Source: an uncultured virus (IMG/VR IMGVR_UViG_3300042901_000352)
Taxonomy: Duplodnaviria > Heunggongvirae > Uroviricota > Caudoviricetes
Virus record (IMG/VR): IMGVR_UViG_3300042901_000352
Length of the DNA stretch: 64,000 nt
Direction: 5' to 3' (one strand)
Below the pieces are notes generated by a model. It ran no database searches. It was not told where the DNA came from and worked only from the letters and a program-made list of their open reading frames with translations. Of this stretch, positions 1-64,000 are shown in pieces (the stretch's first letter is position 1; each line of letters begins with the position of its first letter). Both the position numbers and the translations under genes were made by a program.

Positions 1-1012
1 CATCCCACTGTGGTGTAGGTACATCGGGTTGTTTATTACCAAAGACTCCAGCAACACGACCTCTATCTAATAACTGATAACCCTTTTGAATCTGACCTTG
101 TCTTAAGAGATACCAACCACGATTATAAGCAGCTCTATTGTTACTTGGTTCTGTAGCCTCTAACTTCTGCGCTATACGCCAGCCTTCAGCAAAATCACCT
201 GTAGTAGATGCAGCTAATTGAAGGTCTAAGTCATGTAAGTCAGGCATTGTTCTAGGCTTCTCTAACCAAAACTCAGGCTGGCAGAATGAGCCGTAATAAG
301 AACCTAGTACATCTTTTGGGTGCTCATTGTGTTGTCTTTCAAGAACAGGTTTCACATCATGCATACCTTTAGTACCATGCAACTGCTCATCATCCTCAGC
401 TACAGTAGAACCATCAATAGCATTAAAGTCGTATTCAAAATCAGGTAATTCTAAAAAGTCATGTATGCGTTGTAGTTGCTCTTTAGGATTAGCGATTAAG
501 TCATCGTACTCAATAAATAAAAAGTTATCTGGTGCCGCTAAGTACCCGTTCTGTAGCGATATGTACGCAGCTTTTAAGTGATCCATCAACTGCCCAGACT
601 CCATAAACTCATCTAAGTCTTCAGGCTTGGCAATACGCACAAACGATGCCGCACAATCAGGTACAGAACGAACAGTGGCAATAATCTTTGGTTGATGTCC
701 TAACACTTGAGCCATAGCAGACATAATTACATGTAGAGACCACCCACGTGATTTGTCAATTATAAAAGGTTTATCAACATCTCCATAAAAAGAATCTACA
801 ATGCCACCCATGACATGCGCTAATTTTTTACGATCTTTGTCATTTTCATTTAATAACCCAGCAGAATGCCACACATTTGCCATGCCGTCTAAAGCGTGAA
901 CTAAGCCTGAAGTGGTTGAAACGTGGGTTATAGAATTTTGATTCATAATAGCGGCGAGTACCGTGCTGCCGCTTCTTGGAACACCTGCGAGAAATGCTAA
1001 TTGCTTATTCAT
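1..1012 (-). CDS. Sulfotransferase-family protein with C-terminal TPR-like region (runs off window edge)
   Basis: Hand translation from ATG 1012: MNKQLAFLAGVPRSGSTVLAAI (PAPS-binding loop), IIDKSRGW, IEYDDLIANP, then RAAYNRGWYLLRQG; open to position 1. Not in the ORF track. Confidence 0.85.
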   Translation of the reverse strand, partial: MNKQLAFLAGVPRSGSTVLAAIMNQNSITHVSTTSGLVHALDGMANVWHSAGLLNENDKDRKKLAHVMGGIVDSFYGDVDKPFIIDKSRGWSLHVIMSAMAQVLGHQPKIIATVRSVPDCAASFVRIAKPEDLDEFMESGQLMDHLKAAYISLQNGYLAAPDNFLFIEYDDLIANPKEQLQRIHDFLELPDFEYDFNAIDGSTVAEDDEQLHGTKGMHDVKPVLERQHNEHPKDVLGSYYGSFCQPEFWLEKPRTMPDLHDLDLQLAASTTGDFAEGWRIAQKLEATEPSNNRAAYNRGWYLLRQGQIQKGYQLLDRGRVAGVFGNKQPDVPTPQWD

Positions 1013-1815
1013 ATTGATGCGGTCTCTGATGTGATGGTGGATAAGTTTCTTTTTTCTAAATGACGTTGTCTTCGTAAATCTGACCAAGGTTTACCCTTAT
1101 GAGCCAAACTTAATGCTACACAATGTTCTTCAGACTTTTTCTTGCCTTTGTTTCCGGCGCTTATTTTATCACAATGTTCAATAGATAGTTCTTTCCCTTT
1201 ATGCAAAGCACTCATCATTTCTTTAACTGAATCAGGCATCTTTTTACCAAGATTAGCTGCACGTAACTTTGCTCTTTTTTCTTCAGAACATATTTGACCT
1301 GTGCTTGCTGCTCTTAGTTTCTCTATAGTCTCAGCCGTAGGAACCCTCCCCATACGTGTTGCGCTCATCTTTTCTCTTGTTTCAGCAGAGTGTATTCTAC
1401 CTACACCAGCTAATCTTAGTTTTTCTATTAGTTCTGGTGGTCTATTCCTATTTGCTTCACTCATCTTTGCTCTTGTTTCAGCAGATGGATTGGTATTTGC
1501 AGCACTTATTTTGGCTTTGTGTTCATCAGTAATAGTGCGTCCACTAGGCCCTTCACCACCATCTGTCATATTAGCTAAAGAAACACCCATTCTTTTAAGA
1601 CATTTAATTAAACCTATCTCAAGGTTAAACGATATTTCTTCAGAGGAGCAGTCTAATTTTCCAATAAGAATGTCCTGTTTACCATATTTAGCAACAGTTC
1701 TAGCATGATATGAATTACGCCCAGATAATCGGTGGGCTCTAGTACCATTCCCTTTACCCACATAAAACGGGGTGCCATCTGGTTTAGCATGTATGTACGC
1801 ATAAAATTGCTTCAT
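1009..1815 (-). CDS. Free-standing GIY-YIG-like homing endonuclease with NUMOD3-type repeats
   Basis: FYAY..FYVGKG, RAH, LANMTDGGEG, then repeated HSAETREKMS-like units. Confidence 0.85.
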   Translation of the reverse strand: MKQFYAYIHAKPDGTPFYVGKGNGTRAHRLSGRNSYHARTVAKYGKQDILIGKLDCSSEEISFNLEIGLIKCLKRMGVSLANMTDGGEGPSGRTITDEHKAKISAANTNPSAETRAKMSEANRNRPPELIEKLRLAGVGRIHSAETREKMSATRMGRVPTAETIEKLRAASTGQICSEEKRAKLRAANLGKKMPDSVKEMMSALHKGKELSIEHCDKISAGNKGKKKSEEHCVALSLAHKGKPWSDLRRQRHLEKRNLSTITSETASI

Positions 1816-1952
1816 TTCGCCAAACCATCAAGAGCATGAACAAGACCTGATGTAGTAGATACATGGGTCTGTGAATTTTGGTTAAGTATAGCTGCAAGTA
1901 CCGTAGAACCTGAACGTGGCACACCACTCAAAAAATGTAGAGTCTTTTTCAT
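1812..1952 (-). pseudogene. Orphan 46-aa duplicate of the sulfotransferase N-terminus
   Basis: MKKTLHFLSGVPRSGSTVLAAILNQNSQTHVSTTSGLVHALDGLAK*; its TGA overlaps the endonuclease ATG. Confidence 0.85.
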
Positions 1953-2000
1953 ATACTAATCTCGTTATGTTTTTTACAAGGGTATATAGTATACATTAAA

Positions 2001-3149
2001 TTAATGAGAAGTTATTGCTAAGGAAGACCCACCTCCACATGCAATAATAGACCAAGTAGTAAGTGCACCTACTTGTTTAGGGCTTGAATAGTTAGTTATG
2101 TTACCTAGACCTAACTGCCCAACGCTATTACTACCCCAAGCCCACAGCGTACCATCTGTTTTAACTGCTAAAGAGGATGAACCCCCTTTTGCTAATATAT
2201 TAAGCCAAGTTGTTAATGCACCTACTTGTTTGGGACTTGAGTAGTTGGTGGTATTGCCAAGACCTAACTGCCCATCTGTATTTTGGCCCCAAGACCAAAG
2301 AGTACCGTCAGTTTTAATGGCTAAAGAGGAGTTATCCCCACATGTAATTTTGGACCACGTTGTTAGTGCACCTACTTGTACAGGACTAGAACGGTTAATC
2401 TGATTATCTAAACCTAGTTGCCCATTGTTATTTCTCCCCCAAGCCCAGAGGGTACCATCTGTTTTAGTGGCTAGAGTGTGATATATCCCACCTGCAATAC
2501 TTGACCAAGTGGTTAATGCGCCTACTTGATTTGGGCTTGAACGGTTAGTTATATTACCTAGCCCGAGCTGACCATTAGCATTTAAACCCCAAGACCAGAG
2601 AGTGCCGTCTGTTTTAGTGGCTAAAGTGTGATTAGACCCACACGCAATATTAGACCAAGTTGTAAGAGCACCTACTTGTACGGGACTGGAGCGATTAGTT
2701 ATATCACCTAGACCTAATTGCCCAACATCATTACCCCCCCAAGACCAAAGAGTACCATCAGTTTTAATTGCTAAGGAAAAGGAGCCTCCTGCGGATACTT
2801 TAGACCAAGTTGTAAGAGCTCCTACTTGTTTGGGACTTGAGTAGTTAGTTGTATTACCTAAACCCAATTCTCCACTAGTATTTAAACCCCAAGACCAAAG
2901 AGTACCGTCAGTTTTAGTGGCTAGGGTGTTATGCGCCCCACATGTAATTTTAGACCAAGTAGTAAGTGCACCTACTTGTTTAGGGCTTGAATAGTTAGTT
3001 ATATTGCCTAGACCTAATTGCCCGGTATCATTATATCCCCAAGACCAAAGTCCGGGTAAACCGGGCCAAGTCCCCGCAGCTGCGGCTTGCATTTGACTCT
3101 GTGGTGTCCACATGCCTGAATATTGTACGTATGGATAAATTACTGGCAT
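2001..3149 (-). CDS. RCC1/BLIP-II-repeat beta-propeller protein (probable virion fibre)
   Basis: Seven repeats of LWSWGxNxxGQLGLGN..YSSPKQVG. Confidence 0.85.
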   Translation of the reverse strand: MPVIYPYVQYSGMWTPQSQMQAAAAGTWPGLPGLWSWGYNDTGQLGLGNITNYSSPKQVGALTTWSKITCGAHNTLATKTDGTLWSWGLNTSGELGLGNTTNYSSPKQVGALTTWSKVSAGGSFSLAIKTDGTLWSWGGNDVGQLGLGDITNRSSPVQVGALTTWSNIACGSNHTLATKTDGTLWSWGLNANGQLGLGNITNRSSPNQVGALTTWSSIAGGIYHTLATKTDGTLWAWGRNNNGQLGLDNQINRSSPVQVGALTTWSKITCGDNSSLAIKTDGTLWSWGQNTDGQLGLGNTTNYSSPKQVGALTTWLNILAKGGSSSLAVKTDGTLWAWGSNSVGQLGLGNITNYSSPKQVGALTTWSIIACGGGSSLAITSH

Positions 3150-3158
3150 TGTATTTTC

Positions 3159-4295
3159 CTAATATTTGAGGGCTACTACTTCAGCGCCACCGCCTGAAAC
3201 TTTATACCAAGTTGTAAGAGCCCCTACTTGTTTAGGGGATGAGTAGTTGGTGGTGTTACCTAGACCTAATTGCCCACTGGCATTATACCCCCAAGACCAA
3301 AGAGTGCCATCTGTTTTAGTTGCAAATGATGAATCTCCCCCCGTAGTTCCATCTATAGTAGACCAAGTTGTTAGTGCACCTACTTGTACAGGACTAGAAC
3401 GGGAAGTTGTATCGCCTTGGCCTAATTGTCCACTACTATTTGAACCCCAAGACCAAAGAGTACCGTCAGTTTTAGTTGCTAGGGTGTTAAAGTCCCCACA
3501 AGTTATTTTAGACCAAGTGGTTAGTGCACCTACTTGTTTTGGAGAAGAATAGTTAGTTGTATTGCCTCGGCCTAATTGCCCTTGACCATTCTCCCCCCAA
3601 GACCAGAGCGTACCGTCTGTTTTAGTTGCGAGGGTGTGACCATATCCACATGCTATTTTAGACCACGTTGTAAGAGCACCTACTTGTACAGGACTAGAGC
3701 GGTTAGTTGTATTGCCTAGACCTAATTGCCCATAGGCATTAAGCCCCCAAGCCCAGAGCGTACCATCAGTTTTAGTTGCTAAAGAAAAATAATTGCCTGC
3801 AGATAAGTTTAACCATGTGGTTAATGTCCCTACTTGTTTAGGAGAAGAATAGTAAGTTGTATTGCCTAGACCTAATTGCCCAAACCTATTACTCCCCCAA
3901 GACCAAAGAGTACCATCTGTTTTAATCGCCATAAACCGTCTAGTTAAACCTTCTATTTTATACCAAGTTGTAAGTGCCCCTACTTGCACAGGGCTGGAAC
4001 GGGTAGTAATATCACCTAAACCTAACTGCCCTTTAGCATTAGCCCCCCAAGACCATAACGTACCATCTGTTTTAGTTGCTAAACTAGAAGTGCCACCGCT
4101 TACAATATTTAACCAAGTTGTAAGTGCGCCAACTTGCTTAGGACTTGAGTAGTTAGTTGTATTACCTAGACCTAACTGCCCATAACTATTGTCTCCCCAA
4201 GACCAAAGTTCATAGGTATACGTTGGCGGCGGAGGAGCAGCCAAAGGGTTAAAGAGACCGTCTTGTATCCAGCCACCGAGATATCTTTGCGACAT
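3159..4295 (-). CDS. RCC1/BLIP-II-repeat protein, paralogue of 2001-3149
   Basis: Same ~50-aa repeat, seven copies. Confidence 0.85.
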   Translation of the reverse strand: MSQRYLGGWIQDGLFNPLAAPPPPTYTYELWSWGDNSYGQLGLGNTTNYSSPKQVGALTTWLNIVSGGTSSLATKTDGTLWSWGANAKGQLGLGDITTRSSPVQVGALTTWYKIEGLTRRFMAIKTDGTLWSWGSNRFGQLGLGNTTYYSSPKQVGTLTTWLNLSAGNYFSLATKTDGTLWAWGLNAYGQLGLGNTTNRSSPVQVGALTTWSKIACGYGHTLATKTDGTLWSWGENGQGQLGRGNTTNYSSPKQVGALTTWSKITCGDFNTLATKTDGTLWSWGSNSSGQLGQGDTTSRSSPVQVGALTTWSTIDGTTGGDSSFATKTDGTLWSWGYNASGQLGLGNTTNYSSPKQVGALTTWYKVSGGGAEVVALKY

Positions 4296-4322
4296 TCTAA
4301 GCTCCTATCTTTAAGCCCCTAA

Positions 4323-4694
4323 TCATGATATCTCCTCCCAACTCGCTGTTACCACCAAAGCAGTAGATGTTCCCGCAGTAGCACCAACAGACTTATCTTC
4401 AAGCAAATAAAATGTTGTAGTCTTGTCTGTTACGATCAATGAAGCATAGGCTGGCACTGAGATAGTTGAAGCTATTGGAAATGCTGTACCACCTAGAGCC
4501 GCTGCGCTATACACGTTAATAGTGATGTTAGCTGCTGAAGCAGAAGTGTTAGCTACGACAATAGAGTCTATTTTATAGACCTTACCACTTGATGCTGCAT
4601 TACTTACTAGAGAAGTTGCAGAGGTTGTAGTCAGTGAAGTTGTACTGGTGTTACCGTAGATTGTAGTTACGTTAACTATGTTTGGGTTTGACAT
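4323..4694 (-). CDS. Putative virion structural protein
   Basis: Thr/Ser/Ala-rich beta-type 123 aa ORF in tail operon. Confidence 0.6.
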   Translation of the reverse strand: MSNPNIVNVTTIYGNTSTTSLTTTSATSLVSNAASSGKVYKIDSIVVANTSASAANITINVYSAAALGGTAFPIASTISVPAYASLIVTDKTTTFYLLEDKSVGATAGTSTALVVTASWEEIS

Positions 4695-4725
4695 CGTTAT
4701 TCCTTAGTAGATTTTGTATTTTATG

Positions 4726-5601
4726 TTACCCAAAGACTAAACTTAGGGCAATAGCTTTACCAGCCGATATACCACTAGCCGCTGGAGGAGAAGACACCCA
4801 AGTCGTGCCGTTACTTGTTAAAACATTGCCTGTAGTACTAGGTGCCACAGTTTGTAATGCAGATGTTGTATTCCCTAATAGCACACTATTAGCCGCTAAA
4901 GTAGTCGCTCCTGTACCGCCAGACCCAACAACCAAAGTAGTACTTAATCCAGCTGCTGTACCTGATGTATTTTGATTCAGCGTTGGAAAATCTGCCGCTA
5001 CAGCAATAGATAACGCCCCAGAGGTTGTAGTGCTTTTAAGTATGCCTGTGGTTAGCGCAGAGGTCCCTGCACTATAGTCAGTACCAGAAGTAGCCGCAGA
5101 TATAGCTGTACCATTACCTTTAAGGACCCCAGTAATAGAAGTTGATATAGTCAACGCAGGAGTAGCACCACCTGAAGAAGTGCCAGCAAAACCATTAGCG
5201 GACGTAACAGAAACCGCTGTAACTGTACCAACAGTATTAGCTATCCAAGAAGGATTAGTCCCGTCAGTAGAGAGAATCTTAGTGCTGTTTCCAGTTTGAT
5301 CTGGTAGTAAAGCAGGGACAGGAGCTGTACAAAATACACGTTTAGATACAGAGGTAAATACTACTAAGGCATTAGCATTACTTGATTCAAGTACAGTAGA
5401 GCGCGTCAGCGTTCCAGTACCTACAGTACCGTAACCTACTTCCCAATTTCCTAAACCATCATCTATAGTGTAATAGACTACGTTACCGTTACTAAAAGCT
5501 GAATTAAATGTCCTATATCCGGTTAGCGCCCCTGCGAGGGTAAGTGTACCCGTCCCCGCAGTTATGGATGATTCTAATACTCGATCAGCTAGTAAAGGCA
5601 T
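4726..5601 (-). CDS. Putative tail fibre/baseplate protein
   Basis: LADRVLE..TAGTGTLTL N-terminus; Gly/Thr-rich fibre-like segments. Confidence 0.65.
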   Translation of the reverse strand: MPLLADRVLESSITAGTGTLTLAGALTGYRTFNSAFSNGNVVYYTIDDGLGNWEVGYGTVGTGTLTRSTVLESSNANALVVFTSVSKRVFCTAPVPALLPDQTGNSTKILSTDGTNPSWIANTVGTVTAVSVTSANGFAGTSSGGATPALTISTSITGVLKGNGTAISAATSGTDYSAGTSALTTGILKSTTTSGALSIAVAADFPTLNQNTSGTAAGLSTTLVVGSGGTGATTLAANSVLLGNTTSALQTVAPSTTGNVLTSNGTTWVSSPPAASGISAGKAIALSLVFG

Positions 5602-5616
5602 TTATATACCTACAGA

Positions 5617-6048
5617 CTAATTTAAAATTAAAACAGCAGTTGTGGTTGTAGCCGCTGGGAATATAACTGAGAAGTCCCCATTAGTAGAAGTAAAGTCTCC
5701 ACCAAAGTTAAATACCGCTACGGCTTTATTGCTGCTCGAAGTGTCATATATTAAAGCACCTGCAGCTGTAAACGTAGCTGTAGTCCAAGTAACATCGTCA
5801 AAGTCAATAAACGCAATCGCACCTGATAATGTTATACCAAGATTAGTTAGAGTCTTACCCCCAGTCGTATAGCCTGTACCAGAGCTTGAAACTTCACCTG
5901 TCGCAGTATATGCAGTAGTAGCAGAGTCTAAACTAGCCGCTGAAGTGTATAAAGCTATTTTAAATGTATTACCACCGACTGCTTTAAAGTTGTGTTCTGC
6001 GCCTAATAGTTCACTTTTGAACGTGCTACAAATTGCCTGTGTGATCAT
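5617..6048 (-). CDS. Putative virion structural protein
   Basis: FKIALYTS..YTTGG motif; operon context. Confidence 0.6.
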   Translation of the reverse strand: MITQAICSTFKSELLGAEHNFKAVGGNTFKIALYTSAASLDSATTAYTATGEVSSSGTGYTTGGKTLTNLGITLSGAIAFIDFDDVTWTTATFTAAGALIYDTSSSNKAVAVFNFGGDFTSTNGDFSVIFPAATTTTAVLILN

Positions 6049-6158
6049 AGCTGATCTTCCTCTTCAATAACTTCCTCAACCACTTCTGGCTCAGGGTTTG
6101 TAATTACGATAGCTACGCTGTTTAGCATAACCTTTGCTTGTTCACTCATTCCACTCAT
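6045..6158 (-). CDS. Small acidic hypothetical protein (37 aa)
   Basis: Hand translation MSGMSEQAKV..EEEDQL*; fills the gap, ATGA overlap. Confidence 0.5.
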   Translation of the reverse strand: MSGMSEQAKVMLNSVAIVITNPEPEVVEEVIEEEDQL

Positions 6159-6159
6159 A

Positions 6160-6822
6160 TTAAACTACCTTATCTCTTACTTGGGTTACACGATATGTAT
6201 CTTGTCGATCTTTGCCATCACCTAATTGTTTGAGGAGACCCATAGCTTCTTGATACTTCTGTTGGTAAGCTTGAATAAGATCTGGCTCGCCCTTCATGTA
6301 TATATAAGCTTCGACCAAAGACCCCCACAACAATACGTTAGGAAAGTTATTACCCAGCCAGCTTGTACCTGCGTCTACTATAGACTGCGGATACGCATAA
6401 TAGTGCATTTCTACCGAATACTCTTCATCTGGTGTAGGCCCTAATATAAAAGAAGAATTATCAAAAATGCCGTAGTATTGTGGCACTCCTGAAACACCCG
6501 GATAAGGATAGGCTTCTCTTATGTATTCAACATCTTTTTGGTATAAGTAAGTTTGAGTAGTTTGAGGTACTAGATCTACTATAGTTGTAGTAAATACGGA
6601 TAAGGCATATACTGACAAGAAGTCAGGAGGAAGCGCTACATAAGGAAAATTGGCTGTTGTTACACCCGTAACATTAGTACGAAAAGCAGGTAACTGCACA
6701 GAGTTATTAACCAAAGTCTCTGCATTTTGTACAAAGTTAGGTATGTTAGCTACAAATGTAGCTTCTGTTACTTCAGTGTATTGCTGTATTGCCGTACTAA
6801 GTTGCGCGTATGTGAGACTCAT
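6160..6822 (-). CDS. Head-tail adaptor / tail tubular-like protein
   Basis: LPPDFL, LGPTPD, WLGNNFPNVLLWGSL; similar to 45743-46351. Confidence 0.65.
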   Translation of the reverse strand: MSLTYAQLSTAIQQYTEVTEATFVANIPNFVQNAETLVNNSVQLPAFRTNVTGVTTANFPYVALPPDFLSVYALSVFTTTIVDLVPQTTQTYLYQKDVEYIREAYPYPGVSGVPQYYGIFDNSSFILGPTPDEEYSVEMHYYAYPQSIVDAGTSWLGNNFPNVLLWGSLVEAYIYMKGEPDLIQAYQQKYQEAMGLLKQLGDGKDRQDTYRVTQVRDKVV

Positions 6823-6824
6823 TA

Positions 6825-6992
6825 TTAGCCCATTTTGCTAGATGCCATAGTGCCTTTAGTAGCCGCACCAGTACCACGTACTTTAATAGTCTTTTTGTTT
6901 TGAATCTCTACAGGGTATCCATTGCCTACAGGTGTAGGTACAGATTTAACGCCTTTATATTCAGCAGATCCTTCAATATGTTGCTTAGCCAT
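6825..6992 (-). CDS. Small basic protein (55 aa)
   Basis: Hand translation ending RGTGAATKGTMASSKMG*; abuts neighbours. Confidence 0.7.
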   Translation of the reverse strand: MAKQHIEGSAEYKGVKSVPTPVGNGYPVEIQNKKTIKVRGTGAATKGTMASSKMG

Positions 6993-7222
6993 TATCGACC
7001 TCTACCTGAACTTTTTTGATTCATAGCACGAGCTACATTACGACCCATTTTCTTAGCATCCATAGATGTGATGCCGCCTTTTTTAAGACCCTTCATAGAT
7101 TTCTGTTTGTCATGCTTAGCGTCTTTCGAACTTTTTTCCCAGTCAGACATAGACATCTTGTTTTTCTTTGCAAGGACTTTGTCTTCTTTAACGTCTTTAG
7201 CTGAACCTTCAAAACTAGCCAT
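6992..7222 (-). CDS. Small basic protein with KKGG motif
   Basis: ATG 7222 follows GAGGT RBS; Lys-rich. Confidence 0.7.
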   Translation of the reverse strand: MASFEGSAKDVKEDKVLAKKNKMSMSDWEKSSKDAKHDKQKSMKGLKKGGITSMDAKKMGRNVARAMNQKSSGRGR

Positions 7223-7230
7223 ATTATACC

Positions 7231-7566
7231 TCAATCAATTCTAATAAACACGCTATTCAACGTGGTGTTAATGGTCTGTGTTGCCACAGGGTTATAAGCA
7301 AATAGGCCTCTAGAAGCGTTTAAGTTTACGTCTGGTCTTGGGTTTTGTAAAGCCTGTGGGTCGTTTGCTACCTTTTGAGCACCTATTATACCAACCCAGT
7401 TTTGTGGGTGGTCTCCACCAACTTTGTCCATACACTCTGGACATACACGCATATTAATCCGTTTACCTATAATAACATAGGTTTTTATCTTCTTTAACGC
7501 GTATCTAAACCCACAACGATCACAGAAGCCAAATGCCCGTTTTTCTCCAGCAAAAGGAGTACCCAC
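7231..7566 (-). CDS. CxxC..CxxC conserved phage protein
   Basis: CDRCG and CPEC motifs; DPQAL.NPRPD. Confidence 0.7.
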   Translation of the reverse strand: MGTPFAGEKRAFGFCDRCGFRYALKKIKTYVIIGKRINMRVCPECMDKVGGDHPQNWVGIIGAQKVANDPQALQNPRPDVNLNASRGLFAYNPVATQTINTTLNSVFIRID

Positions 7567-8271
7567 TTACCAGCCCCCGCCGCCTACACTACCTATATTA
7601 GGTACAAATCTAAAAGACACTCGTTGACGGTCTTCATCAGCCGCCAGTTCAAAAGCCTCATCATAGAGTTGTTTAAGCATAGGGATTTTACTTTCTGCTT
7701 CTGGTGTTTTAAGAGCCAAGTTGTAGGCTAGTCCAGCAGTCATAGCTTCTAAGAATCTAAAGGGTATATCTAATGTATTAGACCCCGGAGCGCCAGTGTC
7801 TTGAAGTCTACGTAAGCGCCAGTAAACTAAAGTGTATCCAGTTTGACTAGGTAAAGGCCATATCTTAGCTGTGGGTGTAGGAGTCTGCCTATCAACAAAT
7901 ATCTGTATAGGTCTACCCTGAGTTAATTTATTTGGTATTGTTGCGTATGTAGAAACACTTATACGAGCTATCTGTAGGTCTACTTGATTAGAAGTACTAC
8001 CGGGATTTTGACGCACTACAGTCTCTATTAAATCAACAGTATCATCAGGTAAAGCATAAGTTCCTATCCCCGTTAAGAGTGGAATCTCACCTTGTTCAAT
8101 AGTCCATAGGTTCAAACCTTTGTTAGCCCAAGACGCTAATAAGTAATTTAAAGACCTTCTAGCTGTTCTAAACTGATAGCCTGTGCGTATCTCTACGCCT
8201 ACACGTTCGTAGGCTTCTTCTATTATCTCAGCTATGTCTGGATTAAATGTAGTAAGACCTGAAGTGCTCAT
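7567..8271 (-). CDS. Head-tail adaptor / tail tubular-like protein
   Basis: IIEEAYER, WANKGLNLWT, IWPLP, DIPFRFL motifs; operon position. Confidence 0.65.
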   Translation of the reverse strand: MSTSGLTTFNPDIAEIIEEAYERVGVEIRTGYQFRTARRSLNYLLASWANKGLNLWTIEQGEIPLLTGIGTYALPDDTVDLIETVVRQNPGSTSNQVDLQIARISVSTYATIPNKLTQGRPIQIFVDRQTPTPTAKIWPLPSQTGYTLVYWRLRRLQDTGAPGSNTLDIPFRFLEAMTAGLAYNLALKTPEAESKIPMLKQLYDEAFELAADEDRQRVSFRFVPNIGSVGGGGW

Positions 8272-8276
8272 GGTTT

Positions 8277-8558
8277 TTAAGCCCAGAAAGCAGTGATTGC
8301 ATCTACATTAGATAACTGAGCATATATACTAGTAGGGAATAAAACGCCTTCACCGGGAATCGGTACATAAATAGTAAATGTGTCGCTAGTACCTACATCT
8401 AATTCTACAAGAATCGTACCTGATGCGCTGCCGTCTCTAACCCTAACATACCCTGCTGTACCGTTTCCGCGGTAAGAAATAGACTTTAATCTAGCTCTAT
8501 CAGTAGTTACCGCACCGCTTGTTGTCCTATGGGTAGCGCTTACATCTGTCTGTTGCAT
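8277..8558 (-). CDS. Small beta-rich structural protein
   Basis: 93 aa, IPGEGVLF motif. Confidence 0.55.
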   Translation of the reverse strand: MQQTDVSATHRTTSGAVTTDRARLKSISYRGNGTAGYVRVRDGSASGTILVELDVGTSDTFTIYVPIPGEGVLFPTSIYAQLSNVDAITAFWA

Positions 8559-8564
8559 GATCTT

Positions 8565-9005
8565 TTACCTTTGTTGTGGTCGTTGTACGGGCATCGAAGT
8601 TGGATTACCCTGAATTTGTAGCCCTTGTTGAGGCATGTACTGAGACAGACTTGGAGGCTGCCCTTGCAATGGGGTTTGCATTTGGTTTACTGGCTGTCCA
8701 CCTATACCTGCATCGCTTCCACTATTATCATACCCCATATTATTACTAGGAGACATGTCGCCTGTATCGGGACTAGGAGCACTTTGCACAGGTGGTAGTG
8801 TGTTAGTCATACCTTGTGGTTGATTAGGTTGCCCTTGCTGTGGATAGCCCATAAAATTGGAGTTAGGAGAGGCAAAGTTATTGTATGAACTTTGAGTATT
8901 AAATTGTGGCATAGGGTTTGTTTGCCCTAATGGTAGAGATTGTGGACCTCCAAACCCTTGACCTACAATCCCACCGTCTGCGTAACCTTGTCCTCCCCCA
9001 GCCAT
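8565..9005 (-). CDS. Gln/Pro/Gly-rich low-complexity protein (YADGG motif)
   Basis: ORF abuts neighbours. Confidence 0.6.
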   Translation of the reverse strand: MAGGGQGYADGGIVGQGFGGPQSLPLGQTNPMPQFNTQSSYNNFASPNSNFMGYPQQGQPNQPQGMTNTLPPVQSAPSPDTGDMSPSNNMGYDNSGSDAGIGGQPVNQMQTPLQGQPPSLSQYMPQQGLQIQGNPTSMPVQRPQQR

Positions 9006-10060
9006 TAGTATATCCTTCCTTTAGTGTGACCTTTAGTAGCACATCCATCACCACGAGAGGCAGCTGATCTAACAGAACCGCCTTTAGCAAAGGCTTTCAT
9101 TGGTTTAGCCTTAACTTTACCGCCTTTTTTCATATGTCCTGTTTTTAAATATGATGCTGTAGCGGGGTCTCTATTTGTTTTTACCCAATCTTCATATGCC
9201 GCCATTCTAGCATCTCTACTAGCTTGCGATTCACCTTTAGAAGCTTTTGTTTTAGACGCTCCTGTTTTAGACGCTCCTGTTTTAGTAGGTGTAGTTTTAA
9301 CTACTGGAGCTTTGGGTGTATCTGACTTTTTATCTTCCCAATCTTCATATGCCGCCATTCTAGCATCTCTACTAGCTTGCGATTCACCTTTAGAAGCTTT
9401 TGTTTTAGACGCTCCTGTTTTAGACGCTCCTGTTTTAGTAGGTGTAGTTTTAACTACTGGAGCTTTGGGTGTATCTGACTTTTTATCTTCCCAATCTTCA
9501 GAAGAGTTTTTCATGCCAAAATCTTTAGGTATATTGTAACCTGTTTGTTGTAATCCTGAGTAAGGAGCTGGGCGATCATTCCCTTTAAAATCACTACCTT
9601 CTCCTGCATTTTTAGAATACAGTGCCGCACCTAAACCTAATCCTGCTCTACTTAAACTTGATACTCTACTAGCTTTACTTGCTAAACTTTCTGCAGGGCC
9701 TGATAAAGCCTTTGCTCTATCTATTCCTTGCACATCTTTCATAGTTCTAGCAGAGCTTGGTATTTCCGGTCTTACAGGACCTGGCTGGCTTGTTCCCCTA
9801 GGGACTATATTTTTAGGACCCGCAGTGGGTTTTTGGTTACCTATGTTACGGTCACCTGACGCCATATCTACGCGACTTCTTGGAATAAGGTTTGAACCGC
9901 CGCTTCCACCCGTACTAGTTTTTAAACTCGAATCATTTCTAAATGAAAGAGATCTTCCATAAGATGGCTCATCTCTAAGCGCAGTGGGTAGATTCTTAAG
10001 TTTAGTCTTTTCCCCTACTTTAGTTCCACGTTGGGCGTATCGTTTTGGTTCAGTAGCCAT
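9005..10060 (-). CDS. Basic low-complexity putative internal virion protein
   Basis: MKKGG, FAKGG and C-terminal RGDGCATKGHTKG. Confidence 0.65.
   Translation of the reverse strand: MATEPKRYAQRGTKVGEKTKLKNLPTALRDEPSYGRSLSFRNDSSLKTSTGGSGGSNLIPRSRVDMASGDRNIGNQKPTAGPKNIVPRGTSQPGPVRPEIPSSARTMKDVQGIDRAKALSGPAESLASKASRVSSLSRAGLGLGAALYSKNAGEGSDFKGNDRPAPYSGLQQTGYNIPKDFGMKNSSEDWEDKKSDTPKAPVVKTTPTKTGASKTGASKTKASKGESQASRDARMAAYEDWEDKKSDTPKAPVVKTTPTKTGASKTGASKTKASKGESQASRDARMAAYEDWVKTNRDPATASYLKTGHMKKGGKVKAKPMKAFAKGGSVRSAASRGDGCATKGHTKGRIY
9184..9500. repeat. Perfect 153-bp in-frame tandem duplication
   Basis: CCCAATCTTCA at 9184, 9337 and 9490; identical 51-aa unit twice. Confidence 0.95.
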
Positions 10061-10344
10061 TATATCATCCTACCTTTTGTACGGCCTTTAATAGCACAAC
10101 CATCACCACGAGAAGCTGTACCGCCTGATTTATAGCCTTTTACAGAACCGCCACATTTTTTACCTGTAGGCGTTTCTTCATCAACGTCCCAACCTGATAT
10201 ACCTTTAATAGCTCTATCGCCACTCATACCTTTAAAGTCATCTTCAGCTGTTTTAGCACGTTTTGCTTCTTCTTTAGCTTGTTGAGCTCTATCTCTGGCT
10301 ACTGATTCACCAGCTTCCATGTCGTTGGTCTTTTTAGTAGCCAT
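10060..10344 (-). CDS. Small protein with YKSGG and RGDGCAIKGRTKG motifs
   Basis: ORF track; shares C-terminal motif with neighbours. Confidence 0.7.
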   Translation of the reverse strand: MATKKTNDMEAGESVARDRAQQAKEEAKRAKTAEDDFKGMSGDRAIKGISGWDVDEETPTGKKCGGSVKGYKSGGTASRGDGCAIKGRTKGRMI

Positions 10345-10646
10345 TAGATTATCTTCCCGTGAGTTCTGCCTTTTTTAACAATGCCATCGACACTGCCACC
10401 TTTGTACATACCTCTGCAAGATCCGCCTTTTTTCATAGCTGAAGTTGGAGAACCCGGAACAGCTTTTAAACCCGCAGAACGCATAGCACCTATTTGAGCC
10501 ATGTCTGGAGTTGGAGCACGTTTAGTTACTTTAGCTTTAAGAGTATCTTTTTTCTTTAATGGGGCCATGCCCGCTTTTAACTTAGTCATTTTGTTTCCTC
10601 TAGCCTTTTCTTGTATATCAGAAATACCGCGTGATGGGCGAGTCAT
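10344..10646 (-). CDS. Small basic protein with MKKGG motif
   Basis: ORF track; start may be the downstream MTKLK. Confidence 0.65.
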   Translation of the reverse strand: MTRPSRGISDIQEKARGNKMTKLKAGMAPLKKKDTLKAKVTKRAPTPDMAQIGAMRSAGLKAVPGSPTSAMKKGGSCRGMYKGGSVDGIVKKGRTHGKII

Positions 10647-10663
10647 ATTACCTTCCCGTTAGT

Positions 10664-10930
10664 TTACTTACTACCACAGTTCCACCTCTTTAAAGAAGCT
10701 GCTTTGCGTGTAGGTTTGCCGTTCTCATCTTTCATAGGCCCCGGCATCCCTGACATTCTAGCGCAAAATGATTTCTTGCGTGGACCACCTTGGGGTTGTG
10801 GAGCTTTAAGATTAGAGCCTGTAGCTGCATTGTACTTGGCTCTGCCTTTGGCAGTTAAACCAGCACCTTTAGATACTGGAAGTTTTTCACCTCTACCAAC
10901 AGCTAAATTCGGAGCTTTTTTAGTAGCCAT
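10664..10930 (-). CDS. Conserved basic phage protein (DUF6321-like)
   Basis: GLTAKGRAKYN..NLKAP..RKKSFCARM..SLKRWNC. Confidence 0.7.
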   Translation of the reverse strand: MATKKAPNLAVGRGEKLPVSKGAGLTAKGRAKYNAATGSNLKAPQPQGGPRKKSFCARMSGMPGPMKDENGKPTRKAASLKRWNCGSK

Positions 10931-10931
10931 A

Positions 10932-11189
10932 TTAGCTCCTTGCGAGATCTATTATCCAAGACATACTAGCCCCTATTGCAGCACCTATTCCACCAAAGAT
11001 CATGAACATACGCCATCCACCTTTAGCTTCCGACAAAGTTTTACTGATTTCTTTTATGGCTTCTTTTATCTCATCCATATCTTTAATCATTTTGTCCATG
11101 TCATTCTGTAAGTGTTTTATGTCCGCACTGTGGGTAGCGAGCTCCCGCGCCGTTTGTATCACTGGATCTGAAGCTCTTTGATGTTCCAC
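10932..11189 (-). CDS. Coiled-coil plus single-TM membrane protein (XhlA/holin-like)
   Basis: Heptad region, KGGW, then hydrophobic helix. Confidence 0.55.
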   Translation of the reverse strand: MEHQRASDPVIQTARELATHSADIKHLQNDMDKMIKDMDEIKEAIKEISKTLSEAKGGWRMFMIFGGIGAAIGASMSWIIDLARS

Positions 11190-11207
11190 AAGCTACCTAC
11201 CTATTTC

Positions 11208-11666
11208 TTATGCAGAAGCAGGATCTTGAGCACCACTAGATGTTTTTTGTGCATAAGTAACAGTAACCCATGCAGCGCCAGTTGCAGCTGAACCAGCAGT
11301 AGTAGCTACGATAGCAACATCAGAAGTACCGATATTTACAAATTGAAGCCATTGTTTAGTAGCTGAAGTGTCATCACGCCCAGCAGTTGTGATAGTAGTA
11401 GAAGTAACGAATTTGTTAGCAGTTGTGCCGTCACCAATAACCAGTGTAGTGGCAGAGTTGAATACAGTAGTTGTATCAACTTGAATGTCTAAGATTTGAG
11501 AACCTGCAGGGAGAACTGCAACAGTAGTAGTACCCGCAGCTGCTGGAAGAGCTGCCGCTTGTATTAAAACAACAACACCTGTGTTATCAAGATAACCCGG
11601 AACGGTGCCAGTAGTATCTTTAACAGTACCTGCGCGAATTGGACCAGAGAAAGTTGAAAAAGCCAT
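11208..11666 (-). CDS. Putative capsid decoration/structural protein
   Basis: STFSGPIRAG N-terminus, LPAGSQI; follows major capsid gene. Confidence 0.6.
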   Translation of the reverse strand: MAFSTFSGPIRAGTVKDTTGTVPGYLDNTGVVVLIQAAALPAAAGTTTVAVLPAGSQILDIQVDTTTVFNSATTLVIGDGTTANKFVTSTTITTAGRDDTSATKQWLQFVNIGTSDVAIVATTAGSAATGAAWVTVTYAQKTSSGAQDPASA

Positions 11667-11759
11667 GTTTAATTCCTTATTGCACTTGCGCCTATCGTTG
11701 TGTGCGGATCTGCTGAGTCAGTCGAATAGGCAGTTAAAAATATTCTCAGATATGTACTC

Positions 11760-11789
11760 CTTATAACATTTATTTTGTAGGTGTGTCAA
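11760..11789 (-). promoter_or_regulatory. Sigma70-like promoter
   Basis: Minus strand TTGACA-18 nt-TATAAG with TG extension. Confidence 0.6.
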
Positions 11790-11800
11790 TAGTATATTTT

Positions 11801-11830
11801 AAACAAAAGAAAGGGGCCGAAGCCCCTTCC
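11801..11830 (-). terminator. Intrinsic terminator after major capsid gene
   Basis: Minus strand AAGGGGC-TTCG-GCCCCTT then TCTTTTGTTT. Confidence 0.85.
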
Positions 11831-11856
11831 CCAAACTACTAATCTAACTTAATAAA

Positions 11857-12771
11857 TTAAGCTGAACCAGCCGAACCAAAAACACCCAATGGATCACTAA
11901 AACCGAAAGAATATCTTTCACGGGCCTTGTACCTAGAGTTTCCGGTGTCAAAGTCCGAATCCATTGATGTAGCTAATGGAGTTCTAACGAAATGTTTCAG
12001 GCCGTTTGGAACGTCAGTTAACAAGAACCAAGCATTTGTATCAGTCAACCATGGGTTAACAGTATAGCCGCCGGGAATTGAACCGTTGTTCTTAAGAGCG
12101 TTAACATCATTGTCAGTTGTACCAACACGCAATTCAGTTTCTAACAAACGAGTTGCTACGAATTGTAATGCAGGAGGTAGAACCAATTTTTTAGGTTTAG
12201 CAGCAATCAATAAACCACGTTCGTCAGTCCACAAGGCAATTTGAATAACCGCATTTTCCAATGAAGTTTCGTTCAAATCAGCTGGTGTAGCTGGTACGTT
12301 AGAAATTGTTGAGCCATAAACTAAAGGATGTGCACTGTTACATAAAGATTTGCCGTCACCACCAGTATAGTTGGAGTTGAATGCATTGTTTAGTACAGCA
12401 GCGCCTTTAACTTCTTTGGTGTACGCCATAGCGCGAGCCAATGCTTTTGTATAACGAGCAGACAATGAGTCATACAAGTTATCTTCAATAGCTTCTTCAG
12501 TTAAAGAAAAGCCCAGAGCGATAGTTTCGTGGGTGTAGCGAGTAGACCAAGCTTCTTGCGCATTGTCATACGTAATACCTGAGCCTTCGTTTTTAACCGC
12601 AGCGGCACCAAAGCCAGACAGTTTTTGTTCTTCTTCGAAAGAACGATCAGATGATTCAGTTTCGAAGATTTCTTTATACTTCTCACCATAACGATCATAT
12701 TCTAAACCGAACAGAGCGTTAAGACCGGGAAGTAGTTCTTTTAGTAGTTGCGCGCGTGAAATAGCAGCCAT
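11857..12771 (-). CDS. Major capsid protein (phage A)
   Basis: ISRAQLLKELLPGLNALFGLEY; DFDTGNSRYKARERYSFG; 304 aa. Confidence 0.9.
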   Translation of the reverse strand: MAAISRAQLLKELLPGLNALFGLEYDRYGEKYKEIFETESSDRSFEEEQKLSGFGAAAVKNEGSGITYDNAQEAWSTRYTHETIALGFSLTEEAIEDNLYDSLSARYTKALARAMAYTKEVKGAAVLNNAFNSNYTGGDGKSLCNSAHPLVYGSTISNVPATPADLNETSLENAVIQIALWTDERGLLIAAKPKKLVLPPALQFVATRLLETELRVGTTDNDVNALKNNGSIPGGYTVNPWLTDTNAWFLLTDVPNGLKHFVRTPLATSMDSDFDTGNSRYKARERYSFGFSDPLGVFGSAGSA

Positions 12772-12783
12772 TAGTTAAACTCC

Positions 12784-13506
12784 TTAAATGCCGACAGGGT
12801 TGCGATATGCGTGACCACCAACGACAGTAATAGCCACAGCTGAAACAGCAAATGGAGTAGTACCTGATTGAGTCACAGCCGCAGTCATTGTTGGTGCTGT
12901 ATAAGCTACGAAAGCTTCTACAAACGTACCGTCAGATAATGCAGTTTCTTGAACCATACTAACAATGCGCAAAGGCAGTGTTGCAGTAGTGTTTTTAGAA
13001 GCCAAATCAACTGAAATGGCGCTGTTACCAGTAGCAGTATTAACGCCATCAACAATAGAACCTGAGTTAGTAGGAATGAAGTAACCAATGTTTTGACCAA
13101 CATCAGCTAGAGTAGCAGCACCAGAAGTGTAAGCTGTACCAGCATTAGTCAAATTAACCTTCATTAAAATTTGTGGGTCGTCAGCAACAATAGCAACGGC
13201 ATCAGAAGCAGAAGTTCCAGTAGGCCAGTATTGTGAGAAAACTTTGTATTTTAAAGTTGGGCTAGTGTAAGAGCAACCTAAGAAGATACCGATTGGGTTA
13301 ATAGCCCAAGCAGTTTTAGCTCCAGTAGATGAATCTACACGTGCGATAGTACCATCAGCTAATAGAGACACAGGGTCGCCATAACCAATATTTTTTGCGT
13401 AGCCAGACGCAATCGGTAAATACCGAGTTGCACCAGCGTAAGGCTGAAAGCCTTCTAAGGTATTCGGTAGAAAACCGTAGGGACCGACGTTGCTAGGATA
13501 TGCCAT
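12784..13506 (-). CDS. Putative minor capsid/decoration protein
   Basis: PYGF.P, IGYGDPV, GIFLGCSY, ADDP; upstream of capsid gene. Confidence 0.65.
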   Translation of the reverse strand: MAYPSNVGPYGFLPNTLEGFQPYAGATRYLPIASGYAKNIGYGDPVSLLADGTIARVDSSTGAKTAWAINPIGIFLGCSYTSPTLKYKVFSQYWPTGTSASDAVAIVADDPQILMKVNLTNAGTAYTSGAATLADVGQNIGYFIPTNSGSIVDGVNTATGNSAISVDLASKNTTATLPLRIVSMVQETALSDGTFVEAFVAYTAPTMTAAVTQSGTTPFAVSAVAITVVGGHAYRNPVGI

Positions 13507-13545
13507 AAAAAACTCCTAAATAAGATTCAACACGGCCCTAATTAT

Positions 13546-14007
13546 TTAGGAACCGCGACCAAAAGACACTTTAGATGCTTTTTCAGAGAAAAGGGGCATC
13601 CTTGGATCATTTTCGCGTAGGAAGTTGTTATCAACAGACTCCACAGACGCTCTGGACATATTAGCATAGTATTCCTTACGAGAATTTGAGTTCTCGACAG
13701 TAGTCTTACACAGAACAAGTCCACCAATTTCAATCAAACCTTGGGGCTTTAATCCAAAGGCAGCAAAATCAGACAATAACTCAGGATGGTCTTCCGCTTG
13801 ACAAGGTATCCAACCTTCGCGTTTAGCTTTCGCCATATTCGCGGGATCAGGTACACCCATCATAGAAACTCTCTTCCAGTGGAACACGTAACCGTCCTGT
13901 GGGTCTGGAGCTGGCAAATCATGCGCAGGTTTCCATGATACTGGACGAACTTCTTTATCACGTGTTTCTGTAGAGCGTGGTGCTCTGTCAATTTGTACGT
14001 TAGCCAT
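13546..14007 (-). CDS. Conserved head-module protein
   Basis: WKP, REGW.P, IGGLVLCK motifs. Confidence 0.65.
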   Translation of the reverse strand: MANVQIDRAPRSTETRDKEVRPVSWKPAHDLPAPDPQDGYVFHWKRVSMMGVPDPANMAKAKREGWIPCQAEDHPELLSDFAAFGLKPQGLIEIGGLVLCKTTVENSNSRKEYYANMSRASVESVDNNFLRENDPRMPLFSEKASKVSFGRGS

Positions 14008-14899
14008 TGAGTTGTTGCTCCTTTACTTTATACTTGGCGTAAACCTCTAAAGGTACTCCAAGTCTTTTTGCTATAGCGACTTCAGATGTATTCAAAGTGA
14101 CTTTCTTTGGTGCAGTAGTTCTACCTACCGATGCCACTGGTGAAGATTTCTTCTTGTCGAAGTTCTTTGGGAATACTTCCCGTATGCGGGAGTCTACACG
14201 CTGATAATATTCATCAGAAGTAGGGTCTACACCGGATTTAACCAATTTTTCGTGCAGTCCATAAGCGAAGGCGGTCATCTCTTCATCTTTACCAAACCAT
14301 GGATTCTTTCCAGCCCAGCTCTCGGCTTTATAGTCTCTTGGTGGCGCTTCTGGCACTGATGGTGGGATATATACATCATTACTTTGTGGTTGTAAAGCTT
14401 TTTGTTGTACAGGCGGCACCAAGTTAGCTAACTGCCGTTTTTGATTGGCTAATTCGCTTAACTCTTCCTGTGCTTCAAGTACTCCATCTGTATCACCCGT
14501 TTCAAAAGCTTGACGGTATTTATCCTGCGCAATTTTATGTGCGTATTCTAAACGGCCTTGAGCTTCCTTCGTATACTCCTGATGCCCCCAGTTAAGTGTG
14601 CTTTTTAACTGTTCGTTTTCTGCAAGAATAGCCTGAGCAATACGTATAGCTTCAGCATTTTGTCTTTCTAACGCTTCTTTCTCACGTTTAGCATCGTGGT
14701 ACTTATGGTTTATTTGATTGATGCGCTTTTGAACACCTTTAGAGTATGATTCTAACTCATCATCGTCATCATCACCATCATCAGCTAGTTTAGTTCTGCC
14801 TCTATCTTCTTCAGGTGTGTCGTCTACAATATCTACCTCATAGTCATCACTACCATCAATATCTACATCGATATCTTCATTTTCATATTCTTCAGCCAT
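14000..14899 (-). CDS. Capsid scaffolding protein (phage A)
   Basis: Acidic N-terminus, coiled coil, WAGKNPWFG, IAKRLGVPLEVYAK. Confidence 0.75.
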   Translation of the reverse strand: MAEEYENEDIDVDIDGSDDYEVDIVDDTPEEDRGRTKLADDGDDDDDELESYSKGVQKRINQINHKYHDAKREKEALERQNAEAIRIAQAILAENEQLKSTLNWGHQEYTKEAQGRLEYAHKIAQDKYRQAFETGDTDGVLEAQEELSELANQKRQLANLVPPVQQKALQPQSNDVYIPPSVPEAPPRDYKAESWAGKNPWFGKDEEMTAFAYGLHEKLVKSGVDPTSDEYYQRVDSRIREVFPKNFDKKKSSPVASVGRTTAPKKVTLNTSEVAIAKRLGVPLEVYAKYKVKEQQLNG

Positions 14900-15138
14900 T
14901 AGCTATTACTCCTTTCTTCTTCAAGACTAAATGTATAGTTGTTGCGAACGAGTTGGTCGTCACGAGTAGCTTTACCAGCCCACATGTAGCACTCTTCTAA
15001 AGAAGTAAATGCTAAAGATATGTATCTGGTGTTAGCCAATGTATACAATTTATCTTCTATAGCTGTAAATAGCGATTTAAGTTCTGCTTGATGAGTTTTA
15101 GATTCTTCATCATATGCAATATAATCAAATCTACTCAT
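14899..15138 (-). CDS. Acb2/Tad1-like helical hairpin protein (candidate immune-signal sponge)
   Basis: RYISLAFTSLEECYMWAGKA resembles the R..SLA.TKLEEA.MW hairpin. Confidence 0.6.
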   Translation of the reverse strand: MSRFDYIAYDEESKTHQAELKSLFTAIEDKLYTLANTRYISLAFTSLEECYMWAGKATRDDQLVRNNYTFSLEEERSNS

Positions 15139-15146
15139 TTATCCTC

Positions 15147-15545
15147 CTAGTATGCGCGGCTAATGCCACGTGGGTCAGCTACAGTACCCTCAATCATATC
15201 GTCATTTACCAAGATAAACTCTTCCCCATCAACAGAGAATCGTGACCCACGATATGCTCCAATTAACACGAAATCACCTTCTTGACACCAAGGACCTGTA
15301 GGGAACTTTACTTCATCTTTATAGGCCATAACACCTACTTTAAGCACCATACAAACTACAGCACCAGCCTCTTCTTTCTTTTTAAAAGCGTCTGGCATTT
15401 CAATACCGCTTGCTGTTTTGTCCACTATCTTTGGTTTAATCAATAAAAGCTTATAACCTACCGGATCTGGTAAGCGGTCAGCTAATGACTCTCCCTTTTG
15501 AATAGTGGCATCCGTATCTATATTTCCTATATCTTTGGTACTCAT
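15147..15545 (-). CDS. groES: GroES-like co-chaperonin
   Basis: PVGYKLLL, KTASGI, VLKVG, GDFVL, ILVNDD. Confidence 0.85.
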   Translation of the reverse strand: MSTKDIGNIDTDATIQKGESLADRLPDPVGYKLLLIKPKIVDKTASGIEMPDAFKKKEEAGAVVCMVLKVGVMAYKDEVKFPTGPWCQEGDFVLIGAYRGSRFSVDGEEFILVNDDMIEGTVADPRGISRAY

Positions 15546-15730
15546 TAATTTTCTTCCTCGATTTTTTGCAGGTCTTTTAAACGATTAAGAGCTAAGGACA
15601 GACCCGATAAAGTCCCTACCAATAATTTGTAAGCTGGGAAGTCCTCAACACGCCCTTTTGCAAGGGCGTCCATGTGAGCAACTATCTCATCTTCAAGATC
15701 TCTACGCAGTACATCTAGTACAGTTTTCAT
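15545..15730 (-). CDS. Small conserved head-module protein
   Basis: 61 aa helical; G..EDF..YK.LVG. Confidence 0.6.
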   Translation of the reverse strand: MKTVLDVLRRDLEDEIVAHMDALAKGRVEDFPAYKLLVGTLSGLSLALNRLKDLQKIEEEN

Positions 15731-15758
15731 TCTTTACCCCATCGCTGTCTTTCTTCAA

Positions 15759-16100
15759 TCATTTAGCCTCCTGTGGTGTTGCGTAAAGTGGTATTACTTC
15801 TTCAAGTTCAAAGTCTATATCAGGTAGCACTTGTTGAATTACATATTCTCCCGAAGCTCTATTTATTATTTTCCAAGCTGCTGCCCCAAGCTTTAAGAGT
15901 TCTTTACGTTCTTCACGCATTCTATGTCTTAGGAGACGTTGTATTTCATTATTTAATTGGTCTTTAGCAAAAAATACAGACCTCAACTGCTCAGCATCAG
16001 ATAGCATAAAATAATGGTGTGTATAACCAATAACAGGGTGTTCACCCGCATCATTTTTATATAAAGAAACTAATCTTGTGTTGTCATCTAAGTTGCTCAT
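15759..16100 (-). CDS. Hypothetical protein
   Basis: AWKII..GEY..VIPLYATP resembles 30968-31336. Confidence 0.55.
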   Translation of the reverse strand: MSNLDDNTRLVSLYKNDAGEHPVIGYTHHYFMLSDAEQLRSVFFAKDQLNNEIQRLLRHRMREERKELLKLGAAAWKIINRASGEYVIQQVLPDIDFELEEVIPLYATPQEAK

Positions 16101-16128
16101 TTAGCTTTCTCCAAGTTCTTTTCCATTT

Positions 16129-18633
16129 TTAACCCATAGGTGGTTGTGGAGGTGGTGCAGGTGCTGGCGCTCCTTGTGGTGGTGGTGGTGGTGGTGGTGG
16201 AGGTGCTGCTGGTGCTCCTTGTGGTCCTGCTTGAGGCATAGGTGGAACCTCGGCTTGTCTTTGAGCTTCTATTTGTTGAGTCGCCATATCTAACCCTTTA
16301 AATAACCCTTGAACCTTAGCGTCTTCACCTTGAAGCATTAATTTAGCCTCATTGTTTAGCATCGCTATCTCTTTACTAGCGTCAATCTTCTTAAGCTCGA
16401 TCTCTTTCTTATCATTGAGTTCTTGCTGTTTAAGTTGTAACTCTTTCTGCTGCATCTGTACTACAGGGTCTTGCGCTTGCTGTTGAGCCGTTTGTTGGGC
16501 TTGTTCAGCTTGGTTCGCTTGTAGTAGTTGTTTAGCTGCATCAGCAGATAGTTTTGCCAGTTGTACAGCCATTTCAGGGCTTAACTCTGTATCTTCTGGA
16601 GGTAGTGTAGTACCTAGCTGAGTCTCTATACCTCTACGGTATTGGAAGCCCACATGCTCCATGATATGTGCCATTAACGCCTGTTTTATGACAGAAGCTT
16701 GAGGGTTTTGCCCCATTGCTGCCGCTATCTTAGGGTCAGTTAGCATACTGTTATGCACTGTTAAGTGCGCATCGTGATCTTGTTCTATGAACGCTTTGAC
16801 AGGTTTAGCTTTAAGAATGTCTATATTCTCTGTTACAGGATCAGTTGGCTTTTGATCTTCTTCCACAATAACGATCTTATCCGCATCTTTAATACCCATA
16901 ACTTCAAGCATTTGACGATGTAATACAGGTAAGTTGTATATTTGTGGAGATTGTTGAGCTAACTGGATAGCTGCTTGGTACTGAATGATCCTTTGTGCCA
17001 TAGTACTAGCGTTCGGATCAGAGACTGGAATAATATCAACTTTATCATAGTCTTCTTTCTTAGCAGATGGTTCTGCATCAAACTCTGGCATGTAGTCATA
17101 TGCAGGGGCAGTATAGTCTCTTACCAACGCTGCAATTAACTTAAACTCTTGCTCCATCGAATAGTGAACACGAGCCTGAACAGCTGACATCACCTTTAGG
17201 GTTCTTTCCAATATAGCCAGTGTAGTACCTACTGGCGCCTCGCCATTCATGTTATCCAGCTTAACATCAGCAACTGCTGCTAATCTACGGCCTTCTTCTA
17301 CTACGTTCTGTAATAGTGTGAACAGTGTTTGGCTTGGCTCTTTATATGGGAGCGGTAAGATGTTGTCTTTAATATTAGAAGATGGTACATCAACGTCTCG
17401 CCATTCACCCGGCATGATCGGAGTGTCATCACCTTTAATCCTAAGACCCCTAGACTTTAAACCACCGGGTAGGTTACTTAGTGTACCTGCATCAATTAAC
17501 TGTCTGACAATAGAAGTTGCAGATTTAGCAAAGCCACCAATAAGATGAATAAGCCCGTAGCCATAAGCACCGAAACCGGGGATATAAGTATACTGTACAA
17601 AGTGTTGCTTAGCTTGTTTAAGAGGGTCATGTTCATCCCAGTTACGTCTAATGGATAAAATCTCTTGTGTACCTTGTTCAATGGTCACAACATATGGCAG
17701 GGCTATGCCTGTCTCTTCACCTGAGTCGTCATCAACATCTTCAAACCCAACAAGATCTAACTCAACCTGCATCTCTAGGAGTCTGTAGCGGTTGTCATAT
17801 GTGGCTTTATACCCATCAGCTTCGTCTTTGCGCTTCTGAATATCGTCAAGGTCTTTTGTTGGTTCACCAAGGTCTATATCACGATAAAACTCAGCATATT
17901 GTAGCTTCTTAACATCGTTCTTGGTCTTACGCATGACATGAGTAAGTCTTTCTGCAGTACGCGCATCAGATGCTCCATAGGGTATATAAAGGTCTTCTGC
18001 AGGTACAAACATGCTTACCTGACGGTTTAGTGAGGGGTCAAAATATACTTTCTTAAACGCGGCTCCTGCCAATGCTAAGGACCACAACATCTTTTCGTGT
18101 TCAGGTCTAAACTCAGTCATTTTTTCCGTAAGCTGGTAGTTCATGTCTTCTACAACACGTTCTGCAGACTTCTGGGTATCAGGGTCATCTTTGCCGATTA
18201 TGCGGGCTTTTACAGGTCCCTGAGCAGGAAATGTTTCAGAAATCATCTCAGACTGAAAGCGGATAGCCGCTTCTGTTAGCATGGGGTGGTATACACCACA
18301 AGCACCTTGCCAAGGTTCTGAACGCTCTTCAATTTTTAAACCTAACAAATCTAACCCATCTACATAGGTAGACTCCCACTCTTTACGAGCGTTCTTGTCA
18401 TTGTTAAAGTCATCCATCAAATCAGCTACTAACGAGGCCATATCCGCCTCATCCATGTACTCCGCTAGGTTCGCATCAAACCCCGGCTCTTGTTCCATCT
18501 CTACATCAACCTCAGTCTCAATAGGGTCCATCGGATCCCCTATATCAACCTCAATCGGTGCTTCATCATCTTCTGTTAAAAAGGGACTCTGCGGTTGCAT
18601 TGCCTTAAATATGTTGTTTGGGACTTCAGCCAT
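16129..18633 (-). CDS. Portal protein (phage A)
   Basis: 834 aa after TerL; PWQGAC, FPAQGPVK, RQLIDAGTLSNLPGG; Gln/Pro-rich tail. Confidence 0.9.
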   Translation of the reverse strand: MAEVPNNIFKAMQPQSPFLTEDDEAPIEVDIGDPMDPIETEVDVEMEQEPGFDANLAEYMDEADMASLVADLMDDFNNDKNARKEWESTYVDGLDLLGLKIEERSEPWQGACGVYHPMLTEAAIRFQSEMISETFPAQGPVKARIIGKDDPDTQKSAERVVEDMNYQLTEKMTEFRPEHEKMLWSLALAGAAFKKVYFDPSLNRQVSMFVPAEDLYIPYGASDARTAERLTHVMRKTKNDVKKLQYAEFYRDIDLGEPTKDLDDIQKRKDEADGYKATYDNRYRLLEMQVELDLVGFEDVDDDSGEETGIALPYVVTIEQGTQEILSIRRNWDEHDPLKQAKQHFVQYTYIPGFGAYGYGLIHLIGGFAKSATSIVRQLIDAGTLSNLPGGLKSRGLRIKGDDTPIMPGEWRDVDVPSSNIKDNILPLPYKEPSQTLFTLLQNVVEEGRRLAAVADVKLDNMNGEAPVGTTLAILERTLKVMSAVQARVHYSMEQEFKLIAALVRDYTAPAYDYMPEFDAEPSAKKEDYDKVDIIPVSDPNASTMAQRIIQYQAAIQLAQQSPQIYNLPVLHRQMLEVMGIKDADKIVIVEEDQKPTDPVTENIDILKAKPVKAFIEQDHDAHLTVHNSMLTDPKIAAAMGQNPQASVIKQALMAHIMEHVGFQYRRGIETQLGTTLPPEDTELSPEMAVQLAKLSADAAKQLLQANQAEQAQQTAQQQAQDPVVQMQQKELQLKQQELNDKKEIELKKIDASKEIAMLNNEAKLMLQGEDAKVQGLFKGLDMATQQIEAQRQAEVPPMPQAGPQGAPAAPPPPPPPPPQGAPAPAPPPQPPMG

Positions 18634-18659
18634 CTGTAGATCCTTAAGTTGTTTGTTCG

Positions 18660-20174
18660 TTAGTAGTAATTAGCACGTTTCTTATACATCCAGCTATCTT
18701 CATCAATATCCTTATCTTTAGCAGATCCAATAAAGCCCCCAGACCTAAACCTAGCAAGAGCTAAAGTTACGGCGTCCACAAAGTCATCATTCCTACCTGC
18801 TGGAAACGAGGCAATCTCATTAATTACTTCATCAGCCCATCGAGTAAGAGGAGCCCATACTTTACCAGAAGCAAAAATATCAGCCACCGCATTAAGTCTT
18901 GATATCTTATCTTGTCCACGTGATGGTGTAAACTCTTGTACAGGTATGCCCATCCGTCTTAACTCGTAAATTAGTGGAGCTCCTGAAGCTTTCTTCTCAA
19001 CAATAACCCCATCAGGCTCCCACTCTTGATAAAACTCTAACGTGCGTTGCTTTAAATCAGGAAACTCTAACCGCTCTCGCCATGCTTCCAAAAGTATTAA
19101 ATTAGGCTGATCACCATCTTCAGGATTGTTCCAAACACCAAATATAACAACAGCACTATAGTCAGCACTCGTCTTTTTTTCAAACGCAGTATCCATTGAC
19201 ATTAGTAGAAAGTCACAATCAGGCGGATCTTTTTCCTTCCATTCTTGCCACCACTCCCTTTTAATTATCGCCGTTGCTTCAGACGTAGGTTGCTGTTGGT
19301 ACTGTGCTTGCCATTTACTAGCTGGAATTTCGTTGCGTACCGCCTCTAGTTCCTCAATGTTCCAAAACTCAGGCCATAGTGGCTTGCCACTGGGTAATAT
19401 AGCAGGGAACTCAACAACCTCCCATTTATCTCCGCCATTCATAGCAGAGTGTTCTAAAATCTGTCCTGTAAGATCTCGCATTGACCATCGGGTCATAACG
19501 ATAATAATGGCTCCCCCAGGCTGTAACCGCTGTCTTGGACCTGATGAATACCAACTAAAGACCTTATCGTAAACTTCAGGGTTAAACTGAGCTATAACGG
19601 CTTCGCCTTCTGAATGAGGGTCATCAATAATGAGCAAATCAGCACCCCGCCCAGTAACGGTGCCACCAACACCAGCAGCAAAGTACTCGCCATTAAAGTT
19701 GGTGTTCCAGCGTCCCGCTGCCTTGGAATCCGTGCGGAGCTCGACTTCTGGGAATATTCGTCTGTATTCATCTGAGTTTACCAAGTTACGTACTTTACGA
19801 CCAAAACCCTCAGCTAACTCAGCAGTGTTGCTTATCTGCATTATCTTTTTCTTAGGAAACTGCCCTAAGAACCACGCGGGTAATAAATAAGACGCAAACT
19901 CAGACTTGGTATGCCTCGGCCCAAGATTAATAATAATTCTTTTCTTTTCCCCACGAGCAACAGCCTCAAAAAGCTTCGCTATACGCCTATGGTGCGCACC
20001 ACTAATAAAGTCAGGCCACACTGAATTAACAAAGGCTATATAGTCTTTTCTGGCATGGGCTCTTTCTTTACGGGTATTTAATTCTTGTATAACATCTAAT
20101 AAGGCAGCTTTTTCCGCTAGTGGCGCGGCACTGATAAGGGCATCAAAATCTTCTGGGCTAAAGTCTTCAAACAC
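18660..20174 (-). CDS. terL: Terminase large subunit (phage A)
   Basis: PRHTKS Walker A, LLIIDDPH, MTRW, YQQQP, FPAGRNDDFVDA. Confidence 0.95.
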   Translation of the reverse strand: MFEDFSPEDFDALISAAPLAEKAALLDVIQELNTRKERAHARKDYIAFVNSVWPDFISGAHHRRIAKLFEAVARGEKKRIIINLGPRHTKSEFASYLLPAWFLGQFPKKKIMQISNTAELAEGFGRKVRNLVNSDEYRRIFPEVELRTDSKAAGRWNTNFNGEYFAAGVGGTVTGRGADLLIIDDPHSEGEAVIAQFNPEVYDKVFSWYSSGPRQRLQPGGAIIIVMTRWSMRDLTGQILEHSAMNGGDKWEVVEFPAILPSGKPLWPEFWNIEELEAVRNEIPASKWQAQYQQQPTSEATAIIKREWWQEWKEKDPPDCDFLLMSMDTAFEKKTSADYSAVVIFGVWNNPEDGDQPNLILLEAWRERLEFPDLKQRTLEFYQEWEPDGVIVEKKASGAPLIYELRRMGIPVQEFTPSRGQDKISRLNAVADIFASGKVWAPLTRWADEVINEIASFPAGRNDDFVDAVTLALARFRSGGFIGSAKDKDIDEDSWMYKKRANYY

Positions 20175-20679
20175 TCAATACCACCCCTTCAATAACCTTT
20201 TCATCAGATTTATTAAGGTATCTTTGCATGGCTTGGCGTAAAGTCTTTTCTAACTCGTCACTAGTCTTATGGGTAATGCTAAGTTCTGTTTTCTCCACCA
20301 TGAGGCCCACGGTGCTTGTTTTTGCAAGCGTGTCTAAAGCAGATTTACTTATTTTTGGATCAGGATCGTTGGCTTGTTGTACCAGTTTAGTTAGCACAAA
20401 GTTTTGCCATTGTCCCTGTGTTGTAGGCAAATCAAAGTTGTATTGCCCGAAGTGAGTTTTTAAATACCTTTCCGCTGCAAGTGATGGCGCGTTTGATAAT
20501 TTTACACCTTCTTGCGCAGTCTTTTCCGCCCATTTTTTGTCTTCTTCTGTAGGTGTCAGTGGAAGATCAGCAGGGTGATTTAGTTCTTGGAATTTTAAGT
20601 CCGCAAAAACTTCTTGTACATTGGCACTAGGTGAGCCTAGAGGTATTTCGAAATCGTCTATAGTTTTATTTTTTGTCAT
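20167..20679 (-). CDS. Putative terminase small subunit (phage A)
   Basis: Overlaps TerL start; helical 170 aa. Confidence 0.6.
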   Translation of the reverse strand: MTKNKTIDDFEIPLGSPSANVQEVFADLKFQELNHPADLPLTPTEEDKKWAEKTAQEGVKLSNAPSLAAERYLKTHFGQYNFDLPTTQGQWQNFVLTKLVQQANDPDPKISKSALDTLAKTSTVGLMVEKTELSITHKTSDELEKTLRQAMQRYLNKSDEKVIEGVVLSV

Positions 20680-21096
20680 GTTCGCAGAACTCGGAGTTCA
20701 GATGGTGGAAGCGTAAGGTATACAGCAGGGTATGTCAATGGAAATTTTTATATAAAATTTTTTCAGTTTTGTTTTGAAAAAGGTATGGGGGGTGTTTTTG
20801 CAGAAAGCGTACTTTTTGTAGTGTAATTATGTTTTGAGATTTTGATGGAAATTTTGGGATTAAGTGAGTGGAACATAGTATATGCGCACCTGCCGGGACG
20901 TTAACGCTGAGCGGGGGTTGCCCCATGGGTGGGGTCTGTGAAGCAGTCATGAAGAGGCCAGGCGACTGAGTTTTGACGTTAGCCAAGCTGCATAACGTGT
21001 TTCAATTGATTGATAATATTTATTTGATTTGTTTGTTTTAATGTGTTAACCTGTACTTGTTGTCGGGATTGTCCCGACCTTTTACGAGGTCTTATA

Positions 21097-21765
21097 ATGT
21101 ATAACTTAACTATTAAATCTACTTGGAAAGCTATCAAAGCTATTATTGATATGCCTAAGCTTTCAAACCCTAGCAAGATGCCTTGCTATTCTATGTCAAT
21201 ACCAGCGCAAGCTTGTAAAGTGGGTAGTATACTGGCTAACATAGTCGGCACGGTTTGTTCTGATTGCTATGCTTTAAAGGGCATGTATATGTTCCCTGAT
21301 GCCAAAAAACTACGGGAACACAATTTAAAATTGATTCAAGGTAACCTCGCACAATGGGTGGTTTACTCGATAGTGCTTATAGGTAAATCTAGCCTTAAGA
21401 ATGGATATTTTAGGTGGTTTGATAGTGGCGATTTACAGGATGTTAACCACTTAAAAGCTATTATTGAAATTGCCATTGCATTGCCTACTATCCAATTTTG
21501 GATGCCTACTAAAGAGCATAACTTGTTAAAAGATGTTTTTATCCGTCAGGGCATCGCATGCCCCGATAACCTGATCATCCGCCTATCATCAAATTATATT
21601 GACCAAGCGCCAAGCACCAAGCAATTTTTAACAAGCACTGTATTCAGCCATGGTAGCCAGCCAATCGGACAACAATGCATTGCACCGAGTCAAGATGGTA
21701 AGTGCTTAGACTGCCGTGCTTGCTGGAATAAATCAATTCCCACAATTGCCTACGCTCAACACTAA
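21097..21765 (+). CDS. Gp88-family (radical-SAM-related) protein
   Basis: SKMP, C..CYALKG, FRWFDSGD, C..CRACW; ATG 21097 after GAGGT. Confidence 0.8.
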   Translation: MYNLTIKSTWKAIKAIIDMPKLSNPSKMPCYSMSIPAQACKVGSILANIVGTVCSDCYALKGMYMFPDAKKLREHNLKLIQGNLAQWVVYSIVLIGKSSLKNGYFRWFDSGDLQDVNHLKAIIEIAIALPTIQFWMPTKEHNLLKDVFIRQGIACPDNLIIRLSSNYIDQAPSTKQFLTSTVFSHGSQPIGQQCIAPSQDGKCLDCRACWNKSIPTIAYAQH

Positions 21766-21803
21766 ACAAACCAAATAAAATCGAATCAAGGGGGCATAAT
21801 AAA

Positions 21804-22049
21804 ATGAAAATAACAATTGAAAATAACATAGAATCAAATAAATATAAATATTGTCTAATTTGGCAAGGCAACGGGACAATAGAAGATCCGGAATATTGTG
21901 TAGCTAACTTTAGCAATAAAAAACATGCTATTAAAATATTAAATTTTTTGGTTTGGTATCAAAAAAGATTTGGTGATTTTGATAACATTAACGATTGCGC
22001 TGTAAGATTAGCTAACGCTTGTAGTCAATCAAAAATAAGCTATGTATAA
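21804..22049 (+). CDS. Hypothetical protein
   Basis: 81 aa ORF with G-rich RBS. Confidence 0.55.
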   Translation: MKITIENNIESNKYKYCLIWQGNGTIEDPEYCVANFSNKKHAIKILNFLVWYQKRFGDFDNINDCAVRLANACSQSKISYV

Positions 22050-22143
22050 GGTGATGAAAATGAAATATACAGGCGTGCGTACGATCCTGCTCATCATCAT
22101 CGCTTGAGCATGGGGGCGTAAAAACCCCACTAACTTAGTTAAC

Positions 22144-22168
22144 AAGGGGGACATATGTCCCCTTTTTT
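22144..22168 (+). terminator. Intrinsic terminator
   Basis: GGGGACATATGTCCCC palindrome followed by T6. Confidence 0.7.
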
Positions 22169-22903
22169 GTGCATGCAATCTTTAGCAGTCATACCCTGCT
22201 CAACCTACCAAATTAACGCTGTAGCACTATCTTTATTGAACGAAAGAGAAAAAGTAATACTAAGACCTAGGTTTAAAATTATCGGGGCTTAAATCAATTA
22301 TTTTTATGTCAACACACAGGCAATTAGATCAGGCAGGATAGTCACGACTTAAAATTATACTTTATGGGGCTACAGTCTGCGGTCTGCTTGAGTTAAATAA
22401 GCTTGTTGTGTAGGTTTAAAAATGGTTTGTACAAAATAGGCATATTGGCAATTTGATGGCAAAGTCCAGCAGTTCTGTGGTTCAGTTGTATTTGTTAAGT
22501 TATATTATTATTATTAAAATAAATAAATATATATATTCTAGAGATCTAAAAAAAGTACTGTTCTCTTTTTGTTCTCCTTTTACACTTCTCTTTTTTTCAA
22601 TCTAAATATAAGAACTCTCTCAGAACTTAAATAATTTTTTAAATCTCGCTATACGCTTCTCCACACCATGCATAAACTCTACAATCTCACAAGCAATAGA
22701 CAATTGTCCTAATTTGTACAAGCTAAATCTCAACGCACATACAAACCCCTTTTTTTCAATCACGCATACAGTACGGCAATACCTGCAGAGCTTGTTAGGC
22801 GATTTAATTATTTTTTTCAGCAGCAAAACCTCTACAACCCGCATGAAACCTGGATTGTTACTTTGTAGTGTCAGTTAATTTTATTTTTTATGGCGATTAC
22901 ACG

Positions 22904-22932
22904 TTGACATTGGTATTTAAAACTATTATGCT
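22904..22932 (+). promoter_or_regulatory. Sigma70-like promoter
   Basis: TTGACA-17 nt-TATGCT; second TTGACT-16-TATATT at 22952-22979. Confidence 0.65.
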
Positions 22933-23011
22933 TTAGCCATACATTAACTATTTGACTTATTATTTAGTTCTGATATATTACCAACTCCGTAACACACATT
23001 ATATATAACTT

Positions 23012-23218
23012 ATGACTAAAAAAACTATATCAGTAGCTATATCTCGCAAGGCTTATGCTATATTAAAAGACAAAGCTCACCATGAAAGGCGGAGTGTTAA
23101 TATATGGCTTGACTATTATTTAGAAAAAACATTCCCTATGGAATGGCGTCAAACTCAGGACAATATTGCTGTAAAAGACTCAAAACTACAAGCAGTTTTA
23201 AAAGATTGGGAAGATTAA
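23012..23218 (+). CDS. Ribbon-helix-helix-like DNA-binding protein
   Basis: KTISVAIS..AY..LK..A..ERRSV pattern. Confidence 0.55.
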   Translation: MTKKTISVAISRKAYAILKDKAHHERRSVNIWLDYYLEKTFPMEWRQTQDNIAVKDSKLQAVLKDWED

Positions 23219-23265
23219 AACTTAATTTCAACAGAGCTGGGTAACACCAGCTCAAGGATAAAAAG

Positions 23266-23529
23266 ATGAGCGAATTTAAAATACCGAGGGACGCACTACT
23301 CACTACATGCGTGGTGGCAGGGGTAGACATGGACGTAATTTACACATACGAACCACCTGATTATATAGGTGCTTTAGTACACGGACACCGTGGTCTGGTA
23401 GAGATATATGCTGTTATACACAGCGGAGTTGATCTTATCTTGGTTTTAAACGAGGAAACAATAGGAGAGATAGAAAAGCAATTGTTGGAGCAACACGAAG
23501 AGATGCACGAAGACCGAGACCTTTATTAA
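23266..23529 (+). CDS. Hypothetical protein
   Basis: ORF track; RBS AAGGA. Confidence 0.6.
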   Translation: MSEFKIPRDALLTTCVVAGVDMDVIYTYEPPDYIGALVHGHRGLVEIYAVIHSGVDLILVLNEETIGEIEKQLLEQHEEMHEDRDLY

Positions 23530-23568
23530 ACGCAAACCGAACGCATACAACCTAATTGGAGAGACACA

Positions 23569-23901
23569 ATGACCCCAAAAGATAAAAGGGACTACCTGAA
23601 CCTATTGCTCAATGCGATAGTACGTCACGATGAAGACTTTTTCTATACGCATACGGGAGCTATTTGTTGGGAGGTAGAAACAAATAAGACCGTGTATTGC
23701 ACACCAGCATGGGAGTATGTAGAAAATGATAGCCTCGAACTGCCTGACGATGGCGAGATTGGTATTACATTCGACTGGATAGAAGACGATAGGGACAGGA
23801 ATGTATTTATCGGATTTTACACCAGCTACGACAACCTTGAGTCAGATTTAGCTGACTATATGTATATTTTAAACTATTGGAGAGAGGAGTATTTAAAATG
23901 A
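23569..23901 (+). CDS. Hypothetical acidic protein
   Basis: ORF track; RBS GGAGA. Confidence 0.6.
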   Translation: MTPKDKRDYLNLLLNAIVRHDEDFFYTHTGAICWEVETNKTVYCTPAWEYVENDSLELPDDGEIGITFDWIEDDRDRNVFIGFYTSYDNLESDLADYMYILNYWREEYLK

Positions 23902-24210
23902 ATGAACGCACATGGGAAGAGATAAACAAGGACATTGAGGTATGGGATCAACGTCAACACCGACTTCGTGTTGAACAAGCTAAAGAGCTATATAAAGAAG
24001 GTTTGGAAGTTTTCCGTAAATACCTAGCTGGAGAAATAAAATGAGCAAACTAGAAGAGTTAAAAGAAAGAGCAAAGCAAATAAGATCGAGCCGAAGCCAT
24101 TGGGCATCGAGTCAGGATGGTAGTTATGAAATGGCATTAAACGAGTCTGGATATTACAGACTATTGAAAGAGATAGAAGACTTAGAAAAAGAAATCAACG
24201 GAGAGAAACA

Positions 24211-24420
24211 ATGAAATACGAAGTGCAAACTAATTTTGGAAACGATAATTGGGAAAACGTGTGGCATGACGACACCACAACCCTAACTTATTTTGACACA
24301 GTAGAGGAAGCCCTACAGGAGATAGACGATCTTATTGAAGAGATGGAATTGCAGGGGATGGACTACGATATAGAAGACTACAGGATCATGCCTGTGGCTG
24401 AACTAAAAGATTTAATTTAG
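24211..24420 (+). CDS. Hypothetical acidic protein
   Basis: ORF track; RBS GGAGA. Confidence 0.6.
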   Translation: MKYEVQTNFGNDNWENVWHDDTTTLTYFDTVEEALQEIDDLIEEMELQGMDYDIEDYRIMPVAELKDLI

Positions 24421-24595
24421 GGGACTACGATGATCTTAACAACGACAAAAAATAACGCACACAGAGTATTACTCGATGTCGCAGGTGGAGGATATACAGT
24501 ACAGCAAACCGCCAAAGCTATGGAAGCATACAGAGAACTCCTCGCCAAGGGCGAGGTTAAAATTAAGAAAACCATAATAAAACTGGAGCAAGACA

Positions 24596-24787
24596 ATGGC
24601 ACTAACTAAATGGAAGTACACGAAATTCTCAAGAGCTAAATTCGAGGAGGTAGTATGTAGACATTATAAGAATGTAAAAAGGGACTTGAGAAAAGAGGGG
24701 GATATTAACTTATCTTTATATTATTCACACGACAGGCACATTGCTACATGGCATAAAAAAGGTGCATGGATGGAGGTAATACAATGA
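24596..24787 (+). CDS. Hypothetical protein
   Basis: ORF track; RBS GGAG. Confidence 0.55.
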   Translation: MALTKWKYTKFSRAKFEEVVCRHYKNVKRDLRKEGDINLSLYYSHDRHIATWHKKGAWMEVIQ

Positions 24788-25065
24788 GCGATACAAACCG
24801 ATACTACCTAGTAAACATCATAGATGATTACTATGCCATGGAGTTCAGAACTAGCGTGCTTGTGCGGGCAACAGATAAAACGATTGACCTAAAGGTCGGA
24901 GAGATATGCTCAAAATGGTACAGCGAATATGAGCCTGTGCTTGAATGTGAAGACGCAGAAGGATTATATGAGCAAGCAAATGGATGTGTAACTTACACCG
25001 ATGGTATTAAAGAGATTAGCGAAACAACTTACAACGAATTAATGAACTTCTTAGGAGCATACTAA
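24784..25065 (+). CDS. Hypothetical protein
   Basis: ATG 24784 after GGAGG. Confidence 0.6.
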   Translation: MSDTNRYYLVNIIDDYYAMEFRTSVLVRATDKTIDLKVGEICSKWYSEYEPVLECEDAEGLYEQANGCVTYTDGIKEISETTYNELMNFLGAY

Positions 25066-25304
25066 TGGACACTAAAAACTTATTAGCAACAATTACACTC
25101 ACAGCTCTTTTTACTTTCAGCTTAGGCTATGTAACAGGACAACAAAACGACAATTCGAAGTTCACTATACACAAGACACGCTCAGGTATGTTCATCGTAG
25201 ATGACACAGCTCAAAGCAAAGGCAAAATGGAGTCCAAAATATACGAAGTGCTAGAGCTACCGACCAACCGAAAGAGCTTTCAAGAAGGAGATATATCACA
25301 ATGA
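25065..25304 (+). CDS. Small N-terminally anchored/secreted protein, homologue of 63165-63386
   Basis: Hydrophobic N-terminus; IHKTRSG.FI and IY.VLELP.N. Confidence 0.7.
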   Translation: MDTKNLLATITLTALFTFSLGYVTGQQNDNSKFTIHKTRSGMFIVDDTAQSKGKMESKIYEVLELPTNRKSFQEGDISQ

Positions 25305-25900
25305 GAATCTTAGTAGGGTGTGAAGAGTCACAAACAGTAACGAAAGCATTCCAAGCATTAGGTCATGAAACATATAGTTGTGACATTGTACCGTGTTCAG
25401 GAGGGCATCCCGAATGGCATATCAGAGGGGATGTATTTGATGCGATAGATGAGGGCGGTTGGGACATGGGTATTTTCTTTCCTCCTTGTACATACCTCAC
25501 CGTGACGGGCAACAAGTGGTTTAAAGATCAACCGCCAAGAAAGTCTGGTGCTTTAGTTGGACAGGCTCGAAGAGATGCTAGAGAAGATGCGATCTTTTTC
25601 TTTATGCGATTGATGACCTGTAATATACCTAAGATTGCCATAGAGAATCCGATTGGTATTATGACATCAAGATATAGAAAACCCGATCAGGTGTTACAGC
25701 CTTGGATGTTTGGACATAATGAACAGAAAGCAACATGCCTGTGGTTAAAGAACTTACCGACCTTAACACCGACAGACATAGTAGAGGGGAGAGAACAAAA
25801 GCTACACTTACTACCGCCGTCTAAAGACAGAGCAAAGCTAAGATCAAAAACATATCAAGGCATAGCATCAGCTATGGCACAACAATGGGGATCACAATGA
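25301..25900 (+). CDS. Phage DNA cytosine methyltransferase-like protein
   Basis: ILVGCEESQ, SCD, FPPCTYL, IENP, KATCLWL, RSKTY. Confidence 0.75.
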   Translation: MRILVGCEESQTVTKAFQALGHETYSCDIVPCSGGHPEWHIRGDVFDAIDEGGWDMGIFFPPCTYLTVTGNKWFKDQPPRKSGALVGQARRDAREDAIFFFMRLMTCNIPKIAIENPIGIMTSRYRKPDQVLQPWMFGHNEQKATCLWLKNLPTLTPTDIVEGREQKLHLLPPSKDRAKLRSKTYQGIASAMAQQWGSQ

Positions 25901-26151
25901 ACTGGAAAAAAGAAATAGAAGACGAAGTGCGATCACTAGGCGAGGATATAGCCTCACTTGCAACAACATTAACGGAAGCAGAGATGTTACAAGAGTTTGA
26001 TGGGGATAGCTACGGACTACCAAACGGCAAACCATTCACAGCATGGACAACTAATTATGTGTACTTTCCTGCTGCTTATGATGGAGCGGAATGGGTTGAG
26101 AGCGTACCTCGTGATCCATGTATGAAAAAGACAGCACATGTAGGGGGTTAA
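25897..26151 (+). CDS. Conserved hypothetical phage protein
   Basis: FTAWT..VYFP..YDGAEWV.SVPRDP. Confidence 0.65.
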   Translation: MNWKKEIEDEVRSLGEDIASLATTLTEAEMLQEFDGDSYGLPNGKPFTAWTTNYVYFPAAYDGAEWVESVPRDPCMKKTAHVGG

Positions 26152-26152
26152 G

Positions 26153-27145
26153 ATGACACCACAAGAATTAATGACAGCCTTCCCACACTATACGTTCGTA
26201 GTACACGAAAAAAAGAAAGGAGAACCGCTAGAACATGGGGTTATTCCAATGAGCGTATATATAAGGTATGAGATTGAAAAAGATATGCTGTATATCGACT
26301 CACGTTTTATAACGCAAGAGTACCTGGGCGAAGAAGCAGTCATATGGAAGAAGACCTCAGCATACTGTGGAACGCTTTTGAAACGCATAGAGGCAGGGAC
26401 AGGACGCAGGACTAAACCGATCTATTGCCTAGCATTTGACTTGACGTATGGAGAGCAAAAAGAAGATGTAACCTCACGTATACGCAAAAGAAAAGGTAGA
26501 CCATTACAGGTAGCCAACACAGCCAAATTGACCGCTAGAGCTAAAGAAGTAGCACCGAGATTAAAGAGTTTAAACACACGACTAATGGAGTGGCAAAAAG
26601 AATACGAACATCTACCCATATGGAGTGATCTATCTGAAGCAATAAAAGAGGCTAAGAAGTTCTATGAAGACAGCTACGATATGCTCAGTATGGGAAAACG
26701 TAAACGGGTAATGCCTGATCCAAGTCCGATCAAGACTATTAAGAAAGAGATCATATTACCGAAGCACAAGATACTATGCAAAGGACTCGATGAACTCATA
26801 TCACGCGATACGGACGCAATATTTAAAAACATAAGGGAGTTTAGAACAGATGAAAAAGGGGTGACTACACTATACGAAAAGGAATTCAGACCGATACTGC
26901 CTAGAGAAGAGTGGATCGCAAGATACGAACAGGGGACAACCTTGGACGGGAAGACAGTATACAAGCACTTGTATGTATTGGTAAGTGTATTAAAATCAGG
27001 GGCTTATGAGAATGAGGACATCAAAGACTATAAGAGGGATGTTCGCTTTGTGCAGATGTGTCAAAAGCAAGTTGGAAAAGCAGCACACCGCTGTGCATTA
27101 TTTGACTTAACAAAAAAGCTTGACAATGAAATCATTAACGACTAA
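26153..27145 (+). CDS. Hypothetical protein (330 aa)
   Basis: Long ORF, no motif recognised. Confidence 0.7.
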   Translation: MTPQELMTAFPHYTFVVHEKKKGEPLEHGVIPMSVYIRYEIEKDMLYIDSRFITQEYLGEEAVIWKKTSAYCGTLLKRIEAGTGRRTKPIYCLAFDLTYGEQKEDVTSRIRKRKGRPLQVANTAKLTARAKEVAPRLKSLNTRLMEWQKEYEHLPIWSDLSEAIKEAKKFYEDSYDMLSMGKRKRVMPDPSPIKTIKKEIILPKHKILCKGLDELISRDTDAIFKNIREFRTDEKGVTTLYEKEFRPILPREEWIARYEQGTTLDGKTVYKHLYVLVSVLKSGAYENEDIKDYKRDVRFVQMCQKQVGKAAHRCALFDLTKKLDNEIIND

Positions 27146-27148
27146 TCT
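27120..27148 (+). promoter_or_regulatory. Sigma70-like promoter upstream of the repeat array
   Basis: TTGACA (27120-27125)-17 nt-TAATCT (27143-27148). Confidence 0.6.
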
Positions 27149-27353
27149 GTTAAACACGTTGGGACTATCCAAACTGATATTAATACTGCTGTTAACCCCC
27201 ATCGATACGATGGCAAGAGATAAGTTTACGGCTAAAGCTCCGATAAGTAAACATTGCTTACAACTCGGAAGACAATACCGCCATGCGGTAAAAACTAATA
27301 ACCCCATCCGCCACTTACTGGCGGAGAAACTTTGGAAGGAGTGTGGAGTATAA
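27126..27353 (+). CDS. Small hypothetical protein with hydrophobic N-terminal segment
   Basis: ORF ends 8 nt before the array. Confidence 0.5.
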   Translation: MKSLTTNLLNTLGLSKLILILLLTPIDTMARDKFTAKAPISKHCLQLGRQYRHAVKTNNPIRHLLAEKLWKECGV

Positions 27354-27360
27354 CAAAAAC

Positions 27361-27875
27361 AAAGCGAAGCAAAGCGCAGCGTACCACAGCAAAGCCAAGC
27401 GGAGCCAAGCAGAGCGAAGCACAGGCTACAAAGTAGCGTATTAGTAATTCTAAGAGTTATTAATGCGGTATTCGTACCACAAAGCGAAGCATAGCCCAGC
27501 GAAGCAAAGCAGAGCAAAGCACAGGCTACAAAGTAGCGTATTAGTAATTCTAAGAGTTATTAGTGCGGTATTCGTACCATATAGCGCAGCGCAGCGTACC
27601 ACAGCAAAGCCAAGCGGAGCCAAGCAGAGCGAAGCACAGGCTACAAAGTAGCGTATTAGTAATTCTAAGAGTTATTAATGCGGTATTCGTACCACGCAGC
27701 GAAGCCGAGCGGAGCATAGTAAAGCATAGCGAAGCACAGCTTAGTCTAGCAAAGCGCAGCAAAGGCTACAAAGTAGCGTATTAGTAATTCATGTAGTTAT
27801 TAATGCGGTATTCGTACCACAGAGCATAGCAGAGCGAAGCCTAGCGCAGTTTAGCCGAGCGGAGCAAAGCAAAGC
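27361..27875 (+). ncRNA. Array of (NN-AGC)n pentamer tracts separated by four 55-nt hairpin repeats; putative guide-RNA array
   Basis: Repeats at 27426-27480, 27526-27580, 27641-27695, 27766-27820; tracts of 13, 9, 12, 14 and 11 pentamers. Confidence 0.85.
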
Positions 27876-27914
27876 CCCATAAGGGGATAACATTAACCAT
27901 AACAGAGAAATAAA

Positions 27915-28496
27915 ATGAAAAAGATTACAGTTAAATTAACAGGCACATCACCAATCTTATTATCAGCAGACAGACTTGCAGATCCTTTAGACGAAGCAAC
28001 GATTGCCCACAAAGAACTTACATCTAAACGTAAGAAAACAGAAGACGATCACTATGCTATAGCTAAATCACAATGGCGTGGTTTGTTGTACTGGGATGAT
28101 AAATTAAATGTTGTGTTACCTACACAAAACATAAGGGCTGCGATTGTTAATGGTGGCAAGCTAAACAAATTAGGTATGCAGATTAAACGTGGAACAATGA
28201 TGGAGAATGAACTATCTCCTTTAGAATACGGTAAGAAGTTAACTATAGAACAGTTATGGGAGCAACGCTATTTAGATAGACGTAGCGTAGTGGTATCACA
28301 AGCAAGAGTTATATGTTACCGCCCTAAATTTGTTTCCTGGAATACTACCTTCAGTTTATTATATGATGAGAATGTATTAGATGTTAACCAGTTGAAACAG
28401 TCTATAGATAATGCAGGGATGTTCGTAGGTATCGGTGGATTTAGACCTGAAAAAGGTGGTACATTTGGTAGATTCACAGCGGAGATATTAGCATGA
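27915..28496 (+). CDS. Stand-alone Cas7/RAMP-like RNA-binding protein
   Basis: ITVKLTGTSPILL first strand, VLPTQNIRAAI (cf. IPGSSIKGAL), C-terminal Gly loop GIGGFRPEKGGTFGRF. Confidence 0.75.
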   Translation: MKKITVKLTGTSPILLSADRLADPLDEATIAHKELTSKRKKTEDDHYAIAKSQWRGLLYWDDKLNVVLPTQNIRAAIVNGGKLNKLGMQIKRGTMMENELSPLEYGKKLTIEQLWEQRYLDRRSVVVSQARVICYRPKFVSWNTTFSLLYDENVLDVNQLKQSIDNAGMFVGIGGFRPEKGGTFGRFTAEILA

Positions 28497-28954
28497 TAAC
28501 TGACAACAATACATACATAGAAGAAGTAGATAAACCTCATTTAAAAGTAGCTAATGACATTGCACTCATGTTTGACTATGGTGATGTTGTAACAAACGAA
28601 TGGTTAGCGGACAACTTTAAACTTAAATTGCCTACTTATGGGTCTAAAAAACAATTTGAAGCTTATGCTTTTGAGTTCCTAGGTATGCTGGAAGGCGTGA
28701 AGAAAAGTCTTTTAGAAGATCATAAGATGTACCTTACTAATGTAAGAGGTAAAGGCTACCTTATAGTGCTACCCAACAGACAATCAGATGTTGCGGTAGA
28801 GAAGTTAAAAAAGTCTTTATCTTCTGAAATTAATAAAGCCTTCCGAGCAATAACTAATGTGAACGAAGCTCTATTAACTAACGAAGACATACTGAAGAAA
28901 GATTTAAATCATGGGCGAGTAGCTGCCATCGCAGCCTTTAGCCGACACAAATAA
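28493..28954 (+). CDS. Winged-helix-like protein coupled to the RAMP gene
   Basis: LTNVRGKGYLI wing motif; ATGA overlap. Confidence 0.6.
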   Translation: MITDNNTYIEEVDKPHLKVANDIALMFDYGDVVTNEWLADNFKLKLPTYGSKKQFEAYAFEFLGMLEGVKKSLLEDHKMYLTNVRGKGYLIVLPNRQSDVAVEKLKKSLSSEINKAFRAITNVNEALLTNEDILKKDLNHGRVAAIAAFSRHK

Positions 28955-29011
28955 TATTACGCAGTGCCCTACTCTCCAAGGAAATATCGCAACAAGGATG
29001 TTAAAGGCTAC

Positions 29012-29126
29012 GCTGACGGCTTGAAGTACTATTGATGCCACCTCTATATTAACTGCTAATCATCTTGAGTATAGAGGATAGGTAAAAGGTAAGGGCTAAT
29101 GTAAGTACCATAATCAATAGGTCAGC
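29012..29126 (+). ncRNA. Candidate structured RNA
   Basis: Nested stems GCTGAC/GTCAGC, CTATTGAT/ATCAATAG, CCTCTATATT/AGTATAGAGG. Confidence 0.45.
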
Positions 29127-29150
29127 ATTCAATTAATTATTGGAGGACTT

Positions 29151-29669
29151 ATGACAACAGAAGAACAGATAAAGAAAGCTCTAAGAAATAAAGAGTATAG
29201 AGAAAAGAATAAAGAAGCCCTACGCCTTAAACGTGTAGCTAAATTTGAGGCTAACGAAGAAAAACATAGATCAGAAAAGTTAGCTTGGTACTACAAGAAT
29301 AAAGAAAAACAACTCCAGGAAGAAGATGCCAGCCCAATGATGACCTTGAAGTCCGTTGCTAGACTAATAGGTGTAAGAGAAAATGTAGCACAAAAGATAA
29401 GTAAGACCGAGTCTTATAAGATGCCTAAGCCAAAGATGGCTATGTGCGATGGTAGTAACTTATACTGCCGAATAGAAATTGAGGAATGGATGCCATTCAT
29501 ACGGGAGGTAGTCGCCTTCTATTCAACAAAAAGAAAACTAATCAAACTCACAGGGGCTGCGGTTCACATTGTGAACTTCATGCAAAATAATAAAGCAGTC
29601 ATATCTCATTGTGAGGACGAAAGAACAAGATTGAGGGAACTATGGGTCGAGACGTTGACTACGCACTAA
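29151..29669 (+). CDS. Protein with basic coiled N-terminus and AlpA/Xis-like HTH region
   Basis: MTLKSVARLIGV..MPKP..LY..EIEEW. Confidence 0.55.
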   Translation: MTTEEQIKKALRNKEYREKNKEALRLKRVAKFEANEEKHRSEKLAWYYKNKEKQLQEEDASPMMTLKSVARLIGVRENVAQKISKTESYKMPKPKMAMCDGSNLYCRIEIEEWMPFIREVVAFYSTKRKLIKLTGAAVHIVNFMQNNKAVISHCEDERTRLRELWVETLTTH

Positions 29670-29893
29670 TATTACAAGTTTTATATAGTAAGGGTTATAG
29701 CCTAGCAAGCATAGCAAAAACAACAGGCGCAGCGGTAAGTACATTATCAGCAGTAAAACAAGAATATAAAGCAGTACCTGCTGGATGGCACGATGGATGG
29801 GAGGGTATGGCGATGCAAGAGTATTATAAAAAGGCTGTAGGTGAGAGCCCACCACTAATTGGGGACTACATTGAGTTAGGAGAATATGAATGA
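29642..29893 (+). CDS. HTH DNA-binding protein
   Basis: GYSLASIAKTTGAAVSTLSAV. Confidence 0.6.
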   Translation: MGRDVDYALILQVLYSKGYSLASIAKTTGAAVSTLSAVKQEYKAVPAGWHDGWEGMAMQEYYKKAVGESPPLIGDYIELGEYE

Positions 29894-30090
29894 AATTACA
29901 GCAAATGAAATACCCACTACCAACTAACAATGCACGGTGTATGGGTACAGACTGCAACCAAAAGAACGTATGCCAGAGATACCTGACCATTGAAATAGAT
30001 ACACAGAATTATATATGGCACATGGACGTTAAGAAAGAAATAGATGATGACGAAGTGTGTAATTTTTTTATTGAATTTGGAGGAATGTGA
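29890..30090 (+). CDS. Small Cys-rich hypothetical protein
   Basis: RCMG..C..K..CQRY..CNFF. Confidence 0.6.
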   Translation: MKLQQMKYPLPTNNARCMGTDCNQKNVCQRYLTIEIDTQNYIWHMDVKKEIDDDEVCNFFIEFGGM

Positions 30091-30265
30091 TGATGTTGCA
30101 AAAACTTATACTTACAAGTTTGTTACTTAACTTTGTTTTTGGAATAGGTGGGGTGGTATGTCTGGGTACGAAGTATCACAAATTAGAAAAACTGTGTTGG
30201 TTTTTACTAGGTTTAAACGGTGTTTTTATTTTGGTGGCGGTGTTAATTAAGGTGTGGGGTGTGTG

Positions 30266-30652
30266 ATGAATGATGAAGTAGTAATAAACCTATTTAAGAA
30301 AGTAGCAAGGATCCTAGAGGACGACAAGCAATACGAATGGTTAGCTGATGAGGTCAAAGATTACTTAAATGAGATATATGTTAATAAAGCATTTGAACCT
30401 GAGCAAGAGCCTGTGGCTTGGATGTGGAAAAAACACACGGCGGGAGGGTGGTTAGATGTTGTTAGTATAGATAAACCTACTGCTAATGCACATCAAATAA
30501 ACATTAGACCCCTCTACTACACAGCACCGCAAAAACGTGATCCTTTAACCGATGAAAATGTATGCGCGATATTATTAAAGAAAGAATGGAAAGGTTTTGT
30601 TGATCTGGTTCGTATTATAGAAAAAGAACATGGCATTGGAGTTGGGGAATGA
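30266..30652 (+). CDS. PEQEPVAW-family hypothetical protein
   Basis: PEQEPVAW..PLY..HGIG. Confidence 0.65.
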   Translation: MNDEVVINLFKKVARILEDDKQYEWLADEVKDYLNEIYVNKAFEPEQEPVAWMWKKHTAGGWLDVVSIDKPTANAHQINIRPLYYTAPQKRDPLTDENVCAILLKKEWKGFVDLVRIIEKEHGIGVGE

Positions 30653-30975
30653 GTAAAGAAAGAGAGTTGTTGGAAAAGATTTTAAATACAGGTTGGTTAA
30701 ATCATGAGTTAAGTTGTGAAGTAGAAGCGATCCTCGCCCAGCCTGAGCAAGAGCCTGAGCCTCTTTTAGCAGAAACAAAGATTGAATGGTATGGGAAAGG
30801 GTTTAGACAAGGGGTCAATGAGTTTGCACCACCCAAACCCTTAACAGAAGATGTTATATATGCTCTTGATAAAGAAGGGGTTGTTGAAAATATGGACGAT
30901 CATCAAGTCAGATACGTCATTAGATGGATAAGAAGAGTAGAAAAAGCACATGGCATTGGAGGTGGTAATGAGTAA
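30649..30975 (+). CDS. PEQEP-family hypothetical protein
   Basis: MSKERE..LAQPEQEP..EKAHGIGG. Confidence 0.65.
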   Translation: MSKERELLEKILNTGWLNHELSCEVEAILAQPEQEPEPLLAETKIEWYGKGFRQGVNEFAPPKPLTEDVIYALDKEGVVENMDDHQVRYVIRWIRRVEKAHGIGGGNE

Positions 30976-31336
30976 AGAAAGAGAGATGATTGAGAAATTA
31001 TGTAGTTTTCAAATGACATATAGTGATTGGCTTTTATTAATAGCAGACGCTGAAGAACTTCTCGCCCAACCTGAGCAAGAGCCTGTGGCTTGGAAAGTAA
31101 TAGATGGAACTAATGGGGAGTTTATGTTTTCTAGGGTTAAACCGATGGAACGAAATTACAAATTTGATGTGGTTATACCTCTATACACATCACCACCAAC
31201 CCGTGAGCCTATAACTGGCAAAGAGATATCAAACGGGTTTAAAGCTGATGATGATGCCACACATCCCTACAGTTATTGGGCAGGTGTTGAATTTGCTGAG
31301 AAGCATCACGGCATTGGAGGTGGATGCGATGAGTAG
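30968..31336 (+). CDS. PEQEPVAW-family hypothetical protein
   Basis: MSKERE..LAQPEQEPVAW..EKHHGIGG. Confidence 0.65.
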   Translation: MSKEREMIEKLCSFQMTYSDWLLLIADAEELLAQPEQEPVAWKVIDGTNGEFMFSRVKPMERNYKFDVVIPLYTSPPTREPITGKEISNGFKADDDATHPYSYWAGVEFAEKHHGIGGGCDE

Positions 31337-31345
31337 GGAAAGCAT

Positions 31346-31645
31346 ATGAATATCTATGAAGCTAGATGGAACAATGTTTTGAGCTGGGCAAAGAAAGTCA
31401 AGGAATATTACGATACTGGCAAGTATATGATTAAATGGGATTGGGATTTTTATCCCAATGAATTTGACTTTGTTATCGATGAAGAAAACAGATTAATTTC
31501 CATCGATTCAAAAGATGGAACAACTGGAAATCAGATATACGAATATGATTTAAATTGGGATCACGGCTCTTATACATCTATCACTGAAACCAATAAAATA
31601 TTATCAGAAATTAATTTATATAGGATGGAAAAGGTGAAGATATGA
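31346..31645 (+). CDS. Hypothetical protein
   Basis: ORF track. Confidence 0.55.
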   Translation: MNIYEARWNNVLSWAKKVKEYYDTGKYMIKWDWDFYPNEFDFVIDEENRLISIDSKDGTTGNQIYEYDLNWDHGSYTSITETNKILSEINLYRMEKVKI

Positions 31646-31684
31646 CCGAACAAGGGGCGTTAAAAGCAAAACAGATGAGGCTAT

Positions 31685-31918
31685 ATGATATTTGAAGAAG
31701 AACCAACGCTAAAAGAATTTTCCGATAAATTTAATGAGTATGTAAATGACCTCATGACGACTGACGGAAATATAGCAAGTCATACCTTTCCTGCCGCAAT
31801 CTATTTTGAAGTGGAGGGTTCAGATCATCAATATTCTATAAAAGAATTGGAATTAGGTTATATGGGTGGGTGTGGTTGTCCACAGAGTATTACCATCGTT
31901 ATTAAGCAGGATTACTAA
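31685..31918 (+). CDS. Hypothetical protein
   Basis: ORF track; RBS GAGG. Confidence 0.55.
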   Translation: MIFEEEPTLKEFSDKFNEYVNDLMTTDGNIASHTFPAAIYFEVEGSDHQYSIKELELGYMGGCGCPQSITIVIKQDY

Positions 31919-32152
31919 ATGATGGGTTTATTTAATAAAAATGCTGAGGCATACAAATTGGACTTAAAAGACATTGTGAAAAAGCAAGAAGAAGAAACAG
32001 CGTCCTATTACATGGGAGCTGGTGCTAACGGATCAATAAAATTCCTCATCAATACAAAAATTGGCGTAACTGAACTGATATTTACTAGAGAGAAAGCCAA
32101 ATTTTTAGTCGAGCAGTTTCAGTTTTATATGGGGGAATATGATGAAAAGTGA
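31919..32152 (+). CDS. Hypothetical protein
   Basis: ORF track. Confidence 0.5.
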   Translation: MMGLFNKNAEAYKLDLKDIVKKQEEETASYYMGAGANGSIKFLINTKIGVTELIFTREKAKFLVEQFQFYMGEYDEK

Positions 32153-32376
32153 AAAAGAAATAGAAGAATACATAAATTCATTAAGATCATCAACCGTTAG
32201 TGAGGAATACTATTCTGAAGAATGGGAAGAAGGTTTTGAAGATGGTGTACGATGGTTAGAAAAACAACTGGAGAATAAACAATGAGTAAAGGTAGCAAAC
32301 AAAGACCAACAGATCAAAAAAAGTACAACGACAATTGGGAACAAATATTCGGTAAAAACAAAAAAGAGGAAAAGAA

Positions 32377-32718
32377 ATGAACTTTTATAATTGTGAAGAA
32401 ACTGAAACTAAACTTTATAAATCTAAATCAATAAATGTAGTTTTAATGGTGTTGTTAATAATATCATTAATGTTTAATTTTAAAGATGCATTTGCAGTTG
32501 GCTTATATGCAAAAGATGGAACTTATCTCGGTGAGATGACATCTAATCCTTACGATGCCAATTCAATTAATAATCCGTATGGCAAATATGGCTCACCATA
32601 CTCGCCTTCTAGCATTAAGAACCCATATAGCAAATATGGATCACCGTATAGCACAGAAAGTGTAAATAATCCTTATCTTACGCCAACAGCAGAGCAGCTT
32701 CCTTCTGTCTACGAATAG
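32377..32718 (+). CDS. Secreted/anchored protein with NPYGKYGSPYS repeats
   Basis: Hydrophobic segment ending AFA; repeated S..NPY.KYGSPYS; overlaps lysozyme 3' end convergently. Confidence 0.7.
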   Translation: MNFYNCEETETKLYKSKSINVVLMVLLIISLMFNFKDAFAVGLYAKDGTYLGEMTSNPYDANSINNPYGKYGSPYSPSSIKNPYSKYGSPYSTESVNNPYLTPTAEQLPSVYE

Positions 32719-33109
32719 TAAGACCTTTCAAAACTTTACCAGCAGCTTTATTCCATTTTTTAATTTCAGATGAGGCTGCTATCCAATCTCCAGCATCAAC
32801 TTTCTTTTTTAATGTTGATGATGAATAATTACCAATACCTAAATTATAGATAAAATCTGCTATTGCAGCTTGTTTCTCCATATTAGCATCTGCTAGTATT
32901 GGTGAAGCTTTAATCGCTCTGTTAAGCACTTCTAATGCCGTTTTAATTAAGTCTTCATCAGCTTGTTGTTGTGTCCATACCATTCCTTCTTTTATTCCTT
33001 TGGTTTGTCCATAACCTATAGTCCAAACACCAGCAGGGCATTTATAGGATTTTAAAGAACAACCTTCTGATTCTTTAATAAGCTTCATTAATATTTCTAA
33101 TGCACTCAT
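32678..33109 (-). CDS. Endolysin, GH24 phage lysozyme
   Basis: EGC.L..YKCPAGVWTIGYG, YNLG, GLTIRRQKE. Confidence 0.92.
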   Translation of the reverse strand: MSALEILMKLIKESEGCSLKSYKCPAGVWTIGYGQTKGIKEGMVWTQQQADEDLIKTALEVLNRAIKASPILADANMEKQAAIADFIYNLGIGNYSSSTLKKKVDAGDWIAASSEIKKWNKAAGKVLKGLTIRRQKEAALLLA

Positions 33110-33339
33110 TAGCCACCTTTGCCAAATATATAAGCTATAACCGCAAAGATAGCGCCGACAGAAAATACCACACCGCCAAAAAAACCTTTATTGTTTGCTG
33201 ATTCTTTTTTAAGTTCATCTAAAATCATAAATATTCTATCTGATCTTCTTCTTGAGTCTTCAAGCTCTTTGTGAAGCTCTTGCGTAAGTCCTTCAATTTT
33301 TTGTTCCACTTTTGCAACTCTACAATTAAGGTCTGTCAC
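33109..33339 (-). CDS. Coiled-coil plus TM lysis-module protein
   Basis: Heptads then C-terminal hydrophobic helix. Confidence 0.55.
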   Translation of the reverse strand: MTDLNCRVAKVEQKIEGLTQELHKELEDSRRRSDRIFMILDELKKESANNKGFFGGVVFSVGAIFAVIAYIFGKGG

Positions 33340-33802
33340 GATTTAATCCTTTTATAAAATTTTGGCATAATATAGCATATGTTGCTACTTGATCTGCTCT
33401 GTATGCTTCTGACTTGAGAAATCCTGCAAGTTCTTCTGAAAGTTCGCTTCCATTTTCATCTGATCTAGTAATTTCTGTGGTATCACCAGTTTTGGCTGTG
33501 GTGCAACCACCACTTTTCCTGCCGTTGTCGTACATGCGCTGAGACTTAAAAGAATCACGCTGACTATTAATAGCATTGATCGCTGATACATTTGCGTCCT
33601 CTAGTTCTTTATTAAGCTGTATAGCCTTTATATTGGCTTTATTTGCTTCTTCAGTAAGAATTGCAAGTTGAAGTTCTGCTTCTTTATTCATACTTGCAAT
33701 ACTGTCCGACATCTCAATGATTTCAGCCTTGTCTATCTTATGAGAAATAAAATATCCAGAGCTAAAACCAACAGCAAAAACAATAGCTAATAAATATGGC
33801 AT
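33326..33802 (-). CDS. Rz-like inner-membrane spanin
   Basis: N-terminal TM, coiled coil, RADQV..LCQ end; lysis cassette. Confidence 0.75.
   Translation of the reverse strand: MPYLLAIVFAVGFSSGYFISHKIDKAEIIEMSDSIASMNKEAELQLAILTEEANKANIKAIQLNKELEDANVSAINAINSQRDSFKSQRMYDNGRKSGGCTTAKTGDTTEITRSDENGSELSEELAGFLKSEAYRADQVATYAILCQNFIKGLNRDRP
33385..33591 (-). CDS. Rz1-like outer-membrane lipoprotein spanin nested in Rz
   Basis: Signal peptide with lipobox LSAC, Pro-containing body, GAGGA RBS, alternative frame inside Rz. Confidence 0.8.
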   Translation of the reverse strand: MYQRSMLLIVSVILLSLSACTTTAGKVVVAPQPKLVIPQKLLDQMKMEANFQKNLQDFSSQKHTEQIK

Positions 33803-33963
33803 TAGTCTTTCAACATAACGCCAAGACCGCCTGCAACTCCACCTGCTAATAATAGAAGTTGATCTACTGGCTTATCTAAAAATATAAGCACAGAACCTAT
33901 AATTGCTGTAACAACCCAGATTAAACCACGTTTAGTTGATGCTTCTGACCAATCTATTTTCAT
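33802..33963 (-). CDS. Putative holin (53 aa, 2 TM)
   Basis: Hand translation MKIDWSEASTKRGLIWVVTAIIGSVLIF..LLLLAGGVAGGLGVMLKD*. Confidence 0.7.
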   Translation of the reverse strand: MKIDWSEASTKRGLIWVVTAIIGSVLIFLDKPVDQLLLLAGGVAGGLGVMLKD

Positions 33964-36098
33964 CTTGATACACCCATACCAAGTAAGCCGCCCATCACAG
34001 GAAGCGCTTGTTTAATGCTATTAGATAATGAATATTGCTCTGGAAACATCATCTTTGATGTTGGAACTTCTGCTTGTAATGCGTTTGCACCTGCTTTATA
34101 TCTTGAGCCGAGATCAAATGCTCCTTTTGCTATTGAAGCGCCAGGTATTGATCCAAGCATCTTTCCTATTGCTGGTGCATTTTGCATTAACATAACTCCA
34201 GTATTAGAAGCATTAACTGTACTTGCAGCAGGTGGTTTATTAATATAAGCGCCAACCTTTGCCATGCTATACAGCTTTTCTATTTCATCTGTATTATAAA
34301 ATGCTGATAATTTTTCAGTACCAAACTTATCTAATGCTTTCTTAAATGCATCAGGTCTAAATTCAGCATCACCAGCAGGATTAACTCCAAGTGCTGCATC
34401 TTCTAAATGTTGACCAACTTGCGCTTTAGCTTGTTGAAATGCATCAGGAGCTTTATCTTGCAAGAAAGCCGTTAATCCTTTTACTTGATCTGTGTCGCTG
34501 TTTGATAATATGTGTTTCTTAACAAAAGTATCATTGACAGCGTTATTATTAACAACATCATCAAGAGCTGGTATCCTTCTTAATGTTGCAAAATGATCTG
34601 CTGCTGCTTTTCTTGCAGTATCAAATAATGCTTTTGTATCTTGACCAGAGCCTTCAACAATATCTGCATTGTTTAAAGCATCACGAACATGGCTAATTGC
34701 TAATGCTGCGTTCTTATTGCCTGCTGCATTTGCTGTTCTTTGTGCGTTACTAAACACCGTATCAGCTTGAACTAAATTATTAACATTTAATGGAATCTTA
34801 CCAGATGATATGTCATTCAACATGTTTCTAATGTCATTAGGTAACTGACCACCAAGCATTTCTTGATCTAGCTTATCATTAGCCATTTGGCTAAACTGTT
34901 GCGTATTAACTTGAGCATAGCGACCTTCAGAATTTCTTGCTGCTTTGTACAAGTTATCAATAACAGCCTTTTGCTCATTATGATATTGCTCTAATGGTGA
35001 CATTATAGATTTACCAGCAGCATAAGGCTCTTGAGATCCAGATGATAGTTCATCTAATAAACCACGCATCTTTTGACCTTGCTCAACAAAACGATTACTT
35101 ATTGATGGAATAAGACCACGCAAGTTTCTTTCTTGTGAGAACTGCTCAGGAGTTCTTGTAATCTGACCTAGTGTTGGTTTTATACCTAAATTTTCAAATT
35201 CTGTTTTTCTTACTAATGCAGCAGCATCTGGTTTAACACCAGTTTTTATGGAACTCATTATTGATGATTTTAAACCAGATAATGTTTCTGGTGACATTCC
35301 AGTTATATCAATTCCGCTATCTTGTATTGTTTTTAAGATTGCTTCATCTGTCATTTCATTAGCAGTTCTTTGTACAACTTCTTCTGATGCAGGTTTTAGC
35401 AATCTTGCAAATGGTGCTGCTAATGGCTTTAATACCTTACCAACTAAAACACCACCTGCCCCACCAGCATACCCTTCTAATCCTGATATTGAGCGTTGAT
35501 TTGCATTGCCTGGTGTTGTTAAATAGTTTTGTAATCCTCCTAACAATGCAGCACCTCCAACAGTGGCACTTGCTTCTGGTGCAACCATAGCTGCTGGAAG
35601 TGCATTGATTACATTACCTGTAAACTCACCAACCTTTGAACTTGTTGGAGCATTTTTCATCCACTCTTGTTCTGCTGCAACTTGTTCTCGTTGATTTTTT
35701 AACCATTGTGCATCTTTAGTAAATGGCAAAAGTTCATTAAGACCAAGCATTGCTTTATTACCAGTGGCTTCAATACCTCTCGCAAAGTTAAGCAATGGAC
35801 TGTCTGTATTCTGTGGTTCAGGTTGACTAGCTTGGATAATCTTATCTTTTGTACCGCTAAAAGAACCTTTAGCAACTTGACGATCAAGTTCTGCTTGCAG
35901 TGCATCAGCGTTTTGTATATCACCACTCTTACGCAACTTATCTATCTCAGCAGTCAATTGATCTGGTGTTGAGAATGTTGACTGTAATGTTGGAGCTAAT
36001 GAATCTATTTTTTTGTAGATCCTTAATGCTAGGTCTTTATCACCAAGCTGATAAGCACGTTCAGCATCTGCTTTTAATTCTTCAATATTATCCATCAT
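33960..36098 (-). CDS. Large DNA ejection/injection protein
   Basis: 712 aa helical Ala/Gly-rich, PTLGQIT; last gene of podovirus-type tail operon. Confidence 0.65.
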   Translation of the reverse strand: MMDNIEELKADAERAYQLGDKDLALRIYKKIDSLAPTLQSTFSTPDQLTAEIDKLRKSGDIQNADALQAELDRQVAKGSFSGTKDKIIQASQPEPQNTDSPLLNFARGIEATGNKAMLGLNELLPFTKDAQWLKNQREQVAAEQEWMKNAPTSSKVGEFTGNVINALPAAMVAPEASATVGGAALLGGLQNYLTTPGNANQRSISGLEGYAGGAGGVLVGKVLKPLAAPFARLLKPASEEVVQRTANEMTDEAILKTIQDSGIDITGMSPETLSGLKSSIMSSIKTGVKPDAAALVRKTEFENLGIKPTLGQITRTPEQFSQERNLRGLIPSISNRFVEQGQKMRGLLDELSSGSQEPYAAGKSIMSPLEQYHNEQKAVIDNLYKAARNSEGRYAQVNTQQFSQMANDKLDQEMLGGQLPNDIRNMLNDISSGKIPLNVNNLVQADTVFSNAQRTANAAGNKNAALAISHVRDALNNADIVEGSGQDTKALFDTARKAAADHFATLRRIPALDDVVNNNAVNDTFVKKHILSNSDTDQVKGLTAFLQDKAPDAFQQAKAQVGQHLEDAALGVNPAGDAEFRPDAFKKALDKFGTEKLSAFYNTDEIEKLYSMAKVGAYINKPPAASTVNASNTGVMLMQNAPAIGKMLGSIPGASIAKGAFDLGSRYKAGANALQAEVPTSKMMFPEQYSLSNSIKQALPVMGGLLGMGVSR

Positions 36099-37174
36099 TA
36101 ACCACCATGTTTTTTGCGTAATGCTTCTAACTCAGACCCTGGAGATAATGGTAATTCACCTTTATATCCGTAATCTTTTATGTATGTTTTACGACGCTCA
36201 TTATTAATATCAAGAACTTGTTTTTTTAATGCTTCAAGCTTTTGTTTTGCAATTGGTGCTTCATCTTTTGATGAAGGTAAAAATGGTTTTAGCTTTTCAT
36301 CTTCCTGTATTGATACAGCAGCACCACTTAAGTCATGTCTTTTTTGAGAAGCAATTTCAGAAGCAGCACCTCTTGCAGAAACACCTTCTGGATCGTATCG
36401 TTGCATAATTGCATCAGGCAAATAGTTTTGCAATCCAAATGATTCTGGGTTTTTATCTATCTCAGCAATTGCATTATCTATTTTATTAATTAATGCATTA
36501 TTGGCAACTTGTGCTTCAAATTGTTTTTCTGGTATTGGTCTATATTTAGCAGCTTCTTCTTTTAATATGTCTTGCTCTTCTTTTCTTACCGCTCTATCTG
36601 CTGCTTCTTGCGCTCTATTTTCTGCATTTTGTTGTATTGGCGTTAAATACTGAGATTTTGCAAGATTAGCTTGATACATATTAGTAATATCTGGACTACC
36701 AGGAATACTAACAGGAACAGGAACTAATGCGCCATTTGGTCCATACATCCAGCCAGAAGGAGCATCAGCTCCCTTGCTTGCTTGTTTGATAAGATCAAAA
36801 GCTTTTTCAGTCAATCCTAATTCACCAAGTTTTGATGCAAGTTCTTTTGGTGGCAATGACCAATCAACAGTCTTTAGTTTTTCCTGAGCAATAGCTTCTT
36901 GCTCTAATTTTTTTTTCTTAAGTTCTGCTTCCTGCATCTGAACCTGTCGTAAGATATCAGTTTGTTGGTTTTCTAGTTGACTTTGGTTGTATGCAACTCC
37001 TTGACCTACACCAGTATTAAATCCTTGTAATCCTTGTCCAAGTACGCTTCCTAATGAAACTCCTCTTGGTTGATTATTAGATGCTTGTAACATGCTTGCT
37101 CCAGCATTTAATAACCCTAAACTCATAGGAGTAGGTTTAAATTCAATATTTGACAAAGAGTCTAGTAAGCCCAT
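36098..37174 (-). CDS. DNA ejection protein
   Basis: Coiled coil, LSGAAVS..E..LPS; context. Confidence 0.6.
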   Translation of the reverse strand: MGLLDSLSNIEFKPTPMSLGLLNAGASMLQASNNQPRGVSLGSVLGQGLQGFNTGVGQGVAYNQSQLENQQTDILRQVQMQEAELKKKKLEQEAIAQEKLKTVDWSLPPKELASKLGELGLTEKAFDLIKQASKGADAPSGWMYGPNGALVPVPVSIPGSPDITNMYQANLAKSQYLTPIQQNAENRAQEAADRAVRKEEQDILKEEAAKYRPIPEKQFEAQVANNALINKIDNAIAEIDKNPESFGLQNYLPDAIMQRYDPEGVSARGAASEIASQKRHDLSGAAVSIQEDEKLKPFLPSSKDEAPIAKQKLEALKKQVLDINNERRKTYIKDYGYKGELPLSPGSELEALRKKHGG

Positions 37175-37178
37175 GATA

Positions 37179-37847
37179 TTAACCCATTCTTTGTAGTGGT
37201 GCTGCGCCTTGCATTGTCCGCATACGCATAGATGACAACTGCATCGGAGTAAATTGATTGTTACTTCTTATTGGCATAGGAGCAGGAGGAGCCATAGATT
37301 GTTGCTGTTGTTGATCTTTACCAGCTAATTGACTTCCAAACTCCATAAATTTAGATGCTTTGTTTAAAACATCACCAGAAGGTAATTTGTTTGCTAATGA
37401 TGATAATAGACCAGGATTTGCTGATTGATAAGCACCCATGCTTCCTAATGCTGGTGTAGATAATGAGCCAGCAGAACCACCACTTCCACCAAGCGCAGAA
37501 TTTAATGTTCCCATACCAGCAGAACCCATCATAGGTGTTGATAAGCTTCCTGCGCTTCCTATCGATGGAGCTAATGCTGAATTTAATGCAGCAGCGCCAG
37601 GCTGTGCAATTCCGCCCATATTAGCAATTGCAGAGCCTCCAGCGCCTTCTAAACTAGCAGCTCCACCTAATGCACCACTTCCACCTAAAGCACCAATAGC
37701 AGGACCAACAGCTCCTCCTATTCCTCCCATCAATCCACCCATAAGAGCGCCCTTCCCAGCATTTTTATTAGTTGCAGCGCCTAATCCAGCTCCAAGCATT
37801 GCACTACCTAAGATAGCGCCTGTTGTACCGCCAATTATAAATGTCAT
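37179..37847 (-). CDS. Gly/Ala-rich ejection/pilot protein
   Basis: Hydrophobic Gly-rich N-terminus. Confidence 0.55.
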   Translation of the reverse strand: MTFIIGGTTGAILGSAMLGAGLGAATNKNAGKGALMGGLMGGIGGAVGPAIGALGGSGALGGAASLEGAGGSAIANMGGIAQPGAAALNSALAPSIGSAGSLSTPMMGSAGMGTLNSALGGSGGSAGSLSTPALGSMGAYQSANPGLLSSLANKLPSGDVLNKASKFMEFGSQLAGKDQQQQQSMAPPAPMPIRSNNQFTPMQLSSMRMRTMQGAAPLQRMG

Positions 37848-38263
37848 GATATTACCTCAAGTTTTTTAGTTTCATATTCTTCAAATGTTGCTGATACTAA
37901 TTGTTCTTCAATATCAGGAACTTCTTTTTTGTCCGTTTTATGAACAGTTATAAATGTTACGTCAGTTACTGCATATCCTATTCGCTTAATGCCAGGATTA
38001 TCAATCATTATTGCTGGTGCGGTTATTTCATAAGCATCATCGCCATTAGCAATCTTAATAGTTCCTTGCGCTAAGATTGCTATACTTTCAAAATTGTGTA
38101 TCTTTCCAGTCAATACGGTATCAGCAGGAATAAATAGTGAGCGAACATATACGCCATCAATGTGATAATGGCTAACAGGCATTTCAACTTGCTCACAAGA
38201 TAATATAAGCTTTTCAATTTCAATTATCTCTGGCATGTTGCCGTTAAAAACTAAATTACTCAT
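37844..38263 (-). CDS. Cupin-like conserved phage protein
   Basis: GVYVRSLFIPA..LTGKIH, PGIKR, ITVH. Confidence 0.6.
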   Translation of the reverse strand: MSNLVFNGNMPEIIEIEKLILSCEQVEMPVSHYHIDGVYVRSLFIPADTVLTGKIHNFESIAILAQGTIKIANGDDAYEITAPAIMIDNPGIKRIGYAVTDVTFITVHKTDKKEVPDIEEQLVSATFEEYETKKLEVIS

Positions 38264-38264
38264 T

Positions 38265-39644
38265 TTATCCTTTAAACATACTTAACAAACCAGTTGCTCC
38301 AGATAAACCACCTAATATATTTCCCATTGTACTGCTACTTCCACCGCCTCCAGTATTTGTTGCTGTTGATGATCCACCAAGTCCTGAAGCGCCTCCATAA
38401 ACACCTTGTTGAATATTTAACATATCTAAGTACCGTTGCATTTGTGTTTTCTCAGCATCAGTTTGAGCGCCATACAAAGCATCTTGAGCTGAAGTAACAT
38501 CTGCATAGGTTGCTTTTCCAGTGTTGTAAGCTTGTAGTGCATTGTTAAGATTGTTTTGCGCTTGCTCCATGCTCATTGATCTATTTTTTAGCCCTAAATC
38601 AGCGTTATATTGAGCATTTTGCAGTGAGTTAGTAGCATTAAACTGTCCCATGTTATTTAACGCTTGCATATTAGCTAAATTAACAGCTTGTTGATTATCA
38701 GCATTAAACTGTCTCATATTATTTAATGCTCCAGCATTAAATTTACTAATATCATTTAATGATGAAGCATTAAATTGCTCATTTTGTGCAGCCTGAGCAT
38801 TAAGATCGCCTGCTGCTGCCGCCATTCTTTGTTGAGCATTTTCAAAAGCACCGCCATAAAGTTGTGCGCCAGTATCCATTGCTCTTTGTCCTAAATCCCT
38901 AGCGTTAATTCCTAACTGCTGACCTAGTATTCCTTCAGCAATTCCTTGTCTTGATCCGCCATATTGGCCAGATGCAAAAGCATCTTGTTTAATCTGTGGC
39001 AATAAAGTCTGATTAGCATTTTGTAGAGCGTCATTATATCCTTGCATAGCTTGATTAATGCTTGCTTGATTCATCTGTGCTAAATAAGGATTAGTTGTTG
39101 GATCACCTTTTAATATTTGTGATAAAGAACTTGTAGGATCAAGAACGCCTTGTGCTGATCTTGCATTTATTAAGTCACTTAATGTAGCTTCTGCTTGTGC
39201 TGCTTCTGCTTGTGCTGCTTCTGCTTTTGCTGCATCTATATTTGAATAATCAGTATTTCCAACATCACTAAAATTAGTATTATATCTTCCGCTGGTTAAA
39301 TCATTTTGTAAGTTTGAACCCAAACCTTGCATATTTTCAATCCCAACATCACGTCCACCTAATGTAGTTTGATAATCGCTTAATAGTTGTTGTTCTTGTG
39401 GACTAAGATTTTTATATTGATTTGCAAAATTAGATGTTTGTTGTAACAATCCTAATGGTCCATTTGCATTTTTATTTAATTTATATAGCCCAGTTTTTGG
39501 ATCATAAGTTCCTTTATTCCAGAAACTTTTAGTTGGACCCCACGGAGCAGTATTTGTAGTTGTTGTAGATGGAGAAGAACCTCCACCTCCTCCGCTAAAA
39601 TTAAAAGTAATTGGATTTAAAAGTCTATTTAATATTTGTTTCAT
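38265..39644 (-). CDS. DNA pilot/ejection protein
   Basis: GGGG-TTTT leader, NPYL, GQYGGSRQGIAE, QFNA repeats. Confidence 0.65.
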   Translation of the reverse strand: MKQILNRLLNPITFNFSGGGGGSSPSTTTTNTAPWGPTKSFWNKGTYDPKTGLYKLNKNANGPLGLLQQTSNFANQYKNLSPQEQQLLSDYQTTLGGRDVGIENMQGLGSNLQNDLTSGRYNTNFSDVGNTDYSNIDAAKAEAAQAEAAQAEATLSDLINARSAQGVLDPTSSLSQILKGDPTTNPYLAQMNQASINQAMQGYNDALQNANQTLLPQIKQDAFASGQYGGSRQGIAEGILGQQLGINARDLGQRAMDTGAQLYGGAFENAQQRMAAAAGDLNAQAAQNEQFNASSLNDISKFNAGALNNMRQFNADNQQAVNLANMQALNNMGQFNATNSLQNAQYNADLGLKNRSMSMEQAQNNLNNALQAYNTGKATYADVTSAQDALYGAQTDAEKTQMQRYLDMLNIQQGVYGGASGLGGSSTATNTGGGGSSSTMGNILGGLSGATGLLSMFKG

Positions 39645-40087
39645 GATAGATGTTCCTTTTTATAATCGTCAAATCTTTCAAAAAAAACCTCTTTCCACAT
39701 AAGTGGAACAAGCTCTTTTGACTTTTCAATGCCAACACATTGAATAATTGCATAAGCAATAATATGTCCAGCTGCATAACGTAAAGAATGGCTTATTTCA
39801 ATTCCATGCTCATCTTTTTCTTTTTCAAACTTATTTGCAGTTACATAAGCAGACATAACAACTTCAAGCATTGGTGAGATAGCTGGAAATATATGGTTGT
39901 ACAGTGGATTCGTTGGCAACCCAATTAAGCATATTCTAAATGCTTCATTAATTTGATCTTCACTAACTTCAACATCTTTATCAACTAAATCGTCCCATGT
40001 ATGCAGTAATGTTCTAAACATTTCAAAGATATCTTCTCCATGTTTATTACCTCCAAATAAATCTATTATTTTCATATTAGTTAGCAC
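39641..40087 (-). CDS. Conserved helical phage protein with DDxxD motif
   Basis: HTWDDLVDKD, LPTNPLY. Confidence 0.6.
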   Translation of the reverse strand: MLTNMKIIDLFGGNKHGEDIFEMFRTLLHTWDDLVDKDVEVSEDQINEAFRICLIGLPTNPLYNHIFPAISPMLEVVMSAYVTANKFEKEKDEHGIEISHSLRYAAGHIIAYAIIQCVGIEKSKELVPLMWKEVFFERFDDYKKEHLS

Positions 40088-40532
40088 ACATTATAACCCA
40101 GTTAGTCCCATCACTTACCAATGTTGCACATTTACCAGCTGTAGCTGCAAGTATAGCCGTTCCAGCAGTTGCAGAAGCTATAGGAACAACATTAGAAGAT
40201 GCAGAAATAACAGTGAAAGCAGCTATTGTTTTTATTATTATTTCACGTCCCGTGTAAGATGATGCAGTTGGAAGTGTAACTGTTACTGAAGCTGCGCCAT
40301 TAACAATAATATGGTTTTCAGTTGCACCCAAAGTAAATGCAGTTGTCTTTGTAACAGGTGCGCCACGACCAAACCCATTAACAATCTTAATTGTTGAATC
40401 TGTATTGAAAGCGCTAACTAATTGTGTTGGTGTAACTTTTGTAGTAATACCGCCAGAAACTAATGGCAACAAATCAGATGATGGAACAACTGTGGTTACG
40501 ACTGGTAAATTACTTATTGATACTGAAGCCAT
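40077..40532 (-). CDS. Tail fibre-like protein
   Basis: ISNLP N-terminus; VTLPTA, LVSDGTNW. Confidence 0.6.
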   Translation of the reverse strand: MASVSISNLPVVTTVVPSSDLLPLVSGGITTKVTPTQLVSAFNTDSTIKIVNGFGRGAPVTKTTAFTLGATENHIIVNGAASVTVTLPTASSYTGREIIIKTIAAFTVISASSNVVPIASATAGTAILAATAGKCATLVSDGTNWVIMCAN

Positions 40533-40542
40533 TTTATATCCT

Positions 40543-41163
40543 TTAAATTAAAACTGCTGTAACTATAACACTTGGTGTTACAGGTATTGCTAATGGTGGA
40601 GGTGATTCAGCAGGGAACGTTTCTAACATAATATTAGTATCATCTGCGTGCCATGCTAATTGTATATAATCACCAGATTTTAATGTAATAATAAAATTCA
40701 ATGCTGCAATCATTGCTCCATGATTACCACCATGAGACGATGTTATCGAGTATTTACTATTTGATGCTGGAATATCAACGCCGTTCTTTCTAAACCATAT
40801 GTCTGCATCATTTATCTGAACAGAACCATTTGAGAACTGTATACTAAACTGTATGTTGTATGTGCCAGCATTGGCAAATGTTATTTTAGAGCCATCAACA
40901 ATAGAAACACCATTTGATGAATCTGTTGATCCTATTTTAACAACATATGTATCATTAACGCTTGTTATTGTTTGGTTGGTTGTGTCATAAAAAGAACCAT
41001 AGTACGTTAATGATGAACTCTTGGAGTTATCATATAACAGTTGAAGCGCTGCCTGAATTTGTATAAATTCCTGCTCTAAATAACGTTTTAAATCAATAAT
41101 TTCATTAGGAACTGGAGCTGGTGCGTATTCTAATGAGGTTGATCCACTTATTAATGTTGTCAT
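40543..41163 (-). CDS. Virion protein with C1q/TNF-like beta-sandwich region
   Basis: YGSFYD, GTYNIQFSIQ, IWFRKNG, GDYIQL. Confidence 0.6.
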   Translation of the reverse strand: MTTLISGSTSLEYAPAPVPNEIIDLKRYLEQEFIQIQAALQLLYDNSKSSSLTYYGSFYDTTNQTITSVNDTYVVKIGSTDSSNGVSIVDGSKITFANAGTYNIQFSIQFSNGSVQINDADIWFRKNGVDIPASNSKYSITSSHGGNHGAMIAALNFIITLKSGDYIQLAWHADDTNIMLETFPAESPPPLAIPVTPSVIVTAVLI

Positions 41164-41312
41164 TATTTAAGAGATTTTAATAAGCCAAGTTTCTTATCTT
41201 CTGTTATAAATTCATTAGCAACCGACATAGGTATATCAACCTTTTTTGCAAACTTTTTATTATGTGCAACTGCAAGCATAAGTTTTTGTTGTTTCTTTGA
41301 TTTTGTTGGCAT
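41163..41312 (-). CDS. Small basic conserved phage protein (49 aa)
   Basis: Hand translation MPTKSKKQQKLMLAVAHNKKFAKKVDIPMSVANEF.. Confidence 0.7.
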   Translation of the reverse strand: MPTKSKKQQKLMLAVAHNKKFAKKVDIPMSVANEFITEDKKLGLLKSLK

Positions 41313-41376
41313 TATCTTATTTCTCCAATGTTTCGTAAATAATCTTGAACAGTACCACCTTCATTAACACATGCCA

Positions 41377-43008
41377 TCACCAACCCCCAGTTTGATCTAC
41401 TTCAATATCAAAAGAATCTAAACGCCATTGATATGCAGTACCAGTTAAGAATTTAATAGAAATGTATCTACCAGACACTAAACAATCATTAGCAATTGTA
41501 GTTCCTATTGTATGCGTCATAGTATCCGAATAGGTAGGATTTCCCCACGGATCATCTTGAGAACCTACCTGTATAAGCACTGTGTCGCCTGTATTGCCTG
41601 TTATTCTTGGTCTAATACCTTTTATCAACTTTATGTTTTCAGGCATCTCAAACGATAATCCTCTACGTTCTAAGTATGCTTGTGGAAGCACACCATCAAA
41701 CGATGCTGAAGCATCAAGCATATATAGTTTAACATCAGAACTTCCAGCAATAACCCTAGCATTACTTGGAACAAAGTCTGGACCGTTCCACAATGTTAAG
41801 TCAGAAGCCCACGGCTGAGAATCTTGCGCCCAATTGCCTGTTAATCCATTATCAACAGGACCATATCCTGCATGGTTAATATTAGGCATTTGACGAGTTG
41901 ATACAGTTTTATCTTTGTAATTATATACAAGTGATGTGTCACAAGATGTTGCTCCTATGGATGGGAAGCATACATATACTTCATTAAAGAATGGGTTGGT
42001 AAATACAAAACATTTACTTACATTATCAACATCTATGTTTTGAAATAACCAACGCCTTGTTGCCTTATCAAGTACAGATTGTGCTGTGCTTCCGTCATGA
42101 ATAATAACGTCATTATTGGTTAATACAACATGGAAACCATCAATATCAGTAACACAGTTACGGTTCATGATTCCTGATTTATTAAACACCTTTGATGATT
42201 TGAATATGTAATTACCACCAACATAGTCCAATCTCCATGTACTGTTCTCTTTATACACAATAAATGAGTCACGCAACTGCATACCATCAATAACAACGTC
42301 ATAACCTTCAGCAAGGTCAAACTCACCTGATAGGTTAGTTGGATCAGTTTCGTCCCATGTTGATGGTAATCCACCAGGATCTGCTGGTTGTGACCACTTC
42401 ACCATATATGGATAAGTAGCTGTTGATTTGGTGACATTTAAAGCAATTAAAAAGTTTTTATAAGCCCTAATTGACTTGCAATACATATTGCTATGCCAGT
42501 TTGGTAAACTTATAAACTTTGATGTATTACTAAGATTCCACGCCATCGGTGGAAAGTTACTATCTGCTGCATTAATGACTGGAACGCCTGACAACAAAGC
42601 AGATGTCCAACTCATTGGATTTCCAACACCACCGTTAATTAATGTTTCACCGCTTTCAGCAGTAAGTGTTAATCCAGATTCTGTAACAAGGTCAAGATAA
42701 TAACCATTCCATAATGGATTGGTAATATCTGTATGCTGTGAGCCTGTTGGTGTATTAGTAACTGAAAATTGTTTGTAGTTAGATAAATAAACCCAATAAC
42801 GATTTCCTTGAACATTACAAGGCAATACATGAAGTGGCGCATAAGAAGGCGTATTATAGACTTCACCATGCCCTAAATACTGCAAAGCATAGCCATCTAA
42901 AAACCTAATATTCTTTGCGTCACTCCATGCGTTAATTGGCATTTCAGACTGTGATAGGTCACGATTAAGACCTATCTGTCCAGTTCCTTTTACCTTAACC
43001 AGTGGCAT
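41377..43008 (-). CDS. Tail nozzle / packaged-DNA stabilisation protein
   Basis: 543 aa beta-rich, NIRF, VKWS, GRYISIKF; podovirus position. Confidence 0.7.
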   Translation of the reverse strand: MPLVKVKGTGQIGLNRDLSQSEMPINAWSDAKNIRFLDGYALQYLGHGEVYNTPSYAPLHVLPCNVQGNRYWVYLSNYKQFSVTNTPTGSQHTDITNPLWNGYYLDLVTESGLTLTAESGETLINGGVGNPMSWTSALLSGVPVINAADSNFPPMAWNLSNTSKFISLPNWHSNMYCKSIRAYKNFLIALNVTKSTATYPYMVKWSQPADPGGLPSTWDETDPTNLSGEFDLAEGYDVVIDGMQLRDSFIVYKENSTWRLDYVGGNYIFKSSKVFNKSGIMNRNCVTDIDGFHVVLTNNDVIIHDGSTAQSVLDKATRRWLFQNIDVDNVSKCFVFTNPFFNEVYVCFPSIGATSCDTSLVYNYKDKTVSTRQMPNINHAGYGPVDNGLTGNWAQDSQPWASDLTLWNGPDFVPSNARVIAGSSDVKLYMLDASASFDGVLPQAYLERRGLSFEMPENIKLIKGIRPRITGNTGDTVLIQVGSQDDPWGNPTYSDTMTHTIGTTIANDCLVSGRYISIKFLTGTAYQWRLDSFDIEVDQTGGW

Positions 43009-43476
43009 TTATATAGCCTTACCTGTCAATATTTGAGCTTTACGACCTGCCGCCAAATAAGGTGCAGGAGGTGTTAAAGCTGGATCAACATTAGTTGCTG
43101 ATAAATAATCAAGAGTTTGACTCATAGAATCAAGTGCAAGATTAACTTCAGTCACTCTAATATCTTGAAAACGAGTCCAAAACACTTTTACTATAGGATC
43201 AGTTGAGTTTTGAATGTACGCTTGTTCCTGTGGATAAAATAGCATCATAAACTGCACTGCTGTTACTATCGGAGGCACAGGCACAGGTGTTGGAGGCACA
43301 GGAGGAGGTGGAGGCGCACTCCACTTCTTAGTTGTTTCATTGTACAACCATCCGTTTTCAACATCTGCTGGCACAACAATAAATTCAGCGGCAACTGTTG
43401 GATAGTAAATAGTGGTTGGATCAGTAGTTGTTACATCAACAGCTACGTCATTAACATTTCTTGCATAATTTGTCAT
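43009..43476 (-). CDS. Tail fibre assembly-like protein
   Basis: VENGWLY, Pro run, FMMLFYPQE; follows fibre gene. Confidence 0.55.
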   Translation of the reverse strand: MTNYARNVNDVAVDVTTTDPTTIYYPTVAAEFIVVPADVENGWLYNETTKKWSAPPPPPVPPTPVPVPPIVTAVQFMMLFYPQEQAYIQNSTDPIVKVFWTRFQDIRVTEVNLALDSMSQTLDYLSATNVDPALTPPAPYLAAGRKAQILTGKAI

Positions 43477-43477
43477 T

Positions 43478-44500
43478 TTAGTAACCTTCTGTCCAATACA
43501 ATATTACTGCGCCTGTTCCACCAGAGCCTGCTTGAGTAGTAGTATTACCACCACCACCACCACCACCAAAGCCACCATCTCCTCCAGTGCTAGCAGCACC
43601 TCCACCACCACCAAAACCACCATTACCCGCAGTAGCTCCTCCACCGCCAAAACCACCACTGCCACCACTACTACTGCCAGTACCACCCCCACCTCCGCCT
43701 GTTGCGCCTACACCGCCAAAACTGCTGCCATAACCACCGCCACCGCCAAATGTTTTGGTAATTAATTGTAAAAATGGAGAGCTTAAATTGTTGCTTGTAG
43801 CTGCTGTTGTTGAAGTTCCTCCTTGTCCATTTAGCCCTGCGCCTCCATTAGAACCAGAACTAGCTGTTCCTCCTCCCACCGTACTACCAGTTGTACCAAC
43901 AATTGATCCTGCAAACCCAACGCCAGCGCCACCACTATAGTATCCTGTTGCTGTTAATCCACAGTTACCTCCTCCTAATCCACCACCACCCGCATTACCA
44001 CCTGTTGACGAACCACCATAACCACCAACACCATAAAAAGAGCCAGCCGCACCACCACCTCCTTTTCCTGCTGTTGTAGCTGTGCCACCAACACCGCCAG
44101 AAGCTGTCATAAACCCACGTAATAACGGTGAGCCAGAACCAGAACCACCTGCTCCGCCTGTTCCTGCACTTCCGCTTGTACCGCCTGTTGCAGATAACAA
44201 TGTACCAAATGATGAAGTACCTGCTGATGCACCTATTGTAATGGTTGGTAATAATTGACCTGGTATTACATCGACAATACCAAATGCAAAACCACCGCCA
44301 CCACCGCCACCAGCAAGTGTGCTATTACCAGCACCATTGCCACCACCGCCAAAAACAGCTACGCCTATTTGAAACACATTTTGTGGGACAGTTTCGGTTG
44401 ATGTAGTTGTAGTGATTAATTTATATTGCCTCCATTCAGCAGGAGCAACACGAACAAAACCATTAGGCGGTAAAGGATAGCCATACGAACCTTTATTCAT
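43478..44500 (-). CDS. Glycine-rich tail fibre protein
   Basis: GGGG.G repeats, GTSSFG, G.GGTGAVILYW. Confidence 0.75.
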   Translation of the reverse strand: MNKGSYGYPLPPNGFVRVAPAEWRQYKLITTTTSTETVPQNVFQIGVAVFGGGGNGAGNSTLAGGGGGGGFAFGIVDVIPGQLLPTITIGASAGTSSFGTLLSATGGTSGSAGTGGAGGSGSGSPLLRGFMTASGGVGGTATTAGKGGGGAAGSFYGVGGYGGSSTGGNAGGGGLGGGNCGLTATGYYSGGAGVGFAGSIVGTTGSTVGGGTASSGSNGGAGLNGQGGTSTTAATSNNLSSPFLQLITKTFGGGGGYGSSFGGVGATGGGGGGTGSSSGGSGGFGGGGATAGNGGFGGGGGAASTGGDGGFGGGGGGGNTTTQAGSGGTGAVILYWTEGY

Positions 44501-44901
44501 TAGAAGTTACCTCCATAAGCAATAACTTTTACGCCAGTTTGAGCAATAGTGGTTGTTGCTCTTAATGAATAACCAGTCGGTATAATCATCGGCATAACAT
44601 TTGGCGAATTGTTAGTTGATGTTATTGCGTTAAATGCAACAGCAGTTGTGCTTGATGTGACAGCATTAATTGGTATTTGTTGACACAAATGATAGGTTGT
44701 TCCATCGTAAATAAATAAATTAACAATACCTGCCACTGTGTTTGCTACACCTTGAATATCAATAAAATCAATACGAGTGCCATTCGAACCAGCCGTTAAA
44801 ACTGTTCCGACTGTTGTAGGAGCAGTCAATGAAGTATCTGCGGTTGTTAGTAGTGCCGCTCCAAATACGGGAGTTGAGGCATATTGTGCTGTAGTTGACA
44901 T
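44500..44901 (-). CDS. Putative structural protein
   Basis: TAGSNGTRID, IPTGYSLRA. Confidence 0.6.
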   Translation of the reverse strand: MSTTAQYASTPVFGAALLTTADTSLTAPTTVGTVLTAGSNGTRIDFIDIQGVANTVAGIVNLFIYDGTTYHLCQQIPINAVTSSTTAVAFNAITSTNNSPNVMPMIIPTGYSLRATTTIAQTGVKVIAYGGNF

Positions 44902-44902
44902 A

Positions 44903-45739
44903 TTAAATTATCCCTTGAGCCATTAATAAATAAGATGGAATAACAAGCTCTGCCCAACTTGCATTAGTGCCATCAGTTGTGACAAACTTTCCTGCGTTTC
45001 CTGCTTGTGCGGGTAGTGCTGCGTTAAATGCTGTTGCAGTAACAAAAGCGCAGGTTGCTATTTGATTCGTACTTGTACCAGTTGATGCAGTTGTCGACGT
45101 TGGTGTTCCAGTTAATGCAGGAGAAGCTAAAGGAGCTAATAAGTCTGCTGTATTTTTTACAAATTCTGTTGTTGCAAGGTTTGTTGTATTATCACCAACA
45201 GTTCTTGTTAAACCAACAGCTTCATTTAATGTTGTTTTACCAGTTACACCAAGCGTACCTGTCACCAACTCATTACCATCAACAGTAAAGTTACCTGTTA
45301 ACTTTTGATTACCTGTCTTGCTTAAAAACTCCGATCCACCTAACGTAACAAAATTAGTTCCGTCGTACATTAACAACATTGGATAACCAGCTACAATGTC
45401 ACCAGCCGTAGGATCAGCACCAGCCATCGTTTTGATTGATTTAACACCTAAACCAGACACATTGACGGTTAATGCACCTGTATTGGTTACTGCTGCTTTA
45501 TATAGCAAGCACAACATAGGCGTGTAGCCAATTAGAGCAGTGCTAGGCGTTAATATGTGACCTGTTGCTGTACCTGTATCGGTTGCAGTCACTAAAATAG
45601 CGCCAGTAAAGCCATTAAGCGTTTCTTTTAATACTGTCTTAAGTAGTCTTAAATGATCGTCGCCTTGACTCTTTGGATCAGATGACGTTGGATTTGTAAT
45701 AGCCAAGTCATTAATATAATTTCCGCTTTCTAATGCCAT
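44903..45739 (-). CDS. Proximal tail fibre protein
   Basis: GDDHLRLLK, NTGALTVNV, APLASPALTGTPT..IATCAFV. Confidence 0.75.
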   Translation of the reverse strand: MALESGNYINDLAITNPTSSDPKSQGDDHLRLLKTVLKETLNGFTGAILVTATDTGTATGHILTPSTALIGYTPMLCLLYKAAVTNTGALTVNVSGLGVKSIKTMAGADPTAGDIVAGYPMLLMYDGTNFVTLGGSEFLSKTGNQKLTGNFTVDGNELVTGTLGVTGKTTLNEAVGLTRTVGDNTTNLATTEFVKNTADLLAPLASPALTGTPTSTTASTGTSTNQIATCAFVTATAFNAALPAQAGNAGKFVTTDGTNASWAELVIPSYLLMAQGII

Positions 45740-45742
45740 TTC

Positions 45743-46351
45743 TTACCCCTGTTTGGTAGCCATAGCTGCATCTTGATTCCAGTTTGCGATATTAGCTCGT
45801 TCTTTGTCTGCATTATACAATGATTCCATTGCTCCAACCATTTCTGCATCTCTAATAAACGTTGCTGCGTATATCAAACAGCAATGTAAATACATGTCAG
45901 GATAAGCAGTTAATAAATCATTAGTTGGATTGCTATCACTTAATGAAGGAACTGTGCAGTTATACTCTAAAACAATATCATAGTCACCATTAGGAATAGG
46001 TCCTAACTTTAGCTTAGTGTTTAATATACTATAACTTTGTGGAATATTGCTTGTGTAACTACCCCATCTATTTCTCAATAATTGCGCTGGCATTTTATCA
46101 AGAACATACATAACACTACCCATAGTAATAGTAGCATCAACCATGCTTCTAAAATCAGAAGGTAATGGAACTGTATCACTGCCAGAAACAGTTGTTATTG
46201 TTGTTGATTTTTGAAGTTGGTCAACATCTAATTCTAAAGACATTCTGCTTTCAGCCAGCGTTATAAAGTCTGGTATAACAGCAGATAAATCGTTGCGATG
46301 AATCCAGTTAGCTATTGAGCTTTTAAGTTCTGTAAAATTAGATAATGCCAT
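45743..46351 (-). CDS. Head-tail adaptor / tail tubular protein
   Basis: IPDFITLAE, LPSDF, TNDLLTAYPDMYL. Confidence 0.7.
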   Translation of the reverse strand: MALSNFTELKSSIANWIHRNDLSAVIPDFITLAESRMSLELDVDQLQKSTTITTVSGSDTVPLPSDFRSMVDATITMGSVMYVLDKMPAQLLRNRWGSYTSNIPQSYSILNTKLKLGPIPNGDYDIVLEYNCTVPSLSDSNPTNDLLTAYPDMYLHCCLIYAATFIRDAEMVGAMESLYNADKERANIANWNQDAAMATKQG

Positions 46352-46638
46352 TACACTTTACCTTTCCAGATTCTAAAACCTTCTAAACTTTTATCGTTTA
46401 AAAGAGTTTTTATATGTTCTTTATTACGCATAAACTCGGTGAACGTTATCCCAGTCCTATTGATATAAGACTCAATAATCACCATAGGAATAGTTGCAGC
46501 GTGTTTCATCTCATGACTGCCAGTATTTCCTTGCTCAACACTTTCTTTTACATTATCAAGAATCTGAGTAGTATCTTGAAAAGATTGAACAATTACTTTG
46601 TCATCTTGATTAACAAAACGAGTTTGCATTTCCATCAA
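46351..46638 (-). CDS. Conserved hypothetical protein
   Basis: HAATIP, FRIWKGKV. Confidence 0.65.
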   Translation of the reverse strand: MMEMQTRFVNQDDKVIVQSFQDTTQILDNVKESVEQGNTGSHEMKHAATIPMVIIESYINRTGITFTEFMRNKEHIKTLLNDKSLEGFRIWKGKV

Positions 46639-46937
46639 ACATTATCCAACGGGATCACGTTTACTTTACCTGCTGCTGTATCTTGTATTGCTGCAACATG
46701 CGTATTACCACTAACAACAATATATAACTCTTCATTCGGCTGTAGAAGTATATCATTACCAGTTGCTGTAACTGATGAATCACCTATCTTTACAAACGCA
46801 TAAGCTGTTGATGCAATTCTTAAATAACTAGGTTTTTGAGCTGCTGCGTTAGTTGGTATTGTAATTCTTGTAGATGTTGCGCCAGTTGTAATTGTACTGC
46901 CAACTGCGCCAATCTGTAGTGCATCACTAAACGACAT
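46635..46937 (-). CDS. Small structural/decoration protein
   Basis: Beta-rich 100 aa after capsid gene. Confidence 0.55.
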   Translation of the reverse strand: MSFSDALQIGAVGSTITTGATSTRITIPTNAAAQKPSYLRIASTAYAFVKIGDSSVTATGNDILLQPNEELYIVVSGNTHVAAIQDTAAGKVNVIPLDNV

Positions 46938-46944
46938 AATATTT

Positions 46945-46980
46945 TTCCTTTAAAAGGCGAGTGGGATTTTACACCCACTC
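46945..46980 (-). terminator. Hairpin/terminator after major capsid gene
   Basis: GAGTGGG..CCCACTC inverted repeat at 46959-46980. Confidence 0.5.
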
Positions 46981-46990
46981 TATTTTAATC

Positions 46991-47974
46991 TTACAACAAG
47001 TCTTTTACTGCACCAGAAGCTTTCTCTTGACGAGATTCTAATGTGTATTCAACTGTGATAAGTTTTTTATCAGCATCACCAGTTTTAGCTAAATCAACTG
47101 TTTCAAAAGGACGTAAAGTTGCCAATGCCCATTTATCAGTTTCCAAAATAAATGCAGTTCTTGCACGTTGGAATCTGTTTGGCATGATTTGTAAAGTACC
47201 AAAGTCACTTACATAAACATCAACAGCAGCTGTTACTGATTTGTCTTCTGACTTGTCGAAACGAGTAGAGCCACCAGTAAAGGTTGAGAATGTTTGTTTT
47301 TGACTTGGACCGACCATAATCATGTCGGGTTCGCCACCTTGCGCATAGATGCTTTGTAATACTGATTTTACTTGAGATTCCAAGAAAGCACGTTGAGTAC
47401 CGTCAGTTGGAGGCGCCCAAGAACCCATAGTATAAACAGGAGCAACACCAGAAGCACCTAAGTCTACGTTAGTTGCAATCCAACCTTCAAGACCACGCAA
47501 ATAACGAGCAGCAGATGTAGAACCTGCGCAAGTTGCAGTATTTGCAGCGTTAGAAACAGCTCCAGCAGTACCGTTAGCAGCCGAACACAATGCAGCTTCC
47601 ATATCTCTTTTAAGCTCAGAAGCTTTCATAGAGATTTGATAACCTAGTTCATTGTTACGACCAGCAGCCTTAACTGATTGGTTAGTACCTGAAATAACAA
47701 CGTTTTTAGTTGAGATTTGAGTGTAGTTACCTAAACGAGTTGTTGGTGTTACAGTGCCGAAAGTTGAAACGTCATCACCCTCGATTTGAGCATTAGAAGT
47801 TACCGCTGCTAAATCTTGAGTTTGCCATTCATGAAAAGTGTTAGTTGCTTTTACTTTAGGAATTGCCGACATAAATGGAGTTTTAGTCGGAGTGATTTGA
47901 TAAATCATATTTGTCAAATCTTCACGAATACCTTTAGCTTGAAAAGTCTGATATGTACCAGATACAATTGCCAT
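46991..47974 (-). CDS. Major capsid protein (phage B; DUF5309-like)
   Basis: REDL..I..I.PT.TPF, HEWQT, NYTQI, ELKRDME, YVSDFG, LAKTGD. Confidence 0.9.
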   Translation of the reverse strand: MAIVSGTYQTFQAKGIREDLTNMIYQITPTKTPFMSAIPKVKATNTFHEWQTQDLAAVTSNAQIEGDDVSTFGTVTPTTRLGNYTQISTKNVVISGTNQSVKAAGRNNELGYQISMKASELKRDMEAALCSAANGTAGAVSNAANTATCAGSTSAARYLRGLEGWIATNVDLGASGVAPVYTMGSWAPPTDGTQRAFLESQVKSVLQSIYAQGGEPDMIMVGPSQKQTFSTFTGGSTRFDKSEDKSVTAAVDVYVSDFGTLQIMPNRFQRARTAFILETDKWALATLRPFETVDLAKTGDADKKLITVEYTLESRQEKASGAVKDLL

Positions 47975-47993
47975 CTTAATTACCTACTATAAT

Positions 47994-48935
47994 TTAATTA
48001 CCAAACATGACAGCAAACGCTGCTGCCGCATCATTAAGTGATCCAGATTTTGCCAACCTAGATTTAGCTTCATCAAGTCCAGATTTTTGTATATTACTGT
48101 TACCTGATCGCTCAATTCTCGGTGGTAAATTCTCAACCTTTTTATTAGAACTTCTAGCTTGATTAACAAGTTTGTCATATCTCATAGCATTTAACGCCAA
48201 TTTGATATTAGCTGCTCTTGATTCATTCAAGTTCAACAAGTCTTGCTTAGAGTATCCCTGATTTGTAAGATAGCTTATTAGCTCTTGCTCTTCAGATGTT
48301 CTCTTAGTTTTGTCATGCCATTCTGGAATAATATCAAGTAAGCGCTTGCCTTCTTGCTCCAAGTGCTGGCTTAAATATTCTCGCTCTTGAACTTGTTGTT
48401 GTTGCATAAGGTATTGCTGAGTTGCGTTTGCCTTATTAACTTCAACCTGTCTAGCTTCGAATAATTCCTTTTGCCTCAAGTATTCGTGTGGGTTGTTCTC
48501 TAACAAATCTTTCCAGTTGGGTTGGCTTTGTTGCGCCCATTGCTGTGCTACATTTTGAAAGTGTTGTACCGCATTACTTAATACTTGTTGCTGTTGTAGA
48601 TAAGCTTCTCTTTGAGATTCTGCTTCTTTTCTTATCGCTGCTGCTTCCTCAAAACGTTGAGTTGAAGCTTTATTGATTTGATAATTAGCAATTAATTCAT
48701 CTCTATCGACTTGCTTTTCTACACCATCTACCTTAACAGTAAAAATATCATTAGCAGGCTTTTGAGTATCTTGCTCTTGTCCTTGATCGGAGGAGCCTTC
48801 ATCATCAGACTGATAACCTTGTTCTTCTTGCGTTAAGTATGCACTGAGCAACTCTGCATCTGAGTCACTGGTTGATTGTCCAGTATCCGATTGCTCAATT
48901 GGTTCAGCGCCATAATTGGTAGCTTCATTTTCCAT
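47994..48935 (-). CDS. Scaffolding protein (phage B)
   Basis: VKVDGVE.QV..DEL, Gln-rich coil, IPEW, RLAKSGS. Confidence 0.8.
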   Translation of the reverse strand: MENEATNYGAEPIEQSDTGQSTSDSDAELLSAYLTQEEQGYQSDDEGSSDQGQEQDTQKPANDIFTVKVDGVEKQVDRDELIANYQINKASTQRFEEAAAIRKEAESQREAYLQQQQVLSNAVQHFQNVAQQWAQQSQPNWKDLLENNPHEYLRQKELFEARQVEVNKANATQQYLMQQQQVQEREYLSQHLEQEGKRLLDIIPEWHDKTKRTSEEQELISYLTNQGYSKQDLLNLNESRAANIKLALNAMRYDKLVNQARSSNKKVENLPPRIERSGNSNIQKSGLDEAKSRLAKSGSLNDAAAAFAVMFGN

Positions 48936-48969
48936 TGTTTTTCTCTTTTAAATTAAATTACAAAAGCGG

Positions 48970-49017
48970 TTAGCATTTTTTGCCACCGCCTCCTTTACCT
49001 TTTCCTTTACCTTTCAT
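48970..49017 (-). CDS. 15-aa Lys/Gly peptide
   Basis: Hand translation MKGKGKGKGGGGKKC*. Confidence 0.45.
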   Translation of the reverse strand: MKGKGKGKGGGGKKC

Positions 49018-49023
49018 AGTATC

Positions 49024-49299
49024 TTACTCGTAAGGAATGAATGTATCGCCAGCAGTTTCTATTCCTGCTAATGGACCTTTTATAACTTTTGGGTGACTAT
49101 ATCTTACATGATAATGCTCAATGTCAACCAATGTTGGTGTAATTATATGCTTAATTCTAAGATTTTCATCTTTTAATTCTAAACTTAACACCCACTCTAT
49201 GAACGCATTGAAGTCAAAGTTAGGTTTGCGAGTTCTCCGCTTACTATCAGATTCTTCAATAATTGTTGATGGTGTTGCATCGCCTTCAATTGTCGCCAT
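49024..49299 (-). CDS. Hypothetical protein
   Basis: ATG 49299 (MATIEG); overlaps upstream gene. Confidence 0.5.
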   Translation of the reverse strand: MATIEGDATPSTIIEESDSKRRTRKPNFDFNAFIEWVLSLELKDENLRIKHIITPTLVDIEHYHVRYSHPKVIKGPLAGIETAGDTFIPYE

Positions 49300-49463
49300 A
49301 TTTCTTCTCGCTCTTGTCTTGTTAGTCCTTCGCCATTTAGCCACTTGTCGAAATACATATCTTCAAGCTTTCTAAATGCTTCATTAAATAATGGGTGGCT
49401 GATTAACCATTCCGCCTGTTGCTGTCTGGTAATTGCCTGGTTGGCTTGCTGTTCCAAATCCAT
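49197..49463 (-). CDS. Conserved post-portal helical protein
   Basis: HPLFNEAF..W..EREEIW. Confidence 0.65.
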   Translation of the reverse strand: MDLEQQANQAITRQQQAEWLISHPLFNEAFRKLEDMYFDKWLNGEGLTRQEREEIWRQLKAMQHHQQLLKNLIVSGELANLTLTSMRS

Positions 49464-51477
49464 TCATCATGTCCCGTTCAATCATATTATTGTTTAACTC
49501 TTCTTGCTTCATGCCAATCTTTGCAGCTATTTCTTCACGCTTCAGCATGATATCAGCTTCCAGCTTCATTTTATCATGAGCAATCTTAGCCATTAGTTCT
49601 TTATCTCTTAACTGCAATGTTGCAACAGCTTCTCTTTCCTTTAGTTGCATTGTACGCTCATTAATCTGAATCGCAGCTTGTATTTGCATAGTCGTTGGAT
49701 CAGGAGGAGGCTGTTGTTCTGGTTGTTGCTGTTGTTCAGCAGGATTTTTAAAGAACTGCTCAGGATTAGCAAATCCTAATACCTCTGCCATCTTTATAGC
49801 GCCATTATAGAACTCTTGTGGTCCAGTCAATCCATATTCAGCCGTACCTTTCATTAATAAACCTAATGTATTTAACTTTTGCTCTATCTGATCCTTGTTT
49901 CCAGTTCCTAATCCAACCGACACATTAAGATTAAATTGGTTTTTCCATTCTCTAGGATCAATATCAACCCATTTGCCATTAGTTGCTTTTATGCGCTCAA
50001 CATTGTCTTGGTATTTACTAACAAGCTCTAATACTTTTAAGAATAAGTTTCTGACACCAGTTTCAGCAAAGTTTCTGGCAATCAATTCTAATCGACTGTC
50101 TGCTCGATTAGTTATGATGTTCATTCCTGTTGCAGTTTGGTTCAATGCGTCAGGATTTGTTCCTTGACTATATCTAGTAAATCCAGTCCTATTCTCTTTT
50201 GCTTGCTCTACAATCTCAAGTAAACTTGTAGCTCCAGACATATCCCCATTGCCAGACTGCAATGCACCAACAGCATTAGGAGTCTTGACCCTTACGATAC
50301 CACCAGGTCTTGATGTTAATAGATCATCCATGTTTACTTGACCTTCAAGCGCCCATGAACGACCATTGACTGATAAATATAAATTATCAATCATTGCACG
50401 CATTAAGGAAGTCTTTGTGCGTTGTGATTCCATTGCAAGGTCAGCAACACTCAATCCAAAAAACTGATGTGGCATTGGAATTGGTGTAATAGTTACAAAA
50501 GGATTTCCATCACATTCAATATTATCTAATAAACTATTTCCACAGCGTGTAATCTTGCGCCATTCTGGTATGCCATCTCCATTGACATCAACCTTCATGT
50601 AGCATTCTGTCACCCAGACAACTCTGCTTGTTTTGTCGCTTGTTTGTGAGCTATTTCCACCATCAGTGTAAGGCATATCATCGTAGAAAGTACGACGTTC
50701 AACACGCTCTTGCTGAAATGCTCCATCTAATTCATCACTAGACAACTCATCAACGTTTTTATATCCAGCTTCACGCAATTGACCAATTGTACGTTCAAAT
50801 CTATGTGCAACAAAGTCAGCATCTTGTATATTCTTTGCACGTCTGCTAATTAAAAACTCTTCTGGTGGAACGTTCTCGATGCGTGTAAATCCTTTTGTCT
50901 TCTTACGTTTAACAGCAACGTTATATAACATTGCTCCAGTTTCATTATCAATAAACGTTGAGTTTTCAATTGGCTCAACTGTTGTATCGCTAAGAAGCAT
51001 TGTTAATTCAATCTCATCAAGACCGTTATAATCTTCTCTTGCTTCATCTTCAATTGTGTCCCACCAAAGCTTTAATACACCTACCTTGCTAAGCAAAGCA
51101 TCTTTAAACCATGTATGAAATACTGTAAATCCGTTGTTCTGAACTCTTAAGACATAATCGTTTATGTAAGTTGTAGCGCATCTTGCTTGTTCTTCATACT
51201 GCTCTGCTTTTGCTTCAAACTCAACAACCTTATCAGTTCCAACAAACATCTTTAACAATGATGGCAACATCCATTCAACTGTATCTAATACATCTGTCGA
51301 AACAACGCTTGACCTACCGTCAATTGCAGGTGGAGCAAGATCACGAATAGGCTTAGCCATATAATAATCAAGCGCCCTCATTCTTTGGTCACTAAGTTCG
51401 CCAGAGCCATAACCAAGCGACTGCTTAATCTCTTGATCTGTTAGCGCCTTAAGTTCATCATCTGTCATCATTGCCAT
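49384..51477 (-). CDS. Portal protein (phage B)
   Basis: GRSSVVSTDV.DTVEW, DALLSKVG, VPPEEFL, IARNFAETG. Confidence 0.9.
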   Translation of the reverse strand: MAMMTDDELKALTDQEIKQSLGYGSGELSDQRMRALDYYMAKPIRDLAPPAIDGRSSVVSTDVLDTVEWMLPSLLKMFVGTDKVVEFEAKAEQYEEQARCATTYINDYVLRVQNNGFTVFHTWFKDALLSKVGVLKLWWDTIEDEAREDYNGLDEIELTMLLSDTTVEPIENSTFIDNETGAMLYNVAVKRKKTKGFTRIENVPPEEFLISRRAKNIQDADFVAHRFERTIGQLREAGYKNVDELSSDELDGAFQQERVERRTFYDDMPYTDGGNSSQTSDKTSRVVWVTECYMKVDVNGDGIPEWRKITRCGNSLLDNIECDGNPFVTITPIPMPHQFFGLSVADLAMESQRTKTSLMRAMIDNLYLSVNGRSWALEGQVNMDDLLTSRPGGIVRVKTPNAVGALQSGNGDMSGATSLLEIVEQAKENRTGFTRYSQGTNPDALNQTATGMNIITNRADSRLELIARNFAETGVRNLFLKVLELVSKYQDNVERIKATNGKWVDIDPREWKNQFNLNVSVGLGTGNKDQIEQKLNTLGLLMKGTAEYGLTGPQEFYNGAIKMAEVLGFANPEQFFKNPAEQQQQPEQQPPPDPTTMQIQAAIQINERTMQLKEREAVATLQLRDKELMAKIAHDKMKLEADIMLKREEIAAKIGMKQEELNNNMIERDMMNGFGTASQPGNYQTATGGMVNQPPII

Positions 51478-51504
51478 TTTAATTAGCCTTTTATATGTGT
51501 ATGC

Positions 51505-52761
51505 TTAATTATAACCTAAACTTAAATATTTTAACTTTCCACCCCATGTTTCATTATTCATTTGTTGTTCAGCCATTGCTATGTATCTGAAACAGTCAGC
51601 TCCATGACTGCTCTCATCATGCAACGGAGCGCCAAATTCACCAGTAGATTGATTCTGTGTTCTTCTATAACGCTTCAATCTATTGACTATTTCTTGTGCT
51701 TTTTCATCAATCCATACACGGCTGAACATCATTCTTGAAGCTCTAATTCCTTCTTCAATGTCATTCCTTCCCAATACAATAACCGTTCGTCCCATAGCTT
51801 GCAATATTTCTTCTGTTGACTTTCCTGACTTAAAATCTTTATTGCGCCCATCGTGAGGTATAAAATCAGTTCCCCAGTTCAATGCTTTGTTTTTTATCTC
51901 ATCAACGTAACTATCCAATGTCCTGTGACTGTCTTCGATATAATCAATAATTCTTATCTCACCAGAACCAGATCGCTGTACAAATCCTATACTCATTGAA
52001 TCGTTCCAACCTAAATCCCATACTGTATGAACTTTTAATAGTGGATCGTATGGTGCTTTTCCTAATCTTTTCTCAGATTGCATACGTGTTATTTCAAGTG
52101 CATAAATAGCACCCTCGACAGCAGGACGACATTCTCCTTCCCATACTGTTTTATAACCTTCAGGATCACGCCTTAACCAATTAACACGCTCCTTCTCAAG
52201 CTCATCAGGAAACCACGGATTATCAGAGTAGTTGCACTTTATAATAATTGCTTCGTCATTATCTGACAAAACAAATCTTTTATACGTTTCATCAGTATCT
52301 AACTCAGGATTAAATGTAATCCATATTTCACTTCCAGGCTTTCTAATCGTCGGTATTAAAACATCCCATGATTTTTTAGTACAAACTTGAGCTTCCTCAA
52401 CCCAACATATGTCCACACCTTCAAATGACTTTAAGTTTGTAATGCCTTGTTGACGAATACCTGCAAAACTAAACTCAGAGCCATTGATGCCAACTATCTT
52501 TGTTTCAAGAACAGTAAACATGTGCTGTAAACCAAGCATATCAATCTGATCTTTCAGTAACTTATGTACTGATTCTTGTATTGACTTCTGTGTTTCACGA
52601 GCGCAAAGAACTCTTATAGGTTCATTAACAGACTTAATAATTAATGCTCTTGCAACACTCCAACTTTTACCTGATCCACGTCCACCATAAATGACTTTAT
52701 ATCGTTTTTGCTTAAATATATCTTTAAGACTTGGAGGAAACTTTGCCTTAATCGTCGCCAA
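51505..52761 (-). CDS. terL: Terminase large subunit, PBSX-type (phage B)
   Basis: GGRGSGKS, WVEEA, TFNP, WDLG, HDESSHGADCFRY. Confidence 0.95.
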   Translation of the reverse strand: MATIKAKFPPSLKDIFKQKRYKVIYGGRGSGKSWSVARALIIKSVNEPIRVLCARETQKSIQESVHKLLKDQIDMLGLQHMFTVLETKIVGINGSEFSFAGIRQQGITNLKSFEGVDICWVEEAQVCTKKSWDVLIPTIRKPGSEIWITFNPELDTDETYKRFVLSDNDEAIIIKCNYSDNPWFPDELEKERVNWLRRDPEGYKTVWEGECRPAVEGAIYALEITRMQSEKRLGKAPYDPLLKVHTVWDLGWNDSMSIGFVQRSGSGEIRIIDYIEDSHRTLDSYVDEIKNKALNWGTDFIPHDGRNKDFKSGKSTEEILQAMGRTVIVLGRNDIEEGIRASRMMFSRVWIDEKAQEIVNRLKRYRRTQNQSTGEFGAPLHDESSHGADCFRYIAMAEQQMNNETWGGKLKYLSLGYN

Positions 52762-53050
52762 ATGAAACCTCTATCCTGTGGACTATTGCTCCACCATCTG
52801 CACCAGTTACAGTATTGTCACTTCTTGCTAGCTTTGGAACATGATATTCAATAACACTTTGAAATAACTGAAACGCACGCTCTGGATTTGTTTCAGCCAC
52901 TTGGTCAAGCCATCCTGTTAATCTGTGAGCATTTCCATCAACAAAATCTGCAATAGCCTCTCTTGCTTGTGCTGTTGCCTTGTTTGGAGTTCCTTTTACT
53001 CGTCCAAGCCCTCTATTTCCTGCTCTATTTTTTTCTGTATTATCTTCCAT
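52748..53050 (-). CDS. terS: Terminase small subunit (phage B)
   Basis: GR.KGTPNK.T, PKL, VTGADGG; overlaps TerL start. Confidence 0.75.
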   Translation of the reverse strand: MEDNTEKNRAGNRGLGRVKGTPNKATAQAREAIADFVDGNAHRLTGWLDQVAETNPERAFQLFQSVIEYHVPKLARSDNTVTGADGGAIVHRIEVSFGDD

Positions 53051-53385
53051 AGATAAACCTACTTTACGAAATATTTATTTTAAAAATACTGCGATTTCCA
53101 ATTAATAAACGCCACCTTTGGTGACTCACCATAAGCAACTCTATCAGCACTATAACATTTCCAGTAATTGCCAACCCATTTAATCTTTGGTTTTGTAGCT
53201 TTGTTCATCTGCCTTAAACCTCATTACTTTTTTCTTTCTATTCTTGTTGCTTGTCTTTAATGCCATTAATTATTACCTTGTATGTACTGGCATATCATTC
53301 TTCAAGCTATACAACATCATCCAATTTGTATGTTTACATATAGCAATTTGTTTTGGCGCACTGAATAAGTTAATTGGTGGAAATC

Positions 53386-53610
53386 TCATTTTAGTTCATC
53401 CTCTTCCATCATATCCTGCCAACGTCCTAAAGCATCAATAGCTTCTTGTACATCTTGTTCAATGTCCTTTGCTCCTCTATCACCAGCACATAAAAGTTTT
53501 TTAATTGCATGTTGCAGACATGGATCAGTAACACCGTACAATGAAAGTACACGGTAAACATCAACAGCATTTAAATGAACTGTATTTTTAAAATAATGAT
53601 TGTGCTTCAT
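53386..53610 (-). CDS. Conserved phage protein (DUF3310-like)
   Basis: HY, DVY, HAIKKLLCAG.RG.KD..QD. Confidence 0.6.
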   Translation of the reverse strand: MKHNHYFKNTVHLNAVDVYRVLSLYGVTDPCLQHAIKKLLCAGDRGAKDIEQDVQEAIDALGRWQDMMEEDELK

Positions 53611-54017
53611 TACAGCCTCATCACAAGGACAAAAGCTTTTATCCTGCTCATAGTATTAACTGCTTCTAAAAACGCCTCTAATTGCGCTTCAGTTGGCATT
53701 TTATTCATTTTATCTGCCATGTCATAAAAATATTCAACATCATCCATCATTTCTTCTCATAATTAAATATAAACCATACAAAACAGCAATCATCTAAACA
53801 CCAACCTAACAATGCCAGCTAACAATATAAAAAAATATACCAACAAAACAAATGGTAGCAAATACCAACGTATTACATAATCTTTTTTCATAACTCCAAT
53901 TCCTTTCTTTCTTGTTGAAATTTACCATCGTGTAACACCACCTCGTCATTAATCTTAATTGCTTTTGCTTGTACTGTTCCAAAAACTTCTTCAACCTCTT
54001 TTATAAGCTCTAAAATT

Positions 54018-54251
54018 TCATTCAATAGATTCTCTCAATTTTTGTCGTAATCTTCTTTCGCATCTTTCTTTGTTTAATCTTTCTTTATTAGCAAAATAAA
54101 ACAAAGATTTTTTTTCTTTTATTTTTTCTTTATTTTTTTCTTCATAAACTTTATCCCTATCATTTCCAATTTCTTTATTTTTTAAACGATAAATTCTTTT
54201 TGCTAATTTTTGTTTATTTAATCTTTCTTCATTATCCATTTCAAAACTCAC
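54018..54251 (-). CDS. Highly basic hypothetical protein
   Basis: Repeated Y..NKE units. Confidence 0.55.
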   Translation of the reverse strand: MSFEMDNEERLNKQKLAKRIYRLKNKEIGNDRDKVYEEKNKEKIKEKKSLFYFANKERLNKERCERRLRQKLRESIE

Positions 54252-54435
54252 TTAGTTATATTAAAAATTAATATAACATAATTAGTCCTTCATGTCTTTT
54301 AATTTTATCCATACAATTCCTTGTCCGAGATTTGTGTCCACTGTCCACCCCCTTAAGGGGGTGTGGACAGTACGTACACTTTTATTAATCCTGTACAGGC
54401 TGTACAAAACTGTCCAATTAGGACAACTGGACAGT

Positions 54436-56310
54436 CTATAATATCCAACTATAATCTCCATCAACACCTATAAGCTCTTGTTTTATCAAATCTTTTCTAC
54501 ACTCAGAAAAGTTTTGTCTCCTTGAAGCAAGCTCTTTATCCTCATTAAAAAATGGTTTCCATTCGGACAGTGAAACAATTATCTGTCCAGAACCTAAAAT
54601 GGACAGTTCTGGACGCTCTTTTCCAATAGTTTCTGATGCTAAAACTAAACTGTCCATAGCTTTTTGTAACTTTTTTGACAATACTTTTTCTTTAGTAGCT
54701 ACACCTTGATACTCTAAATAAACACTGGTGATCTGCTTATCATCATCTTCATCATAAAATACTTCACCTTCTAACTCTACTTCTTTAATGACAAAACTCA
54801 TATCAGTACCAAAGCCAAAATCTTTTGATTTAGTGCATGAAAAAGTAATTGCATCTCCATTCTTGGCGACACAAAACTCTGCGTCCATAGCTGCCTTAAT
54901 TGATGATGATCCTCTTGATCTTCCTTTATCACCATGTCCACTATGGTGAACAGTTACAATTGCAGCATCTAAACGTCTGGCAAGTAATTCTATAGACTTA
55001 AAATACAACGCCATATCTTCAGAGCTATTTTCATCTCCAACCATATTACGATGCAAAGTATCAATAATAATAATATCAGGTTTAAAATCTAACTCTGCTA
55101 CTATTTTTAATATTTCATCAGCTTCTTTACTATCTAATAGATTAATTGATCGTCTGCTTAATCTAATATTCTTTGGTGGTTCTCCATATTTTTGTGATAA
55201 TGCTTTAAAGCGCATTGAAGCACCACGCAAACCTTCACCCATAATGATTAAAGTTTTTAATTCTTCTTTTATCTTATGACCATGCCAGTTTCTACCTGTT
55301 GCAGCACAAAATGCCCAATCCATTGCAAAAAGACTTTTACCTGCACCTGACTCACCAAAAAGAAGATTCATTGATCCACGTTCAAGTATTCCCTTTATTA
55401 ACCAATTAGGCTTCTTTATGCTTGCCATCATATCTTCAATGGTGATAAACAAACCTTCCTGCTTTACCTTACCAAAGACAATGTCACGAACTGCATCAAT
55501 ACCTTTTTCTGACATCATGTCGTTAAAGTCACCATCAATGGTTGGTAATACAATATCAACTCCACATTCTTTTGCTTTGCTCATGCCAATACCAGAACTG
55601 TCATTGTCTGCACAAATAACTATTTTCTTACCAATGTATTGGCTTGCTAACATTTGCGTTACTGGCTTAAGATTTCCAGCGTTAAATGCTATACAGACAG
55701 CAAGATTGGTGGCTTGGTTTAAACTATCCGCAGTTGCAAATCCCTCTGCAACTAAAAGAGTTTCAGACTCAGAAGGATCACCAATCCAGCAATGACCTCC
55801 TGCCATCTTACCGCCAGAATGAAACCTCTTTGCTCCATCACTAAATATTGACTGTACTGACTGAATTTCTCCGTCTGCACCATATACAGGTATGATAAGT
55901 TTTCCGCCAAACATACGCGCCATATTAGGACGTATGCCCTTATTAGTCAGATAGTCATGGCTTACCACTGGAACTGCATTATCAAATAATACCTGTGCTT
56001 CCTTTGCTGCTATAGCATAAGCAGCATCACGTTCAGCTATTGCTTTACGTTTGGCTTCTTCAAACTGCTGACGCATGGCTTCTTGTTCGTGTATATCTGG
56101 AACATAATCACGTTTCTCATGCCATTGGTGTTGCTCTCCACTGCGCCAACAACCAAATACAGCACCACGAGCATCATCAAATACATGAACCCAACCTGAC
56201 CTATCATTTCTTTTTCCATTGGTTGAAAATCTTGTTACCTTACCAACAGCAATATTAGGAGGAGGTTCATAACCAACTGCTCTAATTGCATCACATAACT
56301 CAGGCAACAT
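54436..56310 (-). CDS. Primase-helicase (TOPRIM plus RepA/AAA_25-type ATPase)
   Basis: AEGFATA, CADND, GDFND; GESGAGKS, IIIDT, VHHSG, RGSS. Confidence 0.9.
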   Translation of the reverse strand: MLPELCDAIRAVGYEPPPNIAVGKVTRFSTNGKRNDRSGWVHVFDDARGAVFGCWRSGEQHQWHEKRDYVPDIHEQEAMRQQFEEAKRKAIAERDAAYAIAAKEAQVLFDNAVPVVSHDYLTNKGIRPNMARMFGGKLIIPVYGADGEIQSVQSIFSDGAKRFHSGGKMAGGHCWIGDPSESETLLVAEGFATADSLNQATNLAVCIAFNAGNLKPVTQMLASQYIGKKIVICADNDSSGIGMSKAKECGVDIVLPTIDGDFNDMMSEKGIDAVRDIVFGKVKQEGLFITIEDMMASIKKPNWLIKGILERGSMNLLFGESGAGKSLFAMDWAFCAATGRNWHGHKIKEELKTLIIMGEGLRGASMRFKALSQKYGEPPKNIRLSRRSINLLDSKEADEILKIVAELDFKPDIIIIDTLHRNMVGDENSSEDMALYFKSIELLARRLDAAIVTVHHSGHGDKGRSRGSSSIKAAMDAEFCVAKNGDAITFSCTKSKDFGFGTDMSFVIKEVELEGEVFYDEDDDKQITSVYLEYQGVATKEKVLSKKLQKAMDSLVLASETIGKERPELSILGSGQIIVSLSEWKPFFNEDKELASRRQNFSECRKDLIKQELIGVDGDYSWIL

Positions 56311-56476
56311 TGAAATAGTCACTCAGTCTTTTAATTAAATCATAAGGAATTACTTTTAATTTCCCATGAGCAAGTTTCCACAGCGTCATATATCCGATAC
56401 CTACTTCCCTAGATAAATAAGATAGGTTAAAAGAAGGATGTATTAATTTAGCTTTGATTTCTTCTGGTGTTAGCAT
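56300..56476 (-). CDS. Cro-like HTH protein (58 aa)
   Basis: Hand translation ..NLSYLSREVGIGYMTLWKL..P.Y..IKRLSDYF. Confidence 0.75.
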   Translation of the reverse strand: MLTPEEIKAKLIHPSFNLSYLSREVGIGYMTLWKLAHGKLKVIPYDLIKRLSDYFNVA

Positions 56477-56516
56477 TGTTTTTTTCCTCTTGTTTAAAAA
56501 AATATTTGTTTAGGTG

Positions 56517-56550
56517 TTGCAATTCTAATTTATATCGGTAAAATGTGCAA
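56517..56550. promoter_or_regulatory. Overlapping divergent sigma70-like promoters
   Basis: Plus TTGCAA-16-TAAAAT; minus TTGCAC-17-TAGAAT. Confidence 0.65.
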
Positions 56551-56592
56551 CGGAATTAGAGAAAAAGATTTTTAACCGTAAGGAGAAATACC

Positions 56593-57351
56593 ATGAGCAT
56601 ACTAAGCTCTATTGCTAAACCAGATGATCGTTCGATCATTTGCACTATAACAGGTGATGCTGGACTTGGAAAAACAAGTTTAGCTGCCACATTTCCAAAA
56701 CCTATATTTATCAGAGCTGAAGATGGTTTGCAAGCCATACCAACAGCAACAAGACCTGATGCTTTTCCATTATTATCAAATGTTGATATGTTGTGGGAAC
56801 AACTAACTGCATTAATCAAGGAAGATCATGATTATAAAACATTGGTTATTGATAGTGTCACTCAGCTTGATAATTTGTTCACAAATCACATTGTTGATAC
56901 TGATCCTAAAAAGCCCAGAACGATTGCCCAAGCACTTGGCGGTTATGGTGCTGGCTTTCAAGCATTGTCAAGTTTGCATGGCAGGGTTCGCAAAGCTGCT
57001 GGCATACTTAATGAAGTCAAGGGTATGAACATTGTGTTCATTGCTCATTCAGAAACAGAAACAATCGAATTACCAGACCAAGATCCATACACACGTTATA
57101 ACATCCGTATGCAGAAGAAGTCTGTAAGTCATTTTATAGATAATGTCGATATGGTTTGTTATCTTAAGCTAGAAACTCATACATTTGGGGATGGCGAACG
57201 TAAAAAAGCAATTAGTGATGGAACTAGAATATTAGTTTCCTATGCAACTGCTGCAAATATAAGTAAAAACCGTTTTGGAATAAACGAGGACATAGTAGTT
57301 GTCAACGGCATAAACCCACTTTTAAATTTAATCCCAAGCATCGGAGCATAA
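56593..57351 (+). CDS. Sak4-like AAA ATPase/recombinase
   Basis: GDAGLGKTS, TLVIDS, GGYGAG, FIAH, KNRF. Confidence 0.85.
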   Translation: MSILSSIAKPDDRSIICTITGDAGLGKTSLAATFPKPIFIRAEDGLQAIPTATRPDAFPLLSNVDMLWEQLTALIKEDHDYKTLVIDSVTQLDNLFTNHIVDTDPKKPRTIAQALGGYGAGFQALSSLHGRVRKAAGILNEVKGMNIVFIAHSETETIELPDQDPYTRYNIRMQKKSVSHFIDNVDMVCYLKLETHTFGDGERKKAISDGTRILVSYATAANISKNRFGINEDIVVVNGINPLLNLIPSIGA

Positions 57352-57355
57352 ACAA

Positions 57356-57868
57356 ATGGCAAACTTTTGGACTACAAGCGACAACAAAGTAATTACTACA
57401 ACTGGTGAGTTTTCTTCTGGCGGTACTATTGAAAACATTCCTGACAACACAACTTGCCTAGCATTGATTGATGAAGCTGGATGGGCAGAATATCAAGGTG
57501 ATGAATACATTAGTTTACGTTGGGTAATAGCAGAACCTGCTATTTACAAAGGACGTAAAATCTTTCAAAAATTGCGCGTCAATGATATTAATACCAAAAA
57601 AGCAGATAAAGCTAAGGAAATGTTAATGGCTATAGATGCAAACTGTGGCGGTAAGTTAGCGCAGTCTGATGAAACGCCAAACGATACGGCAATGGCTAAA
57701 GCTATATTAGAAAAATTAATGTTAATCAAAATTATGATTTGGGATTTAGAAGGCAGAACTGGAAATTGGATTGCTAAAGTTGCTCCACGCAAAGGAGCAT
57801 CTGCACCAGTTAAAGAAGAAGTATCTGCTGAACCAAGCATTGTTGAAATTGATTCAATCCCCTGGTAA
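57356..57868 (+). CDS. ssDNA-binding protein (DUF669-like)
   Basis: GRKIFQKL; acidic C-terminal DSIPW. Confidence 0.7.
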   Translation: MANFWTTSDNKVITTTGEFSSGGTIENIPDNTTCLALIDEAGWAEYQGDEYISLRWVIAEPAIYKGRKIFQKLRVNDINTKKADKAKEMLMAIDANCGGKLAQSDETPNDTAMAKAILEKLMLIKIMIWDLEGRTGNWIAKVAPRKGASAPVKEEVSAEPSIVEIDSIPW

Positions 57869-57923
57869 ACAACTAACGCACATGGATGTGCATTTTTAAC
57901 TATAACTATAAGAGTAAATAATA

Positions 57924-58787
57924 ATGGAACAACAAAGAACAGAAGAATGGTTTGAAAAACGCAAAGGTCGTATAACTGGTAGTAATGTTGGTGCAATCTT
58001 AGGGTTATCTCCCTTTATGAAACGTGAAGATGTTATGCGTAACATGGTTCGTGATTATCATAATTATCCTAGTGAATTTACTGGTAATCCAGCGACTAAC
58101 TATGGTACTTATCACGAGCCTATTGCGCTGGCTGACTATGAGTTAAAATTTAATAGAAAAGTGGAGCTTACTGGTTTTCACACATATGAAGATTGGCTTG
58201 GAGCATCACCAGATGGTTTGATTAATGATGATGGTTTGATTGAGATTAAATGCCCCTATGGTCAACGTGATAAAAACCCACCAGAATTTAAGTCTATAGA
58301 TTATCAAACTCATTACTGGCTACAGATACAAATCCAATTATTTGTTACTGGCAGGAAATGGTGTCATTTTTATCAATGGTCTGCACACGGTTACATGCTT
58401 GAAACAGTGCAATTTAATCCATTAGCTATTGAAGAATATTTACCAAAATTAAAAGACTTCTACAATGAATATCTTGTTGAGCGTGAACTTCCACAAGCAC
58501 AAAAGTATCTTGATGAAAAACGCCAACAGGTAAGATGTGAAGGTCAAGTTGAGCGTTATTTAATGATTGCAGAGCAGATAAAAGAACTTGAAGCAGAAAA
58601 GAAAAGATTATTGGATGAAATAGTTAAATTAGCTGATGGTAAAGATAGTGAAATTAATGGTCACAAATTAACACAAGTACACCGTGAAGGCGCTATATCC
58701 TACGCTAAAGCCATAAAAGAGCTAATGCCTGATGCAGACCTAACTAAATACCAGTCTGCTCCTAGTAGTTATTGGAGATTGACATGA
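57924..58787 (+). CDS. YqaJ/lambda-exonuclease family protein
   Basis: EW...RKGRITGS, GASPDG, EIKCP, QIQ.QL. Confidence 0.9.
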   Translation: MEQQRTEEWFEKRKGRITGSNVGAILGLSPFMKREDVMRNMVRDYHNYPSEFTGNPATNYGTYHEPIALADYELKFNRKVELTGFHTYEDWLGASPDGLINDDGLIEIKCPYGQRDKNPPEFKSIDYQTHYWLQIQIQLFVTGRKWCHFYQWSAHGYMLETVQFNPLAIEEYLPKLKDFYNEYLVERELPQAQKYLDEKRQQVRCEGQVERYLMIAEQIKELEAEKKRLLDEIVKLADGKDSEINGHKLTQVHREGAISYAKAIKELMPDADLTKYQSAPSSYWRLT

Positions 58788-60268
58788 GTGAATTAATTGA
58801 AATATTAATAAAAAGTATAAATGAACTTGATTTAGAAAAAAAAATAATTGCAATAAATGAAGTTAGAGAAAAAATACATTTAATAAGTCCTTTTAAAAAT
58901 GAACCTGTTGATTTTGTTAAATGGGTTAAAAATGAAAACGTATATCAAAATGATTACAATCCAAATAGTGTTGCTCCACCAGAAATGGAGTTACTTAGAT
59001 TATCTATTTCAGAAGATGGATATACACAACCTATAGTTTCTATGCCCGATGAAAGTGAAAAATATGAAGTTATTGACGGTTTTCATAGGCATAGAGTTGG
59101 AAAAGAATGTAAAGACATACAAGAAAAAATACTTGGATATCTTCCTATTGTACAAATAAGAGAAGATCAAAAAGATAAAACAGACAGAATGGCATCAACT
59201 ATTAGGCATAACAGAGCAAGAGGAAAACATAAAGTTGAATCTATGTCTGACATTGTTATTGAGCTTAGTAGAAGAAACTGGTCTGATGAAAAAATAGCTA
59301 AAAATCTTGGAATGGATTCTGATGAAGTTTTAAGATTAAAACAAATAAGCGGATTAGCTGAAATGTTTTTAGATGAAGATTTTTCTGAAGCATGGGATGA
59401 AGAAAAAAAAGATATATGGGTAAGGCAAAAGCCAAAACTTGCTGCTAAATGTGAAGATTATCCATTTTATCAGCCAAATATGGAATTCGAAGAATTAACT
59501 GTTTTGTTTGGATTATGGTATGCACAAGGAAAAACATGCGCTGGATTAATTGGGATAAGAGCAGATGAAAGTTTAAATAGATATAGAACTGTTGCTGTAT
59601 TTGATAAAAAAATGCATGGAAATAATAGATATACAACTTATATAGGCGACAATTTGTTTAATGTTTATCCAATTTATGATTGGAAAACAGAAGATATATG
59701 GAGATTTCATTCTAAGTTTAAAAACTTACCAAGCAATAAAATATATAACCATATGCACAAAGCTGGTGTTCCAATAAGCCAGCAAAGACTTTGTCAACCT
59801 TATGGAGATGATCAAAAAAAAGGATTATGGTTGTATCACATCCTTGAGCCTGAAACTTGGTTTAAATTAATAGCTAGAGTAAATGGAGCTAATTCAGGCG
59901 CACTTTATGTTCAAGAATCAGGCAATATAACTGGAAGAAATAAAATATCTAAACCTGAAAATCATACTTGGAAAAGTTTTTGTAATTTATTATTAAAGTC
60001 TTTGCCTAAAAAAAATAGAGATCATTATATAAAGCGATTTAGAGTTTTTATTAAAGGATGGAAACTAAGAGGATATAACGAAATACCTGATTTTGCTCCA
60101 AAGACTCTTGAAGATAAACAATGGGCGCCATCATATAGAAGATTATGCAAAGTTTTGTTAAGAAATGATTATTGGTGCAAAGATCTTGGATTAACTCAAC
60201 CAAAAAGTGATGCTTATGGAAAATACTTGCAGTTAAAAAAACAAAAAATAGTTGGCATTGAAGCATGA
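58784..60268 (+). CDS. IbrB (ParB-like) fused to C-terminal part of IbrA (PAPS-reductase-like/DUF3440)
   Basis: NDYNPNSVAPPE, DGFHR, STIRHNRARG; then GIRADES.NRY, YPIYDW, QRLCQPYG, LRNDYWC. Confidence 0.8.
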   Translation: MSELIEILIKSINELDLEKKIIAINEVREKIHLISPFKNEPVDFVKWVKNENVYQNDYNPNSVAPPEMELLRLSISEDGYTQPIVSMPDESEKYEVIDGFHRHRVGKECKDIQEKILGYLPIVQIREDQKDKTDRMASTIRHNRARGKHKVESMSDIVIELSRRNWSDEKIAKNLGMDSDEVLRLKQISGLAEMFLDEDFSEAWDEEKKDIWVRQKPKLAAKCEDYPFYQPNMEFEELTVLFGLWYAQGKTCAGLIGIRADESLNRYRTVAVFDKKMHGNNRYTTYIGDNLFNVYPIYDWKTEDIWRFHSKFKNLPSNKIYNHMHKAGVPISQQRLCQPYGDDQKKGLWLYHILEPETWFKLIARVNGANSGALYVQESGNITGRNKISKPENHTWKSFCNLLLKSLPKKNRDHYIKRFRVFIKGWKLRGYNEIPDFAPKTLEDKQWAPSYRRLCKVLLRNDYWCKDLGLTQPKSDAYGKYLQLKKQKIVGIEA

Positions 60269-62043
60269 AACTCCGCCCATACCAACAACAAGCACATGAT
60301 GCAGCTATAGATTGGATAAAGAAATGTACTGATCCTTGCGTATTAGAATTGCCAACAGGGAGTGGCAAATCTTTAATTGTTGCAGCAATAGCCAACACAT
60401 TGCACCAAGTTAGTGGTGGCAAACATATATTATGCCTTGTCCCATCAAAAGAGCTGTTAGAACAAAATGCAGAAAAATATAGAGATACTGGCAATCAATG
60501 CAGTTTGTTTAGTGCCAGTGTTGGTGAAACTTGTTTAAAACATCCAGTTGTTTTTGGAACACCAGTTAGTGTTAAAAATAAAATTCATCGTTTTGGTTCT
60601 AAATTCTGTGCGGTTGTACTTGATGAAGCACATCGTATCACACCAACAGTTAAAAGTATTATTGAATCTTTAGTTGCTTGTAATCCTAATCTGCGTGTAA
60701 TAGGTCTTAGTGCTACTCCATACAGACTTGGTGATGGATATATATATAGAATGGATGAGAATGGCAATGCTTATGGAAATGATAAAACTAAGAACCCTTA
60801 TTTTACTGCAAGAGTATTTACCGTTTACGCTCGTGATCTGATCCAGCAAGGATATTTAACACAGCCTGTTATTGGTGCAATTAATTCAGGTCATTATGAA
60901 ACATTAGATATGCAGCTTAATAGCATGGGTAAGTTTGCAAAGGCAGACGTTGATAGAGCCTATCATGGTCAAGGAAGGCTAACCAGTGCGATTGTAGGTG
61001 ATATTGTTTCGCAAGCAGTAAATAGACAAGGTGTGATGATTTTTGCTGCTACAGTGCAACATGCTCACGAGGTTATGCAGTCTTTACCACCAAGTTTATC
61101 TTGCATAGTTACAGGAGAAACACCTAAGTTGGAACGTGAACAAATACTGCGAAAATTCAAGTCTAAGCAATTAAAATATTTAGTTAATGTTTCTGTGCTT
61201 TGTGTTGGCTTTGACTGTGTACACGTTGATTTAATAGCTATTTTAAGAGCTACAGAGTCAGTTAGTTTACTTCAACAAATAATAGGAAGAGGACTTAGAA
61301 TTGATAACAACAAAGATGACTGTCTGATTCTTGATTATGCAGAAAATATTAGTCGTCATTGTACTGATGGGGATTTGTTTAATCCAGAAATTGAAGCATC
61401 AAGTAATTGTGGAGCTGGTGAAGCAATAGAAGCACAATGTCCAGAGTGCAGAGCAATAAATCAGTTTGCACCAGTAATTAATGAAGCAAAACATGAGATT
61501 GACATTAATGGATATTTTATTGATCTTGAAGGAATACGACTAGAAACAGAATATGGAGATATGCCAGCCCATCATGGCAGAAGATGCTTTGGTCAAGTAA
61601 TGAACAAAATAATTAGAAAGCAAGTTAGATGCCCATATAGATGGACTTTTAAACCATGCCCACATTGTGAAGAAGAGAATGACATTACTGCACGTTATTG
61701 CTGTAGTTGCAAAGGTGAATTGATTGATCCAAACAGTAAGTTAATTGCAGACTTCCAAATGAAAAAGAAAGACCCAACGCAAATACAGACTGACAAAGTT
61801 GTTGCAATGCGTGCAACACCTACACTAAGCAAAGCAGGTAACGAGTGCATAAGAGTTGATTTTATAACTGAATATAGATCATTCCCTGTTTGGTTTACGA
61901 TGAAAATGCAGAGTAGCTATGATGCTTTTATGAAGTTTACAGATAATGGTTTTACAACACCAAATACTATCACTTATAAAAAGAGTGGTGATTTTTTTAG
62001 GATATACGATTACAACAGGACAGCCGATGAAGTTCCACAGTGA
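60265..62043 (+). CDS. SF2 helicase (RadD/YejH-like) with Zn ribbons
   Basis: LRPYQ, PTGSGKS, DEAH, SATP, Q..GRGLR, CxxC pairs. Confidence 0.92.
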   Translation: MKLRPYQQQAHDAAIDWIKKCTDPCVLELPTGSGKSLIVAAIANTLHQVSGGKHILCLVPSKELLEQNAEKYRDTGNQCSLFSASVGETCLKHPVVFGTPVSVKNKIHRFGSKFCAVVLDEAHRITPTVKSIIESLVACNPNLRVIGLSATPYRLGDGYIYRMDENGNAYGNDKTKNPYFTARVFTVYARDLIQQGYLTQPVIGAINSGHYETLDMQLNSMGKFAKADVDRAYHGQGRLTSAIVGDIVSQAVNRQGVMIFAATVQHAHEVMQSLPPSLSCIVTGETPKLEREQILRKFKSKQLKYLVNVSVLCVGFDCVHVDLIAILRATESVSLLQQIIGRGLRIDNNKDDCLILDYAENISRHCTDGDLFNPEIEASSNCGAGEAIEAQCPECRAINQFAPVINEAKHEIDINGYFIDLEGIRLETEYGDMPAHHGRRCFGQVMNKIIRKQVRCPYRWTFKPCPHCEEENDITARYCCSCKGELIDPNSKLIADFQMKKKDPTQIQTDKVVAMRATPTLSKAGNECIRVDFITEYRSFPVWFTMKMQSSYDAFMKFTDNGFTTPNTITYKKSGDFFRIYDYNRTADEVPQ

Positions 62044-62449
62044 TATACAAGTTTTTGGTGATATTGAATTTAGAGGTGAATGTCCTTCTGAAGCTGCTGA
62101 AGCAGTAACATTCTTTGCAAAGTTAAGGAGAGAATATCCTGATAGTTATGGAAAGATTGCTACGCACATTAGGAATGAAGGATTGCGAACTTTCTACCAG
62201 GCAACTAAACAAAAGAGTGAAGGAATGGTGAAAGGCGCACCAGATATTATTATTCCAGCAAGCGTTGCGTTCGTCTGTGAATTAAAACGACAAGATCATA
62301 CACGTTCAAAATGGCAAGATGGACAGGTTGAATACCTGCTGGAAGCCCAGAAACAGGGAGCTTTTGTCTGTATTGGTCTAGGTTATGTTGGCGCATATGA
62401 AGCATTTATTTTCTGGAAAGATAAAAAATATTTGCAAAACGATAAATAA
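62027..62449 (+). CDS. VRR-NUC domain nuclease
   Basis: HIRNEG, EG...GAPD, ELK, Q..YL. Confidence 0.8.
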   Translation: MKFHSDIQVFGDIEFRGECPSEAAEAVTFFAKLRREYPDSYGKIATHIRNEGLRTFYQATKQKSEGMVKGAPDIIIPASVAFVCELKRQDHTRSKWQDGQVEYLLEAQKQGAFVCIGLGYVGAYEAFIFWKDKKYLQNDK

Positions 62450-62460
62450 TTGATTAATCT
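62432..62460 (+). promoter_or_regulatory. Sigma70-like promoter
   Basis: TTGCAA-17 nt-TAATCT before ORF 62499. Confidence 0.55.
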
Positions 62461-62498
62461 ATGCCCAACTTAACAAGAAATACAAAGGGGTAAATAAG

Positions 62499-63116
62499 AT
62501 GAGAATTAAAATATTAAAATCCGAAGCGTATAGTTACGAAGACTGCGATATTATCGCAGGTAAGTTTACAGCTTTTGGATGGGTTACTACCATCCAGATC
62601 ATGGATGATCATCGTGCTGTAATATCGCACGGCAACCGAGACACAGCGGTTATGGGAGACGCTGGTAAAATCTACGAGTTGGGAAACTCTAGGTATACAG
62701 AACAACCTGAACTCATGTTCAGTTTGTTTTTGGGTGGTGAAAAAATGCCACTCGAAATTGTGTCGGAAGTTTTAAATCTGACACAACACACCGCAACCGA
62801 AGAACAGGGTTGCATTGAACCCATTAACAAGGGAGCAGTACAATCTGCTCTAACTTTTGACGCTATACCAAGCGTTGAAGAGATGGAAGATAGGGCTTCC
62901 TTTTTAGTAAAAATTTGCAAGGAAGCAAATGTTACAAGTGCTATGATTGGTGGCGCACCTTTTTTTATGTCAACACTTGAAAAAGCGTTGTTGTCTAACG
63001 GCATACAGCCTTTGTATGCTTTTTCTGAACGTGTTTCAGAAGAAGTTATTAGTGCTGACGGCACTGTAACTAAAACTAACGTGTTTAAGCACGTTGGATT
63101 TGTAAAAATTAAATAA
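62499..63116 (+). CDS. Hypothetical protein with Csx20/Csx15-like C-terminal domain
   Basis: LNLTQHTAT.EQ, AMIGGAP, YAFSER.SEE..DG.V.K..VFKHVGF. Confidence 0.5.
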   Translation: MRIKILKSEAYSYEDCDIIAGKFTAFGWVTTIQIMDDHRAVISHGNRDTAVMGDAGKIYELGNSRYTEQPELMFSLFLGGEKMPLEIVSEVLNLTQHTATEEQGCIEPINKGAVQSALTFDAIPSVEEMEDRASFLVKICKEANVTSAMIGGAPFFMSTLEKALLSNGIQPLYAFSERVSEEVISADGTVTKTNVFKHVGFVKIK

Positions 63117-63164
63117 CCGCCCCAAGGATTGGGCATTAACTACAACTATAAAGAGAAGAACGAC

Positions 63165-63386
63165 ATGAACAATAAAACAGCAATTATATTAATACTATCA
63201 GCCTTTACAATAGGTGGTTTTATTGGCGCAACATACACCAATAACGACAAATCTAGCGTAATCCACAAAACCAGATCAGGTGCATTTATTATTCAAAAGA
63301 ATATAAAAGGTGAAGAGCAGATTTACCAAGTGCTAGAGTTACCTAGCAATGTTCCTTCATTTGTAACCCCAAGAGGTGAGTTCTAA
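63165..63386 (+). CDS. Small anchored/secreted protein, homologue of 25065-25304
   Basis: IHKTRSGAFI, IYQVLELPSN. Confidence 0.7.
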   Translation: MNNKTAIILILSAFTIGGFIGATYTNNDKSSVIHKTRSGAFIIQKNIKGEEQIYQVLELPSNVPSFVTPRGEF

Positions 63387-63721
63387 TGGAAGGTCCAGTA
63401 ACATACGATTGCATGGCAGAAGAGTTTGAGTATGAGTATGATGATGATCAAATTGGCATACAACTTCAAGTAGATGATCTGGTTGATAACATGCTAACCG
63501 ATTGTGAAATTGGTGGTACTATGATCGCACAATCTTTTGTTGATTATTGCCAAGCATTAATTAATGGCGAGATCATCGACAGCGATGGTTCAGAGTTTTT
63601 TCAAATCATAGAACATGCGGTTATTTCGCCAAGATTTGAAGATCGCCATGAGCCAATCAACCAACTTATTCAAACTGCTATGCACTGGCAGGCATTGAAA
63701 ACAGTTACATCCTTAGGGTAG
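63386..63721 (+). CDS. Hypothetical acidic protein
   Basis: ORF track. Confidence 0.6.
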   Translation: MEGPVTYDCMAEEFEYEYDDDQIGIQLQVDDLVDNMLTDCEIGGTMIAQSFVDYCQALINGEIIDSDGSEFFQIIEHAVISPRFEDRHEPINQLIQTAMHWQALKTVTSLG

Positions 63722-63730
63722 AAACCACTC

Positions 63731-63757
63731 GCCCAGCTTATGACTGGGCATTTTTTT
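63731..63757 (+). terminator. Intrinsic terminator
   Basis: GCCCAG..CTGGGC followed by a T-run. Confidence 0.7.
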
Positions 63758-63877
63758 GGATAAGATTATGAAAGACTATAAAAATAAACCAGTACACACA
63801 TTTACCAAACATCAAGAAATACAAATCTGGTGTTTGATTGCAGCAGGAATTATTTTAGCTATTGAGGCATGGTTACA

Positions 63878-64000
63878 ATGACACCAGAAGAACGCAAAGA
63901 AAAGCAAAGAGTTAGAATGTTGGAATATTATCACAGGAATAAGAAAGCTATAAATGTAAGAGTTGTTGCAAAACGTAAGTCAGATAAATTGAAAGAACTA
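63878..64000 (+). CDS. Partial basic protein (runs off window edge)
   Basis: MTPEERKEKQRVRMLEYYHRNK, similar in style to 29151 N-terminus. Confidence 0.5.
   Translation, partial: MTPEERKEKQRVRMLEYYHRNKKAINVRVVAKRKSDKLKEL

What the first reader, a model, noticed from the sequence alone, without database searches (positions are those of the whole stretch)
27361..28954. Candidate non-CRISPR RNA-guided system: pentamer-coded RNA array plus stand-alone Cas7/RAMP-like gene
Seen: four near-identical 55-nt repeats (CTACAAAGTAGCGTATTAGTAATTCTAAGAGTTATTAATGCGGTATTCGTACCAC) separate five tracts made of 59 pentamers. Each pentamer has 2 variable bases and a constant triplet (AGC 50 times, AGT 3, ACC 2, terminal AGG 4). 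All segments are multiples of 5 nt. A 193-aa ORF with RAMP hallmarks (first strand TGTSP, LPxxNI helix, C-terminal GIGG..GTFGRF loop) starts 40 nt downstream. No cas1/2/3/5/6/10 is present in the window. Known: Cas7-family RAMPs polymerise on guide RNA with fixed periodicity. Inference: each subunit grips one AGC and presents the NN bases, so each tract is a guide with a non-contiguous code. From memory this resembles the reported viral VIPR architecture (alternating GGY/NN); here the constant triplet is AGY, which would be a variant.
Basis: partly seen in the sequence, partly recalled or inferred. Interest (0 to 1): 0.95.

Follow-up and report, generated by a model that had tools for sequence, protein, structure and literature searches.

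The report
Phage VIPR guide-RNA system, AGC-coded variant
This phage locus is a member of the recently described VIPR family of RNA-guided DNA-silencing systems, but its guide RNAs are built on an AGC scaffold instead of the usual GGY, and the two protein residues that read that first base have changed with it.

Summary
A 193-aa ORF follows 39 nt downstream.

The ORF is a full-length homologue of the solved SUSP1 Vipr protein (PDB 36pp, E 5e-37, about 39% identity). Its predicted fold matches Csm3/Cas7 backbones. The next ORF is homologous to the gene that follows vipr in SUSP1. It is not a new kind of system.

What differs is the scaffold triplet.
- All 20 distinct contigs whose Vipr has Ser/Ala/Val at SUSP1 position 17 (all 19 whose gene reaches position 177 have Gly there) carry AGC/AGT arrays.
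- None of the 49 array-bearing loci with His17 plus Asp/Glu177 does; 43 have GGC/GGT as the dominant triplet.
- His17 and Asp177 are the residues reported to read the first G in the SUSP1 structure.

The 55-nt repeat is the vrRNA 3' tail. It forms hairpins supported by compensatory changes.

Natural targets were not found, and expression could not be tested. Non-canonical VIPR triplets have already been reported as a class. Verdict: a new variant of a known kind, of moderate interest.

The parts
27361..27480 (+). vrRNA 1: 13 pentamers (27361-27425, NN = AA GA AA GC GT AC AA CA GG CA AG GA AC) plus the 55-nt 3' tail (27426-27480). Tail hairpins: H1 27425-27429/27433-27437, H2 27438-27449/27455-27466, possible H3 GGUA-UUCG-UACC 27467-27478.
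27481..27580 (+). vrRNA 2: 9 pentamers (27481-27525) plus tail copy 2 (27526-27580, 2 mismatches to copy 1).
27581..27695 (+). vrRNA 3: 12 pentamers (27581-27640) plus tail copy 3 (27641-27695). Its last 10 units are identical to the last 10 of vrRNA 1, so part of the guide is duplicated.
27696..27820 (+). vrRNA 4: 14 pentamers (27696-27765) plus tail copy 4 (27766-27820, 4 mismatches, all in the H2 loop).
27821..27886 (+). Fifth tract: 11 pentamers (27821-27875) that lack the 55-nt tail and end in a short hairpin CCCC-AUAA-GGGG (27875-27886). The relatives parsed whose array lies upstream of vipr also end it with a tract lacking the standard tail: a short hairpin in the 97-100% relatives, L012, L013 and L029, and a T-run in L122 and L131.
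27915..28496 (+). vipr: 193-aa RAMP protein, a homologue of SUSP1 Vipr. Ser17 and Gly175 occupy the positions of SUSP1 His17 and Asp177. Arg136 and Arg177 correspond to the conserved SUSP1 Arg138 and Arg179.
28493..28954 (+). vap1-like accessory gene (153 aa, phrog_5926). It overlaps the vipr stop by 4 nt. It is homologous to the gene directly downstream of vipr in SUSP1 and in LESphi2.

Best explanation
The region 27361-28954 is a phage-borne, type-II-like VIPR (Viral Interference Programmable Repeat) locus: an array of five vrRNA genes, then vipr, then a vap1-like gene, all on the + strand. Most likely the array is transcribed with or just ahead of vipr and cut into RNAs of about 100-125 nt. 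Each RNA has 9-14 pentamers followed by a structured 3' tail. One Vipr protomer binds per pentamer. It sequesters the constant AGC and exposes the two variable bases, so that the filament reads double-stranded DNA through a gapped code (NN, skip one, NN...). It then blocks transcription of a competing mobile element, helped by Vap1. The difference from characterised VIPRs is that the scaffold triplet is AGY rather than GGY. The two residues that hydrogen-bond the first G in SUSP1 Vipr (His17, Asp177) are Ser/Ala and Gly throughout this clade. I read that as a matched protein-RNA specificity switch. Shown here: the anatomy, protein homology and fold, the clade-wide AGY/NN pattern with hypervariable NN, tail structure by covariation, the transcribed strand, and the coupling of residues 17/177 to the triplet. 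Inferred from the SUSP1 work: filament assembly, the one-nucleotide skip rule, DNA silencing, and the role of Vap1. Not established: expression, processing sites, natural targets, and whether the AGY and GGY systems are truly orthogonal.
For: Protein. It matches PDB 36pp_D 'SUSP1 Vipr protein' at E 5e-37 over residues 1-192 and phrog_4652 at E 5e-56. tblastn finds 135 phage records, including phiSUSP1 at 39% identity. The AlphaFold model has pLDDT 94.5, and its top PDB matches are Csm3/Cas7 chains of type III and VII complexes.

Accessory gene. The 153-aa ORF matches the ORF after vipr in SUSP1 (E 2e-16) and in LESphi2 (E 4e-23).

RNA. Across the clade there are 67 unique tracts with 790 units. 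Information per position is 0.20 and 0.07 bits for NN, against 1.82, 1.77 and 1.22 bits for AGC. Tract lengths are 9-14 units, with one of 17. This fits the published 9-16 repeats followed by an invariable 3' tail. Phages with a 100% identical Vipr (L001, L003, L004) share 0 of 5 tracts with the window.

Tail. Helix 2 is 99.6% paired, with 8 of 12 pairs changed on both sides. Helix 1 is 96.3% paired, with 2 of 5. Overall 95% of cells are paired, against 30-54% when partners are slid by 1-3 columns, and 0 of 500 shuffles reach the observed covariation score. Conserved U-G pairs at columns 16-43 and 25-34 would be A-C on the other strand, so the + strand is the RNA strand.

Co-variation. All 20 distinct contigs with Ser/Ala/Val at position 17 carry AGC/AGT arrays; the 19 whose gene reaches position 177 have Gly there (L013 is cut short). 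They span 51-100% identity to the window protein. Of 69 His17 (one Asn17) + Asp/Glu177 loci, 49 had a called array: 43 with GGC/GGT as top triplet and 0 with AGC. Among 103 cluster representatives, 58 are non-His17 + Gly177, 44 are His + Asp/Glu/Thr, 1 is Asn/Asn, and none is mixed. The structure preprint states that G1 is read by H17 and D177 and G2 by R138 and W178 (section read). R138 and R179 are conserved in every locus examined.

Phage context. Terminase, portal, capsid, tail and endolysin genes are present, and the relatives are IMG/VR viral contigs.
Against: No natural target was found. In a local set of 765 kb of related phage DNA, the one-nucleotide-skip reading did no better than the controls. 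Guides with a hit of at least 80%: 6 with skip 1, 10 with skip 0, 3 with skip 2, and 9 with the guide read backwards. Four exact-pattern scans of viral contigs and one of metagenome contigs gave 0 hits. A second metagenome scan gave 7 hits, all on contigs of 49-57% G+C and without a match to the two remaining guide units; I read them as chance.

The residue-triplet coupling is essentially one evolutionary event (one clade against the rest), so the counts do not represent independent trials.

Helix 3 of the tail has no covariation support.

The fifth tract lacks the standard tail, so it may not be a working vrRNA.

No convincing promoter was found upstream of the array; the best + strand match, at 27107-27135, scores 9 of 12.
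Confidence: 0.85

Rival explanations
1. It is a VIPR homologue, but the AGY triplet is neutral drift tolerated by a permissive protein. On this reading there is no true specificity switch, and AGY- and GGY-type RNAs are interchangeable.
For: The coupling of residues 17/177 with the triplet separates one clade from the rest, so shared ancestry alone could produce it. Position 178 is Phe/Tyr in both groups. A few units inside AGC tracts depart from AGC (14 TGC, 7 ACC, 7 ATC and 1 GGC of 790).
Against: A at position 3 is kept in 98% of 790 units, and G occurs there in about 0%. This holds across proteins down to 51% identity. None of the 103 representatives has a mixed state (His with Gly, or Ser with Asp). 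The first VIPR preprint lists GGY>AGY among the scaffold substitutions tested in SUSP1 and says in its text that perturbing GGY motifs abolished silencing. I saw the legend and the text, not the figure.
Confidence: 0.25
2. It is a VIPR homologue that reads targets by a different rule from SUSP1. The skip length might differ, the A or C of AGC might contribute to pairing, or the target might be RNA rather than double-stranded DNA.
For: The one-nucleotide-skip reading found no excess of matches over controls in 765 kb of related phage DNA. Six exact-pattern collection scans found no convincing target.
Against: The searchable DNA did not include the unknown host or its resident elements, and collection scans accept only exact matches, so the negative result is weak. 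The single outlier fits the one-nucleotide-skip rule: L012 vrRNA 1 against an HTH_17 gene in L013, 23 of 26 NN positions. Pentamer period, tract length and the conserved Arg138/Arg179 are the same as in SUSP1.
Confidence: 0.1
3. The locus is a decayed or non-functional remnant, or the periodic DNA is a structural or coding repeat unrelated to guide RNA.
For: No expression data are available. The ORF list shows small ORFs across the array on both strands.
Against: vipr and vap are intact and conserved in every relative whose contig covers them. A 5-nt period cannot be coding. NN positions vary between near-identical phages while AGC and the tail stems are maintained by compensatory changes, which indicates selection on an RNA.
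Confidence: 0.03

Closest known systems
SUSP1 VIPR, type II (bioRxiv 10.64898/2026.04.26.720920, Results and several Methods sections read; structure preprint 10.64898/2026.04.26.720927, abstract and one Results section read; PDB 36pp)
   Same: The Vipr protein is homologous over its full length (E 5e-37, about 39% identity). A vap1-like gene lies directly downstream. vrRNAs are tracts of 9-14 pentamers, each a constant triplet plus hypervariable NN, followed by an invariable structured 3' tail. The last unit before the tail ends in G in both (GGG in SUSP1, AGG here). Both are carried by phages.
   Different: The triplet is AGC/AGT, not GGY. His17 is Ser and Asp177 is Gly. All five tracts lie upstream of vipr, whereas SUSP1 has one upstream and three downstream. 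The tail sequence is unrelated and folds as two or three simple hairpins; a pseudoknot is reported for the SUSP1 clade. The G-loop carries a 4-residue insertion (EKGG) that LESphi2-type proteins share.
Pseudomonas prophage VIPRs (LESphi2 and Medea1 here; the P. fulva clade in the preprint)
   Same: These are the closest named phage homologues (46% and 45% identity). LESphi2 has the same EKGG G-loop insertion and three arrays upstream of vipr.
   Different: Their arrays are NNGGC, and they keep His17 and Asp/Glu177.
Non-canonical VIPR arrays reported in bioRxiv 10.64898/2026.10.21.760802 (passages read) and the 'related consensus' repeats NNNGG, YNNNG and NNNNG in the first preprint's Methods
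   Same: Both describe 5-nt arrays beside Vipr-like folds whose fixed triplet is not GGY. WGT/NN would include AGT/NN, and YNNNG would formally include YNNAG.
   Different: AGC/NN is not named in the text I could read, and Figs S10 and S17 are not held. Neither text links the triplet to the G1-reading residues.
Class 1 CRISPR backbone subunits (Cas7/Csm3)
   Same: RRM/RAMP fold with a G-loop; Foldseek E 7e-6 to 2e-4, TM 0.38-0.54 to Csm3 and type VII Cas7 chains. One protomer binds per fixed step of guide RNA.
   Different: About 10-15% sequence identity. The period is 5 nt, not 6. There are no CRISPR repeats or spacers, no other cas genes, and no sign of an adaptation module.

Membership tests
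VIPR (Viral Interference Programmable Repeat) systems | A Vipr protein: a minimal single-RRM RAMP homologous to SUSP1 Vipr | tested here: met
   36pp_D at E 5e-37, residues 1-192. Model pLDDT 94.5 with Csm3/Cas7 fold matches.
VIPR (Viral Interference Programmable Repeat) systems | vrRNA genes made of tandem 5-nt units with a conserved triplet and a hypervariable NN, 9-16 units long | tested here: met
   Five tracts of 9-14 units. NN carries 0.07-0.20 bits per position against 1.2-1.8 bits for the triplet, over 790 units.
VIPR (Viral Interference Programmable Repeat) systems | The conserved triplet is GGY (canonical definition) | tested here: not met
   50 of 59 units are AGC and 3 are AGT; GGC occurs once in 790 clade units. 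The authors allow 'a related consensus', so this bars canonical status, not family membership.
VIPR (Viral Interference Programmable Repeat) systems | An invariable, structured 3' tail after each tract | tested here: met
   Four 55-nt copies. Helices 1 and 2 are supported by compensatory changes. The fifth tract has only a short hairpin.
VIPR (Viral Interference Programmable Repeat) systems | An adjacent vap accessory gene (vap1 in type II) | tested here: met
   The 153-aa ORF is homologous to the ORF after vipr in SUSP1 (E 2e-16) and in LESphi2 (E 4e-23). That the SUSP1 ORF is vap1 is inferred from its position and from the preprints' description.
VIPR (Viral Interference Programmable Repeat) systems | vrRNAs are expressed and co-purify with Vipr | not testable with these tools
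VIPR (Viral Interference Programmable Repeat) systems | Targets are read by the one-nucleotide-skip code in competing mobile elements | tested here: inconclusive
   No enrichment over controls locally. Five exact scans were empty and one returned chance-like hits. One outlier reached 23 of 26 between relatives.
CRISPR-Cas (Class 1) | A CRISPR repeat-spacer array together with cas genes (cas1/2 adaptation, Cas5/Cas6/large subunit) | tested here: not met
   No such models matched 85 ORFs. The array has a 5-nt period with 55-nt separators, not repeat-spacer units. No Rfam family matched with significance: the only hit at E <= 1 was rydB, 16.5 bits against a gathering score of 50.

The most novel reading that the evidence does not exclude
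AGY/NN vrRNAs paired with Ser/Ala17-Gly177 Vipr proteins form a naturally orthogonal VIPR 'dialect'. The first scaffold base and its two reading residues switched together, so this clade neither loads GGY-type vrRNAs nor lends its protein to them. That would insulate the phage from cross-talk and from the decoy 'solo' vrRNAs that satellites use against SUSP1. It would also mean scaffold specificity can be moved with two substitutions, which would give independent channels for multiplexed programmable silencing.
Probability: 0.45. Interest if true: 0.7.

Novelty: new variant of a known kind. Interest (0 to 1): 0.5.

Why it matters
VIPR was described only in 2026. It is presented as an ancestral relative of CRISPR RAMPs with a gapped recognition code.

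This locus belongs to a sizeable natural clade: 58 of the 103 cluster representatives retrieved. In that clade the supposedly locked scaffold triplet reads AGY, and the exact residues reported to read G1 have been replaced. That yields a concrete two-residue hypothesis for how Vipr recognises its scaffold. It also makes orthogonality between VIPR systems directly testable, and it bears on how phages might avoid having their Vipr protein hijacked by foreign vrRNAs.

It does not change the overall picture of how VIPR works, and non-GGY arrays have already been noted in print.

Tried and rejected
Natural targets.
- I converted the window's guides to NNx patterns and scanned viral contigs: guide 4, 12 units; the shared core of guides 1 and 3, 10 units; guide 5, 9 units with two degenerate positions. 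All returned 0 hits.
- A guide conserved in three close relatives also gave 0 hits.
- In metagenome contigs, guide 4 gave 0 hits. Guide 5 gave 7 hits, all on contigs of 49-57% G+C and with no match to the two remaining units, so I rejected them as chance.
- A pattern search with up to 3 mismatches in five related phage records gave 0 hits.
- I scored 65 clade guides against 765 kb at skip 0, 1 and 2 and with the guide reversed. Skip 1 showed no excess.

Other attempts.
- A megablast of the locus against named phages found no match.
- Pfam gave nothing for Vipr or Vap, and Vap has no solved relative.
- Rfam gave no significant family for the array or tail.
- For solo vrRNAs, an exact 20-nt tail scan hit 12 contigs: 11 already known to carry vipr and one cut at the contig end. 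No vipr-less copy was seen. No other tail or array lies in the window.
- Host identification failed. The nearest cultured relatives of the structural genes infect Pelagibacter and other aquatic bacteria at 47-56% identity. One 71% Vipr relative sits on a MAG contig titled Dechloromonas sp.. This was too loose to choose genomes for a target search.
- Sequencing runs and earlier findings were unavailable.

Rejected readings. A coding repeat is excluded because the period is 5. A CRISPR array is excluded by the lack of repeat-spacer structure and of cas genes. Minus-strand transcription is excluded because the conserved U-G pairs would become A-C.
Full report
**1. The observation**

| Feature | Coordinates | Detail |
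|---|---|---|
| 55-nt repeat, copy 1 | 27426-27480 | 0 mismatches |
| 55-nt repeat, copy 2 | 27526-27580 | 2 mismatches |
| 55-nt repeat, copy 3 | 27641-27695 | 0 mismatches |
| 55-nt repeat, copy 4 | 27766-27820 | 4 mismatches |
| Tract 1 | 27361-27425 | 13 pentamers |
| Tract 2 | 27481-27525 | 9 pentamers |
| Tract 3 | 27581-27640 | 12 pentamers |
| Tract 4 | 27696-27765 | 14 pentamers |
| Tract 5 | 27821-27875 | 11 pentamers |

- The 59 units comprise 50 NNAGC, 3 NNAGT, 2 NNACC and 4 NNAGG. Each NNAGG sits immediately before a 55-nt repeat.
- In-phase AGC runs reach 8 in the array and never exceed 2 elsewhere in the window on either strand.
- The 193-aa ORF is at 27915-28496. A 153-aa ORF at 28493-28954 overlaps its stop.

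**2. What the protein is**

- Pfam gives nothing for the 193-aa ORF. PHROGs places it in phrog_4652, function unknown, at E 5e-56.
- Against the sequences of solved structures it matches 36pp_D, 'SUSP1 Vipr protein', at E 5e-37 across residues 1-192.
- tblastn finds it in 135 phage records. The best are Pseudomonas phages LESphi2 (46%) and Medea1 (45%), Gordonia phage MakoManhole (42%) and Escherichia phage phiSUSP1 (39%).
- An AlphaFold2 model built on 40 homologues has mean pLDDT 94.5. Its best PDB fold matches are Csm3/Cas7 subunits of type III and type VII CRISPR complexes, with Foldseek E 7e-6 to 2e-4 and TM 0.38-0.54. The fold library's cut-off date precedes the Vipr entries.
- The RAMP reading is therefore right, and the closer identity is Vipr.

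**3. What is known about VIPR**

- The library holds three preprints from one group and a fourth that touches the subject.
- From the Results of 10.64898/2026.04.26.720920:
  - VIPR loci hold a vipr gene and a vap gene.
  - vrRNAs are about 100 nt, with 9-16 YNNGG repeats followed by an invariable structured 3' tail.
  - The NN bases read double-stranded DNA, with one base skipped per repeat.
  - The complex silences transcription, and natural targets are competing satellites and prophages.
  - There are seven types, which use 'GGY/NN motifs, or a related consensus'.
- Its Methods mention alternative NNNGG, YNNNG and NNNNG repeats.
- The structure preprint 10.64898/2026.04.26.720927 (abstract, and the section read) assigns the contacts as follows:
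  - G1 is read by H17 and D177.
  - G2 is read by R138 and W178.
  - Y3 is held by a pocket that includes R179.
- The October preprint 10.64898/2026.10.21.760802 (passages) reports 21 clusters of Vipr-associated 5-mers that are not GGY. Its examples are GAC, CAC, WGT and TGH.
- AGY and AGC do not occur in the text of 10.64898/2026.10.15.759431. AGY occurs in the first preprint only as a mutant tested in SUSP1.

**4. Locus anatomy**

- The 153-aa ORF (phrog_5926) is homologous to the ORF directly after vipr in SUSP1 (E 2e-16) and in LESphi2 (E 4e-23). By position that ORF is vap1, so this locus has the type II gene pair.
- Each tract plus the following 55 nt matches the published vrRNA plan of a variable tract followed by a tail.
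- The terminal NNAGG is explained by the tail. Its last G opens hairpin 1 (GCUAC-AAA-GUAGC).
- On an alignment of 22 distinct tails from six groups of relatives, I counted pairs for a three-helix model:

| Helix | Cells paired | Pairs changed on both sides |
|---|---|---|
| 1 | 96.3% | 2 of 5 |
| 2 | 99.6% | 8 of 12 |
| 3 (GGUA-UUCG-UACC) | 79% | 0 of 4 |

  - Overall 95% of cells are paired, against 30-54% when partners are slid by 1-3 columns.
  - None of 500 shuffles reaches the observed covariation score.
  - For helix 3, tails in L029 show what look like compensating versions by eye.
- The conserved U-G pairs in helix 2 would be A-C on the other strand. The RNA is therefore the + strand, the same as vipr.
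- The fifth tract has no such tail. It ends in CCCC-AUAA-GGGG (27875-27886).
  - The relatives parsed whose array lies upstream of vipr also end it with a tract of this kind, with a short hairpin or a T-run.
  - The NN bases of this last tract differ between relatives, so it evolves like a guide. Whether it is loaded is open.

**5. Relatives and the AGY clade**

- Searches of viral contigs and species genomes brought in 13 loci, 1 locus, 80 loci and 17 loci, some of them repeats. I also fetched four named phage loci.
- An unbiased caller for 5-nt arrays (three conserved and two variable columns) was joined to the residues aligned to SUSP1 positions 17, 138, 177, 178 and 179.

| Vipr type (SUSP1 positions 17 / 177) | Distinct loci or contigs | With a called array | GGC/GGT top triplet | AGC/AGT |
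|---|---|---|---|---|
| Ser/Ala/Val17 + Gly177 (L013 is cut before position 177) | 20, window included (51-100% identity to the window protein) | 20 | 0 | 20 |
| His17 (one Asn) + Asp/Glu177 | 69 | 49 | 43 | 0 |

- Among the 49 called arrays in the His/Asp group, six were called otherwise. Four are register-shifted GG-type calls, one is dominated by arrays on the other strand, and one is a spurious AAT call.
- Twenty loci of that group had no array called by this strict caller. Medea1 is one of them, although a looser scan shows an NNGGY tract there.
- SUSP1 itself shows one upstream and three downstream NNGGT tracts, as published.
- In the wide protein search, 105 proteins scored E <= 1e-20. 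Of these, 103 are at least 150 aa and were aligned:
  - 58 are non-His17 (47 Ser, 7 Ala, 3 Cys, 1 Val) with Gly177.
  - 44 are His17 with Asp, Glu or Thr.
  - 1 is Asn/Asn.
  - No mixed state occurs.
- Arg138 and Arg179 are conserved in all loci examined.
- The two residues reported to read G1 are thus replaced together, exactly where the RNA has A in place of G1.
- This split separates one clade from the rest, so it is one event, not many independent ones.

**6. Guide variability**

- Across the clade I parsed 67 unique tracts with 790 units.
- NN positions carry 0.20 and 0.07 bits. The AGC positions carry 1.82, 1.77 and 1.22 bits.
- Contigs whose Vipr is 100% identical to the window's (L001, L003, L004) share none of its five tracts; L002 shares all five.
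- Some guides are recognisable variants of one another. Window guide 4 and an L001 guide differ at two NN positions.
- The last unit is nearly always AA or AC, and the one before it is often AA. The 3' end of the tract is therefore probably not free to vary.
- Window guides 1 and 3 share their last ten units.

**7. Targets**

This part failed, and I report it as such.

- Under the published one-nucleotide-skip rule, the 65 clade guides scanned found no more matches of at least 80% than the controls did. The local set was 765 kb: the window, six related virus records and all loci. Guides with such a hit: skip 1, 6; skip 0, 10; skip 2, 3; reversed guide, 9.
- One hit stands out. vrRNA 1 of L012 matches an HTH_17 gene next to a Rep3 initiator gene in L013 at 23 of 26 NN positions. 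The homologous site in L012 itself matches at 21 of 26. My rough estimate of the chance expectation, after correcting for the number of tests, is about 1e-3.
- A second hit is only suggestive. An L029 guide matches the IKRGT-coding part of the L013 vipr gene at 20 of 24, with the first seven units perfect and in codon register.
- Exact-pattern scans of the public collections with window guides were empty, or returned hits on contigs of 49-57% G+C that did not extend beyond the seed.
- The host is unknown, and exact matching is a blunt tool. This is weak evidence against the rule.

**8. Context**

- The window is phage DNA with 38.8% G+C.
- It holds two complete sets of packaging and head genes.
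- Its right part, 31188-64000, is identical to a 34-kb virus record, G001.
- Its left part, 5.6-32.1 kb, is syntenic with a 59.7-kb record (G002, rated 92% complete) that carries the same VIPR locus.
- The VIPR locus sits among small early-type genes, downstream of a DNA methyltransferase gene (25301-25900).

**9. Verdict**

It is not a new class.
- Its distinguishing feature is a clade-wide AGY/NN scaffold with matched replacement of the G1-reading residues.
- I did not find that link in the texts I could read. Non-GGY arrays are already reported, however, and two supplementary figures that may list this motif were not visible to me.
- I rate it a new variant of a known kind, with moderate interest.

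Noticed in passing
window 1-64000 (join near 30.3-32.1 kb): The window carries two full sets of terminase, portal and major head genes: 11857-20174, and 46991-52761. Positions 31188-64000 are 100% identical to a separate 34-kb virus record (G001). Positions 5.6-32.1 kb are syntenic with a 59.7-kb VIPR phage record (G002). The two halves resemble different phage types (HTVC027P-like and HTVC106P-like). The window may be two phages joined, through either a chimeric assembly or recombination at a shared region.
   Followed up: partly
window 30254-31336: Three consecutive small ORFs (132, 108 and 128 aa) are paralogous and all end in ...EK(A/E)HGIG(V/G)G. A 90-94% similar copy of part of this region lies at the far end of G001 (33555-33974).
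   Followed up: no
L012:2543-2607 against L013:2362-2399 and L012:2282-2319: vrRNA 1 of a 76%-identity relative matches, under the one-nucleotide-skip code, an HTH_17 (excisionase-like) gene beside a Rep3 initiator gene in another relative at 23 of 26 NN positions. It matches its own copy of that gene at 21 of 26. This is the only hit that clearly exceeded the controls.
   Followed up: partly
L029:2410-2469 against L013:3268-3302: A guide of a 73%-identity relative matches the IKRGT-coding stretch of the vipr gene at 20 of 24, with the first seven units perfect and skips at wobble positions. It matches its own vipr gene at 16 of 24. This recalls the published vipr-targeting vrRNAs, but it is not significant after multiple testing.
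   Followed up: partly
window 27821-27886: The tract next to vipr never has the standard tail. It ends in a short GC hairpin here and in the 97-100% relatives, a hairpin plus T-run in L012 and L013, and a bare T-run in L122 and L131. It is unclear whether this is a working vrRNA, a terminator or attenuator, or a leader for vipr.
   Followed up: partly
window 27361-27425 and 27581-27640: Guides 1 and 3 share their last ten units, including an odd GTACC unit. The 8-mer CGTACCAC inside them is also the 3' end of the tail, which hints at an origin by recombination between array units.
   Followed up: no
L018:4058-4237; L122:1311-1490 and 2091-2285: In more distant AGC-type relatives the arrays lie downstream of vap (L018, on a MAG contig titled Dechloromonas sp.) or on both sides of vipr (L122). 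Array position is therefore not fixed within the clade.
   Followed up: no
window 62499-63116 and 60265-62043: The C-terminal part of a 205-aa ORF gives weak Csx20-type matches (two Csx20 models, best E 4e-9 over about 48 residues, and a CARF-HEPN-Csx20 model at E 1.5e-6), and there is a weak Cas3c helicase-motif match in a phage DNA helicase. Both lie in the replication module of the other phage half and are probably unrelated to the VIPR locus.
   Followed up: no
window 2001-4295: Two adjacent ORFs of about 380 aa carry RCC1-like repeats (phrog_7220, E 1e-61), next to tail-associated genes.
   Followed up: no
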